From NCBI GenBank assembly GCA_032718475.1, contig JAUCBJ010005785.1, positions 12,912-76,911 of the forward strand: a stretch of DNA of 64,000 nucleotides, read 5' to 3'. This document shows positions 1 through 64,000 of the stretch, piece after piece. Within the stretch, counting starts at the first letter, position 1. Every line of letters begins with the position of its first letter. The notes beneath the pieces are model-generated. The model made no database searches. It saw only the letters and a list, made by a program, of their open reading frames with translations, and was not told the DNA's origin. Origin of the DNA: Nemertoderma westbladi (taxonomy: Eukaryota > Animalia > Xenacoelomorpha). The position numbers were made by a program, and so were the translations under genes.

Positions 1-6
1 TCGCGT

Positions 7-219
7 TTACACAGCTCGCACCATCCGCTCAGTGTCCCCATTGGGTACACCGGCTCCGGTCACTATCATGTTGTGTTGGACATTTGTTGTAGACCGTCGA
101 CAACAGCAGCACCAACAACAAAGGCAACATAACAGGATGAGAACAATAGATCCACAAGCAATCCCAATTATCGCACTTACCGCAAGGCCTCCAGCTGCAA
201 CTGAACCCGACCCATCCAT
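7..219 (-). CDS. Small (70 aa) single-pass membrane protein with a juxtamembrane Cys string (CYSTM/Shisa-like type), probably palmitoylated
   Basis: Hydrophobic helix GGLAVSAIIGIACGSIVLILL followed by CCLCCWCCCCRR. The ATG has an in-frame TAA just upstream. A plausible 5'-UTR intron has donor AAG|GTCAGA at 382 and acceptor TTAACAG at 229. Confidence 0.6.
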   Translation of the reverse strand: MDGSGSVAAGGLAVSAIIGIACGSIVLILLCCLCCWCCCCRRSTTNVQHNMIVTGAGVPNGDTERMVRAV

Positions 220-410
220 TATTTATTTCTGTTAATGAATACCTCGAGCTAAACACTTAATACTATTAATATTAAGAATCAGTAGGTAGTTTTATTCAGT
301 TAACAATTCCTGTTATTATATATCACTAAACTGACATGGAAATTGAAAACTGAAATATAATTATTGAATTGATTGGTCTGACCTTGTGTGTTGTCCCTTG
401 GATATCCGTC

Positions 411-441
411 AATGTGACCAGATTCGAGCTACATATAAATA
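411..441 (-). promoter_or_regulatory. Candidate TATA + Inr core promoter of the small membrane-protein gene
   Basis: On the minus strand TATTTATA (441-434) lies about 26-28 nt upstream of GTCACATT (418-411), followed about 30 nt later by a splice donor. Confidence 0.4.
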
Positions 442-1559
442 CCGGTCCATTAGGTTTTTGCACTAAATGATTGAATGAGGATTCGGCACTTCAGTAATAG
501 ACATAACAGTACCGGTGGTATAATAATGGTCAGCATACAAGTGAGTGGCATCACTAGGTCAGTCCGATACCCTTAATATACTTTGAGCCTTAATTTATAA
601 TGTTATGAGTGGAGATTATGGTAGAAATCGAAAAGTACTACACTGTTCCTACTACATGTGCTTACTACAGACTACGGCGTAGACAATACACAGGGCGGGA
701 ATGCTAGACCATCTATCGCGTTAATGCGTCAAGTGTAATATTTTAATTATTATTATATGTAATAATGTTAACTTAAATGTATATTAATATTTTAATAACG
801 AACAGAACTTAATGCTTATTCAATTGCCGCGCTCTCCCTACAAACTAACTTATACCAAATAATACCAACCCTTTACATTATTCTAAATTACCGTTGGGGG
901 GGGGGGGGGGGGGGGGGGAGTCTGAAAGAATAAGTAAATACTGTAGGCCTAAGGTGATAATTAAATAACGGGTATACCACCCCATGTTACTTACATGAGA
1001 CAAGAACGTATCTCTTTATACTATAGCAGATACAAAGAGCATGGAAATTAATATGATGAAAGCCCCACCCAACCAAACATTTGAATAGCAAGATGTTTAT
1101 TACAACTCTGTTAATTTCCTAACAAGCACTCAGACTGAACTGGCATTGACCTAAGGATGCAATAATAAGGTAATAAGGTGAGAAGTTATTCATCTGACTG
1201 TCTTGGACTCGAAGTAGCCTTCTATAATTATATTACTTTATTATATTACTGTATTTGTCAATTTTAAACCTGTGACGGCTTTACTGTAACCGCCATATTT
1301 TCATTTCTGGGGTTAACATTTGTACTTCACTCAGAAATGGCATTCTGTGGGTTGCATTTTCACTTCATCATTACATAGCAACACTCTTATTTTTTTATTT
1401 ATTTTACAAACTCCACTGTTTAAATTCGTGAACGTATTAAAGTTAGTTTTGGGCAAATGAAGAATACAAGGCTTTCTCTTTTCGGTCGGAATTAGATTGA
1501 AAATTTATATATGAAGAATTTTTATTATTTAAATTTATCCTTATAAGTGATTTATAACG

Positions 1560-1940
1560 CTTATTTATATCTTATAAACGTTTACAGCCCTTCTGTAACC
1601 TGCGTTTTTAGTGAAAACCAGGTATCCTTCACATGGTAATATATCATCAGAAAGTGTGGATTACTGTGCCGTTAGTTATTTAGTATCGCCCATGTTAAGA
1701 ATACCAGGATTTCACTTTTCGGTCGACTTTTTATTGGAATTTTATAAGAAGATTTTTTTTTTTTTTTAATTAATTGTTTTATGGCGCTTATTTCTGTCTT
1801 ATAACCTGTACATCTAATAATTCGTTTATTGTTTTGATTAAATTCAGCCCTTCTGTAACCTGTGGTTTTTGGTGAAAACCAAAACAGTAACTGCAAAGTG
1901 AAATATAACGGCAGAAAGTCTGGTATTCTTCACATGGGCC
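1560..1940. mobile_element. Dispersed non-autonomous repeat (MITE-like family A)
   Basis: Motifs CTGTAACCTG, GTTTATTGTTTTGGTTAG and GGTATTCTTCACATGG recur at ~15200-15560, 21360-22250, 23950-24055, 24960-25080, 30170-30250 and 59820-59910. Confidence 0.6.
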
Positions 1941-2019
1941 TTTAGTATTGTAAATGGTGTAGCAAATATTTATTCTAGATTTTATTTTGAAAATTAAAAC
2001 TAACGCTATTTGTATTATC

Positions 2020-3015
2020 AGAAGGATACGCAAGGAGAAGGCATGGGCAGCGTTAAATAGTCTGTTTGGAAGTGCCATAGAATAAAACGGAACCTTAAGG
2101 TTCGATTATTTACGGCAGTAGTAGTACCAGTACTCTTATGTGAGTCCATGCTGGGCTCTAACTGCAGAGGATACCAAATCTCTGGATGATAATTGATGTT
2201 AACGACATACTGACTAACAGGGGGTTGGTATGTATATATTAAATTAAATTAAAGGAAGAACAGGAGTCTTACACCCCCAATAAAAAATATAGAATCAGGA
2301 CATTTAGCCCAAAATATTTCTCGACCCCTAGGGTCATCGAAAGAACAACAAACACACAAACACAAACACAAACAAATATAAATACATGCTAAACATACAG
2401 GTATTGTCATATATTTTCTTATAGAATATAGGCTTAGCTATTGTGCAGTTTATTAACGGTATCATTTAGTGTATGGCGGGTAGGCTTAGGGTTAGGGTTG
2501 CGACACATACCTGTATGTTTAGCATGTATTTATATTTGTTTGTGTTTGTGTGTTTGTTGTTCTTTCGATGACCCTAGGGGTCGAGAAATATTTTGGGCTA
2601 AATGTCCTGATTCTATATTTTTTATTGGGGGTGTAAGACTCCTGTTCTTCCTTTAATTTAATTTAAAAATCTCTGGATGGCACTTTCACAAGAATGGTGC
2701 GCCGGGTTCATTGTGTCAAGTACAATGAAAACATCTCCAATCAGACTCTATAGAACCTTGGATGTATTTTATTAGTCTCCCCTAGCTTGATACTTGAATG
2801 GAACCGCCTCCGCTTTGTAGGACATTCCTTTCGCCGTGAGGACCAGCCAGTGCATAATCTTGTGCTATGGCGGTCCCATGGAGTGAATAAGCATGGTGGA
2901 CAGTTCATGACTTTCTTGAGACGCATCTTAAAGGACAATAACCTTAAAGATGCGAATGATCTATCAAATATCATGGGTGATAGGGAGTTGTGGAGACGCA
3001 ATTTTGTCGACAAGC
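2020..3015 (+). mobile_element. RTE-clade LINE 3' fragment, interrupted by an insertion at 2189-2666
   Basis: Decayed RT C-terminal sequence (RKEKAWAALN..., NRLRFVGHSFRREDQPVHNLVLW) similar to the copies at 17400-18393, 19975-20590 and 21490-22078. Confidence 0.85.
2239..2666. mobile_element. Foldback MITE with ~160-bp near-perfect inverted repeats and TTAA ends (Kolobok-like termini)
   Basis: 2239-2404 is the reverse complement of 2507-2666 apart from one CAAACA unit. The ends are TTAA-AGGAAGAACAGG...CCTGTTCTTCCT-TTAA. The spacer contains TTAGGGTTAGGG. Confidence 0.8.
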
Positions 3016-3270
3016 TCTTCAATTATCCTTCTAAGTGCCAAAATGGGCTCCATGGTCCCACGACCTTTACGGAACCCATTCTTATTTCCACGGAGCAGTC
3101 TCTCAATGGGATCCCTGATGCGATTTAATAGAATTCTATTGTATAGCTTTGAAGCAATCGAGATCAATGAGATTCCCCGAAAAGAACCATAGAGTGTTAG
3201 GTTGCCCTTCTTGGGAACTGGCACCAACTTATTTGTTTTCATTTCTTGTGGGACTCTTGTTGTTCGGTAC
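3010..3270 (-). mobile_element. RTE LINE fragment (RT domains 0-2)
   Basis: VPVPKKGNLT..FRGISLISIASKLYNRILLNRI..NGFRKGRGTMEPILALRRIIE. Confidence 0.85.
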
Positions 3271-3299
3271 ATGTCTACTATGATGGGATAGATGAGCTT

Positions 3300-6200
3300 C
3301 AGTACACTATGGACAGCACACTACTGTACAGTTCTACATTACACACAAGTACTTTAAACAATAAGGGTCAGCACACCAAGGACAGCACCCTACTGTACGG
3401 TTCTACATTACACACAAGTACGTTAAACAATTAGGGCCAGCACACCAAGGACAGCACCCTACTGTACGGTTCTACATTACACACAAGTACGTTAAACAAT
3501 TCGGGACAGCACACCATGGACAGCATCCTACTGTACAGTTCTACATTACACACAAGTACGTTAAACAATTAGGGCCAGCACACCAAGGACAGCACCCTAC
3601 TGTACAGTTCTACATTACATATAAGTACGTTAAACAATTCGGGACAGCACACCAAGGACAGCACCCTACTGTACAGTTCTACATTACACACAAGTACGTT
3701 AAACAATTAGGGCCAGCACACCAAGGACAGCACCCTACTGTACAGTTCTACATTACACACATGTACTTTAAACAATTAGGGTCAGCACACCAAGGACAGC
3801 ACCCTACTGTACGGTTCTACATTACACACAAGTACGTTAAACAATTAGGGTCAGCACACCAAGGACAGCGCCCTACTGTACAGTTCTACATTACACACAA
3901 GTACGTTAAACAATTCAGGTCAGCACACCAAGGACAGCACCCTACTGTACGGTTCTACATTACACACGAGTACGTTAAACAATTCGGGTCAGTACACTAT
4001 GGACAGCACCCTACTGTACAATTCTACATTACACACAAGCACGTTAAACATTTAGGGTCAGCACACCAAGGACAGCACCCTACTCTACAGTTCTATATTA
4101 CACACAAGTACGTTAAACAATTCGGGACAGCACACCAAGGACAGCACCCTACTGTACAGTTCTACATTACACACAAGTACGTTAAACAATTCGGGACAGC
4201 ACACCAAGGACAGCACCCTACTGTACAGTTCTACATTACACACGAGTACGTTAAACAATTCGGGTCAGTACACTATGGACAGCACCCTACTGTACAATTC
4301 TACATTACACACAAGCACGTTAAACATTTAGGGTCAGCACACCAAGGACAGCACCCTACTCTACAGTTCTACATTACACACAAGTACGTTAAACAATTCG
4401 GGACAGCACACCAAGGACAGCACCCTACTGTACAGTTCTACATTACACACAAGTACGTTAAACAATTCGGGACAGCACACCAAGGACAGCACCCTACTGT
4501 ACAGTTCTACATTACACACAAGTACGTTAAACAATTCGGGACAGCACACCATGGACAGCACCCTACTCTACAGTTCTACATTACACACAAGTATGTTAAA
4601 CAATTCGGGACAGCACACCAAGGACAGCACCCTACTGTACAGTTCTACATTACATATAAGTACGTTAAACAATTCGGGACAGCACACCAAGGACAGCACC
4701 CTACTGTACAGTTCTACATTACACACAAGTACGTTAAACAATTCGGGACAGCACACCATGGACAGCACCCTACTCTACAGTTCTACATTACACACAAGTA
4801 TGTTAAACAATTCGGGACAGCACACCAAGGACAGCACCCTACTGTACAGTTCTACATTACATATAAGTACGTTAAACAATTCGGGACAGCACACCAAGGA
4901 CAGCACCCTACTGTACAGTTCTACATTACACACAAGTATGTTAAACAATTCGGGACAGCACACCAAGGACAGCACCCTACTGTACGGTTCTACATTACAC
5001 ACAAGTACGTTAAACAATTAGGGTCAGCACACCAAGGACAGCACCCTACTGTACGGTTCTACATTACACACAAGTATGTTAAACAATTCGGGACAGCACA
5101 CCAAGGACAGCACACTACTGTACAGTTCTACATTACACACAAGTACGTTAAACAATTCGGGACAGCACACCAAGGACAGCACCCTACTGTACAGTTCTAC
5201 ATTACACACAAGTATGTTAAACAATTCGGGACAGCACACCAAGGACAGCACACTACTGTACAGTTCTACATTACACACAAGTACGTTAAACAATTCGGGA
5301 CAGCACACCAAGGACAGCACCCTACTGTACGGTTCTACATTACACACAAGTACGTTAAACAATTCGGGTCAGCACACCAAGGACAGCACCCTACTCTACA
5401 GTTCTACATTACACACAAGTACGTTAAACAATTCAGGTCAGCACACCAAGGACAGCACCCTACTGTACGGTTCTACATTACACACGAGTACGTTAAACAA
5501 TTCGGGACAGCACACCAAGGACAGCACCCTACTGTACAGTTCTACATTACACACAAGTACGTTAAACAATTCGGGACAGCACACTAAGGACAGCACCCTA
5601 CTCTACAGTTCTACATTACACACAAGTATGTTAAACAATTCGGGACAGCACACTAAGGACAGCACCCTACTCTACAGTTCTACATTACACACAAGTATGT
5701 TAAACAATTCGGGACAGCACACCAAGGACAGCACCCTACTGTACAGTTCTACATTACACACAAGTACGTTAAACAATTCGGGACAGCACACCAAGGACAG
5801 CACCCTACTGTACAGTTCTACATTACACACAAGTACGTTAAACAATTCGGGACAGCACACCAAGGACAGCACCCTACTGTACAGTTCTACATTACACACA
5901 AGTACGTTAAACAATTCGGGACAGCACACCAAGGACAGCACCCTACTCTACAGTTCTACATTACACACAAGTATGTTAAACAATTCGGGACAGCACACCA
6001 AGGACAGCACACTACTGTACAGTTCTACATTACACACAAGTACGTTAAACAAGTCGGGTCAGCACACCAAGGACAGCACCCTACTGTACAGTTCTACATT
6101 ACTCACAAGTACGTTAAACAATTAGGGCCAGCACACCAAGGACAGCACCCTACTGTACAGTTCTACATTACACACAAGTATGTTAAACAATTCGGGACAG

Positions 6201-9200
6201 CACACCAAGGACAGCACCCTACTGTACAGTTCTACATTACACACAAGTACGTTAAACAATTCGGGTCAGCACACCAAGGACAGCACCCTACTGTACAGTT
6301 CTACATTACACACAAGTACGTTAAACAATTCGGGTCAGCACACCAAGGACAGCACCCTACTGTACAGTTCTACATTACACACAAGTACGTTAAACAATTC
6401 GGGACAGCACACCAAGGACAGCACCCTACTGTACAGTTCTACATTACACACAAGTATGTTAAACAATTCGGGACAGCACACCAAGGACAGCACCCTACTG
6501 TACAGTTCTACATTACACACAAGTACGTTAAACAATTCGGGACAGCACACCAAGGACAGCACCCTACTGTACAGTTCTACATTACACACAAGTACGTTAA
6601 ACAATTCGGGACAGCACACCAAGGACAGCACCCTACTGTACAGTTCTACATTACACACAAGTATGTTAAACAATTCGGGACAGCACACCAAGGACAGCAC
6701 CCTACTGTACAGTTCTACATTACACACAAGTATGTTAAACAATTCGGGACAGCACACCAAGGACAGCACCCTACTGTACAGTTCTACATTACACACAAGT
6801 ACGTTAAACAATTATGGTCAGCACACCATGGACAGCACCCTACTGTACAGTTCTACATTACACACAAGTATGTTAAACAATTCGGGACAGCACACCAAGG
6901 ACAGCACCCTACTGTACAGTTCTACATTACACACAAGTACGTTAAACAATTCGGGACAGCACACCAAGGACAGCACCCTACTGTACAGTTCTACATTACA
7001 CACAAGTACGTTAAACAATTCGGGACAGCACACCAAGGACAGCACCCTACTGTACAGTTCTACATTACACACAAGTACGTTAAACAATTCGGGACAGCAC
7101 ACCAAGGACAGCACCCTACTGTACAGTTCTACATTACACACAAGTATGTTAAACAATTCGGGACAGCACACCAAGGACAGCACCCTACTGTACAGTTCTA
7201 CATTACACACAAGTATGTTAAACAATTCGGGACAGCACACCAAGGACAGCACCCTACTGTACAGTTCTACATTACACACAAGTACGTTAAACAATTATGG
7301 TCAGCACACCATGGACAGCACCCTACTGTACAGTTCTACATTACACACAAGTACGTTAAACAATTATGGTCAGCACACCATGGACAGCACACTACTGTAC
7401 AGTTCTACATTACACACAAGTACGTTAAACAATTATGGTCAGCCCACCATGGACAGCACCCTACTGTACAGTTCTACATTACACACAAGTACGTTAAACA
7501 ATTCGGGAAAGCACACCAAGGACAGCACCCTACTGTACAGTTCTACATTACACACAAGTATGTTAAACAATTCGGGACAGCACACCAAGGACAGCACCCT
7601 ACTGTACAGTTCTACATTACACACAAGTACGTTAAACAATTATGGTCAGCCCACCATGGACAGCACCCTACTGTACAGTTCTACATTACACACAAGTACG
7701 TTAAACAATTCGGGAAAGCACACCAAGGACAGCACCCTACTGTACAGTTCTACATTACACACAAGTACGTTAAACAATTCGGGACAGCACACCAAGGACA
7801 GCACCCTACTGTACAGTTCTACATTACACACAAGTACGTTAAACAATTCGGGACAGCACACCAAGGACAGCACCCTACTGTACAGTTCTACATTACACAC
7901 AAGTACGTTAAACAATTATGGTCAGCCCACCATGGACAGCACCCTACTGTACAGTTCTACATTACACACAAGTACGTTAAACAATTCGGGAAAGCACACC
8001 AAGGACAGCACCCTACTGTACAGTTCTACATTACACACAAGTATGTTAAACAATTCGGGACAGCACACCAAGGACAGCACCCTACTGTACAGTTCTACAT
8101 TACACACAAGTACGTTAAACAATTATGGTCAGCCCACCATGGACAGCACCCTACTGTACAGTTCTACATTACACACAAGTACGTTAAACAATTCGGGAAA
8201 GCACACCAAGGACAGCACCCTACTGTACAGTTCTACATTACACACAAGTACGTTAAACAATTATGGTCAGCCCACCATGGACAGCACCCTACTGTACAGT
8301 TCTACATTACACACAAGTACGTTAAACAATTATGGTCAGCCCACCATGGACAGCACCCTACTGTACAGTTCTACATTACACACAAGTACGTTAAACAATT
8401 CGGGAAAGCACACCAAGGACAGCACCCTACTGTACAGTTCTACATTACACACAAGTATGTTAAACAATTCGGGACAGCACACCAAGGACAGCACCCTACT
8501 GTACAGTTCTACATTACACACAAGTACGTTAAACAATTATGGTCAGCCCACCATGGACAGCACCCTACTGTACAGTTCTACATTACACACAAGTACGTTA
8601 AACAATTCGGGAAAGCACACCAAGGACAGCACCCTACTGTACAGTTCTACATTACACACAAGTATGTTAAACAATTCGGGACAGCACACCAAGGACAGCA
8701 CCCTACTGTACAGTTCTACATTACACACAAGTACGTTAAACAATTCGGGACAGCACACCAAGGACAGCACCCTACTGTACAGTTCTACATTACACACAAG
8801 TACGTTAAACAATTATGGTCAGCACACCATGGACAGCACACTACTGTACAGTTCTACATTACACACAAGTACGTTAAACAATTATGGTCAGCCCACCATG
8901 GACAGCACCCTACTGTACAGTTCTACATTACACACAAGTACGTTAAACAATTCGGGACAGCACACCAAGGACAGCACCCTACTGTACAGTTCTACATTAC
9001 ACACAAGTACGTTAAACAATTATGGTCAGCCCACCATGGACAGCACCCTACTGTACAGTTCTACATTACACACAAGTACGTTAAACAATTCGGGAAAGCA
9101 CACCAAGGACAGCACCCTACTGTACAGTTCTACATTACACACAAGTATGTTAAACAATTCGGGACAGCACACCAAGGACAGCACCCTACTGTACAGTTCT

Positions 9201-10512
9201 ACATTACACACAAGTACGTTAAACAATTCGGGACAGCACACCAAGGACAGCACCCTACTGTACAGTTCTACATTACACACAAGTACGTTAAACAATTATG
9301 GTCAGCACACCATGGACAGCACCCTACTGTACAGTTCTACATTACACACAAGTATGTTAAACAATTCGGGACAGCACACCAAGGACAGCACCCTACTGTA
9401 CAGTTCTACATTACACACAAGTACGTTAAACAATTAGGGTCAGCACACCAAGGACAGCACCCTACTGTACGGTTCTAAATTACACACAAGCACGTTAAAC
9501 AATTCGGGACAGCACACCAAGGACAGCACCCTACTGTACAGTTCTACATTACACACAAGTACTTTAAACAATTCGGGACAGCACACCAAGGACAGCACCC
9601 TACTGTACAGTTCTACATTACACACAAGTACGTTAAACAATTATGGTCAGCACACCATGGACAGCACCCTACTGTACAGTTCTACATTACACACAAGTAT
9701 TTTAAATAATTCGGGACAGCACACCAAGGACAGCACCCTACTGTACAGTTCTACATTACACACAAGTACGTTAAACAATTCGGGACAGCACACCAAGGAC
9801 AGCACCCTACTGTACAGTTCTACATTACACACAAGTACGTTAAACAATTATGGTCAGCCCACCATGGACAGCACCCTACTGTACAGTTCTACATTACACA
9901 CAAGTATGTTAAACAATTCGGGACAGCACACCAAGGACAGCACCCTACTGTACAGTTCTACATTACACACAAGTACGTTAAACAATTAGGGTCAGCACAC
10001 CAAGGACAGCACCCTACTGTACGGTTCTACATTACACACAAGTACGTTAAACAATTCGGGTCAGCACACCAAGGACAGCACACTACTGTACAGTTCTACA
10101 TTACACACAAGTACGTTAAACAATTACGGTCAGCACACCAAGGACAGCACCCTACTGTACGGTTCTACATTACACACAAGCACGTTAAACAATTAGGATC
10201 AGCACACCAAGGACAGCACCCTAATGTACAGTTCTACATTACACACATGTACTTTAAACAATTCGGCTCAGCACACTATGGACAGCACCCTGCTGTACAA
10301 TTCTACATTACACACAAGCACGTTAAACAATTAGGATCAGCACACCAAGGACAGCACCCTACTGTACAGTTCTACATTACACACATGTACTTTAAACAAT
10401 TCGGCTCAGCACACCATGGACAGCACCCTACTGTACAGTTCTACATTACACACAAGTACGTTAAACAACAATTCGGGTCAGCACACCAAGGACAGCACCC
10501 TACTATACAGTT
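3300..10512. repeat. 69-bp minisatellite, about 104 copies
   Basis: Unit CAGCACACCAAGGACAGCACCCTACTGTACAGTTCTACATTACACACAAGTACGTTAAACAATTCGGGA; it accounts for all the 23-aa-periodic ORFs here. Confidence 0.98.
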
Positions 10513-10753
10513 ATACGTTATTTTTTTTATAACTTTCTATTATTATGTGGTTACTATGTATTTATTTATATTGCTACCCATTGAAAGTTCAGTATTTCAG
10601 CCAGCGGTAATGATGGAAGTTAAAATGGTAATTTAAGTAAATTCGAAGATTGTGTAATGATAATAGTAATTTATACTTTGATTTTACCACTGGTATGATC
10701 TATAGTGTAGGCCATCAGGATATAAAGAATTCTAAAACTATCCCCACTATGTG

Positions 10754-12961
10754 ATGAATTCCAACAATTCCCCCATATTCTCGACTGACGCAGTTACCGA
10801 CTACACTCACCCGGAATTGGTGGATCTCAATACCACGGTAATCAATCAGCCGATCAGGAACTTGAAACGTCGCAATAAGAGACTAAGGGTTGATTTCGGG
10901 TTGTCCAGGAACGGCTACAGCAAACGGAGAGGTCTAGATAACCTCCTAGTGGAACAGCCCCCTCCTGAAAATGGTTGCTATGATTACCAAATCAACCAAT
11001 GGTCCCAGCAGTTAACGGAAAACTATGTTAGTTGTAGACCAGCCGATGACGTATTTAAGTCTGACATGGAGTTTGATCAAGATAAAGTGTATGACCTCAG
11101 TATGAAGCCCACCCACAAAACAGTTGAGGACCACAATGTTAAAATAATAAACGTTGATAGTGTCTGCAATTATGAAAGGTTTATTCCCATTGAGGGTCCT
11201 AGAACTTCTAACAACCACTCCAGTCTAATACATACTGACGTCACAACGGTATCACTCGACACTGATGTTAAACATGGGCATGGATTACAGAGTCATAGCG
11301 GATGTGACGTCATCGAAAGGTATGAGGATGAGAGTATTATCTGTGATGTAACTAAGCCTCTTTATGATAAGCTATGCGTGGATGATGTTGCAAATACCTT
11401 TAATATCGAGCTGACAAAAGATTCCTATAAGATGGCCAATGAAGAGGATTTGGGGAAGTCTTTCCCATTGGCTAACACCCACATCGCCACTACCAGCAAC
11501 ACCCCCAGCATCCCCCAATACCTGGATGAGAAAGAAAAGTATATCGCGGAAATACTGCGGATGAAAGAACAACTCCTCGCGTTGGAGGAAACATTCAGCA
11601 GGTTATACGGTGAGGATCCTCCGCATCTGGGTTGTCATGGTAACCGACCAATCCGTCTGGGTAACTATGGTACACAATCAACCCAAGTGGGTAGCCAGGG
11701 TAACCAAACAACACAATTGGGTAGACATGGTAACCAAACAAACCAAATGGGTAGCCATGGCAACGAACCACCCCAAATAGGTTGCTTTGATAACCATCCA
11801 ACCCAGATTGGTAGCCATGGTAACCAATCAACCAAAGTGGGTAGCCATGGCAGCCAACTCGCTCAGCTAGGTAGCCATGACAACAAAGCCTCGAAGCTTT
11901 GTAGCCAGGGCAACCAGCTCTCCCATGGTGTCGGAGAGGATCTAGTTGAGGTTCTTAGCTGCGCCTTAACCAAGGCAGTCGATGGGGCGTTTAAGAAATA
12001 CATTCCAATTATTTATAGTAATAATCACATGGGTGTTACGTTACCAGTTGTGTCACCTCCAGCCCAGCGCCATATTGCGCCAACATCACGCGACGAGGTT
12101 CAGATCATATTGAAACCTGTAGGGGGCGCTGTAGATACGTCAGCATTCAAATGCCGCCCTATTCCATTAATAGAATACCGCCACCAACCGGTGGAATGCA
12201 GTCCCCGGAAACCTCTCGAAGCCCCAGAGCCAATCCCTGTCACTGACCAACCCGCTCGTGTTGATAGCTGCCCGCCTCATAACAACAAGGTCATGGATAT
12301 GGTGTCCGCACCCATTCGGCGGTGCCTTCAGGGCGGTTCTGCGCGAGACAAGAAAGCTCAGCGTTTACTGGTTCAACGTCGGTGTCCCGATGGTGGTGGT
12401 AAAGACAATGTCAAGGTTACAGATAATACGTCAATCCAGACGGCATCCTTCTGGACGTCTAATCTCACCCCCGAACACCTAAAGAAAGCGAAACTCATGT
12501 TCTTTTACACCCGCTATCCAACATCCGCCATGCTGCGAATCAATTTTCCTGATGTCAGATTTACTCGTCACATTAATGCCCAACTCATCAAATGGTTCAG
12601 CAACTTCAGAGAGTACTTTTATATACAGATTGAGAAATTCGCTCGACAATCTGTAGTTGATGGAGCTGCCATTGCTACCGATATCGTGGTTAACGAGGAC
12701 TCTGCACTACATAGGGCCTTGAATCTCCATTACAACAAGGCCAATCTGTTACAAATTCCAAAGAGTTTCGTTACAGCTGTTACAACAACGACTCAGGAAT
12801 TTTTCTTTGCCGTTTTTCATAACAAAGATCGCGACCCATCCTGGAAGAAACGAATATACAAGATTATCACCAAATTGGACTGTAGCATTCCTTTATCATT
12901 CCGTTCCCCCAACTTTATGGAAGAGTTAGAGCGTACTTATCAGCATGAGTATACACAATGA
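10754..12961 (+). CDS. PROX: Prospero/Prox homeo-prospero transcription factor, single-exon CDS
   Basis: C-terminal homeo-prospero domain LTPEHLKKAKLMFFYTRYP...QLIKWFSNFREYFYIQIEKFARQ...DPSWKKRIYKIITKLD. N-terminal KRLRVDFG resembles the Prox1 NLS, and there is a coiled coil (MKEQLLALEETFSRLY). An in-frame TAA at 10733 precedes the ATG at 10754. Confidence 0.95.
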   Translation: MNSNNSPIFSTDAVTDYTHPELVDLNTTVINQPIRNLKRRNKRLRVDFGLSRNGYSKRRGLDNLLVEQPPPENGCYDYQINQWSQQLTENYVSCRPADDVFKSDMEFDQDKVYDLSMKPTHKTVEDHNVKIINVDSVCNYERFIPIEGPRTSNNHSSLIHTDVTTVSLDTDVKHGHGLQSHSGCDVIERYEDESIICDVTKPLYDKLCVDDVANTFNIELTKDSYKMANEEDLGKSFPLANTHIATTSNTPSIPQYLDEKEKYIAEILRMKEQLLALEETFSRLYGEDPPHLGCHGNRPIRLGNYGTQSTQVGSQGNQTTQLGRHGNQTNQMGSHGNEPPQIGCFDNHPTQIGSHGNQSTKVGSHGSQLAQLGSHDNKASKLCSQGNQLSHGVGEDLVEVLSCALTKAVDGAFKKYIPIIYSNNHMGVTLPVVSPPAQRHIAPTSRDEVQIILKPVGGAVDTSAFKCRPIPLIEYRHQPVECSPRKPLEAPEPIPVTDQPARVDSCPPHNNKVMDMVSAPIRRCLQGGSARDKKAQRLLVQRRCPDGGGKDNVKVTDNTSIQTASFWTSNLTPEHLKKAKLMFFYTRYPTSAMLRINFPDVRFTRHINAQLIKWFSNFREYFYIQIEKFARQSVVDGAAIATDIVVNEDSALHRALNLHYNKANLLQIPKSFVTAVTTTTQEFFFAVFHNKDRDPSWKKRIYKIITKLDCSIPLSFRSPNFMEELERTYQHEYTQ
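11629..11930 (+). repeat. 30-bp coding tandem repeat (10 x GSHGNQPTQV-like) inside Prospero
   Basis: GTAGCCATGGYAAC core recurs every 30 nt from 11631 to 11901. Confidence 0.9.
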
Positions 12962-13614
12962 AACAGTGGCAACGACATGTTTAAACATCAAAACTAGCAA
13001 GGCATCAATTTAAATAAATTCATTTTGCAGGAAAGTTTTAGGTTTGTTTACTTTTAATCAGTGCCAAATATTGTAAGGGTTAGCGAGTAAACTGAAAAAA
13101 AGTTATTTATTTTTATTTATATACTAAGAATAATTAATAGTAATCCAATTTTTGTGAAGGTAGATTTTTTTTGTTAGTGTTAGTGGTGAAAAAATATACA
13201 AACAACATTGTGTATATTATTTATTTTATATTATATTATATATTTTGTTTATTCCACATTATGTTGTAGTATGTACATAAATAATATACTTCCGTACTAA
13301 AGGGGTTCGTCCATGTTAGTTCAGGAAAATCTAGACTTATTTATCTTGGAATTAAATAAAATTCCCGTACAAATATATTAGTAAATAATATATTAATAAA
13401 TGTCGCTACTTTTATATTAATAAAATCGCTATTTTTTTTAAGTTTATTGTTTTGAGTTAGGAGATTTAATCGAATTATACAGTGTGGGAGAAAACAGTAG
13501 AATCGATAACCATTTAGCTTTCATCTTATCGCTCTACTAAATTTTGCTTATTTTTTATTGTTTTTTTGGTTTACTGTAAGTAGTACAACGCGTGGCGAGT
13601 ACGATAGATACTTT

Positions 13615-14660
13615 ATTGTGTATTTCATTACTTAATGGTGTTCTGTTGTGTATTTCATTACTTAATGGTGTTCCGTTGTATATTTCATTACTTAATGGTG
13701 TTCTATTGTGTATTTCATTACTTAATGGTGTTCCGTTGTGTATTTCATTACTTAATGGTGTTCCTTTGTGTATTTCATTACTTAATGGTGTTCTGTTGTG
13801 TATTTCATTACTTAATGGTGTTCTGTTGCATATTTCATTACTTAATGGTGTTCTGTTGCATATTTCATTACTTAATGGTGTTCTGTTGTGTATTTCATTA
13901 CAATGGTGTTCTGTTGTGTATTTCATTACTTAATGGTGTTCTGTTGTGTATTTCATTACTTAATGGTGTTCCGTTGTGTATTTCATTACTTAATGGTGTT
14001 CCGTTGTGTATTTCATTACTTAATGGTGTTCCGTTGTGTATTTCATTACTTAATGGTGTTCTATTGTGTATTTCATTACTTAATGGTGTTCCGTTGTGTA
14101 TTTCATTATTTAATGGTGTTCCGTTGTGTATTTCATTACTTAATGGTGTTCTGTTGTGTATTTCATTACTTAATGGTGTTCTGTTGTCTATTTCATTACT
14201 TAATGGTGTTCTGTTGTGTATTTCATTACTTAATGGTGTTCTGTTGTGTATTTCATTACTTGATGGTGTTCTGTTGTGTATTTCATTACTTAATGGTGTT
14301 CTGTTGTGTATTTCATTACTTAATGGTGTTCTGTTGTGTATTTCATTACTTAATGGTGTTCCGTTGTGTATTTCATTACTTAATGGTGTTCTGTTGTGTA
14401 TTTCATTACTTAATGGTGTTATGTTGTGTATTTCATTACTTGATGGTGTTCTGTTGTGTATTTCATTACTTAATGGTGTTCTGTTGTGTATTTCATTACT
14501 TAATGGTGTTCTGTTGCATATTTCATTACTTAATGGTGTTCTGTTGTGTATTTCATTACTTAATGGTGTTCTGTTGTGTTCATTACTTAATGGTGTTCTG
14601 TTGTGTATTTCATTACTTAATGGTGTTCTGTTGCATATTTCATTACTTAATGATGTTCTG
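13615..14660. repeat. 30-bp minisatellite, about 35 copies
   Basis: Unit TATTTCATTACTTAATGGTGTTCTGTTGTG. Confidence 0.98.
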
Positions 14661-15383
14661 TAAGTTAATTAAAAGTGAAAATTATTAATTATTATGTGAG
14701 TTCAAGACAAGACTAGGAGGTAGTTATGTTAAATTTATAAAATTTTTGTTCTTTCAATACTGTTCTTACTTAGGTACAATGTAATGATAATCTATTTAAT
14801 CTCCTTTTAAGTTTGTTGTTGATTATGCCTAATAAAGAAATTGCTATAACCCCATGTGCTCATCAATTTATATAATGGTTATAAAAGATATTGAATTTCT
14901 GCTTTGTATTTCCTACGAAACATAATAATGGTCTATATGGAACTAACATATCTAACAGAGTTATGTGTTATTCCATAGCACAGGTGGCACCTCCTTTGTG
15001 CTGTATTGTATGGAGGTGGAAGTTCGACGTATTTCCTGGATCAATTGAGCGAGATGACCTTCATGACTCTGGGATTACACACAAAGTCTGACGACGTATT
15101 TCACCCCCCCCCCCCCCCCCCCCCCTCCAGCCCACATGAAGTAGACCAGACTTTCACTATTGTGAACTATATGTTATATTTCACTTTGCAGTTTACCCCC
15201 ATGTAGAGAATACCAGGTTTCACTAAAAACTCAGGTTACAGCAAGGCTAAATATAACCAAAACAATAAATGAATTAGTATCTGTACAGGTTATAAGATAT
15301 AAATAAATGCTATAAAATATCCAGTTAGGAGAAATTAATAAAATACAAAATAAAATCCCAATAAAATTTCGACCACAAAGTGA

Positions 15384-15625
15384 ATACCTGGTGCAAAACC
15401 TTCGCCCAATAAGATCTGTATTAGTAACCATTTTAGTTACAAATAGAGGGAAAGGAGCAGGTTACACAGACGGCTTTTTTTAACCAAAACAATAAACGAT
15501 GGTGTTACAATTTAGGGAAAGGAGCAGGTTACAGCGACAGCTTTTTCTAATCAAAACAACAATTGCTTATTGGGCGAAGATTGCTCCGGGCGAAGCTTTC
15601 TCGCGGGCGAAGTTTGCTGGGTACC
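15384..15625. mobile_element. MITE-like element: inverted arms around the family-A core
   Basis: CTTCGCCCAATAAG (15400-15413) and CTTATTGGGCGAAG (15566-15579) flank two GGGAAAGGAGCAGGTTAC..TAACCAAAAC cores. Confidence 0.6.
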
Positions 15626-15654
15626 CTCTCCACCCTAATAATTGCATATAACAT

Positions 15655-17309
15655 TTATTCAAACCACCTTCGCCGCATCCCCGCTCCAAAGAGATAAACT
15701 ATATTATAACTGAATCAAAAGCCGTGAAGAAGTCAACAAAATCATTGATGGCATCAACCTGTTGGTTTATAAGCTCCTGTAGATTAGCAGAGTACTGCCT
15801 GTTCAGGGACCTAAATGCAGCCTTAACTGCATTCTTGGCCGCTGTAGACTGTTTGAGTCGGGACTCTTTCTGCGCCTAATAGAGGTCATTTCGGCACTTC
15901 CGAATTTGGTGGTCAGTCCAGGGGGCCTTTTTCTTGTTTCGAAGGGTATACAGGAATTGTTTCTGCAGCTGCCAACTTAACTGCTTCTGTGAAGGCAGTA
16001 TAGCCCTCGCAGTGATTTGCCGCTTCAGAGGCAATAACCCCATACCTGTTGCTCAGCTGTATTGTGAAGCTGGATCTCACACTTGGCTGTTGCAATAGAG
16101 AGGACCAGTCATGCCGCGGCAATGCCGCGAAGGCAGATTTCGTTGTTCTGCTAGCACGCAGACTAAGTCTTTCCTTGGCCACAATAAGGCGGTGATCACT
16201 GGAGAAGTGTCGAAGTGTAAATGCATTACAGTCTTATATAGAGCTCCTGTATTTCCTACGAAACAGAGTCCAATATGAGTCCATAGCTTTCCAGTTCGCT
16301 TCTTGAACTGGGTTCCAGCCGAAAACCACCAATTTCCAGAGATGAAATCAATTCGGTTAACACTATCGCTATAGACCGAGGGCGATGTAGGTGATTGATG
16401 CAGACTTGCATTAAAGTATCTCAGGAATGGTAAGAATACATGCTGATCCATTCCATCAGTTGCTACTTGTAGATTGTGATAGAAATTTTCCACCTCATCT
16501 ACTGGGGCAACACTAGTTGGAGAGTAGCACACAATCAGAACCACCTTAGGAAACTTCTTAGCCAGTCTTCCAGAACATGAGAAGTGGCAACGGATGATGC
16601 GGTTAGAGATTTGGTCTATTTTGTCCAATGCTGCATGTGCAGTTGGATTCATCAATAGACCAATTCAACCATTGCCACTATCATCTGCTGATGCGAGGGC
16701 GAGTCGCCAACCGCCCCCCATGTCCTTAATCAGAACCTCATCAGTCTGTCCAGTCTGCATTCGGTGCTCTTGAATACCCACTGCGCTAAGAGAAAGCTTA
16801 TCTGCCAAGGCATTCAGTCAGCTCACCTTGTCGCATTGGGGACCCGAGTGTTAGGGTGTTAATTTAGGCTAGTCTAGTGACGTGCCTCAGATTCACCAAT
16901 GGCTTTGTTGGTCGGGGTGGAACGTGAGAGTAGCCTCCAACTCCAGAATCCCTCTCCCTCTCACAATCTGGCCTCCCTGGTGACCCAGGGTCTGGGCCAG
17001 AAAGGTCATCAGGAAAGGGACTCACATAATTGTTGGCCGCTCTCTCTCCAGTAGGGGGTGAGACATGCTGCCGGTCAGGAGATAACTGACGCCTGTAAGG
17101 CCAATAGTGTCCGGTAATTCCACTGGCCTCTAGTGGCCGGACCTCCGCATTACTAATGTAATCCATAGTGGGGGTTGGGGGTGCTTTTTTGCCGGAGTCA
17201 GCTCTTGGGGCAAATACCACACCCTGGTTTGCTATTCCACAGGGTGGGTGTCGCAGTGGAGTCAGATATGAGGCCCATCACCCATACCTACTCTGACGCA
17301 CATGACCCA
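15655..17309 (-). mobile_element. RTE LINE 5' part: 5' UTR plus decayed APE endonuclease, 3'-truncated
   Basis: Minus-strand frames give AVGIQEHR, ISNRII, IVCYSPTS, YFNA, KLWTH and SDHRL-like APE motifs with frameshifts. Confidence 0.85.
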
Positions 17310-17319
17310 CCACTGGTTG

Positions 17320-18393
17320 GGCTACTACTAAGATCGGCATGCTGCATTGCAGCTGCATTTTTAAGAATGCTGTGCCGGCTTATCGACAAAATTGTACCGT
17401 CACAACTCCCTATCACCCAGGACATTTGTTAGATCATCCGCATCTTCAAGGCCAGTGTCCTTTAAGATGCGTCTCAAGAAAGTCATGGGCTGTCCACCAT
17501 TCTTATTCACTCCATGAGGCTGCCAAAGTACAAGATTATGCACTGGCTGGTCCTCACGGTGAAAGCAATGTCCTGCAAAGCGGAGGCGATTTTGTTCTAG
17601 TGTTAAGCTTGGGGGAACCAATGAGACACCCCCAATGTTATATAGTTTCTGGTTGGAGATGTGTGCATTGTACTTGACACAATGAACCCGGCGTAGCATT
17701 CTTGTGAATGTGCCATCCAGAGATTTGGTGTCCTCAGCAGTTAGAGCCCAGCATGGACTCCCATTGAGGAGTACTGGAACTACTGCTGCTCTAAATAATC
17801 GGACCTTAAGTTTCCGATTAATTCTCGTTGACTTCCAAATCCTGGAAAGCCTATTCAAGGCTACCCATGCCTTTCCCTTACGTATTCGAAGATCCTCACC
17901 TGACTTCCGGATCCATGATCTCAGGTAACAGAAGTCAACCACATGCTCAAGCATACCATCTTTTGAGCTTATGCTCATCCGATCAGAGACTTGCGGAGGA
18001 TTTTCAAAGTTAACTGTCAAAATTTTGGTCTTTCTGGAGTTAATAAAAAGACCAACACTAGAAGCAGCATGTTCTACTGAGCTGAGGAGCCGTTGGGCTC
18101 CCTCTAGTGATTCTGAGAGTACTAAGTCATCAGCAAAGTCAGTTAGGTACTTGGCAGGAATTCCTCGACTTCTGGAGCCAGTAGGTGGAGTTATCATCAC
18201 CCCATCATCACTATGATGATCTAAGGACATGCGTAGAACATAGTCAACTAAAATTATGAACAAGAATGGTGCAAGTGTGTCTCCCTGGAGGACGCCCCAT
18301 AACACTTCAAATGGTTCTGTGTCACCGTCAGCAGTAGACACAAATGTTGTCGAACCATCGTATACTGATCTGATTTGAGGAGTCTGATAGTTT
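17320..18393 (-). mobile_element. 5'-truncated RTE LINE (RT domains 4-7 to the 3' end) with (TAG)3 tail
   Basis: GVLQGDTLAPFLF, FADD, VGLFINSRKTK, FCYL, RLRFAGHCFHRE; the 3' end is GCCGATCTTAGTAGTAG. Confidence 0.92.
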
Positions 18394-18798
18394 GTGGAGT
18401 CAGATATGAGGCCCATCACCCATACCTACTCTGACGCACATGACCCAGCATTGGCTGTGCAGCTCATCTGCTGGGCCATACCCTGTACCCCTGCTGCCAG
18501 GTGCAGGTCGCAGTGAAGTGCATTCAGAGTGGACATGAGAACACTCTACTCCTGACCAGCCGCCATTGGTAGATCACCATTTGCCTGGCCAGGCAATATA
18601 CCCCTACAACCAAGTATATGGGTACCCTCTAGCCTTCTTCACAAAGACACACCATGTGGAATTGTACATTCAGCTTATTATAACTTTTTGTTGGTCACAG
18701 CTTTCCAATGTCGACAATGATGTCCAGGTGGGATCGTGCGTACTAGTGACCTCTGGGTTGGAAGTCTGACGCTCTAACCATTCAGCTAGCGACCCAGG
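18394..18798 (-). mobile_element. tRNA-derived head plus 5' leader of the RTE element (SINE-like)
   Basis: Minus strand GGGTCGC-TAGCTGAATGG (A box)-TTAGAGCGTCAGACTTCCAACCCAGAGGTC...CGATCCC (degenerate B box). The leader continues through the duplicated 54-mer into the endonuclease-bearing segment. Confidence 0.65.
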
Positions 18799-19379
18799 TA
18801 AAAGGCGGCCAAGTACACGGTAGGGTTGAGCAGTGGCAGCAGAGTCCTCTAGCGGCAGACTGGATAAATGCAGATGAATCACCTTCCTCAAAAAGACGGT
18901 CCAGCATTTGGTCTAGTACATATATTTCAAGGTTCAGCTTATCCAGATTAAGATCAAGGAAATGGGGAAGGTTACCACTTTCACACATAGCGGAACGGTC
19001 ATAAATAACGGAATGGATCAAGGATTTCACTATCATTCATTTCGCCCTCTAGCGCCAGACTAGAGAACTGCATACGGACGGCTGAATGATGAATGACTCA
19101 GCTGATGGTGTAGTACAATATACCAAGTATCAACTTGAAGGGATTAATAAAGCAAAGAAATTGGAGGACATTTAATGTTTAGACACGTAGCCCTCTATCG
19201 AGAGACTGTTGAACTCTAAAAATCTCAACCTTTGGTCGTATTGATGCCTATAAATTTTCAACTCGATAGCTTTAAATTCGTCAAAGTTATGTAAGGTAAG
19301 TCAGATCGGTAAGGCTCCGCCAACTTCGTGGCTCGCCCCACACCTCTCCTTTAAAACTGTAAAATAAGAATGACATTAA

Positions 19380-19625
19380 ACAACAGCTGGGGTTCTGCCT
19401 TCTGATTGGCAGATATTTAACACATTAATTGTAGTGTGTGATGTACTGACGTCCGTTCTCCAAAATGGCTTATGAGCAGTGTCACGTGCAGACGTGCTAA
19501 CTTAACTTCCTTATCATGATGGTGACTGTAAGGTGTGACGTAACCTAACCTGCTTGTTCTCACTGCCCACACTGACACAAACAGCTATAAATGTATGCTA
19601 TAGCTGTCAGGCTGTATAGTGCTCT
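19380..19625 (+). promoter_or_regulatory. Dense promoter-like motif cluster with no adjacent ORF
   Basis: CAGCTG, reverse CCAAT (CTGATTGG), TGACGTC, CAAAATGGC (YY1-like), GTCACGTG, TGACGTAA and CTATAAAT within about 210 bp. Confidence 0.45.
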
Positions 19626-19974
19626 TGCATCACATCGGTCTGTCGGTTGATCGGTATAACTGTTTGTGGTTTCGTGTTACCGGTACTGCTGTACTGGTAC
19701 TACTGTCATGAGTCTTTGAGTCAGGGCATCAGGGTGTAGGCCTATCTATCAGTTTTTGTAATGAGTAATGCTGTAATGCAGTACGGTACTGCAGTAGCCT
19801 GCCTATCTTTTCGGCTGTCCGCTATTACAGTATGCAGTAGGGTTAACTCTTCAAATTCCGGACAAATCAAATTCCGGACACCATGGTCAAATTACGGACA
19901 AATTTAAATTTCATTGGTACAAACTATGAACTATGGAATTAATATCTGACTTTGTACAATAGCCTATAGACTTT

Positions 19975-20590
19975 GATCACTGATGACTTAGAGGTACTGT
20001 CAGAATCACTAGAGGGAGCCCAAACAGCCAAAGGCTTCTCTGCCAATTGGAGCAGGTTGCTTCTAGTGTTGGTCTTTTTGTAAATTCCAAGAAGACCAAA
20101 ATAATCACAGTCAACCTAGACAGCCCTCAAGAAATGTCTGATCGTAAGGGCACAAGCTCTACGGACAAACGCAACGGGGCTTTCTTGAGCACGTGTATGA
20201 CTTCTGTTACTTGGGATCGTGGATCAGAAAGTCAGGTGAAGACCTTCGGGCTTCGGATACGTAAGGGGAAGGCATGGGCAGCGTTAAATAGTCTGTCCAT
20301 GATTTGGACAGACTATGGGACCATAGAATAAAACATAACCTTAAGGTTCGATTGTTTAGAGCAGCAATAGTGCCATTACTCTTATGGGAGTCCATGCTGG
20401 AGCTCTAACTGCTGAGGATACCATATACAATATATCTGGATGGTACTTTCACAAGAATGCTGCGCCGGGTTCATTGTTTCAAGTACAATGAACACATCTC
20501 TAATCAGACTCTATACAAAATTGGAGGTGTTCCATCAATCTCCCTTAGCTTGACTCTAGGGCGGAGCCGCCTCCGCTTTTGCAGGACTGC
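19975..20590 (+). mobile_element. RTE LINE RT fragment
   Basis: EQVASSVGLFVNSKKTK, RIRKGKAWAALN; same family as 17400-18393. Confidence 0.85.
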
Positions 20591-21488
20591 ATAGATAGAT
20601 TCAAGCATCACCAAATTTCAAAAGTTGCTAGCTGCGTGTTGATTGCCTATTGCATAAATTGTTTGCTTATTATTATTACCAATAAAGGCTCGCCAAGTCT
20701 ACTTGTCTATCTTTTGTGATATGTCTAAACAGTACTTTTTATAAGCCAGCTAGCCAGCAGAACCTGGAACGCTTTAGGCATAACTACAGAACTATATATA
20801 TAATATATATTCCAGTAGGTGTATCATATATATTATAGGCGGTACCTATTACGATGGCGCTGGGTTATAACCGCAAGATACAGGTTAAATTCTATAAATC
20901 GTCAAATAGACAATTTGGGAGAGGAGCCCCATCGATAATTGATCCAAACATTGAGAAATATATACGTCATGTCATAAGGAATGCGTCTGGTAATATTTCC
21001 AATCCATGTAATGTCTGCCAACAACCATAGCACTGTCAGACTGTAGTAACTCTAGAACAACTTTGTTTAATTTATAATAGTTTCAATTATCAGCAACTGC
21101 TAACTGTTCGCAAATCCCATCTTGGTCTGTTGGTGAATGAATATTTCGCTTCAATGTTAAATTCTCAATTTAGGGAAATGTCAAATGACACGAATGAGCA
21201 GATTATAGTGACACGTATTTCTAACCAAAACAATAAATGGAACACAATAGAACAGGTTATAGTTTTATTTATGGGAGTAATCGAACTGTTATTTGTGTCG
21301 AATTTCATGGAGAGGGATCATTATTATTGCGTTGAAAGTCCCCCCACCCCCTATCCCGCCCATGTGAAGAATACCAGGATTTAACTTTTCGGTCGACTTT
21401 TTATTGGAATTTTATATATGAAGATTTTTTATTTTTTTAAATATATCTTTATTAAGTGTTTTATACCGCTTATTTCTGTCTTATAGCC

Positions 21489-22089
21489 AACTACTACTAG
21501 TATCGGCATGCTGCATTGCAGCTGCATTTTTAAGAATGCTGTGCCGGCTTGTTGACAAAATTGCGCCGCCACAACTCCCTATCACCCATGACATTTGCTA
21601 GATCATCCGCATCTTCAAGACCGGTGTCCTTTAAGATGTGTTTCAAGAAAGTCATGGGCTGTCCACCATGCTGCCATGCTTATTCACTCCATGAGGCTGC
21701 CAAAGTCAGAAAGTACAAGATTATGAACTGGCTGGTCCTCACGGCGAAAGCAATGTCCTGCAAAGCGGAGGCGATTTTGTTCTAGTGTCAAGCTTGGGGG
21801 AACCAATGAGACACCTCCAATGCTATATAGTGTCTGGTTGGAGATGTGTGCATTGTACTTGACACAATGAACCCGGCGTAGCATTCTTGTGAATGTGCCA
21901 TCCAGAGATTTGGTGTCCTCAGCAGTTAGAGCTCAGGATGGACTCCCATAGACTGCATAGAGGAGTACTGGAACTACTGCTGCTCTAAATAATCGGACCT
22001 TAAGTTTCCGATTAATTCTCGGTGACTTTGGACTTCCAAATCCTGGAAAGCCTATTCAAGGCTGTCCATGCCTTTCCTGTAGCCTTTCT
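21489..22089 (-). mobile_element. RTE LINE 3' fragment inserted in a family-A MITE
   Basis: Near-identical to 17320-17875 and ends in TAGTAGTAG. TATAGCC is repeated at 21482 and 22090, and the uninterrupted site is visible at ~1790-1815. Confidence 0.88.
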
Positions 22090-25000
22090 TATAGCCTAAC
22101 CTGTACACATATACTAATTTGTTTATTGTTTTGGTTAGATTCAGCCCTCCTGTAATCTGTGTTTTTGGTGAAAACCTGGTATTCTTCACATGGGGGTAAT
22201 TGCAAAGTGAAATATAACGGCAGAAAGTCTGGTATTCTTCACATGGGCCCCCTATCTGGGGTGGGTATGCAAAACATAAAGCATTGCATAACTTCAGAAC
22301 TGAGTACAGGAGTAAAATATGGCTGTATGTAATACACCCAGATACCTAAACTAATGGAAATAAAGTTTAATTTAATTATTAAAATAGCCCTAATATCAAC
22401 CCTCACATCAACTCTCACATCTAATAAAAGGCATTGTCCGGAATTATATACATGTCCGGTATTTTACCAGGTAGTCAAATTCCGGACAGTCAATTTATAA
22501 AATGAAAACCACCCAGTTACAACTAAACAGTTGAACTGAGTGGTAACAATTTGGTTTTATAGTGAACTACAATTGCATCTTGTACAGATGCAAACATAAT
22601 ATCAAGGATTAATGCAATTTAAAGTGTCCCAAATTAAAAAAAAATGAAATTTTGTCCGGAATTTGAATAGTCAACCCTATTGGGCTCTATCACAAATTGC
22701 GGACCCGTCTTTCTTTTTTTTCTGCTACCGGTAGCTGGGTAGATTGGTAGGCCTATACATCTGTACATACAGTCAGGAACACTGGTCACAATTTGTCCAA
22801 TTTACAGTCAGCAGTCCATCCATCAGTTCATCTGTCTGTCTGTCCATACTGCCATAGAAAACATTAGGCCTACTAAATTTAATTTGAAAACCGTTAGGCC
22901 TAGTGCAATTTTAACATTGGCATTCTAAAAATTATAGGGCAGTACAGCAGTAGGGTGTAGGGGGTAGGCGTACCATTACCAAAGGTAGAATCGTCATACT
23001 GTCATATAGGCATAATTCTGTATACTGTTATAGGCCCCTAAAATTATTTGAGAATTAGAATCTCATCGTTTGTCGTTAATAACTAGGCTAAGTAATTAAT
23101 AATACTGTAATAGGCCTAACTAATACTGTAATAACTGAATAAGATAAGCCTATTAAAACTATCATTAATATTACAAATAAAAAACGGTCACATTACAGCA
23201 TTTGGCATTACCGGTGCGGTGAGTGAGGTCTGGAGGTAGGCAGTAGGGCAGGGTCTATGTCCGAAAACGTGAATTACAGCCAAAATGTGTCCGGCTTCTG
23301 CTTTGAGGACTAGGGCCTATCCTAGTGGAGTTACAGCCAAAACGGCTCTTTCCGGTTTCAGGGGCACGTACTGACGTCAGGACGTACTATTTTACAACTG
23401 CAGTATTACTGGCAGCCTTTATTTATTGTACCGGTTCACCAGTATTGGTGTACGTACGTCTGTACGTACAGGCAGACATGTGTATAAACACAACTTTTTG
23501 TTGTTTTGTGTTGTTTTGTTGAATTGCAGAATTGCGGATGCCTTGCGATAATTAGAAGTATCATTTTTAGTATATTTGTCAATATCGCATCAAGGTGCTG
23601 GTGTTGACTTGTGCCGGACAGCCGGACTTCACATTTTCTGCAATATCTCAAAAACTATTCGCTTTATCCTCTATGCTTGTTTTGAAGGTGTCTACCTACG
23701 GTCTACACCAACTAAACCTCATTGCGGTTCTATTGAGCATAATATCAATGCAGTAGGAATACTAGAAATAAAATTGGGAATATGACTCACTTGCACCATG
23801 GTAGGGAACTGGCCATGTGCCTGTGGCAATATTTCCTGTCATCCCCAAATCAAAATTTTGGTATTTATATACCGGAAAATTTGAACTTGGAAAATTTTTT
23901 TTCATTAACAATTTTTTTTTCTGACTGTCCGACCATATGGTTCCCCTCAATTGGTAAAGTGATTGTTTATTGTTTTGGTTAGAAAACTCGCCTCTGTAAC
24001 CTGCTCCTTTCCCCTAATTGGTAAAGCAGTAAAAAGTGGCCGTTTATTGTTTTGGTGGTCTGGTCCTGGTGGTAGTGGTAGAGGGTAGACTGGAGAACTG
24101 CATCAACTGCAGAGTGCAGACATATCAAGCAGACAATCCACCACAAAGATTAAGCTACTACAGCTGTACAGTAATATGCGCACAACAGCACTAAAGGGTA
24201 CAGTAGTCTACCTACACTAACTAACTAAAGATCTAATGTCTAATCGAACCGTCTTTGAAGGTCTAGCAGTCACTGGTCACAAAGGACTATAAACAAACAA
24301 CGAAATGTGAGGTTTTTCCCCCATAGGCCTAACGGATTGCACTCTCGTGGCAGACTGTAATAAAACCCAATAAAACCTAATAATCTTTAAACTAGGTAGG
24401 TTTTTTATTAAACCCTAATAATAAAACTGAATAGGAACACCTAATTGCCATCCCTGGGCACGGTACCTATCTGCCTATTTATACGATAGCCCGGCTGCTT
24501 GACCGAAGGCAGAAATGTGCCTTGCCTGCTTGCTCAGTGATGCCTCTTCTCTCTGGCTCTTTTGATTTTGTGGTATATCAGGTTTAGTTTGGTTAGGTTA
24601 GTCACTGTGCACTGTTAGTTGGTCATGCCAGGCCTCAACCTTAATTACTGAATTACTGTCATGTAACCCTAACCGTAAGTCATAGGCATAATCTCTGAAA
24701 TGTAGAAGAATTTACCACATCCAGATTTCATTGCCATTTAAATTTCTGGGATTATGACTTGGTCTTGGGGTGCGTTACAGTAACAGGTTACCCGTACTTT
24801 CTGTTACGTAAAGTTTTAATTACGGGTTGAAGCCGCGAATCGACAATATCATGGACAGATCGAGCTTCATACAGTATAAAAATTCCTTAAAATGGAGACC
24901 CCCACCCCCCCCCCCCCCCCCCCCCAAACAAGAACGTCCCTTTTGATTATAAAAGTTCGCTACTGTAACCTGGACCTTTCCATCAATTATTATACAATCT

Positions 25001-26587
25001 AGTTTCGTTTACTGTTTAGGTTAGAAAATTACGAAATATAAATCTAGTTTCCTTATTCGTTTTATTGTTTTGGTTAGAAATTGGTTATTCTTATTACGTT
25101 TTTCTTATTAAAAGAAACATTGAGGTCTTCCTGGTTTCGTTTTGGACCGATGGGATGCCAATTTCATTAAAAACTCAAAGTGGTTTCATGTAAATTGTCC
25201 AAAAAATCAAAACACGGGTCCCGCAAATGTGCCATTTCACCAATCCAGAATTCTCAAAAGCAGGTCACCTTTTCATTTTGCGACATATGCGATAGGGTAA
25301 GGCTATAGGCTAGTCGATACCTGCATACATTTACAGTAGTCATTTTTAGTTATTTCTTAGGTGTTAACTCATTCAGGGTGTAAATGCGTCATCGTTGCAT
25401 CGTGGACTAGTCTATCTCAACAACCACAGGCAGAATTCCTGTATTGCGAAAAAGTGTCATTTTCAATATGATTGATTTTGATACCTTGTGGTTTTGGAAT
25501 CACTAGGCATAGCACGCAGATTAGGTAAAGTGTACACCGTACAGTTAGGGGAAAGGCGATAATTAAAAATATAGGCTCTATAATGTAATACTTTTGCATT
25601 TTGTGGACCATGGTTTGGTTAATCCAAATATATATTAGACAATATTTATTATTAGATTAGAGCATTGTGATCCTTTATCCTTACCCGGACAGAGACCCAA
25701 AAGTATATTTACCAAATGGTAGAATGAACTAGGGAAAGTGGAAGAATCCCTCAACTCTCCTCGTCCGTATGCCAATTTCATTATCCATCAATTTATTACA
25801 CAGGCTGATTTTCCCCGATTGTTGTGTACGGCATTGATCATTTCTTGGTATGTGCAGAACAAATTGTAAAATAAAACAAAAGTAGTGGAGTGCTTCGTTC
25901 GAGGAGGATGACTTTTCTCTATTTTGCCCTGAATATTATTGATAGCTTTACTTTATTTCGCCATCCAATTGGCATGGCACGACAATGTGCCCATGCAATG
26001 TGTCCATGCAGTGACGCCGCGCACTCGCACACTAGTCCATGACTTTCAATTAAGTGGTATCAGAATTATGTGGGAAAGGCACAAATATTATTTTCTACAA
26101 GCTCCCTTACTACACTAGAAGAAAGGCGGAGAGCTTTTAGCGTTTTAATTGTGTCTACTAAGGTTCCGTTATCTACTGTCGTTACGCTAGGAGCATAATG
26201 TAGGGCTTGGCCTTTAGGCGTTTCTAGTCAGTCCTTAATGCATTCCTTAAAAAAGTTCTAATAAGATGTGGCTCCGCACAATGGGGCCGTCTCTATAGTA
26301 ACGGTAGTTGCATTTAGTTACTGGAAATACAATGAAGGACTGTGTTGTATAAGGATGCCGTTACTTATTGTTAGAATACCTTTCACCCTTTTCTCCACTC
26401 GTTTCTGCACATTGGCCCCTATACCATGGGACGGTTGTGGGGACGCGGAGGTGTGTTCAATGGAGGTATGTTTTTGGGCCCCGCTCTCCAGGGCCAATCT
26501 TCCCAATTAATGTTTCCTGTAACAATGGTAAAGTCTCTATGTGTAAGATGGTGGCGTGCCTAGGTCACGGGATCTTAGGCGTAGATG

Positions 26588-26640
26588 CCATATGTGGGAA
26601 TATAGTATAAAGGCGCCAACTGCGATCTGTAGTCACATTC
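26588..26640 (+). promoter_or_regulatory. Tob core promoter (CArG-like, TATA, Inr)
   Basis: CCATATGTGG (26588), TATAAA (26606) and GTCACATT (26632), with TATA-to-A spacing of 29 nt; an AT-rich leader runs to the ATG at 26900. Confidence 0.6.
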
Positions 26641-26899
26641 TCTTATATTTGGTTAGGATATTAAATACGGTATTTATAGATACTCTAACAATAAATATAT
26701 CAAATAAATTAATTAATATATTTGAAATATACAGCTATAAATTACGGTAAATTTTATATTGAATTTTTACATATCGTAGTTTTTTTTATTTTAATAATAA
26801 ACACAAAAAATATAGAAAGAAGAAACTCCAATTGGCCTAACTGTGTAACTAATCGAACCTACAAACATTGTCGTTTCGGTGTATAAGGAAGTTAACATT

Positions 26900-28576
26900 A
26901 TGCAGATTGAGTTGCAATCGGCGTTAAATTTTTTGATGACCTATCTGTACGATAGGTTGCCCCGACGACGGATTTACCTATTCGCCGAGGAGTTGGAAAA
27001 AAATCTCGTCCAAAAATTCGAAGGCCACTGGTACCCGGATAAACCCAGTAAAGGTTCGGGGTACCGGTGCTTGAAGTTCGGTCTGACTAACCTCGACCCC
27101 GTGGTCATTGTGTCTGCTAAATCGTGCGGGGTGGACCTCCAGGACATCCGTTCGTTCATTCCGTTGGATCTGTGTATCTGGGTGGACCCGGGGGAGGTTA
27201 CCTATCGCGTGGGGGGCGACCGCGCTCCGCTCCAGCTCCTCTACTCGTACGACGGAACCGGCCCCTCCGTCGCCGTCGACCGATCCGACTCGCCCGGAAG
27301 TTGGTCCGCGAGTCCGGCTAAATCATCCTCGTCCAGCTCCTCCGCCGGTAGCATGGCCGACGGTCTGACCCCCTCCGAAGAGCTCCGCCCGTGCAGCCCT
27401 TCGAACCACCAGCTATTCACCCAGAAACCGGCCTCGCTAACCTTTAGTAGCGACGCTTTCATTGCGACTAAGTTCGGTTCCACTAAAGTCCGGAATTTCT
27501 CATCGGCACCCCAGTTTATGGCGACGCCTTGCGCCGCTCCGGTAGATGTCCATTCTCCGTTGACGAATCAACAACTTCTCTTCCCATTCCAGGATCGATC
27601 CAATCTTCCCCCCATCAACCAGAACCGCCCGACTTTCTTCCCTTCTTCCTCAGAGGATCTCGAAAATTTTCCCCCCAGGGAGCGAGACTTGCAGCCGATT
27701 CAGCCTCCCGTCTCCCGCGACTTTCCCCCTGCTCAGGCCCCAATCTCCCGGGACTTTCCCCCTGCTCAGGCCCCAATCTCCCGGGACTTTCCCCCTGCTC
27801 AGGCCCCTATCTCCCGGGACTTTCCCCCTGCTCAGGCCCCGGTCTGCTACTCACGGCCGGAAGCGGTTACCTTTTCAGCAGACGAATTCATATCCACGAA
27901 GTTCGGCTCCACCAAATCGCGAAAGAACGCGCGCCGGGCCGACACTTCGGCCATGTCGCAGGATGAGTTCCACGCCTATATGCGTCGTCACATCGCCCAG
28001 TTGCATAGCAACCGGCAACGCAGTATGTTGGCTGTGGCTGCGGCAAACTGCGCCGCCATGGGAGGTCTACCCGCTTACCAGTTCCCTTACTCAATGAACA
28101 AAGATATGGTTATGCAAGCTTTATTCGAGCAGATGTATCTCAATAACAAATCCAATGACGTCACAGAAGCTAATAGTATGACGTCATCGTATGGGGAATC
28201 TTGGCCATTGTCATCCTACGGAGATGGGTTCACTTACTCGTCGGAAGGGGGCGTGTTCGGTTCGTTGAAGAACGCTGGAGGCGGTACTAACTGCGGTTGG
28301 ATGGACGTGCCTGCGCCTTCCATGCCATTCGGATCCTCGCCGCACTCGTTCGGTTCCACGCAGCCGTCGTGGCTCGCGCCCCCTCTGGTCTCGCCGCCCC
28401 ACCGTGCGGCTCCAGCGGTGGCCCCCACCGGCCCGGTTGGTCTGCTGTCCGCTGGGGGCGCTACCGAAGCACCTGGCTACGGCGCCGGTCCCGGTCGTCT
28501 CACTCGTAACATCTTCGATTCGACGCAGTATGACACCCCGTTGCACCAGTCCATCGCCGCTGTCATCGCGAACTAA
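26900..28576 (+). CDS. TOB: Tob (BTG/Tob antiproliferative family, CAF1-binding)
   Basis: BTG domain MQIELQSALNFL...LPRRR...FEGHWYPDKPSKGSGYRCL...LCIWVDPGEVTYRVG, plus the Tob-specific TKFGSTK motif (present twice). Confidence 0.95.
   Translation: MQIELQSALNFLMTYLYDRLPRRRIYLFAEELEKNLVQKFEGHWYPDKPSKGSGYRCLKFGLTNLDPVVIVSAKSCGVDLQDIRSFIPLDLCIWVDPGEVTYRVGGDRAPLQLLYSYDGTGPSVAVDRSDSPGSWSASPAKSSSSSSSAGSMADGLTPSEELRPCSPSNHQLFTQKPASLTFSSDAFIATKFGSTKVRNFSSAPQFMATPCAAPVDVHSPLTNQQLLFPFQDRSNLPPINQNRPTFFPSSSEDLENFPPRERDLQPIQPPVSRDFPPAQAPISRDFPPAQAPISRDFPPAQAPISRDFPPAQAPVCYSRPEAVTFSADEFISTKFGSTKSRKNARRADTSAMSQDEFHAYMRRHIAQLHSNRQRSMLAVAAANCAAMGGLPAYQFPYSMNKDMVMQALFEQMYLNNKSNDVTEANSMTSSYGESWPLSSYGDGFTYSSEGGVFGSLKNAGGGTNCGWMDVPAPSMPFGSSPHSFGSTQPSWLAPPLVSPPHRAAPAVAPTGPVGLLSAGGATEAPGYGAGPGRLTRNIFDSTQYDTPLHQSIAAVIAN
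27710..27841 (+). repeat. 33-bp coding repeat x4 (SRDFPPAQAPI) in Tob
   Basis: TCTCCCGGGACTTTCCCCCTGCTCAGGCCCCAA in tandem. Confidence 0.9.
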
Positions 28577-30077
28577 ATCTAATTCGGTAATTTCGATTGA
28601 TCATCGTTTATTGTGGGAACTTTAATTTTTTAGCGATTGAAACGTGTTTCGGATTATTTTGCAATAATAATTACAGTAGAAATTATGTAAGCGGATTAAG
28701 GTTTATTATAATATACTTCGTAGCGCCTATAAACGGAATTTTATTTTTTATTTCGAGTTGTTTGTTGAGTCTTTGTGAGTGAGAGTCATAAAAAGTGAGA
28801 TATAATTTTGTATTTTTTACTTGCTATGTAATTATCATGATGTTTTTTTTACTACATCAGTAGTAGGTAAGGTACCATATGAGCAGACCTGTTTGTCTGT
28901 TGTGTTGCAGTTTTTTTATACAGTGTTTATTGTAGGTGCGTATTTTACAATTTGACGACAATATTAATACCGAGTGAGTGGCCAATGATGGCCTTGATGT
29001 TTTATTGCAATTGTTTAATTCCATGTTGCCTTGCAGTGCCGATCATATCTACAGTGTCAAACACAATATAATTAATTACTCTATTAATGTTTCCTTATTT
29101 ACTTGCTATATACTTTATATCACTGTTCCATTTTATATCTTTACAATTGGACTGTTGTGATTCGTATAATCTTTGTTTACATTACATACGTTCCTTTGTC
29201 TACTTCTATGCAATTTTATAGCTTTTATGTTATTATCTTTAGTTAAAAAAACGGTTTATACTGAAGTTTATCGTTTTCTTACAATCGAGAAATCCAAAAA
29301 AAAAACATTCAAAAATTTCGATTCTGTGTTTCGTGCCCATTCGAATTGTGTCAAGAATCCAATCCAAACATCAAATAATATATATAGCTAGGGATTAGTT
29401 ATAAATATACGAAATTTGTTTAATCCGCCGTCCCACAGATATAAATATAGCTGACCAGATATCTATGTGTCACTCTGCTAATGTTTAAGTTTAAGATTAG
29501 GTTCGTTCCCTGAGGTTCCATTACAATATTAATAATTACCAAGTCTAGTAAACCCATTTACTACAGTTTCATAAACCATATACCAACCATATCATCAATG
29601 TTATAAAAAAATTATAGTTATAATAGAGATCTATTCTACCATAACGTATTAAAAAATATCAAAAAGTTATCGTATCAAAAAGTATCAAAATCAAATCGTA
29701 TCAAAAAGTTGAACTTTTTTTACTATTCTCGGGGCATTTTATTATTATCAGTAAGAGATAATATTGAAAAGTGCCTTACTCAATGTTAAATAATTTAGTG
29801 TTCTCGAATAGTTTTAACGTAACTAAAGAACCACTTAACAACTAAAACCAATATTGGACATTGAGTTCCGTTTTGAAGTTCGCCTTGCAGATACTAAAGT
29901 TGCAATAACTTTTGAGTTTTGAGTGTGTGAATGGATTTTGCTCAAATTAAGTGCAAAGCTTTTCTACGTCGATGCTCTTTCAACACATGTAATATAATTT
30001 AAGAAATTCCACCAAAAATTTTTTAATTTACTTTTTCACCTGTGTAACACGCTGAGATAACTCACCACCAAATATGA

Positions 30078-30501
30078 CTCCCCAGTCTTCTCAGCCTAGG
30101 CTGAGAACACTCCCCAGTCTTCTCAGCCTAGGCTGAGAACACTCCCCAATTTTCTCCCTAGATTTCTTAATTAACGGAAAGGAGCAGGTTACAGTAGCGG
30201 GCTTTTCTAACCAAAATAATAAACGATAACTCAATAAGGATATAGGTTACAGTTTTATTTTTGCAATATACGAAAATAACACAGGTACGGATATGAAGTA
30301 CGAACAAATTATGAATGAGTCATCCTCAGCCTAAGGGGAGTGTTCTCAGCCTAGGATGATATATCTGGGGAGTGTACTCAGCCTAGGCTGAGACGACTGA
30401 GGAGTGTTCTCAGCCTATGCTGAGCTGACTGAGGTGTGTACTCAGCCTATGCTGAGACGACTGAGGAGTGTTCTCAGCCTATGCTGAGACGACTGAGGAG
30501 T
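30078..30501. mobile_element. MITE-like element with inverted arms built from ~32-bp palindromic tandem units
   Basis: CTCAGCCTAGGCTGAG-containing units at 30078-30148 and, inverted, at 30325-30501 flank a family-A core. Confidence 0.65.
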
Positions 30502-31024
30502 GAGGTACAGGCAGTTGTAGAATACGTGTCCCCTTTGAGAATAATATAAACTGGAACTGATACGGGGGGGGGGGGGGGGTTCTTGTACAGCTAAATAAAA
30601 TACATTATATGTGTTCATGTTCAATGCGGTGAGGTTGGCATCGTCACCCTTGGGAAGGTGGGAATACTACATTTAATATAATAATATAGAAATCTAAACT
30701 AAAGATAACTTATTTCGAAAAAATATCGTTAATTAAAGGCCACAGAAGGCTTGCTAGACCCATCGTAGGGCAAGGGTCTCGGTAATTCTATGAAAGAAAC
30801 TAAAGTGTTGATTATTGTTATCGAAGAGTCTCTGCTTAATTGATCTAAAACGCTTGATGAAATGGTCGGAATTCATTCATGCTACTTACAACGATAGTAC
30901 ACATACACAATGCTTTCATGCGTTTAGGCCACAGCGTATTTAAATTCTCCAATAAACGAATTAACTGCAGCATAAATAAATAAAATAGATTATTTCGACT
31001 AGTGATTCCCCTTATTGTTATTAG

Positions 31025-34000
31025 GATGTTTGAGAATGATGAGGGACTACAGCCTGCTGGTTATGCCTTCCTGCAAGAGTTCCTGAGCAACCAAAGTCAT
31101 CAACCACAACACTACGGCGATAATCTAGAAGGATGTGGGTTGGAAAACGAGACTGCAGTTAGAAAGGTGAGTCGTAACTCGTAAAAATTCTATAAATTCC
31201 GTTATTCTTCGTTTATTATCAATAATATACAGTAATGAACTGGACTATTTCTAGAAGCACATCAGTTAACTCTACAAAGCACCTTCAACCAACATAACCA
31301 ACCAGCATTGCACCATAATTAATTAACAAACTATTTAAATACGTAACGAATTAATACAGAACGTGTACAAATCAATTTAGACATCTAAAATAAATTGCAT
31401 TACACTAACTCATATCGAGAATCATATCGCATGGGAATATATCCTGTTAGAAGACAACCATTTCTATTTTACACTGACTTTTACACCACATAATATAGAA
31501 ATAAAGTAAGACATACGAAATAATTATATAAAATAAATATTATGGCCAATGAAATAAATAATCGTGCAATATAACATTTATCCGTCACAAACTATGGATT
31601 CTTCTTCGATTATAAAATGTAGGTAGAATATAGGCAGCAGTCTTGTGGAACCAAATCCGTAAATACGGTAGAACAATATAGGCCAGAACGATAAGGAACA
31701 TGATATTAATGCGAAACAATAACAGCTGTCTGTACTTGGACCATTCCCTTAGGTCGTCTACATAGAGGAATCTATTGCGGTAGTCAGCTGATAGTTCGAA
31801 CGGGGATGGTTTGGGGTACAGAGTCTCTAGTAGATCCTTAACAATAGCCTTGACAACATGGGCATCAGCATGGTTGTGGTCGATGTTATCGTTTAGGCAT
31901 ATAAACTTCTTCGGTCGTCTACGGATATCGTCCATCTGGTCAATGACCTTGGAGACGTTGCTACGGATCATTTTAAAGGCAACTTGTTCATCGTCTGTTG
32001 TTTCAAACTTATATTTATTGCGGTTAGTGTAAGAAGTGGATTCGTTTATCTTATTAAGGAGAGGTTCGCATGATTGGAAGACTGCTCTGGTCACCTGAGG
32101 AAGGATTGGGTTGTAGTAGGTCTCCTCGGGTCTATGTGGGTATTCCTCTGGGTTGGTTTTGGTGCAGTTCGATATGATGTACTCCATGTTGGTCAGACTC
32201 CCCATGGTTAGAGGGAATGGGTAAAGTCTAACGGCGAGGACTCTTAACTCCCTGTCGGAAAGTACACCGGAGTCATCAGTGTCGAGGTCTTCGAAAATTT
32301 GAGAGAAATTTAGTTTCACTTTCGCTTCCATTAGGTAGTAATAGTAGGAGAAAGCGAATTGCATATCTTCAGAGTGTCGCAGCTTATGGGAGGATGTCTT
32401 GTGGAATTCCTCGGGGAATGTTTCGTGAAGTTCCTCGACTATATCTCTGTTCGCGAAGTGCGGCATATGTGCGGGAACTGATCGGGCCGCGTGTCCGAAC
32501 GCTCGGTTGTACAACGAGTTCACGTAGAGCAAGGAATCACTGAAGCTATCCAGCAGTAACCGACCCCGCCCTCCACGAGTTCTGTACGACTCCTTAAGAG
32601 CATCGCGTTTATATTTTTCCTCCACCAACGAATCATAAGTTCCCAGTTTCTCCCAAGGCAAACTCCCATAGTTCTCTACTAATTTTGTCTTCGTTATTTT
32701 TTCAACGTAATTTTCACTTAATGATAAAATATCTCTGCTCAATTTACTTTCAGTTTTATAAGAATCGTTAATTAGTGATGTATTTAATGATTTACTTACA
32801 TGATGTGATATGTTTGTATTTAAATTTAATGCACTTAATGATAATGGTATGATAGTCTCACTGTTATTGTTTACATTGAAATTGGAAGTGATAATTGATT
32901 GATATGGTGATAATAATGTGTTAAGGTAACGCGTGTATCCCAAACGAGTTAATTCCTCGTTCGCGTATTTAGTTTGCAGCTGTTTGACGTGGCGGAGTAC
33001 CCCGTCGGGTAGACCCCGAGTGTCTAGGTAGTCTGGGAGACCCGAGGGAGCCCCACCCGCGTACAGCGAGCGGTTCACCTTGGGGCCCAGACTCCCGTCC
33101 GGGATGTCCGGGATACTGATGACGTCATCCGCGCCCATCTCCGTCTCCTTGGCGACCAGGAACTCCCCCCGCGAGGTATCGCAGACCACGGACCACCTCG
33201 TCGCCACGGTTACGTTCCCCGCGTCCGCCGTTACCAGGAAGTCAACCCGAGTGGAGCCGACGTTGGCGTAGAGAACGACTGTCATCGAACGGGAGGGAAT
33301 GTTGACTCCGACGACTCTCACTATATCCCCGTTGCTATCGTAACTCGCTGTTACTACGGTAGCGTTCGCGTCTATGACATCATTGAGATCGATGTAGAAG
33401 ACGCCCCAACCGAGAGGCGCCACTTCCGGTTTCGTGACGTCATTGATGGTGAGTTTGTTTATTAAGTGGAGCTGTGGACCGCAGTCGCCGGCGTCGTAAC
33501 CGCAGACCGGGCGGTTGCATGCGGGGTCGCAGTAGCGGTCCGCTACCCAGCCGTCGAAGCACCCGGGCGCGCACATTGAGTCCTCCGAGTGCGCGCCCGC
33601 GTAACCGCCGCGCCCAGGGCGCGCGCCCAGACAGTCGCCGCCGTCGTAGTCGCAACGCGAGCGGTTACAGACGGCATCGCAGTAGCCGTCGGCGAGCCAA
33701 GCCGCTGCGCAGCCCTCGGCGCAACTCGGGACCGGCCACGTCAGATACACGCGCTGCCCGCTGGAGGGCGCTAGGAAGTCGGACGGGCGGATCGGGGCCC
33801 CGAAGAAGACGTCGTCGTTGAGGTAGATGAAGTGGTTGGAGAGGCCGGGGATGCGGTGGAGGTTGGCCTCGATGGCGGGCGAGCTGAAGGTCGGGAGGTG
33901 GGAGCGGTTCGCGAAGATTTCCGCGTGAGTGACCAGGACGACCCGCGGGTGCTCCAGGTTCAACCAGTGCGGGATCTGGCCGTTGGTTACCACGTAGACG

Positions 34001-37000
34001 CGACGCACCCACGGGGCGTAGCGAGCGACCGAGCGTAGCGAGTAGCGGAGTTCCTCGTTGTCCTGGAAGCGGTTGGACTCACTTCGATCGTCCGTCGGGA
34101 GCGCGTCGAGGTCCCAGACTAAACTCGCCGTGTTTATACGTCGGTCCCACTCGTGCGCGGTCACGAACGCGGATAGGTCCTCCGTGCGTGACGTCACCAA
34201 GGCGGCGTTCGCATGGACGATGACGTCAGCAGAGACCGGAAGTCCGTCGGCGCGGAGTCGGTTTCGGACCTGATCGGCCCGAGTCGTTACGTTCTCTACG
34301 ATAAACGCGTGGCTCAGTAGGACGCTGTGAGGCGCTAAATAGTTCGTGGTCACGTATCCCTGAGAGGCGTGCACCGCTGCACCGTTAATATCCACCGGTG
34401 AACTCATCGCTTTTAGTAAACTCGATTCCAACGCGAATTCCATGACGGTAATTTGGAATTGGAATTCCCCGGGGACGGTTTTGTTGTACATAGTCAACGC
34501 CGGCATAAACTGTTTGTATTTGAGTTGAAGTTCCGACAGTTTAATGTGGCCGGGGACGGCCGGTTGAAGAATCAGCATGTTTGTTGGGATGCAATGCGAA
34601 TAAGGACAGAGGGAGTCGGTTTGTTCCACTCCGTTCTGCTCGCGTTCCATAACGCGTCGCACTTTACGTAGTTCCACTAGCATCCGCGGATCCGACCCGT
34701 TGACCCACGTGTAAACAACGTCAACCGGTAACGGACCCCCTATGTCGTCCCATACCGAACGATCAGCTATGTTGTCGCGGTAAACTTGGATAATATAATC
34801 CCCACTGTTGTTACCCATATGCTGCAAAGATACATGAGATACGGAGAGGAAATACATTGCGGAAAAGGCAAACACAATGATTCCAGCGAATATTAAATAA
34901 ATACTGTAGCGACGAGATAAACATGAGTAGGTGTGTTTTTGTATAAGTTTATGTAGCATATCGGTTGCAGAGTATCGATGCGAATTTCTGCTACCGTTAC
35001 CGCCGCTACCAGTAATTATTTCCCAGCTTGTTAAACAGCGACATCGCTGTTCTATCCAACCGCGAATAAACATGGAGATTACCGGTAGCTGTGTTCGCTA
35101 CTGTCTATTCCAGTATTCGGGCAGTCGGATTCGCGTGCTTCAAATCTAAAATTGCCAGACTTCGATGTGTCATTGTCAAACCCAATCCTGTCTTTATAAT
35201 AATTATGATGTGTGAAGTACACCAAGTAAGTAAGCCCCTAAGCAGTAAGCACCGGAGTTTGGGACATTATACTGTTATAGGCCTACTGCATGCATAGTGC
35301 AGTAGTGCATGAAGTTGAAGTACAGGTACCGGCAGACCAGTAGTGCTGGTATTGTGTTGGGTAGGGCGAGATCTACCTAGTTATGCCTATTGCAGTATTG
35401 AAAAATTATTTACTTTCAATTTCGGTTAGTTTCAGTTATTGGTAATTGATCATTGTTAGTACCAGAATGCGTAATGTTGTAGCTTGTAGGTAAATCAGTA
35501 CAAAACTAAATCACCTGTTTTAATGTTTAATCTAAGTGATTTTTACGGTGGAAAATTTGGGTCAATTAATTTTTTTATTTTTTCATTCCAGCAAATTCTA
35601 AATGCTGAAATGATGTTATATTTATATTCTTAAATTGTTACTTTTTCGCTCGAAAATACCCCAAATTCGTGAGAAATTTTCCCTACTGAAAAAGTAACGA
35701 ATCTCGAATGGTACTTTGGGGAACACTGAGGCGATACAGGAAATAGGACTTTACATTAATATGCCAACGCGAGCCACGATTGGGCTCGCGCTGCAATCTC
35801 AGTAACTACAAACTAGTAGTACAGATACTGTCACATATCAGCGAATCTTTATATTATTATTGAAATTACACCATGGTTGTGGTAAAATTGGCAAACATCT
35901 CAGTACTTAAAAGTAATAAATAAAGTATATAAAATAAATTAAAATTAATTAAACTAGTTAAGGAGCCTAGTATAGAAAATAAATTAAAATTAATTAAACT
36001 AGTTAAGGAGCCTAGTATAGAAAATAAATTAAAATTAATTAAACTAGTTAAGGAGCCTAGTATAGAAAATCTATCTACAAATTGAAAACGGACGTTTGCT
36101 TAATGTACCGCGTAACGATAAATTATGCCAGCTCTGTAATGTCCAAGAAGTGGAGGATGAATACCACTTTGTACTTAAATGTCCGCTCTATCATGATCTA
36201 CGCATTACATTTTTGGCAGTAAGATATCATAGAAATCCTTCATTGGTCAATTTTCTTGAACTCCTCAGTCTGACGGCGGATTGCAAAATTAAGCAGTTTG
36301 GTGTGTTTTTATACCACGCCTTTAAATTACGACTGGAGGCTAAAACCTAGTTAGTATTACGTGTGTTGAATGTTTGTGGTGTGAGTGAGAATGTGTTGGA
36401 AGTTCTACGGTTTAGATTGTTATTATATATATAATATATATTATGTTCCTACTTTATGTACTGGGTTCATCTATTTATTTATTTTCTAAATGTATATGTA
36501 CTCCGGTATTGTAGCGTGCAGTTGGTAATACTTTGCTCTCAACAATAGCCTTAATTGGCTTGTGATTAAAAATAAACAAACCAAGAAATCCATCAGATTT
36601 AACAGCACTGCAAATCATTGAAACCATGTTATTGAAGTTTTGGAATGACTTCGAAATGACTAAAAACTACCGCGATTCAAAGAAAATTATTTTTAATAAT
36701 TACAGTATGTACTGTAGCAAGATTAAAGATTACTTCTTATAAATTGCATCATTACGTTTATTTTATTCACTTTGTATTTCTTAACAATATTAGAAAGCCC
36801 GCAAGCTGGCTGGAAGGAGCCCGGGGGAAAAATAACTATGTCAGTCAGCAGTAAGTAAACTAAAATTGTCTAAACTGCAAGGCGTGAGGCTAGCTGACTT
36901 TGTGGCTCGCCCCACATAATAAAAAATGCAACTTAGCTACCACTAACAAAAATATATTATGAAGCAAATAATTTCATTATCAAGCACGTTTACAAGATAT

Positions 37001-40000
37001 AAGATACGATTACCAAATATTTATAAAAAATTCCCATGATGGACAACCAGATAAATAACAACGATTAGAGCCAAATAACAAATTTAGTTTCCTTCTATAG
37101 GTATCGCCCCGTCGTCAAGCGGAATATCTCTTCCCAGTGAATCCTATGTGAATATGTAATATAGGTATTCCTGCTAAGTTAGGCAGTAGGCCAGAGCGGG
37201 CTCCTTAAATACATGCAACTACTGTATTATAGTGTAGATCAACTATAAAACATAGGCAAACCACAGTGAGTAACAACTGCAATAGGACACAACACACTGC
37301 TTTGTGTAACTAAAATTCATTCTCCTGATCCACCCCTTAACATAGCAGAGTGAGTAACCTTATTGTAGATATACCCTTAGGAAGCACTGGGAGAGCAATC
37401 AGCTTATGGGGTAATACATTAGAAACCAACAGCTTATGTGTGAGTAAACATTGCCTTTCCTTATAGCCTACTAGTAAAACTTGGCAACCAACACGTTTTA
37501 CTATGACTGTGTATAACATATTAAGCCATATTTCATCATGAACACCTATATTTATTATCCTGATATTTTGTTATTTTTCCGGAACAGGAAAGTTCCTGTT
37601 CCTCGGGTTAAAATAACCGGAAAATAACAAAATATCAGGGTAATAAATGTGTTGTTACCAACTAATCTCGGAAAAAATAACCAACTACATCATGTTTATA
37701 TCAAGAAGCCACTATTAATTTACAATATACCAAACCCATCCAGATACCCTAGATTTCTAAAAGGGTTTTGTTTGGGGGTAGAAATATAAAAATGGGGCTT
37801 GGAAATTTTGGGGGGAGACACTAATTACAAATTATTAAATAACACGAGCGGCCAAGGCATAAAATAAATAAATAACATGAGCGGGCCTATGCCTAACAAT
37901 TTCCCCCTGGCGGGTAAACTGGAATAAAGTAAAAAAAACAAATAAATATAATAGATTAAATAATAAAGTAATATAGAATAAATGATGGAAAATACTAGAA
38001 TTTATTTCCATTCCACAGTATGTATAGGTAACACGATGATAGTGATGGGAGTCTACTCGGGACAGCTGAGAGCGTTACATCGTGTGGAATTGGGTGAGAC
38101 ACAATGTAGACAGAACCATTCGTGTGAGAATAGGTGAATGTAGGCTTACCATACTGTATACGATGTACGAATTTAACTTAAGAATAAACTTACGTATTTC
38201 AGTATATGAGAAAAAAGTAGAACATTTTGTTTCTCAATATTCTCTCAACCCTTTATTAACCTCGCTGAAGCTCGGTAAATAAAATGCCTCGAGAATAACG
38301 AAAAAAAGTTCTACTTTTTTTCCCATGTACCTAATAAATAATTATTTATTCTTAAATTGTTACTTTTGCGCCCGAATTTAGATCAAAATCTGGAGAAAAT
38401 ATTTAACTTTTTTTCCTGGCGAAAAAAGTAAAATATAATATTTTTGGTGGAATTTCTTAAATTGTATTACCGTTGTACCGGTACCGTACGTAGTTCTACA
38501 GCATTGTGCATGTGCAGTATGTAAACCTACGTTATTTACAACTGGTAGGTACAAGTCTGTCTGTCTGGTACGTTCGTCTTTACAGTAGAATCGTAGAAAC
38601 TGTAAGAGAATGTGTAGAGAATGGTATTCCTGCCATGATCAGGATGCTGCTGTCCATAATTGTCAAATACCGAAAGTAAAAGATCTCTGAGTAGGCTGAA
38701 TTGAGTGTGCAATCTGAACTTGTAGTGTAGGCCTACCAGTACTGCATTTCCCGTTTAGTTTGCCAGTACCGGTACATTAAATTATTGCCCAATATGCTCT
38801 GTTCTGTAGGCGTACCGGTCAGGTAGGTTTTGTAGTTGCAAGGCAGTGATGTGATTGAGACATTAAAGGAAGCTGTGGTACCACTACCGGTACTGTACGA
38901 TGCATGCAGTCAGTCTACCTACAATCTGAACTGAAAACATACCATAGGCCTACGATAGTCTTATTCTTATAACTTTCACTTTCACTCATGTTAGTAAAGG
39001 TAACCGGTACCCTAAGCTAACTAATGTATTCACAACACGGCAAACAGGCATAAATATAATTTCAACATGCAGATTGCAGATACCGGAGTGTTGAAAAATA
39101 AATGTGTTATTTTTTCCTAGGACTAAAATAACACTATTTTTAGATAGGTTATCATTGCGATTGTGTTATTTTTTCCGGGATTGGTTGGTAACAACAGCTG
39201 TTATTTTACCATTGCTTTTAATTTCGCGACAAAATAATGTCAAAAAACTAAATATATCGAATACCACACATATAATCGATCTGAAATTTTGTAACGCGAT
39301 TATGAACCACCAAAGCAATGTACTTGCAAAATTTCATCAAAATCGCCAGGCAGGAAGTGCCTGAACTTGGATAATTATCAGTCAGTGTTAAATATCCTGA
39401 GATTTTTACAGAAAGTATCCCTGAGATTCTTACAGTAAGTATCCCGCTGTCAAGCGGGCTCCTAATTACGTAAGTAAACATGGCTTAAACAATGGCATTT
39501 ACAGTATTTAACAAATTTGTATAATACTTTATATGCTGAGCGAGATAATTAGTTTACCCACAAATTCCGATCTAAGTCATTGTCGGTTTATCTGAAGCGA
39601 TTGGTTGAGTTGACGTTCAATATGGTTAAGATCGAAATTTCTGGGCAAAAACCTCAAACGTTGACATACCTAAGGTAGCTCAGCCTAAGGCTGTATCATC
39701 TACTGTACAGTATTTGCTCAAGTATTACTTTTAATATTTTATATTCTGCATCCACTTAAACTAATATAAATATATTGTTATTTCAGGCATTCTATTTATT
39801 AGTACGGCGCGTCGTTAAAGTTGCTAACAAAATCCTCGACTCTGATGGAGAGCGTTCTTTACTATCTGAGCACACAATTGGTAGGTTTATTATGAGGCAG
39901 ACACACAATTGGTAGGTTTATTATGAGGCAGACACACAATTGGTATGTTTATTATGAGGCAGACACACAATTAGTAGGTTTATTATGAGGCAGACACACA

Positions 40001-43000
40001 ATTGGTAGGTTTATTATGAGGCAGACACACAATTGGTATGTTTATTATGAGGCAGACACACAATTGGTAGGTTTATTATGAGGCAGACACACAATTAGTA
40101 GGTTTATTATGAGGCAGACACACAATTGGTATGTTTATTATGAGGCAGACACACAATAGGTAGGTTTATTATGAGGCAGACACACAATTGATAGGTTTAT
40201 TATGAGGCAGACACACAATTGGAAGGTTTATTATGAGGCAGACACACAATTGGTATGTTTATTATGAGGCAGACACACAATAGGTAGGTTTATTATGAGG
40301 CAGACACACAATTGATAGGTTTATTATGAGGCAGACACACAATTGGAAGGTTTATTATGAGGCAGACACACAATTGGTAGGTTTATTATGAGGCAGACAC
40401 ACAATTAGTAGGTTTATTATGAGGCAGACACACAATTGGTATGTTTATTATGAGGCAGACACACAATTGATAGGTTTATTATGAGGCAGACACACAATTG
40501 GAAGGTTTATTATGAGGCAGACACACAATTGGTAGGTTTATTATGAGGCAGACACACAATTGGTAGGTTTATTATGAGGCAGACACACAATTGGTATGTT
40601 TATTATGAGGCAGACACACAATTAGTAGGTTTATTATGAGGCAGACACACAATTGGTATGTTTATTATGAGGCAGACACACAATTGGTAGGTTTATTATG
40701 AGGCAGACACACAATTGGTAGGTTTATTATGAGGCAGACACACAATTGGTAGGTTTATTATGAGGCAGACACACAATTGGTAGGTTTATTATGAGGCAGA
40801 CACACAATTAGTAGGTTTATTATGAGGCAGACACACAATTGGTATGTTTATTATGAGGCAGACACACAATTGATAGGTTTATTATGAGGCAGACACACAA
40901 TTGGAAGGTTTATTATGAGGCAGACACACAATTGGTAGGTTTATTATGAGGCAGACACACAATTGGAAGGTTTATTATGAGGCAGACACACAATTGGTAG
41001 GTTTATTATGAGGCAGACACACAATTGGTAGGTTTATTATGAGGCAGACACACAATTGGTAGGTTTATTATGAGGCAGACACACAATTGGTATGTTTATT
41101 ATGAGGCAGACACACAATTGGTAGGTTTATTATGAGGCAGACACACAATTGGTAGGTTTATTATGAGGCAGACACACAATTGGTAGGTTTATTATGAGGC
41201 AGACACACAATTGGTAGGTTTATTATGAGGCAGACACACAATTGGTAGGTTTATTATGAGGCAGACACACAATTGGTATGTTTATTATGAGGCAGACACA
41301 CAATTAGTAGGTTTATTATGAGGCAGACACACAATTGGTAGGTTTATTATGAGGCAGACACACAATAGGTAGGTTTATTATGAGGCAGACACACAATTGG
41401 TATGTTTATTATGAGGCAGACACACAATTAGTAGGTTTATTATGAGGCAGACACACAATTGTTAGGTTTATTATGAGGCAGACACACAATTGGTATGTTT
41501 ATTATGAGGCAGACACACAATTGATAGGTTTATTATGAGGCAGACACACAATTGGAAGGTTTATTATGAGGCAGACACACAATTGGTAGGTTTATTATGA
41601 GGCAGACACACAATTGGTAGGTTTATTATGAGGCAGACACACAATTGGTATGTTTATTATGAGGCAGACACACAATTAGTAGGTTTATTATGAGGCAGAC
41701 ACACAATAGGTAGGTTTATTATGAGGCAGACACACAATTGGTAGGTTTATTATGAGGCAGACACACAATTGATAGGTTTATTATGAGGCAGACACACAAT
41801 TGGAAGGTTTATTATGAGGCAGACACACAATTGGTAGGTTTATTATGAGGCAGACACACAATTGGTAGGTTTATTATGAGGCAGACACACAATTGGTATG
41901 TTTATTATGAGGCAGACACACAATTAGTAGGTTTATTATGAGGCAGACACACAATTGGTAGGTTTATTATGAGGCAGACACACAATAGGTAGGTTTATTA
42001 TGAGGCAGACACACAATTGGTATGTTTATTATGAGGAAGACACACAATTGGTAGGTTTATTATGAGGCAGACACACAATTGGTATGTTTAATATGGGGCA
42101 GACACACAATTGCTAGGTTTATTATGAGGCAGACACACAATTGTTAGGTTTATTATGAGGCAGACACACAATTGGTAGGTTTATTATGAGGCAGACACAC
42201 AATTGGTAGGTTTATTATGAGGCAGACACACGATTGGTAGGTTTATTATGAGGCAGACACACAATTGGTAGGTTTATTGTGAGGCAGACACACAATTGTT
42301 AGGTTTATTATGAGGCAGACACACAATTGCTAGGTTTATTATGAGGCAGACACACAATTGGTAGGTTTATTGTGAGGCAGACACACAATTGGTATGTTTA
42401 TTATGAGGCAGACACACAATTGGTAGGTTTATTATGAGGCAGACATACAATTGGTAGGTTTATTGTGAGGCAGACACACAATTGGTATGTTTGTTATGAG
42501 GCAGACACACAATTGGTAGGTTTATTATGAGGCAGACACACAATTGGTAGGTTTATTATGAGGCAGGCTCACAATTGGTAGGTTTATTATGAGTCAGACA
42601 CACAATTGGTAGGTTTATTATGAGGCAGACACACAATTGGTAGGTTTATTATGAGGCAGACACACAATTGTTAGGTTTATTATGAGGCAGACACACTATA
42701 GGTAGTTTTATTATGAGGCAGACACACAATTGGTAGGTTTATTATGAGGCAGACACACAATTGTTAGTTTTATTATGAGGCAGACACACTATTAATTGGT
42801 AGGGTTATTATGAGGCAGACACACAATTGTTAGGTTTATTATGAAGCAGACACACAATTGGAAGGTTTATTATGAGGCAGACACACAATTGTTAGTTTTA
42901 TTATTAGGCAGACACACTATTAATTGCTAGGGTTATTATGAGGCAGACACACAATTGGTAGGTTTATTATGAGGCAGACACACAATTGGTATGTTTATTA

Positions 43001-46000
43001 TGAGGCAGACACACAATTGGTAGGTTTATTATGAGGCAGACACACAATTGGTACGTTTATTATGAGGCAGACACACAATTGGTAGGTTTATTATGAGGCA
43101 GACACACAATTGGTAGGTTTATTATGAGGCAGACACACAATTGGTAGGTTTATTATGAGGCAGACACACAATTGGTATGTTTATTATGAGGCAGACACAC
43201 AATTGGTAGGTTTATTATGAGGCAGACACACAATTGGTAGGTTTATTATGAGGCAGACACACTATAGGTAGGTTTATTATGAGGCAGACACACTATTGGT
43301 AGGTTTATTATGAGGCAGACACACAATTGTTAGTTTTATTATGAGGCAGACACACAATTGGTAGGTTTATTATGAGGCAGACACACAATTGTTAGTTTTA
43401 TTATGAGGCAGACACACAATTGGTAGGTTTATTATGAGGCAGACAACACATTGGTAGGTTTATTATGAGGCAGACACACAATTGGTATGTTTATTATGCG
43501 GCAGACACACAATTGGTAGGTTTATTATGAGGCAGACACACAATTGGTAGGTTTATTATGAGGCAGACACACAATTGGTAGGTTTATTATGAGGCAGACA
43601 CACAATTGGTAGGTTTATTATGAGGCAGACACACTATAGGTAGGTTTATTATGAGGCAGACACACAATTGGTAGGTTTAATATGAGGCAGACACACAATT
43701 GGTAGGTTTATTATGAGGCAGACAACACATTGGTAGGTTTATTATGAGGCAGACACACAATTGGTATGTTTATTATGCGGCAGACACACAATTGGTAGGT
43801 TTATTATGAAGCAGACACACAATTGGTAGGATTATTATGAGGCAGACACACTATAGGTAGGTTTATTATGAGGCATACACACTATTGGTAGGTTTATTAT
43901 GAGGTAGACACACAATTGTTAGTTTTATTATGAGGCAGACACACAATTGGTAGGTTTATTAAGAGGCAGACACACAATTGTTAGTTTTATTATGAGGCAG
44001 ACACACAATTGGTAGGTTTATTATGAGGCAGACACACAATTGGTAGGTTTATTATGAGGCAGACACATAATTGGTAGGTTTATTATGAGGCAAGCTCACA
44101 ATAGGTAGGTTTATTATGAGGCAGACACACAATTGGTAGGTTTATTGTGAGGCAGACACACAATTGGTAGGTTTATTATGAGGCAGACACACAATTGGTA
44201 GGTTTATTATGAGGCAGACACACAATTGGTAGGTTTATTGTGAGGCAGACACACAATTGGTAGGTTTATTATGAGGCAGACACACAATTGGTATGTTTAT
44301 TATGAGGCAGACACACAATTGGTAGGTTTATTATGAGGCAGACACACAATTGGTATGTTTATTATGAGGCAGGCACACAATTGGTAGGTTTATTATGAGG
44401 CAGACACACAATTGGTAGGTTTATTTTGAGGCAGACACACAATTGGTAGGTTTATTGTGAGGCAGACACACAATTGGTAGGTATATTATGAGGCAGACAC
44501 ACAATTGGCAGTTTATTATGAGGCAGACACACAATTGGTAGGTTTATTATGAGGCAGACACACAATTGGTAGGTTTATTATGAGGCAGACACACAATTGG
44601 TAGGTTTATTATGAGGCAGACACACAATTGGTAGGTTTATTATGAGGCAGACACACAATTGGTAGGTTTATTATGAGGCAGACACACCATAGGTAGGTTT
44701 ATTATAGGCAGACACACAATTGGTAGGTTTATTATGAGGCAGACACACAATTGGTAGGTTTATTGTGAGGCAGACACACAATTGGTAGGTTTATTATGAG
44801 GCAGACACATAATTGGTAGGTTTATTTATGAGGCACACACACCATAGGTAGGTTTATTATGAGGCAGACACACAATTGGTAGGTTTATTATGAGGCAGAC
44901 ACACAATTGGTAGGTTTATTATGAGGCAGACACACAATTGGTAGGTTTATTTATGAGGCACACACACCATAGGTAGGTTTATTATGAGGCAGACACACAA
45001 TTGGTAGGTTTATTATGAGGCAGACACACAATTGGTAGGTTTATTGTGAGGCAGACACACAATTGGTAGGTTTATTATGAGGCAGACACATAATTGGTAG
45101 GTTTATTTATGAGGCACACACACCATAGGTATGTTTATTATGAGGCAGACACACAATTAGTAGGTTTATTATGAGGCAGACGCACAATTGGTAGGTTTAT
45201 TATGATGCAGACACACAATTGGTAGGTTTATTATGAGGCAGACACACAATTGGTAGGTTTATTATGAGTCAGACACACAATTGGTAGGTTTATTATGAGG
45301 CAGACACACAATTGGTAGGTTTATTATGAGGCAGACACACAATTGGTAGGTTTATTATGAGGCAGACACACAATTGGTAGGTTTATTATGAGGCAGGCTA
45401 ACAATTGGTAGGTTTATTATGAGGCAGACACACAATTGGTAGGTTTATTATGAGGCAGACACACAATTGGTAGGTTTATTATGAGGCAGGCTCACATTTG
45501 GTAGGTTTATTGTGAGGCAGACACACAATTGGTAGGTTTATTATGAGGCAGACACACAATTGGTAGGTTTATTATGAGGCAGGCTCACATTTGGTAGGTT
45601 TATTGTGAGGCAGACACACAATTGGTAGGTTTATTATGAGGCAGACACACAATTGGTAGGTTTATTATGAGGCAGACACACAATTGGTAGGTTTATTATG
45701 AGGCAGGCTCACATTTGGTAGGTTTATTGTGAGGCAGACACACAATTGGTAGGTTTATTATGAGGCAGACACACTATAGGTAGGTTTATTATAAGGCAGA
45801 CACACAATTGGTAGGTGTATTATGAGGCAGACACACTATTGGTAGGTTTATTATGAGGCAGACACACAATTGGTAGGTTTATTATGCTTCAGACACATAA
45901 TTGGTAGGTTTATTATGAGGCAGACACACAATAGGTAGGTTTATTATGAGGCAGACACACAATAGGTAGGTTTATCATGAGGCAGACACACAATTGCTAG

Positions 46001-49000
46001 GTTTATTAAGAGGCAGACAACACTATTGGTAGGCTTATTATGAGGCAGACACACAATTGGTAGGCTTTTGATAGACGGATACACACTTGGTGGGTTTATT
46101 ATGAGGGCATATTATGCTCATCTTTCTTTGTTTCGGGAAATATTTACATACGTTGTTTATATATAATTTTCCATTATAAGATTATCAACATCAATTAAAT
46201 ATAAATAAACAAACACATTAGATTAATCTCGTAATAAATTTTACTTCAAAGTTTAAACATTAACTTTTAACACGTGTAATTTATTATAATCTAAATATAA
46301 TCCGCAGATACGCCATATTTAGGGTGAGACTTTATAGTGTCATTTTGCAACAGACCTACAGTATCTGAGCAGCACACTGTAAATAAAGTGCTACTTTACA
46401 CACCAAGTATGAATTAATAATAACCATTAATTAGTCCATCCCATCCTTGAAACGAACGCGTTTTGGATAAGTTCCTGTCGCCAGTTTAATTTATCCTGAA
46501 GGGCTGCGTGAGAGCTGGGGGCGGTTGAGGTGCCTCGTTTGCGTAAACAACTCCGTAACTCAATACAAACATGACGATTAAAAGCAACACAGCTTTGATA
46601 TAGTTTACCATATTCGATTCCATAATACGTGATGGACGAATGTTATATATAATTTAAATAAAATTTATTGATAATAATATGTATGCAGATTATATTGCTT
46701 TTATAATAAATATAAAAGACACGATAGCTTGGTGGTTTTATTTATACAATAAAATTGAAAGTGAGACCGAGTTTCCACTGAATAAACGATATATAAATAC
46801 TTTACTTTGGCGGCTTTATCTCATTATGTAATGAATCAGTAAATTACAAAATACTTTGCATCCAATTAAATTACCATTATCTTATTTATCAAATTCAAAA
46901 AATAGTTAAAAAGCTTTTAAAAACTTTTAATGGACAATTATTTTGAATAATCATGTTCATTGATAGTATATCGATTTCTTTTATCGGTTTTCAAATCTGT
47001 AGAAATTACTTCTGAAATAATTATGTTTGGATCGGAATGTATTTCGTAGGAATGTATTAACCCACACTACTTCCTTTGTGAGCAACATAGCTCCATAGTC
47101 ATAATAAAATGCACAGCATGTTCTGTAAGGTGGTAGGTTGCTCCCAAAATATACAACAAAATGATTCTATATAGAATTAGGCCTCACATAGAGAAACTGC
47201 TGCCTAAGATCCAAAACAGATTTCGACCAAATAGATCAACAATAACTCAGATACTTGCACTACAGAGACTAATTGAAGGGATTAAGTCAAAGGATCTCCC
47301 CGCAGTCATGACTTTTGTGGACTTCAAGAAGGCATTCGACTCCATCCATAGAGGTAAAATGCTGGAAATCCTAAGAGCTTATGGAATACCCGAAGTAATT
47401 TTCGTTGGCATTGGATTGTTATATTGTGACACAGAAGATCAGGTATACTCTTACCAGATGGTGAAACTGAGTTCTTCTCAATCCTGGCTGGCGTACTGCA
47501 AGGTGACACATTGGCGCCATTACTATTCGTAATTGTACTGGATTACGCAATGAGGATGGCCACAAAGAGTGAAGATTTCGGATTCACACTACAAGAACGC
47601 AGATGAAGTAGATATCCGGTAACTACAGTCACAGACACCGACTTTGCGCATGACATCGCCCTGCTCTCTAATACGCTAGCAGATGCACAGCTTCTACTGA
47701 ATAATGTGGAGAGGGCTGCTAAGGAGGTTGTATTGTATATAAATGCTACCAAGACCGAATTCATGACTTTTTATGTTGATGGAAACTTGACAAGAATTGA
47801 AAATAATCAGCTAAGGGAGGTTGACGACTTCCAGTACCTTGTGTCATGGATAGAGAGTAGCGAAAAAGACATAGAAGTGTCATGGATAGAGAGTAGAAAA
47901 AAAAAGACATAGAAGTTAGGAAAGCAAAGGCATGGGTAGCTCTATCAACAAGCGCGAAATCGCGCAAAGGTCCGCGTCTACTAACGCATTACTGTTAGTT
48001 ATATTTTAGAAGTTAGTAATAATGTCATCATGTAATCATAGTCTTTTGTTCGTTATGAAATTATACGATATCTGTTAAGTTAGTACATATCTGCAAAAGT
48101 TTCATCAGTATTTTTAAAAGAAACGTTCTTTCTATCAATGGATTGTATAACGCAATTGTTTTTAAGTTCTGTAACATTATGCTATTGTACAAGAATAACG
48201 ATGTCATTGTGAAATAATACATTTTATATAAAAGCGATGGTTCGTTTGAAGACATATGGGACATCTGCGGGAATGTACTAATCTGGAACATTTCTGCAAA
48301 AGGAAACTGTAGCTTAATATGTATTTATAATATGTATTATGTTTATTGTTACTTTAATTATTTTTAGAAATACAAGTGTTTTTTTAAATAACCTTGTTTT
48401 GTTGTAAATAAGGTACACAGTGGTTTAATACCTTTGAATGGCTGCTAAGCTATATTTCATATATTTACCCTCGAATGCATTAAATGCTGGGAAATATTTG
48501 CCTCCAGTTGTAGACATTAGAATGACGTCATGTGATATTTAGTACGACAGTGGTTACATACTGGACATACATCGTAAACGTATGGGCTGGAGTAGGGACA
48601 TACTGATAAATAATGTCGCACTGCGATATATAATATGTCGTTATTTGGCAGTGTGAAATGTTTTCGAATAAATTAAATATATTCTTGGTTTTTTTTATCT
48701 TACCTTTATTTTTAGCTCTGATACTTCATTTGTTGTGCATTGTATGGAAACCTAAGGATATGGGGCTGATTTGTGATATTGAGTTGCCGGAGTTGCTACT
48801 AAAGAGCTCGCTGCTCGGAATAGGTCCTTCCGCCGACTCCAAGAACTACTCGGCCCTCGACCATAGAACCAATCGACCCTACTTGAACAATGAAACGGTG
48901 AGTTTTTATATATTTCTGAACCGAGCGAATAATTAATTAGTACGTAATTACTTTATTATGTATAATAATTGGTACGCAATAAACTGTTCTTAAGAATCAC

Positions 49001-52000
49001 AGACTTCTGACTCACCCCTCAGAAACAATGTGTTGAACAGTTATAAAAGTGTAAAAGTATTATCCTTTTCCATTTATATGCTTTAGGAATTAGAGTCACA
49101 AAGCCGACATCTGGCTTGGTTGGAGCAGGCCAAGGGGTCCTTCTCCGATTGGTTTGGGGCCATAGAAGAATTATCTCCTGATGAAGCTAAGGTTGGTGGC
49201 AAGATGGAGGTGTGTTGGGGGCGGGGTGGGGGGGGGTGGAATTATCAATGGTTTGGTATCTAGGGTGGGGTGTATCTGTGGTTTGGTATAGGTATAAGTG
49301 GGGGGGGGGGGGGGGGGGGGGGGGGGTCTATGGCGTTTGGTTGGTAAATTGTATTGATAATTAATTGTAATTTACCAATCATTATTTATTATTCTAGGAT
49401 AGGCACTTTTTCGTATCTCGATTCGGCGATCAACTTCCTTGTAAGAGCAGTTGTAACAATTGTCTTTCGGACCTCAGGGATCGAACACGATACCGTTGTT
49501 TGGACTGTAAGGATACGGACTTCTGTGGGAACTGTTTCACAAGTAAGTCATTGGGTTATCTCGTAAATATATATTGTAAAGTTATCTCCAGACTCATTCC
49601 TCTGTAGTCTTTCACTTCTGATTTCTCTTATTAATAACTTGGTACAATATCATTCAATCGATTATATTTCTGTGTTGGTGAGAAAAATAGACTCCCAGAT
49701 GTAAAGTAAAGAAAGTAAAGTAAAGTAAAGTAAAAGTAATGTAATGTAAAGTAAAGTAAAGTAAAGTAAAGTATAGTAATGTAATGTAATGTAATGTAAT
49801 AATGTAATGTAATAATGTAATGTAATGTAATGTAATAATGTAATGTAATGTAATAAGGTAATGTAATGTTATGTAATGTAATGCAATGCAATGCAATGTA
49901 TTGTAATGTAATGTAATGAAATGTAATGCAATGTAATGTAATGTAATGTATGTAATGTAATGTAATAATGTAATGTAATGTATGTAATGTAATGTAATAA
50001 TGTAATGTAATGTAAAGTAATGCAATGCAATGTAATGTAATGTAATGTAATGTAATGTAATGCAATGCAATGCAATGCAATGTAATGTAACGTAATGTAA
50101 AGTAAAGTAATGTAATGTAATGTAATGTAATGTAATGTAATGTAATGTAATGTAAAGTAAAGTAAAGTAAAGCAATGTAATGTAATGGATGTAATGTAAT
50201 GTAATGTAATGTAAAGAATTCTTCCTTGTATGCGGTAATTTCACATGAAAGCTCCATCTTTTGAGCCGGACCACAGTTGCTATGGTTGTAGTATTCCCTG
50301 CCACAATAGTTTCACCGTATGTTTCGGCCTCGCTTCGCAAGTATGTTTGATTGTCTATTTTTATTGAGTCGGTTTATTGTGTAAGTATGTTTGTTTGTCT
50401 ATTTTTATTGAGGCGGCCTATTGCTTAAGTATGTTTGATTATCCATTTTTATTGAGTCGGCCTATTGTGTAAGTATGTTTGTTTGTCTATTTTTATTGAG
50501 GCGGCCTATTGCTTAAGTATGTTTGATTGTCTGTTGTTATTGAGTCGGCCTATTGTGTAATTTTTTTGATTGTCTGTTTTTATTGTGTCGGCCTATTTTG
50601 TGAGTTTGTTTGATTGTCTGTTTTTATTGAGTCGGTTTATTGCTTAAGTATGTTTGATTATCTGTTTTTATTGAGTCGGTTTATTGTTTAAGTATGTTTG
50701 ATTATCCATTTTTATTGAGTCGGCCTATTGTGTAAGTATGTTTGTTTGTCTATTTTTATTGAGGCGGCCTATTGCTTAAGTATGTTTGATTGTCTGTTGT
50801 TATTGAGTCGGCCTATTGTGTAATTTTTTTGATTGTCTGTTTTTATTGTGTCGGCCTATTTTGTGAGTTTGTTTGATTGTCTGTTTTTATTGAGTCGGTT
50901 TATTGCTTAAGTATGTTTGATTATCTGTTTTTATTGAGTCGGTTTATTGTTTAAGTATGTTTGATTATCCATTTTTATTGAGTCGGCCTATTGTGTAAGT
51001 ATGTTTGTTTGTCTATTTTTATTGAGGCGGCCTATTGCTTAAGTATGTTTGATTGTCTGTTGTTATTGAGTCGGCCTATTGTGTAATTTTTTTGATTGTC
51101 TGTTTTTATTGTGTCGGCCTATTTTGTGAGTTTGTTTGATTGTCTGTTTTTATTGAGTCGGTTTATTGCTTAAGTATGTTTGATTATCTGTTTTTATTGA
51201 GTCGGCCTATTGTGTAAGTTTGTTTGATTGTCTGTTTTTATTGAGTCGGTTTATTGCTTAAGTATGTTTGATTATCTGTTTTTATTGAGTCGGCCTATTG
51301 TGTAAGTTTGTTTGTTTGTCTGTTTTTATTGAGTCGGTTTATTGTTTTTGTTTGATTGTCTATCTTTATTGAATCGGCCTATTGTTTAAGTTTGTTTGTT
51401 GGTTGTTGTTAATTCAAATGTAATTTACCCCCTATTGCGTATCCATTGGATGCATATATTATACTACTACTAGCGTACTAGGTCAAGCGAACTCGGACAT
51501 CATATATTATTAGATTGCATTTACTTGACTTTATGAATCTATCGTTATTTTTGTGCCATTTATTGAATCAATATTTAAGCTCATGCAAGATCAGAAGATC
51601 TTACTGTTATTTATAATAATAAAATTGTAATTAAACCCATTGCAGTCTTAATTTGGTCTTTACGTCTCCATAGAAAGCTGCTCCCAGTTAGTGATCTATA
51701 CTAGAACATCAAAGGTGTTAACATTAATATGATAATTTATTAACGTGTTATTCAGGTGAAGCTATGGTTGAGGGTCATGAGGCTTCTCATCGATTGTTCC
51801 GTTTTCGGTTTTACTGCGATAACTGTCAAGCCTTCATTGTGGGCACCCGTTACCATTGTCTAAGATGTGATGACTTCGATCTCTGTCTCCATTGCCATAC
51901 CAAGGAAACATTCCCCACCCGGTTAGTGAGGGACAACAAAATCATCGACTTTATATTCATGTCAAAAGGGATTATCCTTCAATAAAATGTAATATAATGT

Positions 52001-55000
52001 AAAGCATTACCGATAGTAAGTAAATTACATAATTTAAATAAAATTAATATTATTATTGCTAATTATTCATAAATATTAGTAGTAATAATAATTTTCGAAT
52101 ATTTGTAAATGTTTACTACTACTACTAGGTCGAGCGAACTCAGACTTAACTGGGGTCTTTGTAAATGTTTATCACTTTATAAATTATCGAGTTCTAGCAT
52201 ATTAATATAACAAGACTGTTTTGTTTTTAGTTGTAAAATATGATGTTAATTTTCGAATAAATATTCGTTCTCCACGGCGTTCTCAAACACTCACTTGAAT
52301 AAATATTCGTTCTCCACGGCGTTCTCAAACACTCACTCGAATAAATTACAGCAGTTCTCGTCCCGATTGAATGATCATCGCTACGCATCGCTTTGTAACC
52401 TAATAAAGTAACCCGAATATTTTGTTTTAGACATTCCTCAGAGCATCCGATTACTGAGATCCACATGGAGGTTGTCAGAGCAAAGAGCCGAAGCAGCACC
52501 CACCAAGTCTGGGATTATGTTTACACATTCGCTTGTATGAATTTTGCAGCGCTATCGATGCTAGTCAGCAATATGTTAGCTAATATAAACCAATCAGGTA
52601 ATTCAAAAGTGAAAAGGTTATTTATGAAAAATACTAAATGAAAAAAAAAAGAAAAAAAAAAAAAACGAAAAATAGATAAACAAATCAAATAGCTTTGAAC
52701 CTGAACCCGATAATATTTTGCCCAGTGGGTGACTGCTGACAGCTGGCAGCGCGGAGTTAATTACTTCAAGGGATAAAAAGCTATTGTTTTCTGTAATAAA
52801 TTCCATAGTTATTTTTCTTTGTTTTACTCAGTTAAAATAAAGTATTGACTAAAGGGAGTTCGTAACGTTTTATTGTTATGTTTCAGTTGAAAATGACGTT
52901 TATATTGAGCCACTGTATAGATTACTTCATCAATGCATCTCACTGGTTTTCACACATTTGGACAAAATGCCGAAGGTCACATCTTCTGGTAAAGCTATCG
53001 CCGATGAAGCTGACATTGCGACAAAAGGCGTAACGGATTCCATAGAGAAGGTGGGAGAAACTCAAACGGAACGTTACGCCTCGGATCTAGCGAGTGGAAT
53101 AATAAGATCATTGCTAAACATCGACCCTGGATTCCGCAGAGATGACGACAAGGATGTCGCCGCCCCTGATATTCCCCGAGCTGAGGTACATGATGATACC
53201 GGGAAAGGAGATGATGATGATTTGGGCGTCGTAACCGAAAAGGGACAGGGTGATGCTGAAGTTAATGACATTATGGCAAATGGCAATCCTATTTCCATTG
53301 TAAACAACGTAGACTCCCATACTCTATACTCAAACATCCACTATAATGCCGATGCCACTACCGTTGACGGTGCCGTTGCGGCTACTCTTGCTGCCGCGGT
53401 TGCCGGTGCTGCTGGTGATATGACTAGCATTTCCTCTGCCGCTATGGATTTGGTTGACAGAAGTATGAGAAGGAGAAACCGTCGGAACCGGATAATTGGG
53501 GACCGAAGTCGAATAATTCTTGCCCGGAGAATTCTTGACTCCCCTCCCGAAACATCCTCCGAGTCATCATCGTCGGACTCATCGAGCGACGACGATACTA
53601 CAAGCAGCTCGGTCGATGAAGGTCCTATGAGACGTCACATGGAGCAATTAATGCTTGCTTCTTTCAAACCTACAAAACCAAAAGCTTTCGCGTCATGTAT
53701 GGAGTCTCTTACAGAAATGATATTGGCTCTATTGGGGGTGCTTCTACCAAGGATACAAAAGAAAAGCAGCTGTTATACCAGCGACACACCCCGAGCAGTG
53801 AACATGGAGAAACTCTTTGATCTCATGTTCGACATTGTCATGGGTAAAGTTTTAGATAAATTGGACAACTCTTCCAGTGTAGCCATCGGAGTCTTAGGTA
53901 CTTTATTACAATTGAAGAAAGAGGAATTGCGTTGCAAGGATACATCTGACCGAACTGGGGTTGCAACTGGGGTCAATGAATATTGTGAATACTTATCGAA
54001 TTTTATGCATTTGGGCGTGGATTCTATGAAAAATGGTAAGATGGACGTTTCTCATTGTATCGCCGCACGTTTACATGATCTATTGAAAGAGGATTCCAGC
54101 GATATTTTGAATATGATTACGGCGAGGTTCGACTTACCCGGCGATGAGACCAATCTTATAATGCAGATATTCTGTTTGCTAGCGCTTTCTGGATTCCCTA
54201 AGCTACCGTACGTCGGCCAACTAGCTCGGCAGTTGCCCATTGTCCGGGACAACACCGCAGTCTCCATCGGGGCCGAAACAGCAGAAGATGACGCGAACAA
54301 CGTCGTTATGATAACGCATTGCACGCTGGAGGGAGATGGACCGGTGAGTGTGATCGACATTAGGAACCGAATCCGTGGTACCTGCCTCCCCGGTTACTTA
54401 GCACTCCTTGGTAATGGTGGCGTCGATATCACAGACGACTTCCTCAAACTGTTGTTAAACTACGCCGTGGTTCCCATGTCGAAAGACCAAAAACACCAGA
54501 TATGGCTACAGCCGTTTGCTCTCCAAGCCGTTGTTGATTTGGCCGCTGGGAGTCGCTTAGTCGAAATCGTTGATAATAGCGAAACCGATATCCTTAATCA
54601 ATTGATTAAGCTCGCCTTTAAGCCAACTGGCATGGCAAAAGCATGGCAGACTAAACATTTAGGAGCCTTAGCTATGAAATACTTTACTCAGATCCAACAA
54701 TCACCTGAAACTGACTCTGATAAAAAGGGGAACGCGATTGACAAGGAAGCAGCTACTGATAGTACGATAATAGCAATAGCTGGAGCCGACAAGGACCCAC
54801 TAGAGGGCATCGAAGAAGAGATAGTTAGATGCTTAATAAACATAAACGAAGCTTTGGGAGTTTCTTTCCCCATATTGCGGGGGGTTTATGAATATGTTAG
54901 CTCGAATTATGTTGCCTCTGATGAAGGCACAAAGGCTGAGGTGTTAGTAAGAGAGGTGGAGAAATACTACGACGGTGAAACGTTCAATCCACCAGCAGCC

Positions 55001-56359
55001 GCAAAAGATTTCGCTAAATGTTGGGGTAAAGAAATCGTCGATGATAAAACCGTAGAATACCAAGTGAAAGATTTCGATGTCGGTCTTAAGGAATATGATC
55101 CTGATACGTACAAATTGCCATCGAACAAAAAGGCTATCGAAGAGCCAGGCATTAACATGAACACAGAGCGACTCATAAAAGTCTTTGATGCAGAGAAGCG
55201 AGGAAAGAAGACCGAATATGAGGCATCAAAGAATTTACTGGATGCGGCTCTAAAAGGCAAAGAAGGAGTTGGTGGATTTAAGTATTCATACTTTAAAGTT
55301 AACGAATGTTTATTAATTCTAGAAGCAAGAAAGTTACTAGGGAAATTGTTGCTGAACGCATCGGAAATCCACAGCTCGGTCCCTCAGTCACTGAGTATTA
55401 GTTCCTTAGTTGCGAAGTCTAACGTTTCGGTATTATGCATTCTCCATTTGATGCACACCATCACCGATGCCGACTCTTTCAACGCGATTGTCTCCTCGGT
55501 AGTCGGTTGCACATCGACTCCGTCTGAGGTTCTCGAGATGGCTCGAGTTGCGTGCCACTTTATATCGGAACTAAAACGCGAAACGAAAGTCATAGAAGTT
55601 CGAAAGTCGCTCAAAGGAACCGCGAACATTCCAAACTCTCAGTATCTGGACATCACCGTCGACCTCAGTTTGGGTAAACTCGAAGAAAGCGACGAGGACT
55701 ATTTCCAGATGATACTCCTGCCTACCGGCGCCCCCATTAAAGAAGGGACCATAGTTAATGACCCGGATTACGATTGTTACATTGTTAAAATCCCCGGGGA
55801 TTCCGTTGATTACGAGTTCGAGTTCGACTCCCCTTTGAAGGGATTCACCGTGACCGTTACGGTCCAAGGCGGCGAGTTGAATCGGTTCGAGACGGGATAT
55901 TCGGTGCTCGTCGCGATCCTCGACAAACCGGATTTCGATTCGAACGAAGGTGTTCTCCAGTTATGTTCCATCGTTTGGCAGTGGTTAGTGAAGGCTGCGG
56001 ATTTCAACACTCACGACTACAGACTACGTTTGCTGAATTTGATGCTAAAGTTAATGGTTTCTGTAAGTAATTTACCCGTAGAATGCAGCAAGACGTGTCC
56101 GCTTGACTTGTCGCTTCTGAAACCGTTGTGGAAAATGTTCAACGAGATGTTGAGTCGAACCAATAAGGAGGAGTTGTTGCGTTCGCAGTTGGACCGCACG
56201 CTCATGGAGGTCTTCTGGTGCGCGGAGTCCCTAGCAACGCGTTGGGGAACTCTAGAGTTCTATAAGGCATCTTTGGTTACTAAGGCCGATGTGCGAGATT
56301 TAGTTAAAGAAGCTGCTCTCAACGTCAAATGTTTGCTATCATCGATAGATGTTGAATAG
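31025..56359 (+). CDS. ZZEF1: ZZEF1 orthologue (C-terminal half), spliced: exons 31025-31166, 39787-39880, 48716-48897, 49087-49191, 49398-49542, 51756-51921, 52431-52597, 52887-56359
   Basis: All introns are GT-AG and phase-compatible (0,1,0,0,1,2,1). The joined peptide HYGDNLEGCGLENETAVRK|AFYLLVRR..RSLL..LILHLLCIVWKPKD..IELPELL..FSDWF..DRHFFVSRF precedes two tandem ZZ fingers (CNNC..RYRCLDC..DFCGNC..H..H; CDNC..RYHCLRCDDFDLCLHC..H..H). The C-terminus VWQWLV..DLSLLKPLW..RTLMEVF follows the order I recall for human ZZEF1. Confidence 0.88.
31585..34959 (-). CDS. GNPTAB: GlcNAc-1-phosphotransferase alpha/beta precursor, intronless, nested antisense in a ZZEF1 intron
   Basis: MLHKLIQKHTYSCLSRRY N-terminus and TM helix; Stealth CR1 (DVVYTWVNGSD), CR2 (RFQDNEELRYSLRS..FIYLNDD), two LNR repeats, S1P-type site RLLL/DSFSDSL, CR3 (VPAHMPH), EF hand DTDDSGVLSDRE, CR4 (KKFICLNDN) and a C-terminal TM. 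The ORF is open back to an ATG at 35073. Confidence 0.96.
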   Translation of the reverse strand: MLHKLIQKHTYSCLSRRYSIYLIFAGIIVFAFSAMYFLSVSHVSLQHMGNNSGDYIIQVYRDNIADRSVWDDIGGPLPVDVVYTWVNGSDPRMLVELRKVRRVMEREQNGVEQTDSLCPYSHCIPTNMLILQPAVPGHIKLSELQLKYKQFMPALTMYNKTVPGEFQFQITVMEFALESSLLKAMSSPVDINGAAVHASQGYVTTNYLAPHSVLLSHAFIVENVTTRADQVRNRLRADGLPVSADVIVHANAALVTSRTEDLSAFVTAHEWDRRINTASLVWDLDALPTDDRSESNRFQDNEELRYSLRSVARYAPWVRRVYVVTNGQIPHWLNLEHPRVVLVTHAEIFANRSHLPTFSSPAIEANLHRIPGLSNHFIYLNDDVFFGAPIRPSDFLAPSSGQRVYLTWPVPSCAEGCAAAWLADGYCDAVCNRSRCDYDGGDCLGARPGRGGYAGAHSEDSMCAPGCFDGWVADRYCDPACNRPVCGYDAGDCGPQLHLINKLTINDVTKPEVAPLGWGVFYIDLNDVIDANATVVTASYDSNGDIVRVVGVNIPSRSMTVVLYANVGSTRVDFLVTADAGNVTVATRWSVVCDTSRGEFLVAKETEMGADDVISIPDIPDGSLGPKVNRSLYAGGAPSGLPDYLDTRGLPDGVLRHVKQLQTKYANEELTRLGYTRYLNTLLSPYQSIITSNFNVNNNSETIIPLSLSALNLNTNISHHVSKSLNTSLINDSYKTESKLSRDILSLSENYVEKITKTKLVENYGSLPWEKLGTYDSLVEEKYKRDALKESYRTRGGRGRLLLDSFSDSLLYVNSLYNRAFGHAARSVPAHMPHFANRDIVEELHETFPEEFHKTSSHKLRHSEDMQFAFSYYYYLMEAKVKLNFSQIFEDLDTDDSGVLSDRELRVLAVRLYPFPLTMGSLTNMEYIISNCTKTNPEEYPHRPEETYYNPILPQVTRAVFQSCEPLLNKINESTSYTNRNKYKFETTDDEQVAFKMIRSNVSKVIDQMDDIRRRPKKFICLNDNIDHNHADAHVVKAIVKDLLETLYPKPSPFELSADYRNRFLYVDDLREWSKYRQLLLFRINIMFLIVLAYIVLPYLRIWFHKTAAYILPTFYNRRRIHSL
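35931..36070. repeat. 45-bp tandem repeat x3
   Basis: AAAATAAATTAAAATTAATTAAACTAGTTAAGGAGCCTAGTATAG. Confidence 0.9.
36072..36585 (+). mobile_element. Non-LTR retrotransposon 3' end with CCHC zinc knuckle
   Basis: LQIENGR..PRNDKLCQLCNVQEVEDEYHFVLKCPLYHDLR followed by a 3' UTR and AATAAACAAAC. Confidence 0.75.
37551..37650. repeat. Nested inverted repeats (foldback); related sequence in inverted form at ~39160-39210
   Basis: TTTATTATCCTGATATTTTGTTATTTTTCCGG ... CCGGAAAATAACAAAATATCAGGGTAATAAA enclosing the hairpin GGAACAGGAA-AG-TTCCTGTTCC. Confidence 0.7.
39871..46105 (+). repeat. 31-bp minisatellite, about 200 copies, built from a ZZEF1 exon end plus 5' splice site
   Basis: Unit CACACAATTG|GTAGGTTTATTATGAGGCAGA; the first copy overlaps the last 10 nt of exon 39787-39880. 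Confidence 0.97.
47135..47948 (+). mobile_element. RTE LINE RT fragment (second subfamily)
   Basis: QNRFRPNRSTITQILALQRLIE..FVDFKKAFDSIHR..GVLQGDTLAPLLF..DFAHD..INATKTE. Confidence 0.9.
49700..50216. repeat. (GTAAT/GTAAA/GCAAT)n pentanucleotide microsatellite
   Basis: Visible directly; explains the LHYIT ORFs. Confidence 0.97.
50339..51400. repeat. 44-bp minisatellite (~24 copies) with a 263-bp six-unit higher-order repeat
   Basis: Unit AAGTATGTTTGATTGTCTATTTTTATTGAGTCGGCCTATTGTGT; the ATCCATTTT variant occurs at 50441, 50704 and 50967. Confidence 0.95.
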
Positions 56360-57149
56360 ATATTTATTATGTTTCAGTTATTGCTTCCATTATCAAAATA
56401 TTATAATTAATTTTGGACATTTTCTCCACATTTTATTCGGACCACTTATTAATTGGATTCAGCCTCAAGGGAACTCCCCACTCCCGTTGGTGCTAAATTA
56501 ATTTCTTTCGTCTACGTAAAACTGAAAGTTTTTTGTACCTTGATTTTAAATTATATTTGTTGCGAAGGAAACATTAACCGGATCAGTTTGTTTACATCGA
56601 TTTGAATATACTACTAAATTACCGATATTTGTATGCGTACAACGTTTTAGTATTATTATTATGTTTGCTATTCAATTAATAGTTAAGAAATGCTGGTAGT
56701 GGTAGTTTATAAATTTAATACATCGTTACTATTATTGTGCTAAATGCTACTTTTAAAACAGTAAATGGAACGAAAATATTGAATCTGAAACAAAAAACTA
56801 TTTATTTACTTGAAAAAATTACGCTTTTTTTCCCCGCCGACCTCGAGCTGTATACGTTGCCGGGCAAATTTCAACGAGCAAATTACACATCAAGGGGCTT
56901 TCCTTCATTCTTTTTCTGCTAATGTCGGGAGTTTGACAGACTTTCCGACGCCACCAGCGTTGTAGAGGAACCGATAGTTGAATCAGAGAAATTGAATCGG
57001 GGCTGAGGGCGTCGGCTGGACTCGTCTTGATGTCCAATCATAAAGATAGTGGATTAGAGGAAATCCCTGCAGAGGTATGAAAAACAGGCGCGCAGAGCAG
57101 ACCATGATTATTGGATGTTTGCAACCGGATGTTGAAAGGGGAAAAGCCA

Positions 57150-57750
57150 CCACCAATTTGGACTAAAAGTCAACTAAAGCCTCTCACCAAGAAAGAGGAC
57201 TTCGTTATACCAACTACACAAACTATCTTGGGATATGTCTGCTTGTGGTAGCTTCCAAAATATACTACATAATGATTCTATAGAATTAGGCCTCACATAC
57301 AAATAAATTAACAATATCTCAGATGCTTGCGCTACGGAGACTGTTTGAGGGAATTAAGTGAAAGAATCGCCGTGTATTCCTGACATTGTGGACATTTTTT
57401 TTTCAAGAAAGCATTCGATCCATCCATAGAGGTAACATGCTGGGAATCCTAAGGGCTTATGGTACACTACCACCGTGTCAACTACTCTCTGTGAACGCAG
57501 ACTACAATTCAGTGCGCACTGGGTACTCTGGAAATTTAAAAACGAGGTCATACCAGATCTACTTTTCTAGCAACCAACACAACGAAAACACAAGGAAGGG
57601 GTAACCGTGGACGACGGGCTATAACATATATAGATCAACTTGAAAGGGATACTGAACTTGAGAGAAACGAAATTGAGAATCGGGAAGCCTGGAAGGATCT
57701 CATTTCCTCTGTCCGAACTCACTCGACCTAGTAGTACAATAGAAGTAGTA
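57150..57750 (+). mobile_element. Heavily deleted RTE LINE copy (same subfamily as 47135-47948)
   Basis: Shares ATGATTCTATA..GAATTAGGCCTCACATA and GCATTCGA.CCATCCATAGAGGTAA with 47160-47390; ends in TAGTAGTA. Confidence 0.75.
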
Positions 57751-58199
57751 GTTGGAAAAAAAGTCTGATTTTTCTTCCATAAAATAAATGTTATTCTTAA
57801 ATTGGTAAGACTGTCCCAATTATACCAAATATTATTATTTTGGGACTAAACACTTTTTTCGTTTTTCCCTGGAGAAAACCATTTCATTGGATGGATAGTA
57901 AGTATCGGTATCGTTTATTGTTTTGGTCAGAAAACACTGTGTAATTTTTATATCGACCATATAACCAGTTTTACGTCCCTACCTTCCTTCCTCCCAAATA
58001 GAACCCGCTATCCTCCCCGGGGACTCGCTCCTCCCTCCACAATGGAACCACCCCCCCCCCCCCCCCGAACCCGCTACCCCCCTGCCCAATCTCCTCGCCA
58101 ATAGAACCCAATTTATATTTTTGCCCCCCCCCCCCCCCCCCCCCCCCCTCTCCTAATAATTACACCTGAGGGCATCCACTTCTCAAAGGTTTACATGAA

Positions 58200-58720
58200 T
58201 AAGCAACGGTTTATTAATTTAATTATTTTTTGTGCGGAATCTCAATGCGGAAAATGGCACAAACCCTCCATAATTAAGCAATGGGTGTTGAAAGGGAGGC
58301 CACAGACTGTACCGCCCATATTCCAAGACCGGCCCATACGCTGCGTTCCATCGGCCCAAATATCCCACAGATTGCTTCCGTAAAAACACATTGCATAGCG
58401 TCGTTGGATTTCAAATAAACATGACGGAAAGGTGAAGGAGAATTCTTGGTGTGAACTACGCCATTTTCCTACGAATTGACCTCTCTTAATGGTTAAGTCC
58501 GCCTCGAAGCAGCACTTAAAGTCCAAAACATTCCCAAGGTGCTTAGCTTTCCTAACCCAAGGCAGTCTAACACCCTCCAAAATAACATTACAGCGAGGCT
58601 CAGACCATTTTTGGCCGAATGGTATTCACTTTGATTTACTCTTCGCTGGGTCGCTGTCCCGGCTAAACTTGAGATTATATTTCAAAGAGAACTCTCTGAC
58701 ATTATTGTATGAAATTCTTT
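58200..58720 (-). mobile_element. Decayed LINE (L2/CR1/Crack-like) RT C-terminal fragment
   Basis: YNLKFSRDSDPAKSKSK..LPWVRKAKHLGN..FYGSNLWD..GLPFNTH. Confidence 0.7.
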
Positions 58721-61700
58721 TGTAATTTTTGGAAGGAAATGGCGATCGAAATAATTTAATATTATGGGGTGTATTTTTCAGTGTTACCCAAAATTTAAGA
58801 TTACAATTTAAATTTTGTGTTTGTTTTTGTTTTTCCTGTTTGGGTAGCGAAAAAATATGGAGGGGACTGCGATTAGAACTCAGCTTATCATTCAGCAGCC
58901 AATTGAGCAATCGGTAGGCCTACGTACAGGGTACATGTCACTTACTGTATTATAGTATTTTATGGACCAACAAAAGGTCAACCACGAGTTCAAACTGTAA
59001 AACACAATTACTAAATAAATTACCATACTAAAGAATGAAATTAAATAAGGTAATTAAAGTTAAGGTAAATTAAGAGGTAAATAAAATTTGGAAAGATAGG
59101 AGATATTAATTTCAATAAAAATTACGCGATTCCTAAATTTGTACACTACCCGGTTAAAAAGTACGCATGTGATGGGATTAGTCCTACAATTGCGCCAATA
59201 AAAGATAAGTTATTTTCGGTAAAATAAACTTATCATTCGAGGTTAAGACCCCTAGATCCCTTCCTATAATAAAGGTAAATTAAAGTACATAATTAAATTA
59301 AATACATTAATTAAACACCAACACAACAGTTTTCCCAAATAATTTTTGACCTCATCAACTCTAGAAGTTTATGTTCAGAGTCCATGATATTTTAGGCTGA
59401 TAAATATTCTGAAATATTATTGTGGTGGGCTTTTATCTTTTTTATCTTACCTCTATATTTGTTTTCCTTAGCTACAGCACAGTGATATGTCACCAATTAC
59501 ACCGCAGTTATTGTTCAATCTTATAGTGTTTTGTTGGTAATGTACCGATAGAAAGTTGCGATCATGTTGCAGGGATAGCTGATATAAAAAAAAAAAGGAC
59601 GTTTGCGGGTTTCTAGTCCAATCACCCCAGATGAGTTTCATTAATGTTCTTAGAATCCATTTCTATAAAATTTATTGGCATAAACATTTAAACGTTAAGT
59701 GTACCGGTGTAGCAGAGAATTTTCCACCCCCCTAAAAATTGGAGAGGGGGGGGGGGGGGGGGGGAGGGGGGGCTGGACGCAAATCCCGTCTTGGCGAATT
59801 AATATCCCCGCATACATGTTAAATTCTCAATTTAGGGAAAGGAGCAGGTTACAGTGGCACGTTATTTTAACCAAAACAATAAACTAAACACAATAGAACA
59901 GGTTACAGTTTTATTTTTGAGAGTTATCAACTGCTATTCGCGTCGAATTTCCCCTGGAGAGGGATTAATTTTTATTGCGCCCAGTCCCCCCCCCCCCCCC
60001 CCCCCCCATATCTGTAAAATTCACACCCTGGTTATTCACCCCCCCCCCCCCCCCCCCCCCCCCCCGGTTAGAATTCACTAGGGTATTTTAACCGGGGGTG
60101 AATCTACTCTGGGTGATTTTTAGTGAAATTTAACCCCCCTCAGAGTATTCTTACCCCCATGATATTTTAAATTTAATATAATTTAAATTCGATATAAGCC
60201 TAGAGTTAAATAAGCGAACAGCGACGACCACAGATACCAATAGTACATAGACAAAGACACCACGGAGATTTGTATTTGTATAATAGTAAAGTACTGTAGA
60301 AGATACAAAAGTATACCAATACACCATATCAGTACACTAGGGAAATTTAACCGGGGATGGATTTGCACAACAGAGTGAAAATTGATAGGCCTAAATACAG
60401 GGGTGAGTGTACATGGATGGGGTTAAAATACACACGGGAGTGAGAATACACTATAATTAGGGAATTTTAACCGGGGAGTGATTTTGCATGGTGCATGGGG
60501 AGTGAAAATTATCTGTTACACCGGGGCAGAACTTTGCTGCGCTGGAATGACGGCTGGACTGCCGCAGCATCCTTAACCCACGGATTACTAGGGGGGGGGG
60601 GGGGGATTTTGAAATTTTTTTTTAAAAAAACCAGAAACAAAGTAATATTTGCATGCATAAGGACTATAACGTATGAAAACATGTTGAAAAGTGCAATAGG
60701 CATCATTTATCTGTTTATATTATAATAATAAGGAAGTTAAGGTTGAATTTTTTATTTTTCACTGAGAAATTTTGCAAACTTTCCGGTACCAGGGTACGGC
60801 TTTGGTGATACGAAAAGTAACTTTTTAACATCGTTATTAGAATCAACATACCCAAATACCCCGAAAAACACATTTTTTAAAATAAGTTTGACCACCATGG
60901 AACGTTTTGCCTACAGGAGGGATATGGCCAGCACTATACAGTATCTGCCAAGTTTCAGCTTAACGTATTATAACGAAATTGGATAAGGGTTACACGTTCA
61001 GATATTTCGACCTCTAGCGGCAAACTGTAGAAATGTAGTACTGTCCTACACAAAGAAAGGCCTACACAAATATATGCATTGACTTCTGCTGGATCTACAA
61101 TATAATTAGTAGGCCTACCAGGACTGGAAGAAACTGATAGCTGTTGGCAAAATAAAAATACGCTCGGAGCCTATAATTTATTACTCACTGCTACAATACT
61201 GTAATAAGTAATAGTGTACGTACAGTAGTATGTAGGCACGGTTTTAGTGGTTATATATATATCATAACTAAGGTGTACTAAATAACAGGTCATGCAGCAA
61301 GCGGATTGTTGAAATTATCGGAGGCCGGTCTTTTCCCTGTTATGGCACTATGTATTTTCATAATATTTCCTTATATGCTACTTTTGTTAGGTGGTTATGA
61401 GGAGTAGGGTTCATTCATAGAAATGTAATAAAATGTGTTTCCGGAATTGTTATATTGTTGTTGTCGTAAACGGGTGCAAAGTTCAAACTTTGCTCGCCTG
61501 TAATTAAAGACGACGAGGGTCCTGTTCATGAGATTTGGTATGTGAGTAAAGGGAATAACAGTCTATCAAAATATTCGATATAGTTATACCCATGGTGATG
61601 GTATAACGATAATATGTCATTATGACCGCCAGCTAGAAATGCCTGGGGCCCGTCCTTTGTTTCTAATAATTATTGGTAACCGATATTTAATATTCTGGAA

Positions 61701-62807
61701 TGTAAAAATAATGCTATCACAAGTCTTGCTCTCTGATTGGTCAGTTTGGTTTATTGGCACATATTTAGTTATTTACCCTCATAACTGTGATTCACAATAG
61801 ACGATTTATAAAATAAAACGTTGGCAAATTTAACTCATTATTTAAACTGACAAACCGAATAAAAATGGTGTTTTTTATTGAATTGGTAGAAAATTATTCA
61901 AATTTATCATTTTATTGTCTTTTACGCATTTTTGCCCTCTACCGGCAGACTAAAGAACTGCATAATGATAATCGTTCTTAGAAAGGAAGCCTCTGGTATA
62001 GTTGATATATAACGTCCTTCCAGTGTCAAAACTGCAACAGTTTGAACTTCAGAAACAAATTCTATAACATGAACTACCCAAACTATCGTTTTGAAAACAA
62101 CATATATCTCTGTACAACAGTAACCAACCATGTCGCTTCTGTTGGGGGCCAAAGATAAAAGTTGAATAGAATGAATATTCAACGACGGGGTATAAGAGTG
62201 GCAACCCCCATGCCTTAGAGGTAACTGCCAAGAGATAGGAGCCTTCGAGCTGCTCCTGCGTTACGCATTCCCCTAACTAACCCATTGTAAACAAAACTAT
62301 AACTTTGCAACCTTCTACAACATCACTTATTTATTATCATTCGTCCAAATCTAAAACATTATTATAAAACTCTTAGGCCTAACCAAGTAAATATATAAGT
62401 AAACTAACATACCAAAGATATATTATGTACGTACAGTCAGCAAATGAAATATATGCAAAACAAATATAATATTATATCAAAAGAAATGTTTGAAAACTAC
62501 AACAAAATATGCAGAGGAGATGAGATGATATGTATTTTGGTTTAGGGTGAGATGATTATGATGTGGGACGAGTTATAATAACTGTGGCCATTTAGTGTGT
62601 GTGGGTCGGAAGCCAACATAGAACTAGCCGCAGAATAACGATAAACTTTCCGCTGACATTGGCTTACAGTTCTTTATAATGTCCTTTCAAATGCTAAATA
62701 AATATATACCGTTTGAACCCATCTAATGATAATTGACACTTCTTGACTTTTTTTTACAAATCGTATAATATCGTCTAGGGAATATGAAACAGTTAGTATT
62801 TGGTTGA

Positions 62808-63048
62808 GTAACGATCGCACCGTAACGATCGCACCGTAACGATCGCACCGTAACGATCGCCCCGTAACGATCGCCCCGTAACGATCGCACCGCAACGATC
62901 GCACCGTAACGATCGCACCGTAACGATCGCACCGTAACGATCGCACCGTAACGATCGCACCGTAACGATCGCACCGTAACGATCGCACCGTAACGATCGC
63001 ACCGTAACGATCGCACCGTAACGATCGCACCGTAACGATCGCACCGTA
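62808..63048. repeat. 14-bp CpG-rich minisatellite, about 17 copies
   Basis: (GTAACGATCGCACC)n. Confidence 0.97.
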
Positions 63049-63297
63049 GCTATTCACTAATTCCTAGCCTTTATCGCTATCGTCCCTATATCCTCGGCCT
63101 CGGTATAGAGTGTTGGTTGTGCTCTAAATTAACTTTTTGATAAGATATTAGCCTATTATTATTTATTATGTTAAACATTGTCACTATTGATTATGAAAGA
63201 TTTTACAATATATCGTCCCCCCGGTGAACAAAAAACTGAAATGTGTAAAAACAGAACAGAATGATACGAAAATGTGAAAATAATATCTACCAGATCA

Positions 63298-63662
63298 TAG
63301 GGAGCCCCTAAAGGGACATGAAATTATCTGCTAACTCGTGCGAACTAACTCAATATACTTCGATTGGCTAAAATATTTAGAAAATCTGGTAATAAAATAT
63401 ACAATCAACGATGGCTGAACGCGTTCTGTTGATATCGGCGTACATCAATTTAGTAACGCAGTTGGCCACTGCTACTGTATCATCTAACAGAAATCATTTT
63501 ATTACAACTCGTCATACAAGACGTCATATTTAGCCACTCCGATAAGAATAGTAAGTAAGTAAGTAATTTTTTTTGCTAAGTCGTGCGAAGTCGAATTACT
63601 TACTAAGTCGTTCGCACGAAAAAGGTTTATTTTTGTTTTATGTCCCTTTTAGTGGTTCCGTA
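63298..63662. mobile_element. MITE with imperfect TIRs
   Basis: TAGGGAGCCCCTAAAGGGACAT ... ATGTCCCTTTTAGTGGTTCCGTA, with internal TCGTGCGAAC/GTTCGCACGA. Confidence 0.6.
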
Positions 63663-63720
63663 AGATAAAAACAAAAAAATAAACTATATTGAATTTTACG
63701 GTTAAATTCTCGAGACTTTT

Positions 63721-64000
63721 CTAAAAGTGAGCGAGATGCATTTCCGCGGTTTCCTGTAGAAATTCAATATGATTAGCATATAGAGCCATGGAACCCGCTA
63801 TATCCTTCCATCGTACAGCCTTGGCGTCGTCTCCGGCCTCCAGCGGTATCTTACCGAGACTGTTACCCTCGTCGTCATGGAAGTTAACCGCTACAGTTTC
63901 CATCCACGCGTTGTCGGTATTCCTCGGATCGTCAACATACCCTTTGTATACCTCAACTCCTTTACTAAAAGCTTCTCTAACCAAATCCTGTAACTTATTG
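63721..64000 (-). CDS. NUDT9: ADP-ribose pyrophosphatase NUDT9, C-terminal part (continues beyond the window)
   Basis: VYKGYVDDPRNTDNAWMETVAVNFHD..LEAGDDA..W..LYANH. A TRPM2 NUDT9-H domain cannot be fully excluded. Confidence 0.85.
   Translation of the reverse strand, partial: NKLQDLVREAFSKGVEVYKGYVDDPRNTDNAWMETVAVNFHDDEGNSLGKIPLEAGDDAKAVRWKDIAGSMALYANHIEFLQETAEMHLAHF

What the first reader, a model, noticed from the sequence alone, without database searches (positions are those of the whole stretch)
31025..39880. Intronless GNPTAB nested antisense inside a ZZEF1 intron
Seen: exon 31025-31166 joins exon 39787 in phase 0 to give LEGCGLENETAVRK|AFYLL, which is contiguous in ZZEF1 as I recall it, so the 8.6-kb intron contains the entire 3.4-kb GNPTAB ORF. 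Established: vertebrate GNPTAB is a multi-exon, free-standing gene. Inference: a retrocopy landed in the intron and may have replaced the parent. A minus-strand AATAAA at 31217-31212 would end its mRNA only tens of nt from the host donor.
Basis: partly seen in the sequence, partly recalled or inferred. Interest (0 to 1): 0.75.

Follow-up and report, generated by a model that had tools for sequence, protein, structure and literature searches.

The report
Intron-free GNPTAB nested inside ZZEF1
In this invertebrate, an intact, intron-free gene for the enzyme that tags lysosomal proteins sits backwards inside an intron of the ZZEF1 gene; it is likely an old mRNA-derived copy that probably took over from its parent, a known kind of gene nesting.

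Summary
Observation confirmed. A full-length 1124-aa GNPTAB frame (34959-31585, minus strand) lies inside an 8620-nt GT-AG intron (31167-39786) of ZZEF1. The flanking exons align contiguously to ZZEF1 homologues, and contigs of two RNA-like runs from two studies join them exactly. GNPTAB contigs of one run are colinear, with no skip, and stop 19 nt past the AATAAA, 26 nt from the host donor. Listed variants are mostly synonymous (19 of 27).

The origin is less sure. Mollusc and chordate isoforms imply shared introns, which favours retroposition. But no poly(A) remnant or target-site duplication survives. Intron-free GNPTAB also occurs in a lophotrochozoan clade, and outgroup-like loci are intron-poor. 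'Replaced the parent' is unproven: no whole genome is held; two DNA runs show no second copy at 90% identity or more, but one RNA-like run holds a second GNPTAB-like contig.

The preceding ZZEF1 exon is not in the window, so intronless Tob and Prospero-like genes may be nested in the previous intron. The scan noted nested retrogenes of other genes on other DNA, not this pair. Verdict: new member of a known kind.

The parts
31025..31166 (+). ZZEF1 internal exon, 142 nt, ends in phase 0
   Evidence: AG/GT flanks; profile hit E 2.5e-9; contigs in X4 and X5 run on unlike the window at both ends
31167..39786 (+). ZZEF1 host intron, 8620 nt, GT-AG; holds GNPTAB and repeat fragments
39787..39880 (+). 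next ZZEF1 exon, 94 nt, ends in phase 1 and fits in frame to 48716
   Evidence: junction letters match 39788-39817 exactly; open frame in the model
31585..34959 (-). GNPTAB alpha/beta precursor, single frame, 1124 aa plus stop; an extra in-frame ATG lies at 35073
   Evidence: Pfam Stealth CR1-4 and LNR; 37-39% identity to 9 animal GNPTABs; solved chain 7s05_B E 9.9e-222
31193..31584 (-). inferred 3' UTR of GNPTAB; AATAAA at 31217-31212; X4 contig ends at 31193, followed by a T-rich stretch
   Evidence: one study only, and contigs cannot show an RNA end
34960..35276 (-). inferred 5' UTR; high-depth X4 contig reaches 35276, a low-depth one 35895; no joint seen
26849..28576 (+). Tob/BTG-family single frame; would lie in the preceding ZZEF1 intron if the gene is colinear
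   Evidence: Pfam BTG; X4 contigs on 26679-29068; preceding ZZEF1 exon absent from the window
10736..12961 (+). Prospero-like single frame with an unbroken homeo-prospero domain; would lie in the preceding ZZEF1 intron if the gene is colinear
   Evidence: Pfam HPD positions 2-153 of 154; nesting inferred as for Tob

Best explanation
An intact, intron-free GNPTAB lies antisense in a spliced ZZEF1 intron; it likely arose long ago as a reverse-transcribed mRNA copy and is probably now this animal's working lysosomal GlcNAc-1-phosphotransferase gene (an orphan retrogene). Shown: the nesting, the exact junction in contigs of two studies, a whole frame from the N-terminal membrane anchor to the C-terminal one, and mostly synonymous variation. 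Inferred: GNPTAB has its own promoter near 35.2-35.9 kb and is cut and polyadenylated near 31193, so the two mature mRNAs would not overlap although the transcription units converge. ZZEF1 reads through and splices the gene out; being on the other strand, the AATAAA cannot end ZZEF1. From established knowledge of the family: the protein is predicted to be a Golgi precursor cut by site-1 protease that starts mannose-6-phosphate tagging.
For: Junction in X4 and X5; the DNA-like runs X1 and X3 go straight through the stretch. X4 contigs cover the frame colinearly, with no joint listed. Of the 40 variant rows shown (10 more hidden), 27 fall in the frame: 19 synonymous, 8 non-synonymous, pN/pS 0.13, binomial p 2.4e-7. 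Isoform pairs of six molluscs differ by a 6-8 aa segment at the site where a pig and a dog entry differ by 14 aa; Patella, two Branchiostoma pairs and dog switch C-termini at one shared site. I read these as introns shared by lophotrochozoans and chordates; the window is unbroken at both sites. X1 and X3, read whole, laid 2 records each: one spans the stretch in one piece, the other matches only 19-21 nt, so no near-identical second copy appeared. About 20% of annotated animal retrogenes are intronic (PMC5408686, passages). Retroposition is called the most parsimonious cause when all introns are gone (PMC3548309, passages).
Against: No poly(A) remnant (longest A run 4 in 31167-31600) and no flanking direct repeat over 8 nt. 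Outgroup-like loci are intron-poor: L003 and L005 have 2 introns and L006 at least 1, all in the 3' half, and L021 has none. The window's place among bilaterians is unresolved (end branch 2.11, open fork), so the intron-free state may be old. X4 holds a low-depth contig that fits only 33377-33411, with flanks that read as a diverged GNPTAB. Laying at 90% identity cannot see an old parent. No ZZEF1 match was found beside GNPTAB in any of 80 related loci, so the nesting cannot be dated.
Confidence: 0.45

Rival explanations
1. Not a retrocopy: GNPTAB was already intron-poor in this lineage, or lost its introns in place by recombination with cDNA, and later came into the ZZEF1 intron by a DNA-level move or rearrangement.
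For: Single-frame GNPTAB in 22 loci (L009-L020, L022-L031), 18 of them whole-length, on contigs up to 17.3 kb; the 14 put in a tree form one clade among lophotrochozoans. Outgroup-like loci show 0-2 introns. The host's own last 3473 nt are one exon, and the Prospero-like gene is unbroken, which hints at lineage-wide intron loss. No retro-hallmark.
Against: Shared isoform breakpoints in molluscs and chordates mean that introns must have been lost if the organism lies among them. The genome keeps ordinary introns in ZZEF1 (7 in the model). This reading needs two steps where retroposition needs one.
Confidence: 0.35
2. The nested gene is a retrocopy or duplicate that lives beside a second, diverged GNPTAB, so it has not replaced the parent.
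For: The X4 contig fits 33377-33411; its two flanks, each read alone in the continuing frame, give EINDVIGVPD and ISDDYAIDK against the window's TINDVTKPEVAPL and IDANATVVT, with DNA identity only 9/30 and 12/30. The window protein has a long branch and an odd letter make-up.
Against: No matching piece was laid in X1 or X3 (a filter drops some records). Study P3 also holds organisms B and C, so the contig may come from another species. Variation in the nested gene is mostly synonymous.
Confidence: 0.18
3. Assembly artefact: GNPTAB was mis-joined into the intron.
For: The intron beyond about 35.9 kb is repeat-rich, and no listed contig bridges it to 39787.
Against: Single contigs of X1 and X3 span 30620-35600, holding the ZZEF1 exon, its donor and the whole GNPTAB frame. 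The gene therefore lies directly behind a donor that is spliced to the next exon.
Confidence: 0.02

Closest known systems
Orphan retrogenes / retrogene replacement (PMC3548309, passages); amphioxus SYCP1 (PMC5803294, abstract and outline)
   Same: A large, normally multi-exon gene present as one coding exon of about 3.2-3.4 kb, intact and under constraint, in an invertebrate.
   Different: Loss of the parent is not shown here; the gene is nested in an intron rather than adjacent to a gene; no spliced 5' UTR was seen in X4 contigs.
Opposite-strand nested genes (Drosophila survey PMC5174743, passages)
   Same: Internal gene in a long intron on the opposite strand, the majority class (71.3% in D. 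melanogaster); 37% of such internal genes are intronless; hosts with several internal genes are known.
   Different: Internal genes there tend to be small and tissue-specific; this is a 1124-aa enzyme, a housekeeping one in other animals (recalled), and it seems to end 26 nt from the host donor.
GNPTAB, GlcNAc-1-phosphotransferase alpha/beta (Stealth family; PDB 7s05; PMC13528052 and PMC1285062, passages)
   Same: Two membrane helices, CR1-CR4, two LNR repeats, an EF-hand-like loop and a basic motif at the alpha/beta cut site, all aligned.
   Different: One coding exon against 21 in human; long branch, at most 40% identity over 1076 columns; short spacer, and no Pfam DMAP hit.

Membership tests
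Nested antisense gene | lies wholly between two exons of one host gene that are spliced together | tested here: met
Nested antisense gene | internal frame on the strand opposite the host | tested here: met
   frame strands; RNA strand itself is not shown by contigs
GNPTAB (animal Stealth) | Stealth CR1-CR4 with LNR repeats between CR2 and CR3 | tested here: met
   all five families above the gathering cut-off
GNPTAB (animal Stealth) | groups with bilaterian GNPTAB in a tree | tested here: met
   100/99 for the 13-row bilaterian clade; place within it open
GNPTAB (animal Stealth) | enzyme activity and site-1 protease cleavage | not testable with these tools
   motifs align; no assay
Retrogene | lacks introns present in the ancestral gene | tested here: inconclusive
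   unbroken at sites where mollusc and chordate isoforms break, but outgroup-like loci are also unbroken there
Retrogene | poly(A) remnant and target-site duplication (expected in young LINE-made copies) | tested here: not met
   that old copies lose these marks is recalled, so this does not exclude an old copy
Retrogene | intact, expressed, under purifying selection | tested here: met
   that X4 and X5 are RNA is inferred
Orphan retrogene | multi-exon parent absent from the genome | tested here: inconclusive
   no genome held; no copy at 90% identity or more in X1 and X3; a second GNPTAB-like contig in X4
Orphan retrogene | position differs from the ancestral locus (synteny) | not testable with these tools
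   no close relative found; no ZZEF1 match beside GNPTAB in 80 distant loci with flanks up to 6 kb

The most novel reading that the evidence does not exclude
ZZEF1 in this long-branch bilaterian is a host for a stack of intron-free genes: GNPTAB antisense in one intron, and Tob and a Prospero-like gene on the host's own strand in the preceding intron of over 31 kb. Its own last 3.5 kb are also one exon. This would mark a genome remodelled by reverse transcription, and GNPTAB as a gene that shed all its introns at least twice in animals.
Probability: 0.35. Interest if true: 0.6.

Novelty: new member of a known kind. Interest (0 to 1): 0.36.

Why it matters
The kind is common, so the case changes no principle. 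It adds a well-supported invertebrate example in which a large enzyme gene is intron-free and nested, and seems to end 26 nt from the host splice donor, a compact setting for testing interference between converging genes. The side result that GNPTAB is intron-free in at least one other animal clade warns against calling retrogenes from vertebrate gene structure alone. Three paper searches (GNPTAB+intronless; GNPTAB+retrogene; ZZEF1+GNPTAB) listed 1, 3 and 6 papers, none about this by title or start of abstract; the library covers only CC-licensed PMC papers and bioRxiv.

Tried and rejected
No whole genome is held, so tblastn for a parent was not possible. No run is on record as RNA ('no RNA holder listed'); X8 laid nothing. 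tblastn with two vertebrate ZZEF1 proteins missed both flanking exons; invertebrate homologues were needed. A guessed exon at 46308-46360 broke the frame and was dropped. A search for short proteins like GNPTAB residues 485-720 found none among 1272 candidates, so the X4 second contig stays unassigned. The 4.6-kb contigs of X1 and X3 match only 19-21 nt in opposite orientations and were taken as chance. Exact look-ups gave no organism names for the intron-free loci: 6 of 10 sequences were in the collection, none with a relevant name. Of 12 flanking frames scanned, 1 hit Pfam (CDT1, L031). A shared origin of the window gene and L013/L022 was not rejected (p-AU 0.054), though the free tree keeps them apart. 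A paper search on human intron positions found 0 papers, so I could not compare L003's introns with human ones. Searches on ZZEF1 structure and on a guessed taxon name gave nothing on those questions; one search did list PMC3548309. Repeats in and around the intron form no evident element enclosing GNPTAB. No supplementary files were read.
Full report
Observation. The window is animal DNA with long tandem arrays and no N. The exon at 31025-31166 and the exon at 39787-39880 have canonical AG/GT flanks and join in phase 0. A minus-strand frame 35097-31585 is open for 1170 codons and carries Stealth CR1-CR4 and two LNR stretches. Its conserved start is the ATG at 34959, giving 1124 aa that align end to end with nine animal GNPTABs at 37-39% identity and to PDB chain 7s05_B at E 9.9e-222.

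The host is ZZEF1. The 3473-nt exon found lungfish and pig ZZEF1 and 23 representatives; of the nine looked up, five are named ZZEF1 or ZZEF1-like, from a brachiopod, echinoderms and molluscs. The joined first two exons aligned across the junction to 7 of 8 long homologues. After dropping one wrong exon guess, an 8-exon GT-AG model gave 1490 aa with a single terminal stop and covered profile positions 1493-2801 of 2824. Only the first junction was checked on reads.

The junction is real. Five runs of three studies hold the stretch or part of it; none is on record as RNA. X2 has flat depth of 21-31 over single-copy parts, and X1 and X3 span 30620-35600 in one contig each, so they behave as DNA. 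X4 has high depth over Tob and GNPTAB and 0-3 in the neighbouring single-copy bins. In X4 and X5 one contig lies on 31019-31167 only and continues with letters that match 39788-39817 exactly, at one place in the window. No such contig was laid in X1 or X3. I infer that X4 and X5 are RNA and that the 8620-nt intron is spliced out. Contigs do not show strand or level.

The nested gene looks functional. X4 contigs cover it colinearly from 31193 to 35276, with a lower-depth piece to 35895 and no joint. The contig end at 31193 is 19 nt past the only minus-strand AATAAA nearby and 26 nt from the donor, followed by a T-rich stretch. This is one study, so a weak hint. Of 40 variant rows shown (10 hidden), 27 lie in the frame: 19 synonymous and 8 non-synonymous, pN/pS 0.13, p 2.4e-7; some may be errors of the window's assembly. 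The only indel listed inside the frame is 9 nt, in frame.

Origin. Human GNPTAB has 21 exons, other vertebrates essentially the same, and flies a different structure (PMC1285062, passages). I compared 19 protein pairs, most of them isoforms of one species. Six mollusc pairs differ by a 6-8 aa segment at the site where a pig and a dog entry differ by 14 aa, and Patella, two Branchiostoma pairs and dog switch C-termini at one site; the other pairs differ elsewhere. Read as exon boundaries (inference), these show introns shared by lophotrochozoans and chordates, and the window is unbroken at both sites. That favours an mRNA-derived origin. Against this, no poly(A) remnant or flanking direct repeat over 8 nt survives. 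A metagenome scan kept the best 80 of 414 confirmed loci. Twenty-two of them (L009-L020, L022-L031) have one uninterrupted frame, 18 whole-length, on contigs up to 17.3 kb; the 14 placed in a tree form one clade with molluscs and a nemertean. Loci outside the bilaterian clade are intron-poor: L003 and L005 have two introns, L006 at least one, L021 none; L002 has none but may be cDNA. The window groups with bilaterians (100/99), but its place is open and its branch long; a clade with L013/L022 was not rejected (p-AU 0.054). If the organism branches outside lophotrochozoans plus deuterostomes, the intron-free state could be ancestral. None of the 80 loci showed ZZEF1, Tob or Prospero nearby.

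Parent. No genome is held. X1 and X3, read whole, show no second copy at 90% identity or more, which cannot see an old parent. X4 holds a low-depth contig that fits only 33377-33411 and whose flanks read as a diverged GNPTAB. It may be a paralogue or come from another organism in that study; I could not tell.

A wider pattern. The letters that precede exon 31025 in X4 and X5 occur nowhere in the window: 0 matches at up to 3 mismatches, and at best 10 mismatches in 30. The ZZEF1 profile found no significant hit upstream of 30984 (best E 0.85). If the gene is colinear, the preceding intron exceeds 31 kb and holds the single-frame Tob and Prospero-like genes on the host's strand. The repeat tract 29801-30591 between Tob and the exon is not bridged by the listed contigs, so this rests on the assembly. 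Intronless internal genes are over-represented in same-strand nestings in Drosophila (71.5%; PMC5174743, passages).

Comparison and verdict. Nested opposite-strand genes, intronic retrocopies and orphan retrogenes are all described (PMC5174743; PMC5408686; PMC3548309; PMC5470649, all passages; PMC5803294, abstract and outline). The domain layout and site-1 cleavage are from PMC13528052 (passages). I found no paper on this pair in three searches (listings only). The scan's notes hold nested retrogenes of other genes in other genomes and nothing on this locus. It is a nested antisense GNPTAB; it works like an orphan retrogene, but membership of that class is unproven. Odds: orphan retrogene 0.45, no retroposition 0.35, second copy kept 0.18, artefact 0.02. 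Interest 0.36.

Noticed in passing
window 10736-12961 (+): Prospero-like single frame with an unbroken homeo-prospero domain and an internal 30-nt tandem repeat at 11628-11916; that this domain is split by introns in flies and vertebrates is recalled, not tested.
   Followed up: partly
window 26849-28576 (+): Tob/BTG single frame covered by X4 contigs 26679-29068 and an X5 contig to 29261; no AATAAA and one ATTAAA (29648) in 28576-29700. If nested on the host strand, its 3' end must be read through by ZZEF1.
   Followed up: partly
window 52887-56359 (+): The last 1157 codons of ZZEF1 are one exon while the upstream part has seven short exons; a 3'-biased pattern as expected from cDNA-mediated intron loss. 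The many vertebrate exons there are recalled, not tested.
   Followed up: partly
window 33377-33411, run X4: Low-depth contig that fits only these 35 nt; its flanks read as a diverged GNPTAB. Paralogue or another species.
   Followed up: partly
L009-L020, L022-L031: A lophotrochozoan clade with single-frame GNPTAB on contigs up to 17.3 kb; L031 has a CDT1-like piece upstream on the other strand.
   Followed up: partly
window 7-219 (-): Short frame after an AG with a hydrophobic helix and a cysteine-rich run, perhaps the last exon of a small membrane protein; it too would lie in the long ZZEF1 intron.
   Followed up: no
window 63722-64000 (-): Frame running in from the window end that resembles the C-terminus of NUDT9-type ADP-ribose pyrophosphatase (resemblance recalled, not searched).
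   Followed up: no
window 3300-10520 and 39871-46106: Long tandem arrays, 69 nt x 105 and 31 nt x 201; the second begins inside the end of the ZZEF1 exon 39787-39880, so each unit repeats the donor-like sequence.
   Followed up: no
window 16077-18425 (-), 47137-47950 (+), 58242-58625 (-): Decayed LINE-like reverse-transcriptase and endonuclease fragments by eye (not scanned against a family library); a possible source of reverse transcriptase in this genome.
   Followed up: no

What the first reader, a model, noticed from the sequence alone, without database searches (positions are those of the whole stretch)
39787..46105. A coding exon's 5' splice site amplified about 200-fold into a 6.2-kb donor-site satellite
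Seen: exon 39787-39880 (AFYLLVRR...SEHTI) ends ...CACACAATTG|GTAGGT. That junction (10 exonic + 21 intronic nt) is the 31-bp unit of the array that fills the start of the 8.8-kb intron. Only the first donor is productive: donor 2 adds 31 nt (frameshift) and donors 3 onward include an in-frame TAG. Inference: the spliceosome must choose 1 of about 200 near-identical donors. The array could be a decoy/NMD rheostat tying repeat copy number to ZZEF1 output, a U1 snRNP loading platform, or a natural test of exon definition.
Basis: partly seen in the sequence, partly recalled or inferred. Interest (0 to 1): 0.88.

Follow-up and report, generated by a model that had tools for sequence, protein, structure and literature searches.

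The report
Repeated splice donor in ZZEF1 intron
In an invertebrate's ZZEF1 gene, the last ten bases of one exon and the splice signal behind them are repeated 201 times into the next intron, yet the one spliced transcript seen uses the first signal, so this is a large and likely harmless example of a repeat type already known from human and lancelet genes.

Summary
Window 39871-46106 is 201 copies of a 31-bp unit: 10 exonic plus 21 intronic bases of a ZZEF1 exon. 171 units keep GT, and 114 copy the donor 9-mer exactly. A spliced contig in a public run joins 31166>39787 and 39880>48716, so donor 1 is used. Donors 2-8 give premature stops. Repeat depth in one DNA run matches the assembly, arguing against an artefact.

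The kind is known: human F7, CBS and IFI6 repeats, ABCA7 (up to about 427 donor units) and lancelet 'mirages'. F7 minigenes showed first-donor selection. The scan noted the same arrangement at many genes of this genome and in other invertebrates (unchecked).

A decoy or U1-platform role is unsupported, because the repeated donors are not preserved: 96 of 179 substitutions fall in them. One oddity remains. In units 1-69 all 42 substitutions hit the donor, but non-junction arrays nearby also cluster their variants. Verdict: likely a tolerated minisatellite.

The parts
31025..31166 (+). Upstream coding exon of ZZEF1 (first one found in the window)
   Evidence: AG/GT borders and open frame; joined to 39787 in the X4 contig; aligns to ZZEF1 homologues
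39787..39880 (+). 94-nt coding exon whose last 10 nt seed the repeat
   Evidence: X4 contig covers 39785-39880 with no mismatch and leaves at 39880; colinear with five ZZEF1-family proteins
39871..39901 (+). Unit 1: 10 exonic + 21 intronic nt, holding the authentic donor at 39880|39881
   Evidence: Sequence; used in RNA
39871..46106 (+). 31-bp minisatellite, 201 units; 171 with GT, 114 with the exact donor 9-mer
   Evidence: k-mer depth in run X3 matches the assembly
39871..42009 (+). Exon-proximal block, units 1-69, built from the consensus and six variants that all lie at donor positions -2 to +4
39881..48715 (+). 8,835-nt intron, about 70% array; the rest includes a decayed reverse-transcriptase-like fragment at 47137-47912
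   Evidence: the fragment's identity is recalled from its motifs, not searched
48716..48897 (+). Next coding exon (182 nt), partner of donor 1
   Evidence: The contig's loose end equals window 48716-48745
49087..56359 (+). Rest of ZZEF1: exons 49087-49191, 49398-49542 (ZZ1), 51756-51921 (ZZ2), 52431-52597, 52887-56359
   Evidence: Predicted from borders and frame; Pfam ZZ; homology; no RNA laid on these exons

Best explanation
This is a junction-spanning minisatellite (F7-type repeat, lancelet 'mirage') in a ZZEF1 intron: a 31-bp piece across the exon's donor is repeated 201 times, the transcript seen is spliced at the first copy, and the array is likely a tolerated by-product of repeat expansion with no regulatory role. 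Shown: the array, its unit, the gene, use of donor 1 in one spliced contig, and premature stops for donors 2-8. Inferred steps: (1) A slippage duplication seeded the unit, probably at a short similarity between the exon just before the unit and the intron near +13 to +19. (2) Unequal exchange and slippage expanded it, leaving duplicated blocks of units. (3) It survives because the spliceosome, having defined the exon from its acceptor, takes the first donor it meets, as shown for F7. (4) Any leak to donor 2 or 3 would be removed by nonsense-mediated decay.
For: The spliced contig goes 39880>48716 and not through any later unit. Donor 1 gives the only open frame, and the junction aligns to homologues with a 2-residue gap and no insertion. 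Spare donors decay: 30 of 201 have lost GT, and distinct variant alleles in the donor window are 14 of 49, the share expected by length. Duplicated blocks such as units 9-12 = 13-16 and 19-25 = 53-59 mark ordinary array turnover. The window holds other large arrays with similar divergence and no link to a mapped junction (69 bp x 104, 30 bp x 35). Precedent: F7 uses only the most upstream donor, even against stronger downstream copies (PMC1557585). Lancelet mirages do not appear to disturb splicing (PMC3087553, PMC3902484).
Against: RNA evidence is one contig of depth 7 from one run, which the tool labels 'DNA?'; I read it as RNA from its splice joints. Rare isoforms would be dropped, and decay would hide them further. 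In units 1-69 all 42 substitutions (6 alleles) lie in the donor window (P 0.0007 uniform, 0.013 base-matched, with the block chosen after looking), which a purely neutral model does not predict. In ABCA7, length did change splicing, through skipping of the next exon. First-donor selection was shown in mammalian cells, not in this animal.
Confidence: 0.8

Rival explanations
1. The array arose neutrally but has a real, length-dependent cost, as in ABCA7. Longer alleles would raise mis-splicing (donor 2 use, or skipping of a flanking exon) and lower ZZEF1 output, and weak selection would favour donor-weakening variants near the exon.
For: Exact donor copies are 27 of 70 in the proximal third and 50 of 66 in the distal third; GT is lost in 14 of 70 against 2 of 66. 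All 42 substitutions in units 1-69 lie in the donor. Skipping the 94-nt exon gives an immediate stop, and the next exon is 182 nt, not a multiple of three. ABCA7 exon skipping rose 3.2-fold with length (PMC5954066). Repeat depth per window copy is 4-11 in sample S1 against 26-30 in S2, which hints at length variation.
Against: Unit 2, the nearest competitor, is an exact copy, as are units 5 and 7. Of the 43 donor-window changes in units 1-70, 5 add a U1 match and 15 leave the match count unchanged. Non-junction arrays also put 64% (69 bp) and 85% (30 bp) of their substitutions in one window of the same relative size, and 100% in one third of the 30-bp array; the 44-bp array gives 46%. Six founder alleles are few events. 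The two runs of S1 disagree more than two-fold.
Confidence: 0.13
2. The array is a selected regulatory device, a decoy/NMD rheostat or U1 snRNP loading platform, kept to tune ZZEF1.
For: All tested alternative donors give premature stops. 171 units keep GT and could bind U1 (inference).
Against: Donor positions are among the most changed in the unit, not the most conserved: +1 has 21 changes, +4 has 26 and +2 has 9. No alternative junction was seen. A 31-nt unit shifts the frame two times in three by chance, and the TAG lies inside the donor motif itself. Earlier unchecked notes put such arrays in many unrelated genes of this genome, which argues against a gene-specific design.
Confidence: 0.04
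3. The array is an assembly artefact, or its length is badly inflated.
For: No contig spans it, and no long read could be laid across it. Sample S1 shows only 0.16-0.36 of the depth expected for 201 units.
Against: In run X3, six exact repeat contigs have depth 25.6-30.4 per window copy, against 29.1 for single-copy DNA, and the rarer variant words scale too. Flank contigs of X1, X2 and X3 run into unit 1 and break at 39900, where the repeated words begin. Variants occur in ordered, duplicated blocks.
Confidence: 0.03

Closest known systems
Human F7 intron 7 37-bp VNTR (Borensztajn et al. 2006, PMC1557585; abstract, 12 passages and the whole Discussion read), with IFI6/6-16, CBS intron 13, LMNB2 and PDGF intron 4 as cited there (originals not read)
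   Same: The first unit spans the exon-intron border, the donor is repeated into the intron, and the first donor is used.
   Different: Those arrays have 5-25 units, against 201 here. IFI6 and CBS also use two downstream copies; that was not seen here and could not be excluded.
Human ABCA7 intron 18 25-bp VNTR (De Roeck et al. 2018, PMC5954066; 12 of 14 passages seen)
   Same: Each unit carries the donor's GT. The size range is comparable (12 to about 427 units, up to 10.7 kb). Use of the second donor retains one unit, shifts the frame and leads to decay.
   Different: The ABCA7 unit starts at the GT and holds no exon bases. A length effect on skipping of the next exon and on expression was measured there; none has been measured here.
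Amphioxus 'mirage' minisatellites: globins BflGb6/BflGb9 (PMC3087553, 7 passages seen), PGBD5 (PMC3902484, 1 passage seen); Adh3 and troponin C only as cited there
   Same: Invertebrate tandem duplications of an exon-intron border, with units of 10-160 bp, that leave splicing apparently normal.
   Different: The copy numbers in the passages seen are small (3-6 for BflGb6). Length instability is reported there and only hinted at here.

Membership tests
Junction-spanning minisatellite (F7 type / mirage) | Head-to-tail array of a short unit | tested here: met
   31 bp x 201, 93% matches
Junction-spanning minisatellite (F7 type / mirage) | First unit spans a real exon-intron border | tested here: met
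   10 exonic + 21 intronic nt; border confirmed by a spliced contig
Junction-spanning minisatellite (F7 type / mirage) | Donor signal reiterated in the intron | tested here: met
   171 of 201 keep GT; 114 of 201 identical from -3 to +6
Junction-spanning minisatellite (F7 type / mirage) | Normal splicing at the exon-proximal donor | tested here: met
   One contig, depth 7, one run; minor isoforms not measurable
Junction-spanning minisatellite (F7 type / mirage) | Copy number varies between alleles | tested here: inconclusive
   Depth per window copy 4.4-4.6 (X1), 11.4 (X2, same sample as X1), 25.6-30.4 (X3); contig depth is a poor measure
Junction-spanning minisatellite (F7 type / mirage) | Spare donors work when the first is inactivated | not testable with these tools
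   Needs a minigene, as for F7
Regulated unproductive splicing (NMD rheostat) | Alternative sites give premature stops | tested here: met
   Donors 2-8
Regulated unproductive splicing (NMD rheostat) | Unproductive isoform is actually made | tested here: inconclusive
   Not seen in the one contig; contigs drop rare forms
Regulated unproductive splicing (NMD rheostat) | Decoy sites preserved by selection | tested here: not met
   96 of 179 substitutions in the donor window; 30 units lost GT. Tested within the array only; no related species available
Recursive-splicing ladder | AG|GT points preceded by an acceptor-like tract | tested here: not met
   The two kinds of in-unit AG|GT point have 1-2 T in the 17 nt upstream, against 8-12 T at the gene's 8 real acceptors

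The most novel reading that the evidence does not exclude
The array records selection on splice-site competition. Near the exon, the variants that spread are the ones that alter the donor (42 of 42 substitutions in units 1-69; exact donors fall from 76% distally to 39% proximally), so the array would be defusing its own decoys where they can compete. If the same gradient held across this genome's many donor arrays, they would form a natural mutational scan of 5' splice-site choice, with array length and composition acting as an inherited dial on gene output.
Probability: 0.1. Interest if true: 0.6.

Novelty: new member of a known kind. Interest (0 to 1): 0.2.

Why it matters
Taken alone it matters little. 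It extends a known oddity to another gene and shows that first-donor choice holds against about 170 intact spare donors in an invertebrate, within the size range already reported for ABCA7. The more valuable question is at genome level. Earlier unchecked notes list many such arrays in this animal, some over 1,000 units. If they are more frequent than random seeding predicts, that points to a mutational or selective link between splice junctions and repeat birth. My five literature searches for such a survey found none in this open-access library.

Tried and rejected
No whole genome is held for this window, so I could not count junction arrays genome-wide or rule out copies of the unit at other loci. 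Within the window, 1 of the array's 15-mers matched outside it.

The run search listed no holder on record as RNA. The reads were laid on stretches holding at most 4.5 units, so no read or contig across the whole array was examined.

A word-indexed search with the last exon for longer proteins found nothing; the full HMMER search did. GNPTAB's best hits are only 31-41% identical and spread over molluscs, chordates and echinoderms, so I did not place the organism.

Recursive splicing and an 11-nt micro-exon from the unit were rejected for want of an acceptor tract. One in-unit AG has a T-rich tract (9 T) but a G at -3 and no GT behind it. Selection to preserve decoy donors was rejected. Selection to weaken them was not established, because control arrays cluster their variants too.

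Paper searches: searches returned 0 papers, and one search returned 2 unrelated ones. Earlier-finding look-ups for weakened proximal donors and for notes near this place returned nothing. No supplements were opened.

Full report
The array. Tandem Repeats Finder gives 39871-46106, period 31, 200.9 copies, 93% matches. Splitting it by hand gives 201 units, 76 of them identical to unit 1. Unit 1 consists of the last 10 bases of exon 39787-39880 and the first 21 bases of the intron. 171 of 201 units keep GT and 114 match the real donor from -3 to +6. Seventeen have one more match to the U1-complementary consensus than the real donor; that motif is recalled, and the score is a simple match count.

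The gene. Eight exons with AG/GT borders (31025-31166, 39787-39880, 48716-48897, 49087-49191, 49398-49542, 51756-51921, 52431-52597, 52887-56359) give one open frame of 1,490 residues when donor 1 is used. Two exons encode ZZ fingers. The last exon found 23 proteins among 1.84 billion representatives. Of six looked up, five are named ZZEF1 or ZZEF1-like and one is unnamed; of six scanned, four carry ANAPC10 plus ZZ, one ZZ only and one neither. The model aligns colinearly with these across the exon in question, with a 2-residue gap at the junction and no insertion. The 5' part of the gene was not located.

Splicing. The run search found five holders, none on record as RNA. Run X4 nevertheless holds a 541-nt contig that covers 39785-39880 without mismatch. 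It continues on one side into the end of exon 31025-31166 and on the other into 48716 onward (checked against the window). That is a spliced transcript using donor 1. It is one contig of depth 7, so rare isoforms cannot be excluded. By translation, donor 2 shifts the frame to a stop in the next exon, donors 3-8 contain an in-frame TAG, and skipping the exon gives an immediate stop. All these stops lie far upstream of later junctions, so decay is expected from the usual rule (established knowledge, not tested).

Is it real? Flank contigs from X1, X2 (one sample) and X3 differ from the window by a 4-base gap and a substitution, run into unit 1, and stop at 39900, where the repeated 31-mers begin. 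One search showed 20 of 27 records. I used the nine repeat contigs with no mismatch and left out seven with mismatches, whose letters were not given. For X3, depth divided by the number of times the same words occur in the window is 25.6-30.4 for all six contigs, including rarer variants, against 29.1 for single-copy DNA. So X3 carries about as many units as the assembly; it may be the source sample and is then not independent. For X1 the figure is 4.4-4.6 against 22.5-28.3, and for X2 11.4 against a flank of 31.7. This hints at shorter alleles, but the two runs of one sample disagree and the tool warns that depth is no copy number.

Neutral or selected? If the spare donors were kept as decoys or U1 sites they should be the conserved part of the unit. 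They are not: 96 of 179 substitutions fall in the 9 donor positions, and +1, +2 and +4 carry 21, 9 and 26 changes. Counted as distinct alleles, 14 of 49 fall there, as expected by length. There is a gradient, though. In units 1-69 all 42 substitutions come from six alleles at -2 to +4 (P 0.0007 uniform, 0.013 base-matched, block chosen after looking), and exact donors are 27 of 70 proximally against 50 of 66 distally. Against reading this as selection: unit 2 is intact, some variants strengthen the donor or leave its score unchanged, and non-junction arrays in the same window also cluster their variants (best window 64% for the 69-bp array, 85% for the 30-bp array, 46% for the 44-bp array). 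I leave it as an open lead. Duplicated blocks of units show ordinary turnover, and a short similarity between the exon just before the unit and the intron near +13 to +19 offers a plausible slippage seed (inference).

Mechanism of choice. Donors 2-7 would give exons of 125-280 nt, and the gene's other internal exons are 94-182 nt. The real contest is therefore likely among the first few donors, not 200. For human F7, 50 constructs showed that identical downstream donors are functional but unused, and that the most upstream intact site wins even against stronger copies (PMC1557585, abstract, passages and Discussion). I infer the same here; it has not been shown in this animal.

What is known. 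The F7 paper lists IFI6 (25 pseudo-sites), CBS (15-20), LMNB2 and PDGF as further cases (originals not read). ABCA7 has a 25-bp unit beginning with the donor's GT, with up to about 427 units. One-unit retention was about 2% and independent of length, while skipping of the next exon rose with length (PMC5954066, passages). Lancelet 'mirages' are the invertebrate counterpart (PMC3087553 and PMC3902484, passages); I took the term and these two papers from earlier notes and checked them. Those notes describe the same arrangement at many genes of this genome, up to about 2,100 units, and in annelid, urchin and mussel genomes. They are unchecked AI notes, used as context only. In this window 1 of 14 arrays crosses one of 15 mapped junctions, against 0.1-0.3 expected, which is too few to show enrichment.

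Verdict. It is a new, large but unexceptional member of a known kind, most likely tolerated through first-donor selection (0.8). A mild length-dependent cost is the main rival (0.13); a selected rheostat (0.04) and an artefact (0.03) are unlikely. Interest 0.2.

Noticed in passing
window 31585-35097 (-): A single open reading frame for GNPTAB (Stealth CR1-4, LNR) lies antisense inside the 8.6-kb ZZEF1 intron 31167-39786. Run X4 has contigs along it. A nested, apparently intronless gene.
   Followed up: partly
window 26849-28576 (+) and 10736-12961 (+): Uninterrupted reading frames for a Tob/BTG protein and a Prospero-domain protein. Since ZZEF1's earlier exons were not found, they may also lie inside a long ZZEF1 intron; the X4 contig has about 150 nt upstream of 31019 that I did not place.
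   Followed up: partly
window 39871-42009: All 42 substitutions in units 1-69 of the array fall at donor positions -2 to +4; unexplained, though control arrays also cluster their variants.
   Followed up: yes
window 3300-10520: 69-bp array of about 104 copies just upstream of the Prospero frame, open in one frame over long stretches and holding a GT-containing donor-like motif; no exon link was established.
   Followed up: partly
window 13616-14661: 30-bp array of 35 copies downstream of the Prospero frame; it ends directly before a GTAAGT motif, which may be chance.
   Followed up: no
window 49699-51398: A 5-bp microsatellite and a 44-bp array with a 263-bp higher-order period fill most of the intron between the two ZZ exons; neither touches a junction.
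   Followed up: partly
window 47137-47912, 17400-18425, 15913-16664: Decayed fragments that look like LINE reverse transcriptase or endonuclease (recognised from motifs, not searched).
   Followed up: no
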